Assembly (NCBI GenBank): GCA_965153355.1
Contig: OZ231126.1
Coordinates: 372,001-436,000 of the forward strand
From: Flaccisagitta enflata
Taxonomy: Eukaryota
Direction of reading: 5' to 3'
DNA length: 64,000 nt
Made by a program: the position numbers and the translations under genes. Below, in pieces: positions 1 to 64,000 of this stretch. The first letter of the stretch is position 1, and every line of letters starts with the position of its first letter. The notes under the pieces were generated by a model, which did no database searches, was not told the origin of the DNA, and worked only from the letters and a program-made list of their open reading frames with translations.

Positions 1-319
1 TTTATAATAAGTAAATTCAAATCTTTTATTGATTTATCATTTTTTTTTTTGTTTTGAAAGGGAGAAATATTAGAATACTAATAAGTGAAATTTCTTTTAT
101 TTAATTATATCAATATTAATATGTGCTTATTTCTTAAAGTTTAAGTTAATCTCTGAAGCAAAACTAGTGGTTCTGATATTTCTATAAATGATTTTTTTTT
201 TCAATCCTTTGTGTTTTTATTTTCATGATTTTTTTTCTCCTTTTTTTCTCTGTTTATTTATCCCCCCCTTTGTTCCTTTTTTTTATTTTTCTTTCACTCC
301 TTTTCTCTTTCTCTTTATC

Positions 320-474
320 TTTTTAGTCGCGTGCACGCGACTCTACAACCCGCTTTGTCGGTCTGTTCGTCCGTTGATCCGTCGGTCCATCGGTCCGTCC
401 GTCGGTCCATCGGTCCGTCCGTCCGTCCGTCCGTCCGTCCGTCCGTTGGTCCGTCCGTCACACTTTACTTTTTT
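320..474 (+). mobile_element. Helentron/HINE (DINE-1-like) family A, 5' part, interrupted by a family B element
   Basis: T-run, palindrome AGTCGCGTGCACGCGACT, then (GTCC/GTCG)n microsatellite. Confidence 0.75.
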
Positions 475-1180
475 GGGCAACGGCCCCTAAGGGGCCGATG
501 ACCTATGCTTTCACATATGCGGAGATTTCTCCTCCTTCTCCTTCTTCTTCTTTGTCCCCCCCCCCTTGAGGCCCAAATCCCGGCCTTGAGGCTCAAATCC
601 CAGCCTCGAGGCTCAAATCCTAGCCTCGAGGCTCAAATCCACGCCTCAAGGCTCAAATCCAAGCCACAAGGCTCAAATCCCAGCCTCAAGGCTCAAATCC
701 TAGCGTGAAGCTCAAATCCCAGCCCTGAAGCTTAAATCCCAGCCTCAAAGCTCAAATCCCAGCCTCAAAGCTCAAATCCCAGCCTCAAAGCTCAAATCTC
801 AGCCTCTAGGCTCCATTCCCAGCCTCAAGGCTCAAATCTCAGCCTAGTCTCGAGACCCAAATCCTAGTCTTTAGGCCTAAATCCTAGTCTTGAGGCCCAA
901 ATCCTAGTCTCGAGGTCCAAATCCTAGTCTCGAGGCCTGAATCCCAGCCTCAAAGCTCAAATCCCAGCATCAAAGCCCAAATCCCAACCATGAAGCTCAA
1001 ATCCCAGCCTCAAAGGTCAAATTCCAGCCTCCAGGCTCAAATCCCAGCCTCCTGGATCAAATCCAAGCCTCCAAGTCCTAATCCCCGCCTTGAGGCTCAA
1101 ATAAAATCAGCATAGGTCATCGGTCCCTACGGGGCCGCTGCCCCACTAACCACCTCACACCCACATACACTCACATGCAA
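475..1180 (+). mobile_element. Family B non-autonomous element (asymmetric IRs, 20-bp GCTCAAATCCCAGCCTCAAG minisatellite core), 3' truncated
   Basis: IR GGGCA.CGGCCCC..AGGGGCCGATGACCTATGCT at 475 with its reverse complement at about 1109-1143; homologous to 49992-50755. Confidence 0.8.
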
Positions 1181-1288
1181 CTAATCTCCGCAAAAATCGG
1201 CCCGGATCGGACTGACTGACCGAGACTCCTTCCTGTATCGTGAACCGATATCCAGTGTGCAACACCGAGACAGATCGGCGAGACAGAA

Positions 1289-1319
<31 letters not shown>

Positions 1320-1442
1320 ATGATCATCGAGACAGACAGCTGATACACAATGGGCATAATCAAGGCTGGGGAAAAGAAAGGAAGAGGTCGAGGAGAGACA
1401 ATGGACTGAAAAAACTGCGATTGAAGAATGGGGGAGGAAAGT

Positions 1443-1519
<77 letters not shown>

Positions 1520-1669
1520 TCGATTCTTTCAATAAGATTTGGGTGGACCATCGCTCAAAGTGGATAACAGTAAAAGAGCAGACAAAAGAGGTTGAATGAC
1601 TGGCTCATGCTTATGCTTTCTTACATTTACAATAAATGTCTTTCATTCATTCATGCCATGGATGGAATA

Positions 1670-2400
1670 TTCATATCTGAAATACCAGTAATGGCGGCTG
1701 TCGCCGTGAGGAAAAAAGTTGTAAGCGTTGTTCACTTTTCACCAAGCTTTTGTTTTCGGTCATTGCAACTTTTTATTTGTTAGATCAAATTAAGAGCAAT
1801 TGTATATAGTGGTTGCACTGAAAATTAGAGAAAAATAGGACTGAGCCAAATAAGCTAGATGAGCTAAAATATTCAAAATCACTCGACTACGCAACCAGCT
1901 ATGCTTACTGAGATGCTTTCTTGTATTTGCATGCTTAAATCAAAACATTTATTTATTCATCGGTTTTGAAATCAGAAAAAAAGAGCAAGCTTAATGAGCT
2001 AAATGAGCTAGAATATTTAAAAACACCCTCACAGATGAGCAGCTCTGCTCACTGACATGCTTTCTTATAATTGCTTGCTTAAACATCTATCAATATATTT
2101 GCTTATTTATTGCATTTGAAATCAGAAGAAAAAAAACTGAGCTAAGTGAGCTAAATGAGCTAAAATGCTCAAAATCAACCTCACATATGAGCAGCTATGC
2201 TCAGTAACATGTTTTTTTGTTTTTGCATGCTTAACCAAACTTAGATACACTGCTTTATTGATCCTACACAAAATCATAAAAAATCGAAAAAAAATTCAAT
2301 TTGAATTTTTCGTAAATAAATCTTTAAAAATTCATAACGCAAAAAATATTTGTCCCAGAGACTTCTGCTTAGCGCCAAATGAAAGAGAATTATCAAATTT
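1670..2400. mobile_element. Dispersed repeat (probable non-autonomous DNA transposon) with an inverted homologue at about 17500-18180
   Basis: TACCAGTAATGGCGGCTGTC.CCGTGAGGAAAAAAGTTGTAAGC and following GAGCTAAATGAGCT blocks match the reverse complement of 17500-18180. Confidence 0.6.
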
Positions 2401-2644
2401 ACTTACCCTATCAATTTCATTTGAGGGACCAATCGCCTTAAGGAGTTCCGAAACTTCCCCATAAGAAAATGAAAACCCTGTTTCTCTCGAATATGTCAAA
2501 AAGTCGAAGATTTACTTCGACTTTTTTTCCCGATTACAACGACACACACAGGCACACGCCTATCACACCTCCATGCACAGACACAGGAACACACAAACAT
2601 ATACATACACGCACGCATCTGCACAGACACACACACCAACGCAC

Positions 2645-3233
2645 GGTCTACATTTACAAGAGGACCACACATAGAAAAGTAGGGTCAGGGGTTGGTTTGG
2701 GTTACTTGAGGTTGAGGAAGGGGTTAGGGGTAGAAGGGGGACTTAGAGAAGGGGTAGGTTTAGGTTAGGGGTAGGTTTGGGTTTAGGGGTAGGGTTGGGT
2801 TTAGGGGCAGGGTTGGGTTTAGGGGTAGGGTTGGGTTAAGGGGTAGGAGGATAGGGGTAGGGTTATACATTTAGGGTTAGGGGTTGATTGGGGTAGTTCA
2901 GGGGTAGGGGGGGTTTAGGAGTGGAGGTGGAGTTAGGGGTAGGGATGGGTTTAGGGGTAGGGTTGGGTTTAGGGTTAGAGGTAGGGTTGGGTTTAGGGTT
3001 AGGGGTGGGGAGTGTAGGGGTAGGGTTACAGATTTTGGGTTAGAGGTTGGTTGGGGGTACTTTAGAGGTAGGGGGGTTTAAAGGCAGGGGGTTAAGGGTA
3101 GGGGAAGGTGGGTTGTTAGGGGGAGGGTAGGGTTTAGTGTTAGGGGAAGGTGGGGAGTTAGGTTTAGGGGTAGGGGGGTAGGGGTAGGGATACAGACGCT
3201 GGAAAAAGTGTGGTCCTCTTGTAAATGTTTGCC
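2645..3233. mobile_element. MITE with GG termini, 8-bp TSD and telomere-like G-rich core (Merlin-like)
   Basis: TIR GG...ACATTTACAAGAGGACCACAC at both ends; TSD CAACGCAC at 2637-2644 and 3234-3241; core of TTAGGG/GTAGGG variants. Confidence 0.75.
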
Positions 3234-3248
3234 CAACGCACTAATAGG

Positions 3249-3375
<127 letters not shown>

Positions 3376-4196
3376 AGCCTAGGCCGGTGGTGCGGACTGG
3401 GGTGCCTTTTGTTCTATGTGGTTTTGGCGTGGTGAATTCACGTGAATGAGAGGCGGCGGTGATGGCAGTTTTGGCTTGCCTTTTATTTTTTGAATTATCC
3501 TATCCATGTCCAAACTGATCTCGACCTACTTAATTCCATGATACGATCCAGTCCGTGGTGATAATCTGGCCCATGAATTTATACTAGTCTAGGATGTTAA
3601 TCAAGTCATTTCAATCTAGTCAACATACACGACGGTCTCGTCTATCTATTTACATCCGTATTGATCTCAAAGTGATGGGCAATCTTTAATTAGTATATGA
3701 TGTGTTCACCAACAGACACGACTACTTATATTCACTTGGCCCCTTGCAATGTGAACTAGTATTATACCTCTCCGAACACACATGGGAAACGCTCACGGGC
3801 TATTAGTATTGCTAGAGTGATTGAAAATGGAGACTGACAAATATTCTGAAAAGGCCGTCAATATTTTAATCCAACGAACCCCGTCAACGCAAGCGCCTCT
3901 TGTTAGTAGATTATAGAACAAATTCGGTGATTTCAATTAAAACATATTCATGCTGACTTACATACTAATCATGTTCCGTTCTCTTCTTCTTTTCATATTT
4001 GAACGAATCTATAAAGCAAATTCAATACAATTGGAACATGAACTCTGAAGAAAAAAAAAACATATGAACAGTCAGTGGACAAAACAAAATAGGTAGAGAG
4101 CTCACTCTGTTTGCTTTGATCTAACCTACTGTTATCAAACAGCAGGCTGTAAACAACAACTGGTTGTAAAAATTACAGCCAGCTGTCATACTGCAA

Positions 4197-4468
4197 AGTC
4201 GGCAAAAATCCAACTTTTACCAAATAGAATGAAACCTGCAAATTCATAATCGTGGTGAAATTCTGAGGAGTTTTATATGTCACTACACATACTTTTACAT
4301 GAAAATAAAAAAAAAATTTATCAATGTTTAATTAAGTTATAATGCAATTTTAAAAGATTATTTCTTACAAAAAATGTTAAGTGTGACATGTCAAACTTCT
4401 CAGAATTTCATCAGGATTATGAATATGCTAGTCACGTTCTAATTTACTTAAGTTGGATTTTTGCCGAC
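4197..4468. repeat. Imperfect inverted repeat, probably MITE-internal
   Basis: GTCGGCAAAAATCCAACTT...TGAAATTCTGAG is mirrored by CTCAGAATTTCA...AAGTTGGATTTTTGCCGAC. Confidence 0.65.
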
Positions 4469-4804
4469 ATGACAACTATCCTTAGTAATGAAAAACAACC
4501 AAGTCTATCTTAACATTATCATGAAATTGTTCAAAAAAACAATCCAACCAAACAAAAAAAATCAATAATCTTAACCTGTTTGCTACAAGAGCCAATTTTG
4601 ACACAAAAAAAGTCAAGCAAAAGTTCCACCACTGTCAGATGATACATTTTGGGATGCTTGATACTTTTTGCCATTTGAGATGAATGACCCTGTATATAAC
4701 CGTCATCATCATCATCATCATTTTCACGTGATGCATTTTTGCTTGATTTCTAGATCTTGTCCGAGCTTTCTCACGAGAAACAACCAACGAACAAATGCTC
4801 GAGG

Positions 4805-4870
4805 ATGAGTGGGACTGCGGCCTTCTTTTTCGCGATTTGCGTTCTTTGTTGGAGTGACGTCAGTTCTGAG
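4805..4870 (+). CDS. Putative first coding exon, signal peptide MSGTAAFFFAICVLCWSDVSSE, of an ankyrin-repeat protein
   Basis: ATG at 4805 inside an exon with acceptor tttctag at 4753; donor GAG|gtttgg phase 0 matches the exon at 6531. Confidence 0.6.
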
Positions 4871-4918
4871 GTTTGGAAGCATTTACAAGATCGGCCCATG
4901 ATTCTTCATTGGGAATAA

Positions 4919-6480
4919 ATTCTCCTTTATTTTGCATGTCTGTCTCTTTCTCTCATTCTCCTTTATTTTGCATGTCTCTCTCTTTCTCTATTCTCCTTTT
5001 TTTTGCTTGTCTCCCGCTTTCTCTCATTCTCCTTTATTTTGCTTGTCTCTCTCTTTCTCCCATTCTCCTTTTGTTTTGCTTGTCTCTCTCTTTCTCTGAT
5101 TCTCCTTTATTTTGCATGTCTCTCTCTTTCTCTCATTCTCCTTTATTTTGCATTTCTCTCTCTCTTTCTCTGATTCTCCTTTATTTTGCATGTCTCTCTC
5201 TTTCTCTCATTCTCCTTTATTTTGCATTTCTCTCTCTCTTTCTCTGATTCTCCTTTATTTTGCATGTCTCTCTCTTTCTCTGATTCTCCTTTATTTTGCA
5301 TATCTCTCTCTCTTTCTCTGATTCTCCTTTATTTTGCATGTCTCTCTCTTTCTCTGATTCTCCTTTATTTTGCATGTCTCTCTCTTTCTCTGATTCTCCT
5401 TTATTTTGCATGTCTCTCTCTTTCTATGATTCTCCTTTATTTTGCATGTCTCTCGCTTTGTCTCATTCTCCTTTATTTTACTTGTCTCTCTCTTTCTATG
5501 ATTCTCCTTTATTTTTCATGTCTCTCTCTTTCTCTCATTCTCCTTTATTTTGCTTGTCTCTATCTTTCTCTCATTCTCCTTTATTTTGCATATGTCTCTC
5601 TCTTTCTCTGATTCTCCTTTATTTTGCATGTCTCTCTCTTTCTCTCATTCTCCTTTATTTTGCATGTCTCTCTCTTTTTCTCATTCTCCTTTATTTTGCA
5701 TGTCTCTCTCTTTCTCTCATTCTCCTTTATTTTGCATGTCTCTCTCTTTTTCTGATTCTCCTTTATTTTGCATGTCTCTCTCTTTCTCTCATTCTCCTTT
5801 ATTTTGCATGTCTCTCTCTTTCTCTCATTCTCCTTTATTTTACTTGTCTCTCTCTTTCTATGATTCTCCTTTATTTTTCATGTCTCTCTCTTTCTCTGAT
5901 TCTCCTTTATTTTGCATGTCTCTCTCTTTCTCTCATTCTCCTTTATTTTGCATTTCTCTCTATCTTTCTCTCATTCTCCTTTATTTTGCATATGTCTCTC
6001 TCTTTCTCTGATTCTCCTTTATTTTGCATGTCTCTCTCTTTCTCTATTCTCCTTTTTTTTGCTTGTCTCTCTCTTTCTCTCATTCTCCTTTATTTTGCAT
6101 GTCTCTCTCTTTCTCTCATTCTCCTTTTTTTTTGCTTGTCTCTCTCTTTCTCTGATTCTCCTTTATTTTGCATGTCTCTCGCTTTGTCTCATTTAACTTT
6201 ATTTCCTTTCTATCATGCTCTCATTTTCTTTCATTTTCTATGTTCTCCTTTTTTTTTTTTTTTTGCTTGTCTCTCTCTTTATCTCATCCTTCTTTATTTC
6301 CGATGTCTCTATTTTTGTCTCATTCTCCTTTATTTTCTTTGTTTTTATCTTTCTCTCATTCTCCTTTATTTTGCATGTCTCTCTCTTTGTCTCATTCCTC
6401 TTTATTTTCTTTGTTTCTATCTTCCTCTCATTCTCCTTTATTGTGCATGTCGCTCTCTTTGTCTCATTCCCGTTTATGTC
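4919..6480. repeat. About 36-bp pyrimidine-rich minisatellite filling the ankyrin-gene intron
   Basis: Unit ATTCTCCTTTATTTTGCATGTCTCTCTCTTTCTCTC/G, roughly 40 copies, degenerate at both edges. Confidence 0.95.
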
Positions 6481-6530
6481 TCTGTCCTTGACCTCTTTTT
6501 CAGCTTGTTTTGCATATCTTTTTTCCTCAG

Positions 6531-6779
6531 ACACTCAACGAGGAGCAACTCGACGATTTGATGGACAAATGCTATAAAGGCCTAGTGGAAGAAGTGGAGG
6601 ATTTCATCCAACGATTCGGCGCCAAAACCGTCCTCGACGCGCGGAGTCAGTATGGCAACAGTTGTCTTTTCAGTTCTTGCTCAGGAGAGACAAATGACGC
6701 GAATGTCACGTGGCTTCTTCTGCAAAACGGCGCAGATCCTAACGAGAAGAAGACTGGTGGTTCGGACTTCATAGACATC
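6531..6779 (+). CDS. Ankyrin-repeat protein exon (partial gene)
   Basis: Strong acceptor ttttcctcag; GC-richer open frame with YGNSCLFSSC...VTWLLLQNGADPN ankyrin pattern; candidate donor ATC|gtatgt at 6780; downstream exons not found. Confidence 0.7.
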
Positions 6780-6807
6780 GTATGTATGGTGGCGTGATAC
6801 TAAGGCG

Positions 6808-9800
6808 AAACAACACGAGATTGAAGTCTTAAAACCCTGATTTTCATGGGAACTATCAGCAGTACCTGAATCTGCATTACCTTATCAACATAAGAATGGA
6901 GCTATAAAAACCTGAATACAAGTTGAGGAACTATCAGCAGTACCCCCTTCAATCTGGCAGTACCCACTCCAAACTTTAGATTGAAGGCTTGAAAAAACTG
7001 ATTAAAAAGTTGGGAAACTATCTCAGCAGTACCCCCTTCAATCTGGCAGTCTCCTTCAAACCACGAGATAAAAACTAGGCTTGAAAAACTGAATAAAAGT
7101 TGGGGAACTATCCCCTTTGGTACGTTTTGTGTAGTGCCCCCTTCAATCTGGCAGTACCCCTTCAAATTGCAGTTGAAGTCTTAAAACAGTTACAAAGCTG
7201 AGGGGAACTATCCCAGCAGTACCCCTTGAATCTGGCAGTACCCCTTATCAACATATGAGTGGAGCTAGCAAGACCTGAGTACAAAGTTGGGGAACTATAT
7301 CAGCAGTACCCCCTTCAATCTGGCAGTACCCCTTATCAACATAAGAGGGGAGCTATAAAGACCTGAATACAAAGTTGAGGAACTATCCCAGTAGTTTCCC
7401 CTTCAATCTGGCAGTACCCCTTATCAACATAAAATTGGAGCTACGAAAACCTGAATACAAAGTTGAGGAACTACCTAGCAGTACCCCCTTCAATCTGGCA
7501 GTACGCTTAAACACGGATTGAAGGCAGAAAAACGAATAAAGTTGAAGGGACAATCCCAGCAGTACCCCCTTCAATCTGGCAGTACCCCCCCAAACAGAAC
7601 CACGAGATTTAAGTCTTAAAACTATAGGATTCCAAAGCTAGGGATCTATCCCAGCAGTGCCCCCTTGAATCTGGCAGTACCCCTTATCAACATAAGAATG
7701 GAGCTATAAAAACCTGAATACAAAGTTGGGGAACTATCCCAGCAGTACCCCCTTCAATCTGGCAGTACCCCCTCCAAACTTTAGATTGAAGGCTTGAAAA
7801 ACTGATTAAAAAGTTGGGGAACTATCTCAGCAGTACCCCCTTCAATCTGGCAGTACCCCCTTCAAACACGAGATTGAAGGTATGAAAAACTGATTGAAAA
7901 AGCTGGGAACTATCCCAGCAGTACCCCCTTCAATCTTTCAGTAACCTAATCAACATAAGAAGAGAGCTATAAAAACCGGAATACAAAGTTGAGAACTATC
8001 CCAGCAGTACCCCCTTCCATCTGGCAGTACCCCCTTCAAACACGAGATTGAAAGCTTGAAAAACTGAATAAAAAGTTGGGGAACTATCCCAGCAGTACCC
8101 CCTTCAATCTGGCAGTACCCCCTTCAAACAGGAGATTGAAGTCTTAAAAAACTGATTACAAAGCTGGGGAACTATCCCAGCAGTACCCCCTTGAATCTGG
8201 CAGTACCCCTTATCAACATAAGAATGGAGCTATAAAAACCTGAATACAAAGTTGGGGAACTATCCCAGCAGTACCCCCTTCAATCTGGCAGTACCCCCTT
8301 CAAACACGAGATTGAAGTCTTGAAAAACGATTAAAAAGCTGGGGAGCTATCCCAGCAGTACCCCCTCCCAATCTGTAGTACACTTTCAGCATAGAGTGGA
8401 GCAATAAAACTATGACCAAAGTGGGGGAACTATCCCAGCAGTACCCTCTTCAATCTGGCAGTACCCCCTTCAAATGTAAGAGTTTAGGCACATAAAGCTG
8501 ATTAATATGTTGGGGAACTATCCCAGCAGTACCCCCTTCAATCTGGCAGTACCCCCTTAAAACATTTGCTTGAAGGTATGAAAACCTGATTACAAATTTG
8601 GGGAACTATCCTAGCAGTACCCCCTTCAATCTGGCAGTACCCCCTTCAAACACGAGATTGAAGTCTTGAAAAACTGATTAAAAAGCTGGGGAACTATCCC
8701 AGCAGTACCCCCTTCAATCTGGCAGTACCCCTTATCAACATAAGAAGAGAGCTATAAAAACCTGAATACAAAGTTGGGGAACTATCCCAGCAGTACCCCC
8801 TTCAATCTGGCAGTACCCCCTTCAAACTTTAGATTGAAGGCTTGAAAAACTGAATAAAAAGTTGGGGAACTATCCCAGCAGTACCCCCTTCAATCTGGCA
8901 GTACCCCCTTCAAACAGGAGATTGAAGTCTTAAAAAACTGATTACAAAGCTGGGGAACTATCCCAGCAGTACCCCCTTGAATCTGGCAGTACCCCTTATC
9001 AACATAAGAATGGAGCTATAAAAACCTGAATACAAAGTTGGGGACCTATCTCAGCAGTACCCCCTTCAATCTGGCAGTACCCCCTTCAAACACGAGATTG
9101 AAGTCTTGAAAAACTGATTAAAAAGCTGGGGAACTATCCCAGCAGTACCCCCTTCAATCTGGCAGTACCCCTTTTCAACATAAGAGTGGGCTATAAAACC
9201 TTATTACAAAGTTGGGGAACTATCTGGTACCCTCTTCAATCTGGCAGTACCCCCTTCAAATGTAAGAGTTTAGGCACATAAAGCTGATTAATATGTTGGG
9301 GAACTATCCCAGCAGTACCCCCTTCAATCTGGCAGTACCCCCTTAAAACATTTGCTTGAAGGTATGAAAACCTGATTACAAATTTGGGGAACTATCCTAG
9401 CAGTACCCCCTTCAATCTGGCAGTACCCCCTTCTAATGTAAGAGTTGAGGCATATAAAGCTGGTTAATATGTTGGGGAACTATCCCAGCAGTACCCCCTT
9501 GAATCTGGCAGTACCCCTTATCAACATAAGAAGAGAGCTATAAAAACCTGAATACAAAGTTGGGGAACTATCCCAGCAGTACCCCCTTCAATCTGGCAGT
9601 ACCCCCTCCAAACTTTAGATTGAAGGCTTAAAATACTGATTAAAAAGTTGGGGAACTATCCCAGCAGTACCCCCTTCAATCTGGCAGTACCCTTATCAAC
9701 ATAAGAGTGGAGCTATAAAAACTGATTACAAAGTTGGGGAACTATCTACTTAATTTACCCCCTTCAATCTAGCAGTACCCCCTTCAAACATAAGATTAAA

Positions 9801-12075
9801 AGGCAAGAAAAACTGAATAAAAAAGTTGGGAACTATCCCAGCAGTACCCTCTTTAATCTGGCAGTTCCCCCTTCAAACCTAAGAGACAAGTCTCATAAAA
9901 ATGATTAATATGCTGGGGAACTATCCTTGCACTACCCCCATGAATCTGGCAGTACCCCTTATCAACATATAAGAGAATGGAGCTATAAACCTGAATAGAA
10001 GTATGAGACTATCCCAGCAATACCCCCTTCAATCTGGCAGTACCCTCCAAACTTTAGATTGAGGCTTGAAAAACTGATTAAAAAAGTTGGGGAACAGTAT
10101 CCCAGCAGTACCCCCTTCTTAATGCAGCAGTACCCTATCAAGCTTAGATTGAAGGCTAGAAAACTGATTAAAAGTTAGGAAACTATCTCAGCATTACCCC
10201 CTTCAATCTGGCAGTACCCCTTCAAACACGAGATTGAAGTCTTGAAAAGGCAGTTAAAAAGCTGAGAACTATCAGCAGTACCCCAATCTGGCAGTACCCT
10301 TATCACTTATAAGGTGGGCCCTATAAACATGATTACAAGTTGAGAACTATCCCAGCAGTATACTTGTCTAATCTGGCAGTACCTTCAAATATAAGAGTTT
10401 AGGCACATAAAAATGATTAATATGTTGGGGAACTATATCAGCAGTACCCCCTTCAATCTGGCAGTACCACTCTTATGTTGATAAACATTTGCTTGAAGGT
10501 ATGAAAACCTGATTACAAATTTGGGGAACTATCCTAGCAGTACCCCTTTCAATCTGGCAGTACCCCCTTCTAATGTAAGAGTTGAGGCATAAAGCTGGTT
10601 AATATGTTGAGGTGTATCAGCAGTACCCCCTTGAATCTGGCAGTACCCTTATCAACATAAGAATGGAGCTATAAAAACCTGAATACAAAGTTGGGGAACT
10701 ATCCCAGCAGTACCCCCTTCAATCTGGCAGTACCCCCTCCAAACTTTAGATTGAAGGCTTAAAATACTGATTAAAAAGTTGAGGGAACTATCAGCATTTA
10801 CCCCTTCAATCTGGCAGTACCCTTATCAACATAAGAATGGAGCTATAAAGCCTAGATACAAAGTTGGGAACTATCCCAGCCAGTACCCCTTCAATCTGTA
10901 GTACCCCCTTTAAACTTAGATTGAAGGCTTTAGAAACTGATTAAAAAGTTGGGAACTATCCCAGTACCCCTTGAATCTGGCAGTACCTCAAACTTTAGAT
11001 TGAAGGCTTGAAAAACTGATTAAAAAGTTGGGGAACTATCCCAGCAGTACCCCCTTCAATCTGGCAGTACCCCATCCAAACTTAGATTGAAGGCTTGAAA
11101 AACTGATTAAAAAGTTGGGAAACTATCTCAGCAATGCCTTCATTCTGTGGCAGCACCCCCTTCAAACACCAGACTGAAGGCTTGAATAACTGATTAAAAG
11201 TTGAGAACCTATCCCCGCAGTACCCCCTTCAATCTGTCAGTACCCCTTAAAATCATTTGATTGGAGGTAAAAAGGTATACAAACCTGTATCTACAAAGTT
11301 GAGAACAATCCCTGTAGCAAAGTACCCCCTTCAATCTGGCAGTACCCCCTTAAGTCATAAGATTGAAGATATCAAAAAACCTGATTATAAAATCAGTATA
11401 CGTTTCTGTATCCCTTCAAATCTGGCAGTACCCCCTTCAAATGTAAGAGTTTAGGCATATAAAGCATATAAATATGTTGGGCAACTATCCCAGCATTTTC
11501 CCCTTCAATCTGGCAGTACCCCCTTAAAACCTTTGCTTGAAGGTATGAAAACCTGATTACAAATTTGGGAACTATCCTACTTGCATTACCCCCTTCAATC
11601 TGGCAGTACCTCTTTCTAAAGTAGCAGAGTTTAGGCATATAAAGCTGGTTAATATGTTGGGGAACTATCCCAGCAGTACCCCCTTCCATCCGGCAGTACC
11701 CCCTTGAAACATTAGAGTGGAGTTAAATAAATATGACAAGAATGTTGGGGATCCATTCCAGCAGTACCCCGTTCAATCTGGCAGTACCCCCTTAAAATAT
11801 TATATGGAAGGTATAGAATCCTGTTTACAAAGTTGGGGAACAATCCCGGCAGTACCCCCTTCAATCTGGCAGTACCCCCTTAAGTCATGTGATTGAAGAT
11901 ATCAAAACCTGATTATAAAATCAGGTATCGTTTCCAGCAGTACCCCCTTCAATCTGGCAGTACCCCTTTTCATCGTAAGAGTTTAGCTATAAAAAGCTGA
12001 TTGTAATGTTGGGGAACTATCCCAGCAGTACCCTTTATCTGGCAACGAGTACCCCCTTAAGTCATTAGATTGAAG
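6808..12075. repeat. About 88-bp satellite with a conserved half and a variable half, showing higher-order structure
   Basis: Core GGGGAACTATCCCAGCAGTACCCCCTTCAATCTGGCAGTACCCC about every 88 bp, roughly 60 units; variable halves fall into a few related types. Confidence 0.95.
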
Positions 12076-13399
12076 CACGGCAGGCATATTCCTATGTTTT
12101 TCACGAAATGGGATCAAATTTACGTTTTTCCGACCGAAGTCGACTTAGCCAGTGATTCTTTTCTCCCGCTTATGTTTGTTTTCATGTTGCCATGGTAACA
12201 CAACGCAACATCTAGTTGTAGAGCACGGCGTTACATTGTGTATAGTGTAACTATTGCAGTGCTTCCTATGTGACAGCGCACCACCCATGAAGCTAGAATA
12301 GATAACAGAAACATTTTCTAAGTGCGTCCACGCACTTTCGTTTATAAGAGGTCATGTCTGTTGGTCAGCCAGTTGGTTGGTTCATTGGTCAGTCACACAT
12401 ACTTTTGAAATATGCAAATGGCTGATTCTGACGTCTTTCTTTATTCCTTTCTTTCTTTATTCCTTTCATCTCATGCCATACCACATTCATTTTTGTTCTG
12501 TTATTCATTCATTTATACATTAATTCATATATTCATTCATTCATTCATTCATTCATTCATACATTCATTCATTCACAAATTCTTAATTAAGCGAGGCGCA
12601 CTTAGTGGCCATAACTTGGCCTTGTTATGCAACTCTTTAAGAGGCTGTAGGCTGTAGGAAGGTTGGTAACACGAAATTCTGGATGATGCGATATTGGCTG
12701 AAATGCTGATATAAGAGCGTTACGACCTCATTTCATAGAAGTACGGTAAAACAACCCTATTCGGGCTCGCTCTTTTCCTGTCGGGCCTGCTCAGAATTTT
12801 GGGAGGCGTGCCCGGCGTGGGCGTGCCCGGCGTGCAGGCTCAGAAGAAATACTAATTTCAGGCCTGTCAGTTGAACCCTCTCTCACTTTCTTCATTCTAA
12901 ACTTAGTTTGAAAATTAAGATAGAAACATCTAAAATTCTAATAACATTGTGATAATGATATCAATTCATTTGAAGCAATACAAAGTGAGGGAACAACGTT
13001 TCTTGCAATCCATATGAGTCTTGAGGTCCAATCGATAAATTCTCCATAATTTTGTTGGATCTGGGGATAAGAGAATGAACATTTGCAAGATGAGCAAGGG
13101 ATGCAGGGTCGGGTGAGTGCACAGTGCTGCGAATCTGTTTTTTTCGACGCATGAAGCTATGTGAGTGAGTTCATCTTCCAAAGAGAGCAAAAAAGATAAT
13201 ATGCTCAACCTAGCAACAAACCTAGCGTTACTGACGATGATGGTAAGCTTAACAACGACAACAACGACAATGACGGCGACGACGACGACGACGACGACGA
13301 TGATGACGACAATAACGACAGAAATATAAAAATGATTGTTCAAGAAAGAATGAAGACAAAGAAGAAAAAGAGCAACAACAACAACAATCACAACATCAA

Positions 13400-13432
<33 letters not shown>

Positions 13433-13897
13433 ACAACAACAACAACAACAACAACACCAACAACAACAACAACAACAACACCATGGCTATAGGAAAGAAT
13501 GTGAGAAAAAAAAGATAACCCAGATTTCAGTCGATTCATCGTCGTCGACGTCATCGTCATTATTATGGTCGTCATTGACATGCTCTCGACCAGGTAAGAT
13601 ATTTTCCGAAGGTTTGAAAGGGAATCATGTTGTGCTGACTGCTGGGTCACAAAAAAAAATCCCGATATATAGATTGGTAGAATTATAGATAGATAGACAG
13701 ATTTATAGATAAATTGAAAGGTAGATTGATAGAATATACGGAAGGATTTCAGATTTGATCCAAGTCCGACCAGATTAGCTCTCAAGGGTCTCGTTTAGGT
13801 TCGATTACCTGGGAGGGGGCGCGTGTGCTTGCGTTGTATGCTTTGCGTGATTTTTCTGTGTGTGTCACATTTCCCGATTACTACCGTTTGTTTCAGT

Positions 13898-14069
13898 AAC
13901 AAGGCCGGATACACGGCCAATACCAGTCGCGGACGGGTGGGCCGAGGCGGAAATGCGCGTTTTCCCACTTTCCGACTCGGTCATTACAGACCAACGGACA
14001 GCGGACCGGCCAGCCAGACCAGACGGACGGACAAAGCCTCTTATAGAGTCGCTAGTCCGCGACTAAAAA
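13898..14069 (-). mobile_element. HINE family A variant, full length
   Basis: AACAAGGCCGGATACACGGCC hairpin end, sub-TIR AGTCGCGGAC, GACG repeats, AGTCGCTAGTCCGCGACTAAAAA end. Confidence 0.8.
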
Positions 14070-14168
14070 CGATTCAAGTCAAAACTGCTTTGATCTTTTG
14101 CTGCTCCAAACTTCTATCCCCTTTCTTTTCATTCTATTCATCTCTGTTTATGAATTTGTTTTCACTTT

Positions 14169-14343
14169 CTTTTTAGTTACGGACACGCAACTCTATAAGA
14201 GGCTTTGTCCGTCCATCCAGCCGTTGGTGGGTTGGTTGGTCGGTTGGTTGGTCGGTCCGTCGCGCTTCCAGGTTGAAAAGTGGGAAAGCGCGCTTTTCGC
14301 CCTGCTTACCGATCGCAACTGTGGCCGTGTATCGGCCTTATTT
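14169..14343 (+). mobile_element. HINE family A variant
   Basis: TTTTAGTTACGGACACGCAACT start, GGTY repeats, GGCCGTGTATCGGCCTTATT end. Confidence 0.75.
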
Positions 14344-14551
14344 TCTTTTCTTTCTGTGCCTCGTTATTCTTCTCCTCCTCGCCGATTGTCTGTCTGTCTG
14401 TCTGTCTGTCCATCTGTCTGTTTACTTGCTTCTTCGTCGCCCTGTCTCCTAGCGTGCCTGTATGTATGTTTTGGCTATCTGTCTTTATTTTTGACAATCT
14501 GCCGGTTTTTCAGTCTGTGTTTCTGTCCGTTATTCTATAACTGTCTACCAA

Positions 14552-14612
<61 letters not shown>

Positions 14613-15638
14613 GTTTATAACACTTGTCCCATTCTTAAACTATTTCTTTATCATCATCGCGATCTCCTTCTTCTTCTTCTTTTTCTTCTTCTTCTTCTTC
14701 TTCTTCTTTTTCTTCTTCTTTTTCTTCTTCTTCTTCTTCTTCTTCTTCTTCTTCTTCTTCTTCTTCTTTTTTTTCTTCTCCTTCTCTTTTTTCTTGTTCC
14801 TCTTCTTCATAGTGCTCTATATCCCTTCCCCTCTCTAACCCTATGTAGCAGCTCGTAGTTAATGCAAAAGCTAGACTTTTTTGCAATTTTCCGGATTGAG
14901 CATATCATCTTCCAAGCGATTTTGACGCAACTTCCACCTCGCTGCACGTCATCAGCGGTATATGAACCTCATCAGTAGATGCTAGGGAGTAGGTTTCTGT
15001 CGGTTTTGGACTGTGCGTAGCCGTGCAATTTTTTTACGAGTTCAGTTTATTTTAGTATACAAATTAGCCTCAGCATGTTTCATGAAAGATTGTTTTTCGG
15101 GTATGATTTTTGAGCTCCCTCTAGGTTTTTTTATTTTTCTTACCAATTTAGACATAAAACCTCTAAAAAAAGCTTTGTTTACAAACTTTATTGAATTTTC
15201 TTGAAAAAAAATTGATATCAAAGATTGAATTCAATTTTTTGATTTTTTTTGGATTTTTCTGACTAGGTCACTTTCGACCAAGCCTACGAGTAAAATAATG
15301 AATTTCTTTACCCAAATACGGTTGAAACATGTATAAGAGATGCATATATATCAGTAAACAGTGATAGAGTGATTTTGGTGATGGTCGCGATTTAGCCTTC
15401 CTGCGTCCATATTATCAGATTAGCAGCAATGTGGAGCGGGGGCATTCAACCTCCAGTCTCATCCCCCCCCCCTTCTATACACTCGCGGACACACAGAACC
15501 AACTTCATCACGCGTTTTTTGCGTTTCCGACTCGAGCGTTTCTGACTCGAGCGTGACGTAACAACGGACCAACCCCCAACAGACGGAACAACAAACGGAC
15601 GGGCCAAGTCTCTTATAAGATTGAGTGTCCGCAACTAA

Positions 15639-16760
15639 AACAAGGCCGGGTACACGGTTACCACAGTCGTGTGCGGCTGTGCAGGGGCGGCGAAAAAAGC
15701 TAAGTGGGACCGACAGATCGAACGACCGACAGACAGACAGACAGACAGACGGGCAGAGCGGGTTGTAGAGTCGCGTGCACACGACTGAAAAAGGTAATGT
15801 TAATCGTAATTATCACCTGACATGAAAGCCTCACATCTAGACCAAACATTTGGGTGCTTCACATTGCAAAAGTTGGGAGTATCCCTACTTTATTTAGGGC
15901 GGCACAAAAAGCTAAGTGGGACTGACAGACCAAACAACCGACAGACGGGCAGAGCGGGTTGTAGAGTCTCGTGCACGTGACTAAAAATGTTAATCGTAAT
16001 TATCACTTGTCATGAAAGCCTCACATCTAGACCAAACATTTAGGTGCTTCACATCGCAAAAGTTGGGAGTATCCCTACTTTACTTAGGGCGGCACAAAAA
16101 GCTAGGTGGGACTGACAGACCAAACAACCAACAGACAGGCAAAGTGGGTTGTAGAGTCTCGTGCACGCAACTAAAAATATTAATCGTAATTATCACTTGT
16201 CATGAAAGCCTCACATCTAGACCAAACATTTGGGTGCTTCACATTGCAAATGTTGGGAGTATCCCTACTTTACTTAGGGTGGTAAAAAAAAGGGTCACGT
16301 TAGGGATTTCAATCCGTGTCGTTTGTTTTTAAGAGTTTTTACGCGGGTAGTGTTTTAGGGTTAGGGGTAGGGTTAGGGGTAGGGTTAGGGTTAGGGATGG
16401 GGTAGGTTTTAGGGTGAGGGATAGGGTTGGGTTATAGATAGATTTAGGGCAAGGTGTGGACTTGGTTTTGTATGTTTTAACTCGAGTGACTCGAGTGCGC
16501 TTGAATTAAAGATTTGCCCTTGCTGGAAAAAACAAGTGCACCGGATTGAACTCCCTAAGATTACCAAAAAAAGCTTAGTGGGACAAACAGACTGAAGGAC
16601 CTACAGACAGACAGACGGGCAAAGCGAGTTGTAGTCGCGTGCATGCGACTAAAAATGTTTATCATGATTATCACTTGTCATGAAAGCCTCACATCTACAC
16701 TAAACATTTGGGTGCTTCACATTGCAAAAGTTGGGTGTATCCCTCCTTTGCTTAGGTAAT
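15639..16760 (-). repeat. HINE family A copy followed by a 190-bp tandem array of the HINE terminus plus flanking DNA
   Basis: CATGAAAGCCTCACATCTA at 15821, 16011, 16201 and 16679; each unit includes GGGTTGTAGAGTC.CGTGCACG.GACT or a close variant. Confidence 0.85.
16293..16565. mobile_element. Second GG-terminal MITE with 8-bp TSD and TTAGGG-like core
   Basis: TIRs GGTCACGTTAGGGATTTCAATCCG / GGTAATCTTAGGGAGTTCAATCCG; TSD AAAAAAAG; it interrupts a 190-bp unit. Confidence 0.75.
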
Positions 16761-18512
16761 GTGGAAGAGAAAACATCATGAAGATAATTATTTTTTTTCA
16801 AAATTCCTTTATCTTCCGTTCTTGTTTTAGCCTTACTATGCGAATTAAAAAAACGCACCTTTGTGTTTGCTGATAAAACTGAGCACAAAAGTGCAAAAAA
16901 ATTTTACAGAAAGAGTGATTTTGAAGATTTTAGTGCTAAATTAAGGCCAAATCCCAGAGGTCTGTATCTTTAACGGTTTAGAATTTGACTCTTTAAAGTG
17001 AGGCAATAATTTGCTGAATTGCATCTTTTTCAAAAGGACTGCAAAAACAAATTTGGCAACGTTTTCACTCGAGCTAATGCCGTTTCCAAGCGGAAAAAGA
17101 TAGAGATAGCAGATTGGCGCCAAATGAAAGAGTTTTTCAAGAGCTTCAAAATGGTCTAAGATTTTAGTTAATTTTTGTGATTTTCAATGGCGCTATCAAT
17201 CATTCAAAAGTGCGTCTTTTTTTAAAATTCATATAGTAAAGTTTCCACAGATTCCCAGAATTTTAGCAAAATCCTGTACAGTTCCGATAAAAAACGAACA
17301 ATTATTTGTTTTAAAAAAATCATGATCTTTGTAGAAATAAGCTAAAATATGAAGAGCATAAACTACAAAACAGCTTGTAAAAAGGCAGATTAAAAATTCT
17401 AAAAAGAGCAGAAATTTATAAAAGTTAATCAAAACAATATCAGTACTTCGAAAAACAGAAAACATTTTATGAGCATACCTGCTCATCTATAGGGTTTTTT
17501 TGACAGTCTAAACTCATTTAGCTCATTCAGATCCATATTTTTATATTTCCGTACGATAAATGAATAAATATTTTGATACATGTTAGGCAAGCAGATACAA
17601 AAAAAACATGTCAGTGTTATAGCTGCTCATTTTGCGAAGGTGTTTTTGGTCGGCGTGCACGCGGCTCTGCAACCATTTGATAAAAAAGTCCCATCTGCTG
17701 ATTAATTTAATTGATCGGTCACCCTACTTTTTATGATTTTATTTCTTTGACCTCACTATTGCACAAATGAATTAATGACCTCAAATATATTTCCCCTACC
17801 CACCCTTACACAACTCTGGTAGCCGTGTATCCCGACTTTTTATGTATTCTAGCTCTTTCAGCTCATTTAGCTCAGTCCTTTTTTTCTAATTTTTAATGGG
17901 ATAAATACATAAATGTTTTGATATGAGCAAGCAAAAACAAGAAAGCATGTCAGTGAGCATAGCTGATTGTCTGCTTGAGTGATTTTGAGAATTTTAGCTC
18001 ATCTATCTCATTTGGCTCAGTCCTATTTTTCTCTGATTATCAGTGCAACCAATACATACAAGTGCTCTTGATTTGATCTTACAGATAGAAAGATTTGCAG
18101 TGATTAAAAACAAAAGTTTGGTGAAAAATGACCAATGCTTACAACTTTTTTCCTCACGGTGACAGCCGCCATTACTGGTATTGGCGGTGACAAGATCAAA
18201 TTTATTGGCCCGGTGATATCCGTTTTGCAGGTCAACTTCACCATTTGGAAAAAATCCGAAGAGATGAAGTCCTGCAGAGAAAAACGGATTTCCCTTTGTT
18301 TTATGAAGCGTTTGAGAAAGTTGATGCATTTTGGGGGCAGAACGGGACTACGCATGAAATTAATAGCTAAGAAAGAGCTAATTCTCCTCTTTCAGATGAC
18401 GCCAAGCAGAATTCTGTGCGATCGATAGTTTTGGAGCTATGATTTTTTAAATCTTTTTTTATTTTTTCGCATTTTTCTCATTTTTCCCCAAAACGCGGAA
18501 TTGAGTTAATTG

Positions 18513-18551
<39 letters not shown>

Positions 18552-18603
18552 TCTGTCTGTCTCTATCTGTCTATCTGTCTCTCTCTTTGTCTGTGTGTCT
18601 GTG

Positions 18604-18726
<123 letters not shown>

Positions 18727-19379
18727 TTCTCTCTCACTCTCTTTTTCTCTCTCATTTTTTTCAGCAGCATTTACGACTTTTTTTCCTACGGCGATTAGTC
18801 GCCCTTATTGTATATTTTCATTGGCAGTATCGGCAAAATGCATTCGTGGGTTGGTCCGTTTTGAATACACATTTTTTTATCAATACATCATTCTCGATAA
18901 TACACTGTTACATTATATCATCATTTTTTCTTAGATGCAGTAAGCGCAGCTAGATTGCACCCGCTGATATAGCATTCCCGCCTATAAGGCATACAATCTA
19001 CAGTCCCGTGGGAAATTTTGCAGTTATGTCTATAATGGCAATAAGGCAGTTTCACTAAAAGGCATAATTTTGATCAGTCCCGTGAAATGCGCTCTAGTGA
19101 AGCTCAACTGTACACCATTTTTGTCATTTCATCCTCAAATTAATTGATTACCTTTCAAGTGGAATTACGTTACTGAGGATTCCCTTAAAAGCGGGAATCT
19201 ACTGAACTGGTTTTACAACAAAATTTTCCAAGAACAGAGCTGGTCTCTTATAATCTGTCTAACCGGTTCTGACTAGAATTTTTGAGTGTTACATTTCAAA
19301 TTCTTAATCCAGCCTTAACAACTAACACAAAGTGTTGGCAGCGGACAGACGGAGAGACCAACAAACTGACATTCTAGAT

Positions 19380-19650
19380 AGTTATAGGTAGCCTGAAGGA
19401 GTGAAACTTTTTCGTCTGTTTTGCATAGTAGGGATAGAGTATGACACAGCATGTAAACATTTGTCATCGGAGAAGATCTGATACTGTTTTAACTTATGTG
19501 TTTTGATATGAGATAACGAGGTATGATGTTGGTGAGGTTGAAAATGACAATTCTTAGACGCTTCTAGCCCTAATAGGATTTTCTGCCAAAATAGGCCGAC
19601 CTGTAAAGATTCTTGTAGCCGATCTCTAATGCAGGTTTGTATGAACAAGA
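19380..19650 (-). mobile_element. Possible degenerate LINE 3' remnant
   Basis: Translation QIFSDDKCLH...RRKSFTP resembles non-LTR ORF2 C-termini; weak. Confidence 0.3.
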
Positions 19651-19946
19651 TGGTCCCTAATATAGGTTTGCGTAAATTTGACGTGAAAAAAAAACTTCAG
19701 TGTAATTGCAATCAACTTTTTATATTATGAACTAGCTCTTTTGATCGCAGAGGATTACAAGTTTTGCTCCCTCATCGCTACCTCATTAACCTACAATTTT
19801 TGAAAACGAATTAAGAACCAAAATCGCTGTGATAATTGTTAACCATCTGTAATGCGTTGTAATCATCAGAATTTAATAACAGTACAGGGTGAATTTGAGG
19901 ATAAGACTCTTGCAATTGAAATGTCATAAGACTGCAGTTTCGTGAT

Positions 19947-42152
<22,206 letters not shown>

Positions 42153-42399
42153 TTCCAAAGAATTGTATTTGTAGTGTCTTCTGATCTTTTGTTTCAAAAA
42201 TTGCGTAGAAACTTTCGGTGATATGTATAGCTTTAAAGTAGGACCAAGTTATTGCTGTTGTTGCTTTGTGGAACCCTGCAGTACTACTAATCGAGAAAAA
42301 AAAAATACATGTAATGCTGAGATATGACGTGGCCCAAAATGGTGCCGCTGTACGGACAGTATCCGTCCAATAAATATCCGTCGAAAACAATCATTCAAT

Positions 42400-42620
42400 G
42401 CCACATTCATAGATTGCATTTGCTTAGCAGAATATTGTAAAACATTGTATGCATACTATGCGTAAGAAACATTTGGAAGGCCCATACTGTACAAAAGTTT
42501 CAACATAACCTGTTCTGAAGGCTTATTGTGTATGTTCAAAACCGTATTGGCCGACGACCAAAATTTGATCAACGGCTTGGGATAAGACATGGTGAGGCTT
42601 GTACTGATGTTGTTGTAAAA
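42400..42620 (-). mobile_element. Degenerate LINE ORF2 3' remnant upstream of the DNase I start codon
   Basis: KFWSSANTVLNIHNKPSEQVMLKLLYSMGLPNVSYA resembles the post-RT region of CR1/L2-group elements. Confidence 0.45.
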
Positions 42621-44208
42621 TCTAAACGATTCGGGCAAATGAGCTCTACTTGGTGGCAAATGAAAGCTCTTTTGAAGCTCTTTATAACGGCCACCGAGTT
42701 TCTTATGTTTCTATAATTTCTATGAACACTCTTTTTTCATAAGAGACCAGGTTATAAGAGACATGAGCCTGAGATTTGCCGAAATTTGAAGAACAAAATA
42801 AGAGAATGCCCAGGCTGAGATTCAGCTTTGGCTATTTTCGAAAACAATTTTATTCAAGTTTCTTATCTAAAAAATAAATTCAATTCAAATTTTTTCAGAA
42901 ATTTAGGTTGATTATCTTTGAAAATAACTTCTTTTCTTAGTTTGCCTATGAAATCAGGCATTATATTCAAAAAATATAACAATTATCAAGTTTAAGATAC
43001 AACTGCTAGGTATTTTTATACAATTTAGACATTTATGAACATCGAACAAATTAAGAACACTTTAAGAGAATTTCAGGCTGAAAACAGACAAAAATTTAAG
43101 AACACACAGGCTGAGTTCAAAAAAGCTGTCTCTTTTAAAAACAAGTGTATAGAAAATATCCAAATAAAGCTGCTGAAATTTCAACATATACACAGCTACC
43201 TAGTTGCGTGCGGGTTGGCAGGAGCAGTGATGAAATAGACCAACCAAGCAGTAGGGCAGGAGCAGTAAACCCAAAACTGCCAGTAAACGCCAAGAAAGCA
43301 AAGTGTTATGGACCGACCGACCTACCGACGGACAGAGCGGGTTGTAGAGTCGCGTGCACGCGACTAAAAACAGAGATCAAAATGAATCATTTTACTCTTT
43401 CTGCTGTAAAATCTAAATGAAAATGAAAATGAAAATGAATCATTTTTTGAAATGAAAATGAAAATGAATCATTTTACTCATCTTAATCATTTTACTCTGA
43501 AAATGAAAATGAATCATTTTACACTTTCTGCTGTAAAATCTAAACGAATTGAACAATAGAGGTCTGCTTGGTAGCATCAAATCGCACTTTTGCAGAGCTT
43601 TCTATTGGTCACCAATTTCTCTATGTTTTATTGAATAATCTGGCCACAATGTAAGAAAATATGCAGGACTCTTAATTTGACCAAAATAGTGTTTTTTTTG
43701 TATGTTTGAGTGTGTGTGGGGGTTGGGGGGTGGATGAGGGTTTATTAGAAGTTCACGCTTGACGTAAAGCACAAAGTCTATGTAGCACAATATCACAAAA
43801 GTAATAATTATGAGAGTACATCAACTACATGAAGCACAGTGAGTAAAAAAAAAAGAAACATTTACCAACCATATTGATTCCCTCTCTCTAATAGTAAAAG
43901 CATGAGCAGTTAATCTCACAGTCACTCTGTATGCTGGACAATTGTGGCCATTTTCAGGTATACAATGTTCCTAGTAAAAGAAATTGTTTGATTTGAAAAG
44001 TTTCATGATAAATCAGCAATTATTTTTCTACAACAGAACATTTTCAGACCATCACAGCCTGCTTACATAACCAAGTCGTAACATTGTATACCATGTTTCA
44101 TTTCAAAAAAAGATATTTCTTCACCAACAGCCTGTATTCCTTCTTTACCAGTTCCTCTGTCTTATTTATTCTCATCTGCATTATGATCTCCCTCTATCCA
44201 ATCAAAAT

Positions 44209-44420
44209 CTAATTCCTCTCTATTATGGATGTGGCTACATATTTGATTCTGAAAAGAAGAGACACAAAACTCAAGGCTCATTTTTTACAGTAAGTTGGTC
44301 AACCTAACAGTTGAGAACAAGAGGGACGGAACAAAACGTGGCATATAGAGTCACGCAGATCAAGAGGGTCAGATTGGTTTGGTTAGGCCAGGTTAGGTTT
44401 AGGTTAGGTCAATTGTGCTA
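44209..44420 (-). pseudogene. Chimeric duplicate: Xkr intron 2 end, acceptor and first 22 nt of exon 3 fused to the end of exon 4
   Basis: 44227-44420 matches 49779-49972 and 44110-44226 matches 45107-45223; frame reads IKYVATSIIERN-stop. Confidence 0.8.
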
Positions 44421-44753
44421 AAGCACAAAGTCTGTGTAGCACAGAATCACAAAAGTAATAATTATGAGAGCACTACATTAAGCACAGTGAGTAAAAAAAA
44501 AGAAACATTTACTAACCATATTGATTTCCTCTCTCTAATAGTAAAAGCATGAGCAGTTAATCTCACAGTCACTCTGTATGCTGGACAATTGTGGCCGTTT
44601 TCAGGTATACAATGTTCCTAGTAAAAGAAATTGTTTGATTTGAAAAGTTTCATGATAAATCAGCAATTATTTTTCTACAACAGAACATTTTCAGACCATC
44701 ACAGCCTGCTTACATAACCAAGTTGTAACATTGTATACCATGTTTCATTTCAA

Positions 44754-45108
44754 AACAAGGCCAACACCTATAAGTCGCGTGCGAGACTTACAGACAAAGA
44801 GTGACTTAGAATGACTTAGAATGACTTTCAATGACTTAGAATGACCTAAAATGACCAAAAATAACTTAGAATAACTTAAAATGACTTAAAATGACTTAGA
44901 CTGACTCAAAATGACTTAGAATAACTATAAATGACTTAAAATGACTTAAAATGACCCAAGAGTTGACGTTATAGTACAAAAAAGTAAAGTGTGACGGACG
45001 GATGGACGGACGGACCGACGGACGGACCGACGGACGGACGGACGGACCGACAGACGGATGGATGGACCGACAAAGCAGGTTGTAGAGTCGCGTGCACGCG
45101 ACTAAAAA
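44754..45108 (-). mobile_element. HINE family A with an internal 10-bp AATGACTTAG array in the Xkr 3' UTR
   Basis: Both termini present; absent from the paralogous site at 44101-44115. Confidence 0.9.
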
Positions 45109-45158
45109 GATATTTCTTCACCAACAGCCTGTATTCCTTCTTCACCAATTCCTCTGTC

Positions 45159-46283
45159 TTATTTATTCTCATCTGCATAATGATCTCCCTCTATCCAATC
45201 AAAATCTAATTCCTCTCTATTATGAGCTTCATCACTTCCATCAGCTTCCTCATCATCCCCTTCAAAATCTTCATCCTTTCCATCAAAATCTTCTTCATCG
45301 TCCCCCACCCCAAAATATTCATCCTCTCCTTCAAATTCTTCATTTTCTCCACAAAAATCTTCATCATCCTCTTCAATATCTTCTCTTCTATATTCTCCAT
45401 CTTCTCCATCAATTTGATCAACAATATCTTCATTTTCCGCGACAAATTCTCCACCAAAATCTTCTTCCCCCTCCCCATTTACTTCTCCTCCACCAACGTT
45501 TCTCACCTGTCCAATGTGGCAACTCCGTCGCCCATCATCGGGATCTGTTTCCAACTCATCATCTCCGCCCCCTCTAACGTGGTCAACTCTTTTGACCTCC
45601 ACCACACCATCTAGAACCTCATCGATATCCAAATGAAACCTTGGCGAACAACATGATTTGGCGACCCTTCGAACCATCTCAACCAGCCAGAAGATGAGCG
45701 GAGCGGTAATGCGGGGGACAAATTCTCCAAAGCCAAAAATCAAAACACCCAAAATAAGGTGTAGTCCCCAACAAGTGATGGTGAAGTAAAACAACTTGGC
45801 AGCTTTGATACCATCGAGCATATTGATGAGAAAAGTAAATGAAAAATGACTTATATACATAATGACCGCGATGAATGGGCAACATGCGAAACTAAGGTGA
45901 AGTAAAGTACGAGTCACGCGCCAACAAAGGCTGGGTTTAAGGGGAATAAACAAAATTGAAATGGACACCAGAAAACTCAGTAGATTGGACCCCCATAAAA
46001 ACCAATCGTAATAGTGCCACCAATCGGAAAAAGTAGTGTCAAATGTTTTGAATGGATCAAAGACGGCGTATCTGAATTGTGTCGTGACCATCGTGACGCC
46101 GCTTAAGAGGAAAAGCGCCAGAGGTGAGAGCGACGCCGCCGCTGGGTAATGGGGGCTCACAAAATTGTGGCTTCGATGTGCGGCGAAAGATTCCATGAGA
46201 GAGCGAGCCACCGTCAACGTGGAAGTGACGATAGATACGCTTTGGATGAAACCAATACCGGAATAATTGTCCCGCTCTTGCAG
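45159..46283 (-). CDS. XKR: Xkr gene exon 4 (LQERDNYSGIGFIQSVSIVTS..., TM helices, Asp/Glu-rich tail, stop)
   Basis: Acceptor ttcttattcaag|CTG phase 0, in frame with the 352-aa ORF 45159-46217; several TM segments then about 155 aa acidic tail. Confidence 0.9.
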   Translation of the reverse strand: MQERDNYSGIGFIQSVSIVTSTLTVARSLMESFAAHRSHNFVSPHYPAAASLSPLALFLLSGVTMVTTQFRYAVFDPFKTFDTTFSDWWHYYDWFLWGSNLLSFLVSISILFIPLKPSLCWRVTRTLLHLSFACCPFIAVIMYISHFSFTFLINMLDGIKAAKLFYFTITCWGLHLILGVLIFGFGEFVPRITAPLIFWLVEMVRRVAKSCCSPRFHLDIDEVLDGVVEVKRVDHVRGGGDDELETDPDDGRRSCHIGQVRNVGGGEVNGEGEEDFGGEFVAENEDIVDQIDGEDGEYRREDIEEDDEDFCGENEEFEGEDEYFGVGDDEEDFDGKDEDFEGDDEEADGSDEAHNREELDFDWIEGDHYADENK

Positions 46284-49200
46284 CTTGAATAAGAATGGAA
46301 AACACCCGGGGGGTGATAAAGAATGGAAATTGATACTTGCTTACAATGATGGTAATGATGGCAATGATGGCAATGATTTATCTAGGATAAGCAAAAAGTC
46401 CAAAAACTGCGATAGACGCTGTAAAAGATAGAGCTATTCGAGGTACTCAGGAGTGAAGGCTTTCCAAATCTTTCTTGTGATTTTTTTTCTATTCTTTCGC
46501 TACAATAAGACTTATAGCTTCCAAAAGAACCATCAAAGTAAAGAAAAATCGGTGACATAAATGAAGCCTTTCGAATTTGCAAGCAGGCAACGCAAATTGC
46601 ATATGTCCAGTTCAACGCGTTTAGAAGTAATTAAAAAAAAGAGTAAAATGATGTCATCAGAAGATTTTGTAAAGATGGCAAAAGTGAAAGTGCAGTATTT
46701 CAGTCAATGTTGAATAGCTTTTAAAAGCATAGAGCTAGAGGGATGCGGTTTGCGTCAATCTCTTGCAAATTTGAAGGGCTATACCCCGTGTTGGCTGGTG
46801 TCATGCTAAGCCAACTGAGGACGGGTGGAATTCGTCAATTTTACATGTTGGAAAATTGAAGAAAATCATACATCATTATGTAGCCTAGCTATTAGTACAT
46901 ATGGATCCATACTTGGATTTTCTTAAGTACGCTCATTTTTCATGCAAATTAGGCTTAAAAAGGTATTATAGGCAGTTTTATTACTAAAGAATTTAGCTAA
47001 ATACAATAAAGAAATCAATATGACAGTAAAATTCTTATTGATAACGTTCAAGCAATCATGTGTGATCATATGTTGCTAAGAAATTTTCAATTTTTTAGTT
47101 TTTTAAAAAAATCTCTATAAGTACCATTTCTGGCTGGGTGGGCTGTTGGAGAAAAATTTTTTTACCCAAGCGCTTATTCAAGCCAGTGATGAGGAACCTT
47201 TAAAGGAAGCTTCATGCAAAATTTCAACCAGATCGGACAATTATTATGGAAGTTATGCCATTTTTTAATTTTTTCATCTGGTAGGCTGGTTGATCTGGTT
47301 GGACCGCATAACATTTTTTAGGTCGATCAGAATCTAGGCAATGGACCCTTTTGGTCTAGGTATCAACCATGAAAAATTTCAATGGGCTAGCTTGAACAGT
47401 TCCTGAGATATGCCAATTTCAATTTTAAGAAATTTTACCAAATTTAGACACAAAAACATTGCGCATTTGTGTGAGAAGCGCTGTGTGGAAACAAAGAATT
47501 AACTACAATGAGCCGTCGATGAGCGTATCAATTCTGTTCACACTTCAGGACCAACAAAATGTAAAATTTCATTGTGACAAAATGCCTGAGAGTTAAGGTT
47601 TCAAATTATCAGAGGAGAATCAAAATTTCACGCTCTTTCACATGGTGTGGTCAGATTTTATGTGAATTGTTTCATTTTCACACCATAGTGGCATATTTAA
47701 AGCGTTAGGTATGCGTTAGGATCAAGTTTGGGGGTGTGCGCGAATTGATACGCTCCAAGAAAAGAACCATTTCTCTGCATAGGATCAACCCAATAACATG
47801 AAAATGGAGGGAAATGTCCTTCAAGTTGTTGTCCATCGAATTGCAAGAAAAAAAACGCTTAATGTTTAAGATAAATGAGGTTTAAAAAAATAAATATCAT
47901 AACATTCAATCTTGAGAGAAAAAAAGTAAAAAAATCGAGAAGGGGTAAATTTGATTTTTATACCATTTTTTGACAACTTATTGATTGAGTAGTGAGTTGA
48001 ATTTTTTTGTATATCCTGTGGGATTGATACTAGTTGATAAACACTCATAATATCATAAGATGCGACATTTTTTTATTGGTTTTGCTTGCTATTTCTTACA
48101 GGAGACAGAATGGAGACACGCCAAAAAGAGCTCTTTGAACAAATTTTTAGACCCTCTAGGGGTAGGGAGGGTCACAAAAAATGGTTTGAAATTGTACACT
48201 GGGTAGTTATGAATGTCTTTGAACCATTTAATTCGTTTACAATGCTGTATCTGAAGCTTGGGCCAACATAGATTGGCAGAAAGTCGGGCCCTCAAGCATG
48301 CTGTGGAACCGTGACATTTGCCTGTTCAATCTCAAAGTGGGAAAAGTAAAAAGCCTACATTCCTAAACGCAACCAGTCAGTGATTTCAAATCAATATTCT
48401 CTTGTAGTATATTTGACGTTTTTTGCATAAAAATTTCATTAGTCTAGTCTCAATAGTTTGGTCACAACATCAATTTTAAGTGAATCAAGTATATTAAACT
48501 TGAGCTAAAAAACTCTCATTTCAATCATGATAGTTTCTCTTAAAATTGCTCTAATTTCTAAACGGTTTGAGTTGCAAATGCCAGATTGGTCTCAAATAAA
48601 GGATAATTTGAAAATGTTTGCATCTGAGACCAATCTGGCAAAGGTTATCAAGCCGTTTGAGATTTAAAGGCAGAATATTGAAAGGTACTGTTGATGTAAT
48701 TGTGAGTTTTTGAGCTTCAACTGTAAATACTTGTTTTACTTCAAATTGATGTTGTGGACGAACTATTTAAGCTAGACCAATGAAATTTGTATACAAAAAA
48801 CGTCAAACATATTACTACATGAGAAAAATGATTTGGAATCACTGTCTTATTGCGTTTAAAAATGTAAGTTTTTTACTTTTCCCACTTTGAGATTGAACAC
48901 CCTGTAATTGTCTTATCAATTTTTTGATGATTGGTTGATTCTAACCTGAGATATGCATGCAAACGTACCGAAAGATTTTTCCGCTTAGATGGTAAATTTT
49001 TTTTTAAAACCCAATTTGTTTGTCTAAAACAGACGAAATCGGTTGAAAGTTCTTCTTTTTTTCAGAACTAGATTTTCATCTCTAGAGGCTCAAATAAAGT
49101 TTTTATTGGTGGATTTTCGCAGGTATAATTCCCTATAAAGCGATTGCATGATTGTTTAAATCACCACAATAGTTTGCAAAAAATGACCAAAGTTATCTGA

Positions 49201-52200
49201 CAGCCAATGGCAATGATTGAAAATGTGCGAAATAACGGTAGATGCTTGGAGGAAAAATTTTATGGCTCTCTATGGCCAAAAACTATCGGCAGTGACCCTA
49301 TGAAAAAAAGAAAGAAAATAAAAGGCTTTTTTTATTTCAAGAATTTCTCTTTAATTTCTTTGTTAACTTTGAAGTTTCGCTGCTGATGGTTTAAGGTCAC
49401 GTGGGGTCATAAATTTTGTTTTCTGGCTATCTTCCGCATATTGCGACATGCCAGCGCACTGCATTGGGTGATTGGAAAACTTAGGTTTTTAGTCGCGTGC
49501 ACGTGCCTCTACACCCTGCTTTGTCTGTCTGTCCGTCCGTTGGTTGGTCAGTTGGTCTTTCTGTCAGTCCATCACACTTTTATTTTTCAAGGTCATTCTG
49601 AGTCATCCTAAGTCATTCTAAGTCAATCTCTGAGTGTCGCACGCGACTTTTAGGTGTTGGCCTTGTTTTCTTACTAAACATAATCACCACTCACTGTGAG
49701 ATTTGTGCGAATTTGAACGCTGCACCACTGAGTAACAAGTTGAGGCAGGGATTCCAGAGCAATTTCGCCCATTTTCAAGGATGTGGCCACATATTTGATT
49801 CTGAAAAGAAGAGACACAAAACTCAAGGCTCATTTTTTACAGTAAGTTGGTCAACCTTACAGTTGAGAACAAGAGGGACGGAACAAAAGGTGGCACATAG
49901 AGTCAGACAGATCAAGAGGGTCAGATTGGTTTGGTTAAGCCAGGTTGGGTTTAGGTTAGGTCAACTGTGCTATACACCTTCTCTCCTTTTTGGGCAGCGG
50001 CCCCGAAGGGGCCGATGACCTATGCTTTCACACAGGGGAAATTTCTCCTTCACCTTCTTCTCCTCCTTCTACGTCCCCCCCCCCGGCCTTGGGACCCAAA
50101 TCCCACCTCAAGGCCATATCCCAGCCCTTTAACCCAAATTCTGGCCTAGAGGCCCAAATTTCAGCATTGAGACCCAAATTCCAACCTTAAGGCCCCAACC
50201 CCAGCTTCAAGGCTCAAACCCCAGCTTTCTGGCCCAAATCCCACACTTGAGCCCTTAATTTCATCCTCAAAGCTGAAACCCCGACCTCAAAGCTCAAATC
50301 CCAGCCTCAAAGCTCAAATCCCAGCCTCAAAGCTCAAATCCCAGTCTCAAAGCTCAAATCCCAGCCTCAAAGCTCAAATCCAGCTTCGAGGCTCAATCTC
50401 AGCCTTGAGGCTCAAATCCCAGCCTCAAGACACATACCCAAGCCTCAAAGCTCAAATCCCAGCCTCAAGGCTCAAATTCCAGCCTCAAGGCTCAAATCCC
50501 AGCCTCAAGGCCCAAATCCCAGCCTTGAGGCTCAAATCCCAGCCTTGTGGCTCAAATATCAGCTCGGGGCTCTAAATGCAGCTCCTAGGCTCATATCCCA
50601 GCCTCCAGGCCCTAATTCCAGCCTTAAGGCTCAAATAAAAACAGCATAGGTCATCGGCCCCTTTGGGGCCGCTGCCCCTCTAACCACCTCACACCAACAT
50701 ACACTCACATAGGGGCAACGGGTACCGCTGACCATCTAACGCTTTTGCGACTATTCTTCTTTACCTGAAAATGACAAAAATGAATTTAACAATTGCTTTA
50801 CACGTATTTGGTAGAATTATAGCTTTTTTCCCCGGAGTCTGCAACTAGTTCTCCTTGGAGTCTTCTTGCGGCACTCCATCTGACCCCTATGGAGTTCTAA
50901 CGGCTGACTGCCTCGCAGTTACATCTTTCACTGCATTTTTGCAGCGTCCCCGGGAAACTAAGGGCACCTTCTACAAAATTAACAACAACTGACTCAAAAG
51001 TCAAAGGCTATGGAGAATCAACTTACTACTTACCAACTGACAAACCAGCTGTTAACATGATTCTTTTGTAAGATGCTAAGAATTCTGTACTTTAGAAATT
51101 AAAAAAAAAAATGATGAAACAAAAAAAAAGAACAACAAGAGACCTATGTTTAGAAGAAATTCACATCCGGACTTACAATCAAAGACTGACAATCAAGTGC
51201 TAGGCCTAGTTACGGAACCCATGACTGCTGGAAAAGAAGACATCCTTGCACAATGCCAAAAGGCATTTACTGGGACGCTGGGGATTTGCCCAGGAGGGCC
51301 TTTGGGGCACGCCAAGACGCCCAAGGAAGATGGAATGGCCACACTTTCGAATGTGATGTCATCGGCACCAAACGGTTCTGAAATGTTTCTGTTTTACCGG
51401 TATTTGTACCGGTAGCTCGTTGTTTTTAAAATGAATTTTGTTTTTTAGTCCCGGGCACGCGACTCTATGACCCGCTTCGTAGGTCGGTCGGTCGGTCTGT
51501 CCGTCGGTCTGTAACACTTTGCTTTTTTTGTCGTTTTGCGTCATTTTATGTCATTTTAGGTTATTTCAAGTTATTTTAAGTCATATTAAGTCATTTTATG
51601 TCATTTCCAGTCATTTCAAGTCATTTTTAGTCATCTGAGTCATTTTGTCATTTTTTGTAATTTTTATCATTTTAAGTTATTATAAGTCATTTAAAGTCAT
51701 TTTAAGTCATGTTAAGTCATTTCAAGTCATTTCAAGTCATTCTAAGTCATTCTAAGTCATTATAAGTCATTATAAGTCATTCTAAGTCACTCTAAGTTAC
51801 ACTTTGGCTTTTGTAGTTTTTGTCAATTTGCATCATTTTAAGTAATCTCGAGTCATTTTTAGTCATCTCAAGTCATCTCAAGTCATTTTAAGTCATTCTT
51901 GGTCATTTTGAGCCACTTTTAGTCATTTTTTTTTCTTGAGGTCTGGTTTAAGTCTGGTTAATTTCTGGTTTATGTCTGGTTTGAGTTTTGTCAATGTCTG
52001 GTTAAAGTCTGGTTTTTGCCTGGTTTAAGTCTGGTTTAAGTCTGGTTTAAGTCTGAATTAAGTCCGGTTTAAGTCTGGTTTAAGTCTGGTTTAAGTCTGG
52101 TTTAGGTCTGGTTTAAGTCTGGTTTAAGTCTGGTTTAAGTCTGGTTTACGTCTGGTTTAGGTTTGGTTAAAGTCTGGTTTAATTCTGGTTTAAGTCTGGA

Positions 52201-55200
52201 TTAAGTCTGGTTTGAGTCTGTTTAAGTCTGGCTTTGGTCTGGTTCAGGTCTTGTTTAGATCAGATTTAAGTCTGGTTTATGTCTGGTTTACATCTGGATT
52301 GATTCTGGTTTATGTCTGGTTTAGGTCTGGTTTAGGTCTGGTTTAAGATGGTTAAAGTCTGGTTTAAGTCTGGTTTAAGTCTGGTTCAAGTCTGGTTTAA
52401 GTTTGGTTAAAGTCTTGTTTAAGTCTGGTGTAAGTCTGGTTTTAGTCTGGTTTATGTTTTGAAAAGGTTTGGTTTGAGTCTCGTTTAAGTCTGGTTTAAG
52501 TCTGGTTTATGTCTGGTTTATGTCTGGTTGAAGTCTGGTTAAGGTCTGGTTTAGGTCTGGTTGAAGTCTGGTTTAGGTCTGGTTTAGTTTTGGCTTAGGT
52601 CTGGTTTAGGTCAGATTTAGGTCTGGTTTATGTCTGGTTTAAGTCCAGAATAATTCTGGTTTAAGTCTGGTAAAATTCTGGTTTGAGTCTGGTTTAGGTC
52701 TGGTTTAGGTCTGGTTTAGGTCTGGTTTAAGTGGGGAGGGTCGGTCATTCAGAACTATCATGATTTCTAGGGTTCTATGGAGTCTAAGGACTCAATGGGC
52801 TTGATATGAATCACATTTCATGAGAAAATTCGAACTCGAGTTATCCCTCATCTGAAAACATCTGTTTTCTTGCCTCTTGGAATAGTAACAACATTTCAGC
52901 TGCTCTTGAGGAAAAATTAACAAATTTTAGAGTCTAGTGACTGACGAAAATTTCTTGTACCGATGCTAATTCCCTGATTAGCTGCTTAAAAATTCTAAGC
53001 TATGCCATTGGTTGCCACGATTTTCCCTATGTAAAGTAAAATTTATGACTCTTAACAACATATGATGCACCAACCAATGAGCGTTCATGTCATGACCCAA
53101 CAACCAATCACAGCTCAGCCTGAATGTGGCGCTAGTAGTCATGTTAGTTGGGCCACACTCAGGCTTGAGAACAACCAGCCTCATAGAAAGTGGGGACCTA
53201 ATAAATTGTATAAAACCTCCTAAGAAGGATCGCGAAAAATAGCATTGGAGTGAATTCGACAATCAATAAACAGTGGAGAATAGAAAAAACATGCCAGCTT
53301 CTTTATGATCTTACTACCAGCCACGTGGTTCTCCCAATGCTTAGCTGTCATGTTATTGAGGAATGGAGGCAGAGATTGCTGGTGTTTAGAAAAAAAACAT
53401 AAGGCTAATTACGGTCTCCCTAGTTTAAGTCTTGTTTAGGTCTGGTTTGAGTCTGGTTTAAGTCTGGTTTATGTTCGGTTTAAGTTGGTTTGAGTCTGGT
53501 TTAAGTCAGGTTTAAGTTAGGGTAAGGTCTGGTTGAAGTCTTGTTGAAGTCCGGTTTAAGTCTAGTTTAAGTGTGGTTTGAGTCAATAAAGAGATTCAAT
53601 AAGGAGTCAAGTCAATTCAGTTATTTTTGTTTCGCACGCGACTGATAGGTGTTGGCCTTGTTCGGAAAAAGAGTGCCTGCTCCTACTTTAACGATGCATA
53701 AATACAATCTCAGATATGTTGAGAGGTATAAATACCTAGGTGTCACGATTATTGCTGGAAGTTAAAGTTTCAACCTCACATTTCAAACCTGCTGCAAATA
53801 CGGTACTAAATGACATGTGCAAAAGAAAGTTAAAATATAGTTACAACTGAAAAAGCAAAAGGTACTTTATTTCTGTACAATATATGCTTCCACTCATATA
53901 CATACAAATCCAATCTTATGCTATAACCCCTAACTTTTTGGTTAAAGAAATAATTATCAGTAACCTATGGATTGGTATTTTTATACAGATATTAAGGGTT
54001 TTGTTAAAGACTTACAAAATAACTAAGCTAAGGATAAGAAATTCTAAAAGGGAGTTAAGATATAATAACCTTAATCTAGCGCTGAGTTCTGGCATTGGAT
54101 GGGTCTTCCAATTCAGCTATATTATAAGTTAAACTTAACTGAAAAATTGGAACTGAGAGGTCCATATCCCCAGTTTTTATCCTTTTCCTCAATCAAGGGG
54201 GCTGGGACATGGTGAATTTTTACTAAAGGGGTAAGGTTACCTTTTCTAGATAATTAAATCTTCTAAGAAGGTAACGAACGGGTGGTCAAAAAAAAAGTGA
54301 CTAAGCCAGCTTTTCCTAAAAACAAGTTAGAAATTTTTTTTTATAATAGGCATGGAATTTTAAGCTAAAAACGCAAAGCACCAGTGAAAGATTCGTATAA
54401 GTGAATGAGGGGCTGTCTTAACTTGCTGTGTGTATGTGGACAATGCTTGGTTCAAAGTAAAACATACTGCGCTTTTGAGTTTTAAATGTGTACTATTATC
54501 ATAAATTCCTCAATGAACAAGAGACCGCAGCTTGTTTTTAAATCCTCTGCCGCTGCTCCTGACGCTGCCGCTGCCATGTTCATATGTTTTTTGTGTTTTC
54601 TGCCTTGTGTCCCTAGAGGGCCGCTAAAACAGAGATCAAGAGGAAAGCAAAAGAACAACTCTTGCCAAAATTCTTTATAGATGATGACAAAGGCACAGGC
54701 GCTTTATGATTTTCGATATAACAAGGTGAAATTGGCGTCTAAACCGAAAGTTAAGACAGCTTATGGCCCGCCGAGGTGCCCTGAATCCTGGGATTCTCGC
54801 CATATTGGATGCCTATTTATAAGTTGATATTTTGAAAATGAAGTGAAATATATTAAAAAAATCAATTTTTTAAATTTTCTTAAACAAATACCTACATAAA
54901 TACACAAAAGTAAAATGTTTGCATAAATTAGTGATAACATAGATAATCAATTGTTTTTAGGAAACACATATGTTAATTAGGTCCAGTCTGAAATAAACAC
55001 AATTATTCATAAGCCACTAAGCTTTGATTTAAGAGATTTGAATAAAAAAGAAAAGTAAGTTTTTCAGAAGTATCTTTTGTTTTCTTGTTTGTTTGTTTTT
55101 ATATGATTTTAGTCAGGTTTTTTACCAGCTTTTGAGTCATCCTTAACTATAAATAGTGAATCCATGAAAAAAATTCTAATTTTCACGCAAAAAATTATTG

Positions 55201-58200
55201 CAAAAATCAAGGCGGTCCAAAATCAAATTAAGTTTATTGTAAATAACTTGAAATTTATAGAAAATTTACAAAAATCACAATAATAAAAAAAATTCTCCTG
55301 CACCATATCTTTTTAGCTAGAAGAAAAGTTTTGCTCAAAATGTTTTTTTACAAAACATATGAGAAAACAAAAAAGTAACTTTTTTTTTGACCACCCGTTA
55401 TATCATGGGATGATAGGTCTCCATGAAGGGTAAAAAGTAAATGTCCATATAGCGCTATAAATAGAAAAAGAAATATTTTTTAAACTTAGAAAAATTGATC
55501 ATCAGTTGGAGACCTGTATCCTTTTGAGTTTTGCACCTTTAACTCCAATACCCAGATACAGGTGGTGCGCATCAAAAGGTGCCCTCCACTGAATGTATCC
55601 ATCTGAAAAAAGCCATCGGAACAAATTCTCATGAAAAGTTATATGCTACGTGTATCCCTCACCTAACTTATGCATCTGATGTCATTTTTTACGCTGCTGC
55701 TCAAATGCAGCCATTGAATGATACATTGAATGACTGTTATCGTTGTATTTTCACATACAAAAGGTGGGAGAGCGTTCGCTAATTACGCTTTTCATCTGGG
55801 TATTCATCTTTGATAAGAATTTTTGAATCTCGCTCTCGCAGGTTTTTGAAGCAGCTTTCAAAGCTTGGAAACACTACTTTGGAATGCTTGTACAATCTCT
55901 ACAATCAACGCAACTGATTGTTGCTTTTCCCTTTGTCCTTTTTTCCAAAGTAGTTTACAGTCGATGAATGTTGTTGTATGGTCTGTCGCCAATGACGAAT
56001 GAAAGATATTAGGAAATTGGTTGGTTCCCTGACATCCGTTATTGCGGGGTTCAACTCATTGGTGTAGGACAAGGGACATCCAGGCCACCCATGGACGGCC
56101 CTGTCTGTTGGGCTGGAAAGTCTGTCGGGCTGCAACCAGTAAAGAAATTAATAAGAAGGAAAGGAAGAAGAGAAAAAGATAAAAAAAAGGAGTAAAAGAA
56201 GAGAAAACATGAGAGAATAAAATAAGAAAAGTTGTTTTTGATTTCTAAGAGCTAGCTTGAGTATAAAGAGGCTTAGAAAATGGAATAAAAGCATAGTCAA
56301 GGTTTATTATATTGAGCTTGAAGTTACTGTCGGGCTTGAAAATGGCTTAGATGTCCCCGAGGTTTTTGCTCCCCTACACCGATGAGTTGGTTCAACTGTT
56401 TCAACTATAAACAGTTCTTGGGGGCATTTCTTGTCAAAGACAATAGCGTTTTGAACGGGTCACTCGGTCGCTTGCTACGTTCATTCACTCGCACCGCTCA
56501 CTCCGCTCACGAGTTCCACAGCGCTCCGCTTTGCTACGCTTGCTTCACTCGCTCGCTCCATTCACGGGCTTTCTCGCTCACTCCCTCAGTTTAAATTCTT
56601 GAATATGTGTTTACGCTGAAAATGTGTTCAATGGGAACAAACGCATTTTTGGTTGCCAGTAGAAACACGCCCTTACTCAGCAACTTGTTCAAAGATGTCA
56701 TCTCCAGTTAGGCGAAGAATGAGAAATGCGGCAAATATGTAAAGAACGACTATAACTATAACTATAACTATAACTATACCTTTAACTATAACTATAACTA
56801 TAACTATAACTATTACTATAACTATAACTATAAACAGTTCTTAATTTGTAACTTGTTCGAAGATGTCATCTCCAGTTGGGCAAAGAATGAGAAATGCGGC
56901 AAATATGTAAAGAACGACTATAACTATAGCTATATCTATAACTATAACTATAACTATAACTATAACTATAAATATAAACAGTTCTTACTTTGCAACTTGT
57001 TCAAAGATGTTATCTCCAGTTGGGAATAGAATGAGAAATACGGCAAATATGAAAAGAATGACTATAACTATAATCGTAACTATAAATGTATAACTATAAC
57101 TATAACTATAAACAGATCTTACTTCGCAACTTGTTCAAAGATGTCATCTCCAGTTGGGCAAAGAATGAGAAATGCGGCAAATATGTAAAGAATGACTATA
57201 ACTATAACTATAACTTTGACTTTAAATATAACTATAGCTATAACTGTAACTATAACTATAACTATAGATATAACTATAACTATAAACAGTTCTTACTTTG
57301 CAACTTGTTCAAAGATGTTATCTCCAGTTGGGCGAAGAATGAGAAACGCAGCAAATATGTAAAGAATGACTATAACTATAACTATAACTTTTACTATAAC
57401 TATAAAGAGTTCTTACTTTGCAACTTGTTCAAAGATGTCATCTCCAGTTGGGCGGAGAATGAGAAATGCGGCAAATATGTAAAGAATGACTATAACTATA
57501 ACTATAACTATAACTATAACTACAGTCGAACCCCGCTCTAACGGATTTCAGGGGACCGACAATTTTCTTCTGTTATAGGCGGACTTCTGTTATTGCCAAC
57601 AGAGGAAATAAAAGAAATCAACTTGATGGGACCGTGAATTTGCATCTGTTATAGGCGGAATTCCGTAGGTGGCGGGTCCGTTAGAGCGGGGTTCATCTGT
57701 ATGACTATAACTATAACTATAACTATAACTATAACCAGACATGTCACGATACTATCGTCTGGGCGATTTATCGGGTCGATTTCTATATTTCTAGATAATC
57801 TTCCTGATTCACCAAAACACAAATGTATCGGGTCGATTTTTCGCCTTTTTTCCGGCACTAAGAAACGGCATGTTTGTTAGTGTTTGATACCAAAGCAATG
57901 GAAAAAACAAAGCAAAATCGCTGACCATTTTGAAGCTCTGCAAAATATCTTTCAGATGAGACCTTGCTGGACGTCTTAGCTTTATCTGTTTAGAAATGAC
58001 ATTAGGATTAAGACACATCCTCATATACTTAAATATTTATAGTGAGGGATATTGTTCCACTTTTCACAGAAACTAAATGCATTGAGTTGGAAATTCGTTC
58101 TTGGCGCCATTTAAAAAAAAATTCAAAGCTCTTTTTATTTTGATCATGGATATCATGTACTCTTTTCAGCTATGTTGTATCATTAGGATAATCATTATGA

Positions 58201-61200
58201 CTAGAATTACGTGTAGGGAGAAACACCAAAATTTGCATTTTAAGTTGCAAACACGCAAGTCAATAAAAGCCGTTGTCCGTCTGTTGGTCCATTGGTCCGT
58301 TGATCCGTGAACACGAGTCAAAAAGTGTGAGAAAGCACATTTTTCGCCCTTGCCTACCTGCAACTGGTATTGGCTGTGTTTCCGACCTTGTTTCAATCAG
58401 TGATGTTTTTCTTTAATCCTTTGCCATTTCTAAACGACTAAATTTACCAAGACCAGCAATGTTGCATTTGGAAGTTTTTTCGAAGATCTTTAAAATGACC
58501 TTGCCCATTGTTCTACCCCTTGATATGACTTATTAGAATGCCCTTTGTATGAGAGATGCCTGTAGTGAGTTGTTATTGTAACAAGGCTGGATACACGGCT
58601 ACCAAAGTCATGTGCAGGTGGGCAGGGGCCATATTTGAGGTCACTAGACCATCAACGCAGGAGCAGTGAGGTCAAAGAAATAAAATCATAAAAACAGTAT
58701 CGACCGGCCGACCAACTGACCGACCAACAAAGAGGGTTGTAGAGTCGCGTGCACGCGACTATAAAACATCTCCCACTAAAAACGGCACTGCCGTGCGGCT
58801 TTTTGCTTCAAAATGATTCTGAAAACTGATCTGGAATTCTGACACAAAGGCGCACAGGTCTAGTAAATGCTGTACACATCGCGCCAGTGTAAAATTGAAG
58901 ATACCAGAACGTTAAAAAGAATAAATCCTTTTAATGTAGAAATATTGTGGATTGTAGTCTTTTTTTTTTTTTTGCTGTAGAAATATTACGGATTGTAGTC
59001 ACAAAAAAATAAACCCAATCATCTGGCAGGTACGTACTTTGCCATCTATTACAAACAAAATTTGCCCTTATTAAAATAATTTAATAATGACAAAACATAA
59101 CGTTCCAAGGTTGTATAACATGACATGAACAAGGCCGGATACACGGCTACCTCAGTCGCGTGCGGGTGGGCAGGGGCCGTATTTGAGGTCACTTGGTCAC
59201 TTGGGCAGGAGCAGTGAGGCCATAGACCGCAAAAACCCAAAAAAAGTCGAGTGTGACGGACGGACCGACGGACCGACGGACGGACGGACCGACAAAGCGG
59301 GGTGTAGAGTCGCGTAGCACGCGACTAAAAATGTTCTTGAAACTGATCAACTGCCTCATTTTCCCCGTTCTTTTAATGCTTGTTGGTAAAACTTAAATAG
59401 TTATTTTTCAAATTTTCTTTACTGTCTGAAATGCTGTTATATTATCCAAGTGGCAAAAAATCGACCTGCGGTCGATACTAAGTCGATTCTTTTTTTGGGA
59501 TCGACCATGATTCGATCGACCTGGTCGATACTAAAAAATAAAAAATCGTGACACCTATGACTATAACTATAACTATAGACAGTTCTTACTTGCAACTTGT
59601 TCAAAGATGTCATCTCCAGTTGGGCGAAGAATTAGAAATGCGGCAAATATGTAAAGAATGACTATAACTATAACTATAACTAGTAACCAGTCACGTAACT
59701 CGCCCATGTGTTTGAAATCTATCGTTGAAAAGCTTCTTTTTCTCGCGTGAAAATAAGTTTAATGTACATGTCTTATCTGATGATTGCATTTTTTTTAACA
59801 GTGTATATGTATAATTAGACACATGTATGCCATTATACACCATGGACATTCAGGAAATGTAGATAAAAGCGATGAAAAACAAGCAACGCAATCCAGAGAA
59901 AATGCTGAAAACTCTTTCAACTTTGAGCATACAGAAGGGGGTCTCAATTTATTTCTGTCTGCGCCTTTCAAACATATATGATAGAGGACATCAAATGCTG
60001 TCTGGAACTGTTTTCAAAAAATATTTTCTCCGATGCAAACCCTTTCTACCAATCGCATCTTTCCATAGCAAGAAAGCATAAAAACAACTAAGCAAGTAAA
60101 CAGTTTCAGAAGGGAGTAAGCGGAAAGAGCGATTTTAAGAACCCAGTATCTATTTAATCATCATTGTCTAATTTGTACAAAAATTGAACCCGGTTAATAT
60201 TCTATTGAACACATACTTTTTTAATGTTTAATAAAGCCTTTTTCGAAGAAATCATCCTAAAAAGTGATATAGAATTTTTAGGCATCATCTCTGTACTATA
60301 ACTATAACTTTAACTAAAACTTTAAACAGTTCTTACTTTGCAACTTGTTCAAAGATGTCATCTCCAGTTGGGCGAAGAATGAGAAATGCGGCAAATATGT
60401 AAAGCATGACTATAACTGTAACTATAACTATAACTATGACTATAACCAGTTCTTACTTTGCAACTTGTTCAAAGATATCATCTCCAGTTAGGCAAAGAAT
60501 GCAAAATGCGCCGAATATAAAAAGCATGACTATAACTGTAACTATAACTATAACTATGACTACAACCAGTTCTTACTTTGCAACTTGTTCAAAGATGTTG
60601 TCTCCAATTGGGCGAAGAATGATATATGCGGCAAATATGTAAAGAACAACTGGGGCCATAAGAAAAGGCGCCGTGATCAAAGCGATGATTCTTAGCCCCA
60701 TAGGCAATGGGGCGAGATGGGTATGTCCAACTGAAGTAGGGAATAGTAAAGCCATATCCATCAGGGTGGGGTTTGGGAGGTCATAGGTGCCATAAGCTTA
60801 TGTAATTCTACAAATTACCTCCATTTATTACAATAAAAAGATTAACCAAATCTCATGACCATCTGACAAGTCCCTGACAGGGCCACCACCCCCCCCCCAT
60901 TTTTTAAGGGCAAAAAGGTTTACAAAAATTTGTTCCCATTGAATCCTATGATGATTGAAGGGGGGTGGCTGTCCTATCAGAAACATGTCAGAAGGTCATG
61001 AAACTGGGTATATCTTTTTATCATAACATATGGAGGTAGTATGTAGAATTGCATAGGTTTCTGAGACCTAAGACTTTGTTACCCCCACCCTGATATCCAT
61101 AATCAAGATTCTTAAAATCAATACTTTTTGGGCAGCAACCCCAGAGGGGACGAAGTCTTTTAGACTTTCGTTTGTCCATCTTGTAGACTTTCGTTTGTCC

Positions 61201-63789
61201 ATCTTGTAGACTTTCGTTTGTCCATCTTGTAGACTTTCGTTTGTCCATCTGTCATTCCGTCTGTCCGTTTGTCTCCCCCAGGCTCTCTAAGGCCTAAAAT
61301 TTGCCATCTCAGGCCTGAAATCTACCCTCTTTGGCCTGAAATCTGCCCTCTCAGGCCTTGAATTTGCCCTCTCAGGTCTGAGATCTGCCTTTTGGGCAGC
61401 GGCCCCGAAGGGGACGAAGTCCTGTAGAACACAGAGGGACTTTCGTTCGTCCGTTCATTTGTTCATCTGCCCCCCCCCATCAGGCCCCTCAGGCCTCAAA
61501 TATGGCCTCTCAGGCCTCAAATTCTGCCTCTCAGGCCTCAAATCCAGCCTCTCAGGCCTCAAATCTTGCCTCTCAGGCCTCAAATCCAACCTCTCAGGCC
61601 TCAAACCTGACCTCTCAAGCCTCAAATAAGGCCTCTCAGACCTCAAATCCGAAATCTCAGGCCTCAAACCTGGCCTCTCAGGCCTCAAATTAGGCCTCTC
61701 AGGCATCAAATCAGCCATCTAAGCCTCAATTTATTGCTCTCAGGCTTCTAATCAGTCCTCTGATTTCAAGCCTTAATCCAGCTCTCCCAAGCCTCAAGTC
61801 AGCCCACTCAAGCTTCAAATTGGCATTCTCAGGCCTTATATCGGCCTTCTTAGACCTCAGTTTAGGCTCTTGAATGCCTTCAGTCAGCCCTCTATAGCAT
61901 CTCATCCACTTCTTCAGGTAGGACAAACGAAAGTCCCTCTGTGTTCTACAGGACTTCGTCCCCTTCGGGGCCGCTGCCCTGCTTCCCCTCACTCCAATCC
62001 ACAATCACTCAAAGCAGGGCAACGGGTATCGCTGACCACATATTGCCCTTGGGCGACCTGTTCAAGCCTGAAATCTGTCCTTTCAGGCTTTGTCCCTGCT
62101 CTCACAGATTCAAGGCCTGAGAGGGCAAATTTCAGGCTTAAGAGGGCAGATTTCAGGCCTAAGAAGGTGGATTTCAGGCCTGAGAGGGCCGGGGGGGGGG
62201 CGGATGGATGGACGGAATGAAGAATGGACAAACAAAAGTCCCCCTGTGTTCTACACGATTTCTCCCCCTTTGGGGCAGCTGCCCTGCTTTCTCTCACTCC
62301 AATTCTCAATCATGCAAAGCAGGGCAACGGGTATCGCTGACCGCATATTGCCCTTGGGCGACCTGTTGGGTTGTTGCTGCGTAAGGGCTGATGTCTTGTA
62401 GAACATAGGGGTGAATTTCTGTGCATCTGTACATTCTTCCATTCTTTCTTCTGTACTACTCCCAAAGGCCCCTAGAGCCTTCTCAGTAGCCCAACAATTA
62501 ATTACCCAAAGTCATGGGAAAGTTCTCTATCAAGGGGAAATAGCTCAAAATCATGTATAGAGATGGTTCATGGAAAAAATCTAGCCATAGGACCCCAATA
62601 AACTATGGCCGCCACCCACTCCATTCCCCATAATTAAGTAAAGGAAACTCTGGAGGCCAAATCTATTCCATTCATTTTCTATGGGATATGAGGGGGGTGG
62701 CGGCCATAGTTTATAGGGGTCCCATAGCTATATTGTTTTGTTGGACCATCATTATACATGATTTTGAGCTATATCCTTTTGATAGAGAACTTTCCTATGA
62801 CTTTGTGCAAATTCTTGTTATGCTACTTCTCAGGCCCTAACCTAGTTCTTACACACCTGAAATCAACCTTTCCAGGCCTGAATTTGGCACTGTAATCTAA
62901 GTAAGTTGTACTTGAAGTTGTGGGAGGGAGCGGGGCAGCAGCCCCAAAGTGGTCAATGACCTATGCTTTCACACATATGGGGTAATTTCACCTTCACCTC
63001 CTAGCAATTGGAATTTGGTCCGTGAGGTGGAAATTTGGGTATCTAGGTTGGGATTTTGGTATCTAGGCTGGGATTTTGGCCTCTAGGCTATGATTTGGAC
63101 CTCTAGGCTGAGATTTTGGACTCAAGACTGGGTGTTAAACCTCAAGGCTGGGTGTTAAACCTCAAGGCTGGGTGTTAAACCTCGAGGCTGGGATTTAGGC
63201 CTGGGGGATGGGATTTGGGCCTGGAGGCTGAGGTTTTGGCCTCTAGGCAGAGATTTGGGCCTAGAGACTAATTGTCAAGCCTCGAGACGAAAATGGGGTT
63301 GAGGTCTCGGAGATAGGATTTGGGTCTTGACTGGAATTTGGGTCTGGAAGATGGGATTTAGACCTTGAGGCTGAGCTTTGGGCCTGGAGGCTGGGATTTA
63401 GGCCTTGAGGCTAGTGGGGGGGGGGAGACGGACAGAGAAGGAGAAGGAGGAGAAGGAGAAGGAGAAAATTCCCCAAATGTGTGAGAGCATTTACTAGGTC
63501 ATCGACTCCTTCTTGGCCGCTGCACAAAAAATTGGATGCTACGTGACTGACCTAATATGTATCTTAGCATGATGCAAAACTGCGCCGAGCCTCCCAAAAC
63601 GATCCACGATGTCGTTAGTATGAAAAAAAGATCCACGTCCAGGTTTTCAATATATACATATATAACTGGTTTTAGATATTCTGGTTTTAGATATTCGTAA
63701 GCAAGTGCGAAATCAAAGGCGATGTCCACTATGACCAAAATCGCCGCCGCGCACAGCAAAAATACTTGGCTGAATCGTTTCAACTCCAT
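45159..63789 (-). CDS. XKR: XK-related (Xkr family, putative phospholipid scramblase) gene; 4 coding exons 63789-63552, 60730-60577, 49800-49695, 46283-45159; 540 aa
   Basis: Exon lengths 238+154+106+1125=1623 nt; all introns GT-AG with matching phases (1,2,0). N-terminal DxxxDxxLAxxY...FxLT pattern, ExxLESLPQLxxQ motif and QxxSIxTS helix are XK-family hallmarks. Symbol is family level only. Confidence 0.85.
48323..48904. mobile_element. Palindromic mariner-like MITE, left tip truncated
   Basis: TGTTCAATCTCAAAGTGGGAAAAGTAAAA arms of about 190 bp; right end CACCCTG followed by TA. Confidence 0.75.
49486..49669 (+). mobile_element. HINE family A just downstream of the Xkr exon 3 donor
   Basis: TTTTTAGTCGCGTGCACG start; CGCACGCGACT...GGCCTTGTT end. 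Confidence 0.8.
49695..49800 (-). CDS. XKR: Xkr gene exon 3 (IKYVATSLKMGEIALESLPQLVTQWCSVQIRTNLT)
   Basis: Acceptor ctcttcttttcag phase 2; donor ACA|gtgagt phase 0; carries the XK ESxPQL motif; absent from the ORF track. Confidence 0.9.
49992..50755 (+). mobile_element. Family B element, full length, with 20-bp minisatellite core
   Basis: 35-bp IRs, the 3' IR about 80 bp inside the end; tail GGGCAACGGGTACCGCTGACC; T-run at the 5' side. Confidence 0.85.
51441..53662 (+). mobile_element. HINE family A inflated by 10-bp AAGTCATTYT and 11-bp AAGTCTGGTTT arrays
   Basis: 5' TTTTAGTCCCGGGCACGCGACT; 3' CGCACGCGACTGATAGGTGTTGGCCTTGTT. Confidence 0.8.
53690..55900 (+). mobile_element. Degenerate LINE (RT C-terminus) split by nested DNA-transposon insertions
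   Basis: LRYVERYKYLGVTIIAG at about 53709-53759, resuming as KLYATCIPHLTYA...RCIFTYKRWESVR at about 55635-55779. Confidence 0.6.
54277..55399. mobile_element. Non-autonomous TIR element (Tc1/mariner-like)
   Basis: AACGGGTGGTCAAAAAAAAAGT and its reverse complement at the two ends. Confidence 0.65.
57523..57699. mobile_element. Tigger-like MITE in (TATAAC)n
   Basis: CAG..GAACCCCGCTCTAACGGA TIRs, TA on both sides. Confidence 0.85.
57736..59559. mobile_element. Non-autonomous hAT-like element containing nested HINEs
   Basis: Imperfect 15-bp TIR CA.A..TGTCACGAT, subterminal GGTCGAT/ATCGACC repeats, flanking ACTATAAC (inside a microsatellite, so a weak TSD). Confidence 0.6.
59128..59330 (-). mobile_element. 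HINE family A, intact copy
   Basis: All modules present: hairpin end, sub-TIR, GACG/GACC repeats, terminal palindrome; similar copy at 58580-58765. Confidence 0.85.
60577..60730 (-). CDS. XKR: Xkr gene exon 2 (VGHTHLAPLPMGLRIIALITAPFLMAPVVLYIFAAYIILRPIGDNIFEQVAK)
   Basis: Acceptor ccctacttcag|TT phase 1; donor GCAAA|gtaaga phase 2; hydrophobic open frame. Confidence 0.85.
60790..61062. repeat. Degenerate palindromic MITE-like element
   Basis: TATGTAATTCTACA..TACCTCCAT...TCATGACC.TCTGACA is mirrored at 60985-61055. Confidence 0.55.
61130..62367 (+). mobile_element. Family B element (21-bp core) with a younger family B copy nested at 61394-62062
   Basis: Two 5' IR starts and two near-identical 3' tails ending GGGCGACCTGTT; the inner IRs are perfect over about 45 bp. 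Confidence 0.85.
62507..62805. mobile_element. Palindromic MITE
   Basis: CAAAGTCAT.GGAAAGTTCTCTATCAA...AAACTATGGCCGCCACCC arms mirrored; TSD not clear. Confidence 0.7.
62933..63530 (-). mobile_element. Degenerate family B element about 20 bp downstream of the Xkr exon 1 donor
   Basis: IR-like ends and reverse-complement 20-bp units TTGAGGCTGGGATTTGGGCC. Confidence 0.7.
63552..63789 (-). CDS. XKR: Xkr gene exon 1 (MELKRFSQ...VDIAFDFALAYEY...MLRYIL)
   Basis: ATG at 63789, two hydrophobic helices, donor TTAG|gtcagt in phase 1. Confidence 0.85.
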
Positions 63790-64000
63790 AGATCTCTAAT
63801 CTCACTTATTGACGGGTAGGTAGGTAGGTAGGTAGGTAGGTAGGTTGGTGCGTAGGTAGGTAGGTAGGTAGGTAGGTAGGTAGGTAGGTAGGTAAGTAGG
63901 TAGGTAGGTAGGTAGGTAGGTAGGTAGGTAGGTCGTGTGAGATCAATTCTTTCATATGCGAAAATAAAAAGGTGGCATTGAGAGATGAAGAAAAAGACGT

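Follow-up and report, generated by a model that had tools for sequence, protein, structure and literature searches.

Nine copies of an exon end and its splice donor within intron 2 of a putative divergent XK-related gene: a probable boundary-spanning minisatellite

The host gene and its exon-derived array

The window analysed here is a 64,000-nucleotide stretch of Flaccisagitta enflata DNA (contig OZ231126.1, positions 372,001 to 436,000), and a four-exon gene is predicted on its minus strand. Exon 1 (63552-63789) starts with the ATG at 63789 and finishes in phase 1, with the donor TAG/gtcagt, and exon 3 (49695-49800; 106 nt) carries the motif ESLPQLVTQW; both were placed by the gene model and by tblastn back to the window. 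Exon 2 (60577-60730), supported by homologue alignments, is 154 nt long, with phase 1 at its start and phase 2 at its end. The authentic exon 2 donor, AAA/gtaagaactg (60576-60567), pairs in the gene model with the acceptor of exon 3. Exon 4 (45160-46283), supported by phmmer homologues, encodes the membrane part and an acidic tail up to the stop.

The original prediction had labelled this an Xkr gene. A direct Pfam match did not bear out the label, since the translations of the four single exons, scanned separately, gave no hits (E up to 10); the label stood through the homologues of exons 4 and 2. Two of the 13 exon 4 phmmer homologues scanned passed the XK-related cut-off of 24.8 (PF09815), P0020 with 32.1 bits and P0004 with 26.7 bits; P0028, at 19.6 bits, fell under it, and an XK-related Pfam hit was absent in 10 of the 13. 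The exon 2 peptide aligned with residues 78-117 of P0020 (45% identity over 40 aa, E 7e-11), in an alignment that spans the duplication boundary, and could also be aligned with all four longer homologues examined. These four conserve the TAP(I/F)L(M/L)AP motif of exon 2, the best conserved of the family, and share with exon 2 the Tyr of (G/A)AY. A comparison of the 50-aa exon 2 peptide with longer proteins (eight candidates) produced no matches at E up to 10, and the exon 4 protein search returned just three fragments, from ENA. Support for the host being a putative divergent XK-related membrane-protein gene thus comes through its homologues.

Comparison of the exon 2 region with the window by blastn showed its 3' end to be matched at exactly nine further minus-strand places, over 80-92 nt and with 83.5-92.6% identity, in agreement with the nine copies of the last 73 nt and donor originally reported. 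The copies, numbered c1 to c9 from the exon outwards, occupy the 5' end of intron 2 from 60529 to 56677 on the minus strand. Each unit corresponds to the final 73 nt of exon 2 (parent segment 60649-60577, minus strand) followed by the donor AAA/GTAAGAAC, and the 5' 81 nt of the 154-nt exon are absent from the copies. Upstream of each copy lies (GTTATA)n ending in AG; as had been described, ...TTATAG/TC precedes all nine and aligns with the internal CCAG/TT of exon 2. A 25-nt probe over the exon end and donor found eight places at up to three mismatches, with none expected (100 shuffles); c3, which carries a deletion, and c9 exceed three mismatches. No further unit copy was found by blastn or the probe in the remaining ~60 kb of the window, and metagenome contigs yielded no matches for the 28-nt unit end plus donor or for a degenerate back-translation of IFEQVAK plus GTAAG.

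The array adjoins exon 2, with c1 beginning 47 nt past the authentic donor. In register with the copies, the end of exon 2 forms the first unit. Its own period, 60649-60530, and that of c1, 60529-60410, each span 120 nt and can be aligned without gaps; over the 67 nt that run from unit position 54 up to the end of the spacer they show one difference. From c1 to c2 the period is likewise 120 nt. All copies lie on the minus strand and, c3 excepted, measure 73 nt. The donor of c1 (60529-60457) is identical to the authentic one, and c2 (60409-60337), c4 (57489-57417) and c5 (57369-57297) have an intact AG...GT, c2 encoding the peptide VMLYIFAAFLILRPTGDDIFEQVA. One A has been lost from the terminal A run of c3 (59661-59590; 72 nt), the expected one-nucleotide deletion at 59590, which would cause a frameshift if c3 replaced exon 2. 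An Arg to Cys change at a CpG and the donor GAA/gtaagatc mark c6 (57195-57123), and c7 (57061-56989) has Arg to Phe, Ala to Val and Tyr to Phe. The single mutated donor that had been predicted is that of c8 (56917-56845), destroyed to AAA/ttaagaac by a changed base at 56844; this copy also has Arg to Cys. At the distal end of the array, c9 (56749-56677) has the donor TGA/gtaag, Pro to Leu and Lys to Glu. The consensus peptide originally proposed fits c2, c4 and c5 (three of nine, allowing I/M and D/N), the other copies having replacements, and the description of the copies as phase 1 to phase 2 cassettes applies to all except c3. The predicted lack of in-frame stops was confirmed in the exon frame of all nine, an absence that is uninformative (P 0.43-0.67 under neutrality).

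Insertions and divergence of the copies

The array is split by four dispersed-repeat insertions. A MITE-like dispersed repeat of ~260 nt, delimited by alignment (56421-56676, minus strand), interrupts the c9 donor tail after GTAAG, and the remainder of the unit, AAGAACTGTTTATAGTT, was read and aligned at 56420-56403 (minus strand), the true array end; a second copy of this repeat lies at 24468-24744 (72% identity). Another MITE (57523-57699), with 25-nt terminal inverted repeats that are 92% complementary and with TA flanks, occupies the (GTTATA)n spacer upstream of c4 and has a second copy at 22781-22953. Between c3 and c4 there is a ~1.8 kb insertion (57738-59556, borders approximate) with terminal and subterminal inverted repeats, which holds nested short dispersed repeats with many copies in the window. 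A ~0.6 kb non-repeat stretch (59681-60291, borders approximate) separates c2 from c3; a segment of this stretch, 60164-60290, recurs as a dispersed copy at 21580-21711. An assembly artefact was rejected, because the copies differ from one another at 3-16 of 87 positions and distinct insertions separate them.

At seven of 73 positions, five internal and two at the 5' edge, the majority of the array departs from the exon; the original prediction had given about five common differences. Four to five differences from the exon are common to all nine copies, which suggests a single origin of the copies and was counted in favour of the interpretation preferred below. At unit position 3 the distal copies c8 and c9 have the exon-like G and c1-c7 have A, the product of a CpG transition. 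Copy c1 has diverged most, being unlike the exon at 16 of 87 positions; the flanks of c1 differ from the exon flanks at 1 of 76 positions and its core differs from that of c2 at 9 of 44 (Fisher p 5e-4). Simple drift does not explain this pattern, and it was counted against the preferred interpretation.

Signs of decay are spread over the array. The Tyr of (G/A)AY has become Phe in all nine copies, and six of the nine are damaged: c3 has a shifted frame, c8 has lost its donor, and the Arg-Pro motif is radically changed in five copies (c1, c6, c7, c8 and c9). Transitions make up 22 of the 32 variant cells, with a recurrent C to T change at one CpG in four copies, and the rate of change is equal in the 10-nt intronic tail (3/80 cells) and the exon-derived part (29/584). 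Taken together, the copies look like decaying pseudo-exons. The comparison of synonymous with non-synonymous changes that had been proposed as a check returned a weak synonymous excess that was not robust to how events are counted. Of the 24 distinct variants, 11 are synonymous in the exon frame, compared with five in either of the other frames; a count of 11 was attained in 496 of 20000 permutations. With every distinct variant counted as a single event, the binomial P for the excess is 0.018-0.050; it becomes 0.045-0.11 at 27 events (our best guess) and 0.135-0.275 at all 32 cells. Overall, 11 synonymous stand against 13-21 non-synonymous changes (omega ~0.4-0.75; P 0.018-0.275 by event counting). 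This was counted against the preferred interpretation, as the copies may have been under weak purifying selection in the past.

Splice signals, RNA reads and rival readings

The donors of c1, c2, c4, c5 and c7 are identical to the authentic donor from -3 to +8, that of c3 differs solely at -3, and GT is kept in eight of the nine copies; an AG, an open 73-nt frame and a GT are retained together in seven. Over their final 20 nt, pyrimidine content is 45-55% in the copy acceptors and 75-85% in the three real acceptors of the gene; the number of AGs in the 40 nt upstream is 4-6 for the former and 0-2 for the latter. The (GTTATA)n spacer encodes (Val-Ile)n in the reading frame of the copies, and any AG in a spacer would therefore keep the frame. 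The consequences of copy use were worked out from the sequence: an exon 2 extended to the c1 donor would read an immediate AAG TAA, and any of the nine copies added after exon 2 would lead to a stop 17 codons in. A copy in place of exon 2 would lose 27 codons, just as the original prediction had it, including the best conserved motif of the family, TAP(I/F)L(M/L)AP.

Three marine metatranscriptomes (5-6% of sampled words) and one polyA RNA run were mapped to 45000-64000. Depth was zero in the exon 1 bin (run X4) and in the exon 2 and main exon 4 bins (all four runs). Roughly 6% of run X4 was read, and parts of the array (56741-56984 and others) were skipped as repeat. Elsewhere in this region depth fell on dispersed repeats, and 58948-59581, within the 1.8-kb insertion, had high read depth in all four runs. 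Among the 15 of 64 joints that were listed, no contact with a copy was seen, with the exon bins at zero depth and the array partly skipped. A snoRNA or miRNA array was rejected: across 56300-60800 every Rfam family stayed below its gathering score, the one match with E up to 1 being CRISPR-DR7 within the 1.8-kb insertion (58390-58417; 22.2 of 37 bits, E 0.62), and no unusual fold was found for the four units scored (z -0.64, -0.32, +2.29 and +1.54).

The number of intact donors, the AG directly upstream of every copy and the stop that each copy yields after exon 2 would be compatible with use of the units at a low or regulated level, either as cryptic donors or as 73-nt cassette 'poison' exons, or with a role as clustered U1-binding sites that aid definition of exon 2. 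Inclusion of a copy after exon 2 would shift the frame and bring in a premature stop, and the array would therefore tune down gene output. However, the acceptors are weak and compete with the AGs before them, the copies have changed at the rate of the intronic tail, and F7, LMNB2 and PDGF use the authentic donor only, in the available text of PMC1557585; we consider such use unlikely. That all nine units are 73-nt cassettes sampled by the spliceosome, as poison exons after exon 2 or as in-frame substitutes for it, is decidedly improbable. If true, either poison cassettes would throttle a phospholipid-scramblase-like XK-related gene or the (Val-Ile)n-coding microsatellite and a copy would stand in for the lost exon 2 helix, and the weak synonymous excess would be a trace of selection on the units. 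Copies in use would allow a cluster of alternative or poison exons to be observed as it is born, an opportunity that is rare.

A mutually exclusive cluster, nascent or working, in which a copy replaces exon 2 and gives a protein with a variant helix end but without the 27 residues, could draw on the stop-free phase 1 to phase 2 frame of eight copies, the frame-safe spacer AGs and the synonymous excess. We regard it as very unlikely, and the original prediction of a nascent cluster is disfavoured: the copies are not whole-exon duplicates, because they have 73 nt against 154 nt, their use would delete a segment conserved in four of four homologues, the conserved Tyr is gone from all nine and Arg-Pro is radically changed in five, and their acceptors are weak. 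In addition, no complementary docking sequence was found; (GTTATA)-type arrays in 48000-64000 belong to the array only. The reverse direction, in which a pre-existing intronic or dispersed repeat gave exon 2 its end and donor, could appeal to a weak 24-nt unit match outside the gene (40556-40533, E 0.01), followed by a different microsatellite. This is extremely unlikely, as other unit copies are absent from the rest of the window and both metagenome scans were empty, and the homologue alignment comes close to refuting it: in distant homologues (<=36% identity) the corresponding residues occupy an equivalent position and run on without a break from those of the upstream exon part. Because the exon 2 peptide aligns with them across the duplication boundary, the exon end is ancestral in the family. 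These alignments show the end of exon 2 to be the parent and the array its derivative.

Origin of the array and comparison with known systems

The locus is probably a boundary-spanning minisatellite whose founding monomer lay across the border of exon 2 and intron 2 and whose copies are silent and drifting. Among the three readings in the original prediction, the neutral exon-born satellite is the best supported, by the ancestral exon end, the decay of the copies and the transposon insertions, and a neutral effect of the array is the most likely. The array would have arisen by tandem duplication of the final 73 nt of exon 2, the donor and ~10 nt of intron, with breakpoints probably in an AGTT microhomology between the exon sequence CCAGTTGTT and the (GTTATA)n microsatellite at the start of the intron. 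Unequal exchange or slippage between the microsatellite spacers may afterwards have multiplied a single diverged duplicate into nine units. By analogy with the human precedents, the first, authentic donor would be used and the whole array spliced out as intron, leaving the mRNA unchanged, so that the array would be tolerated. With splicing from the first donor and removal of the array, the copies would thus be silent 5' pseudo-sites and pseudo-exons, which may have drifted, lost CpGs and collected transposon insertions.

Minisatellites that begin with a monomer lying across an exon-intron boundary form a known class, described in the available text of PMC1557585 for human F7 (a 37-bp VNTR in intron 7), IFI 6-16 (intron 2), CBS (intron 13), LMNB2 (a 100-bp monomer) and PDGF (an 81-bp monomer in intron 4). 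According to the same text, the most upstream donor alone is used in F7, for which silent pseudo-sites and length polymorphism were demonstrated, and the pseudo-sites of the class are normally silent (PMC1557585). The reading of the array as decoy donors, put forward in the original prediction, would match this documented class. As in F7, the array here starts at an exon-intron boundary; since the first monomer spans the boundary, the authentic donor is trailed by identical or near-identical 5' pseudo-sites, a likeness that in our case is one of sequence anatomy. Set against F7 and its class, as far as the source text describes them, the present array differs in several respects. The coding part of the monomer is 73 nt (47% of the exon) and in F7 it is 4 nt. 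A hexanucleotide microsatellite with an AG precedes each unit and, by supplying that AG, makes each unit a complete pseudo-exon in the phase of the exon. Moreover, the units have diverged both from the exon (seven differences) and mutually (3-16 of 87), and the array is broken up by its four insertions.

Mutually exclusive exon clusters, in the available accounts (PMC9741552, PMC9013439, PMC6071210), likewise consist of tandem homologous same-phase units with their own AG and GT; in contrast to these, the units here are partial copies (73 of 154 nt) that would delete a conserved segment, and all have lost a conserved residue. Intron gain through AGGT tandem duplication also multiplies splice signals, and there, in the text available, the duplicate is spliced out and the mRNA is therefore unchanged (PMC3265369, PMC4974935); here, however, no new intron was formed, the duplicates lying inside an existing intron and then being amplified. 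Our verdict is that the kind is already known, and that the array is probably a further case of a boundary-spanning minisatellite. As an ordinary member, it would be a clean non-mammalian example. It would also illustrate how duplicates of part of an exon can build up with splice sites already in place, the raw material assumed in models of exon duplication. Like F7 intron 7, it could be used as a natural system to study how the first of many identical donors comes to be chosen by the spliceosome, with the twist that each unit here is also a complete in-phase pseudo-exon.

The host gene and the direction of copying

We modelled the host gene from the sequence as four minus-strand exons that together encode 540 aa: exon 1 (63789-63552), with the initial ATG and a phase 1 end; exon 2 (60730-60577, 154 nt), which runs from phase 1 to phase 2 and ends in AAA before the donor gtaagaactg; exon 3 (49800-49695); and exon 4 (46283-45160). 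Intron 2 is 10.8 kb long and holds the array at its 5' end. The gene had been labelled Xkr in the original prediction. Translations of the exons, each scanned singly, gave no Pfam match at E up to 10 (0/4). With the exon 4 membrane portion as query, phmmer returned 35 proteins at E up to 0.001, with at most 42% identity when fragments of the same or near-identical genes were excluded, and at most 36% for the well-covered full-length ones. A Pfam scan took in 13 of these 35 homologues. Two of them, the proteins P0020 (32.1 bits) and P0004 (26.7 bits), passed the XK-related (PF09815) gathering score of 24.8 bits; one, P0028, fell under it with 19.6 bits, and an XK-related match was absent in the other ten of the 13. 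The label therefore holds by transitive homology only, for a divergent subfamily, and is not backed by a direct profile match of the singly scanned exons.

The exon 2 peptide aligned with P0020 over 40 residues that span the duplication boundary (45% identity, E 7e-11). Multiple alignment recovered the pattern ...TAPIL(M/L)AP(V/A)(V/I)...IYGAY...(K/R)KKP(D/E) in all four longer homologues, its counterpart in the window being TAPFLMAPVVLYIFAAYIILRPIGD. The end of exon 2 is therefore old and conserved in the family, and the intronic units derive from it rather than the other way round.

Anatomy and history of the array

When the exon 2 region was compared with the whole window by blastn, nine further minus-strand matches to the 3' end of exon 2 were found, and nothing comparable outside the array. 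Allowing up to three mismatches, a 25-nt probe that covers the junction of exon and donor detected eight sites, and none in 100 shuffles. The units are numbered c1 (nearest the exon) to c9 (distal). A (GTTATA)n tract of variable length precedes every one of them (9/9), and alignment showed the same 5' side in all nine, ...TTATAG followed by TC(A/G)T, with AAA and then GTAAGAAC or a close variant on the 3' side of seven. Array periods of 120, 144 and 308 were reported by TRF. Eight units are 73 nt long and c3 (59661-59590) is 72 nt; the donor of c8 (56917-56845) is destroyed, with TT where GT is expected, and that of c9 (56749-56677) diverges after GTAAG, where a dispersed repeat is inserted, the remaining unit tail resuming at 56420-56403. 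None of the nine units has an in-frame stop in the exon 2 frame. The array as first described, with nine copies, AG-ending tracts, donors and no in-frame stop, is thus confirmed by blastn and alignment with small additions, and the single mutated donor and the copy shorter by 1 nt are likewise seen in the alignment.

Four to five internal differences from the exon are common to all nine units, indicating that a single duplicate, by then diverged, was the source of the whole array. The 5' edge reads TCG, one step from the exon's TTG, in the distal units c8 and c9, and TCA, the product of a CpG transition, in c1-c7; one further change is common to c1 and c2. Compared in pairs over 87 positions, c2-c6 differ from one another at 3-6, and c1 differs at up to 16. 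The array is broken at four places by sequence that recurs, in diverged form, elsewhere in the window. These are a MITE (57523-57699) bounded by 25-nt terminal inverted repeats, a MITE-like element within the c9 donor, an element of about 1.8 kb that separates c3 from c4 and has inverted repeats at terminal and subterminal positions, and a stretch of about 0.6 kb between c2 and c3. Given these four insertions, the array is not recent and, as far as insertions go, has behaved like normal intron sequence.

Within 60410-60649 (exon end, c1 and c2), the stretch that starts at unit position 54, crosses the spacer and enters the following unit differs at 1/76 positions between its occurrences after the exon and after c1. 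The c1 core differs at 9/44 positions from c2 and at 13/44 from the exon (Fisher p 5e-4, flanks versus core). Nearly identical flanks around a diverged core suggest that gene conversion was patchy here or that c1 arose as a mosaic. At its 5' edge the duplicated segment reads GTTCTTTAC (60640-60648), a near reverse complement of the donor GTAAGAAC (60567-60576), and likewise in the copies. Predicted folds of ordinary energy (z -0.64 to +2.29) pair this edge with the donor, and the complementarity might bear on duplication breakpoints or donor accessibility.

Other repeats and duplications were observed around the gene. On the minus strand at 44107-44420, some 0.75-1 kb beyond the stop of the gene, lies a chimeric pseudo-terminal exon. 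Its part 44227-44420 copies 49779-49972 at 95% identity (172 nt from the end of intron 2 and the first 22 nt of exon 3), so that a second exon boundary of the host gene has been duplicated locally; joined to it at 44227 is 44107-44227, a 97.5% copy of 45104-45224 (coding-sequence end, stop and 3' UTR start). Spliced from exon 2, the piece would read KIKYVATSIIERN and then a stop. A 348-nt direct duplication of 95% identity stands on both sides of it (43765-44112 and 44419-44759), suggesting that about 650 nt in this downstream region were duplicated in tandem. The unit also has a 24-nt match (E 0.01) on the minus strand at 40533-40556, which reads DNIFEQV as the exon end does, with three differences, all at third codon positions; TGA precedes it, and GT and a long (GTACTTACATAC)-type microsatellite follow. 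This match may have arisen by chance or be an isolated remnant of the exon 2 end.

Minisatellite arrays built of 20-nt units in opposite orientation occupy 49987-50636 in intron 2 and 63141-63530 in intron 1 (68-72% identity over 120-244 nt). The two introns stand on either side of exon 2 and the array, 61285-62189 is taken up by related 21-nt arrays, and the inverted minisatellites could pair in the pre-mRNA. High read depth over the 20-nt arrays in all four RNA runs places them in an abundant repeat family. Long microsatellites of the (GGTA)n and (ACATACTTAC) types adjoin the start codon on its upstream side (63815-63933) and occur downstream of the gene (39744-41900). TRF gave 37 tandem-repeat rows in 48000-64000 alone, and the locus is therefore unusually prone to tandem arrays.

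Decay, constraint and splicing

A unit in place of exon 2 would keep the frame in eight of nine cases, at the cost of 27 codons that include the family's most conserved motif. Distinct variants are synonymous in 11/24 cases in the exon frame versus 5/24 in each other frame, and at least 11 were reached by 496 of 20000 position permutations. This excess may be a weak hint of constraint, and it fades once each recurrence of a variant is scored as an event of its own (11 synonymous among 27 or 32; P 0.045-0.275, omega about 0.5-0.75). The lack of stops is uninformative, since its probability under neutrality is 0.43-0.67. For the most part the units do not look like maintained exons. The (G/A)AY Tyr, which the exon and 4/4 homologues retain, is Phe in all nine; the basic residue after the helix (Arg in the exon, Lys or Arg in homologues) has become Cys or Phe in four by CpG transition, and the Pro next to that Arg is Leu in two. 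Including the c3 frameshift and the c8 donor loss, six of the nine carry a disabling or radical change. Rates of change are alike in the 10-nt intronic tail (3/80 cells) and the exon-derived part (29/584). The candidate acceptors are poor: pyrimidines make up 45-55% of their last 20 nt, and 4-6 AGs lie upstream within 40 nt; for the three real acceptors of the gene the figures are 75-85% and 0-2. That the units are functional alternative exons is, in our judgement, highly improbable.

The units could also be used at a low level as cryptic donors or poison exons, which we consider rather unlikely. Read-through from the authentic donor to that of c1 (60529-60457) gives AAG TAA immediately, and any of the nine units added after exon 2 brings a stop 17 codons into the unit; only the first donor would yield the conserved protein. 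RNA was examined in one polyA run and three marine metatranscriptomes of small share, all mapped over 45000-64000. All four had zero depth in the bins of exon 2 and the main part of exon 4, and the polyA run (about 6% read) had zero depth on the exon 1 bin as well, so that the gene was not sampled. RNA coverage in this region was located on dispersed repeats, and part of the array was skipped as repeat. Contigs of the three metatranscriptomes matched unique intronic stretches at 46793-48189 and 53124-54783 at low depth and with few differences (0-7 per 83-305 nt), and the exons had none; these contigs could stem from carried-over DNA, from intronic or antisense transcription, or from a different transcript. 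The array is most likely a neutral, decaying, boundary-spanning minisatellite with silent pseudo-donors.

Known boundary-spanning minisatellites

A literature search aimed at the mechanism, and not at this gene family, yielded no report of an array of this kind in any XK-related gene. Human genes with boundary-spanning minisatellites are described in PMC1557585. According to the account there, the F7 intron 7 VNTR has 5-9 repeats of a 37-bp monomer (4 bp exonic, 33 bp intronic), and the sole donor used is the most upstream; the two proximal pseudo-sites are used too in IFI 6-16 and CBS, and the authentic donor alone in LMNB2 (100-bp monomer) and PDGF (81-bp monomer). The first feature expected of a tandem-exon-duplication cluster, units that are whole exons, is absent from our array. 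The array has all three anatomical features of the F7-type class as outlined in that source. It differs from the class as described there in carrying 73 nt of coding sequence per unit and in having a microsatellite spacer that provides an AG, which makes every unit a complete pseudo-exon in phase; the array is, moreover, diverged and split by insertions.
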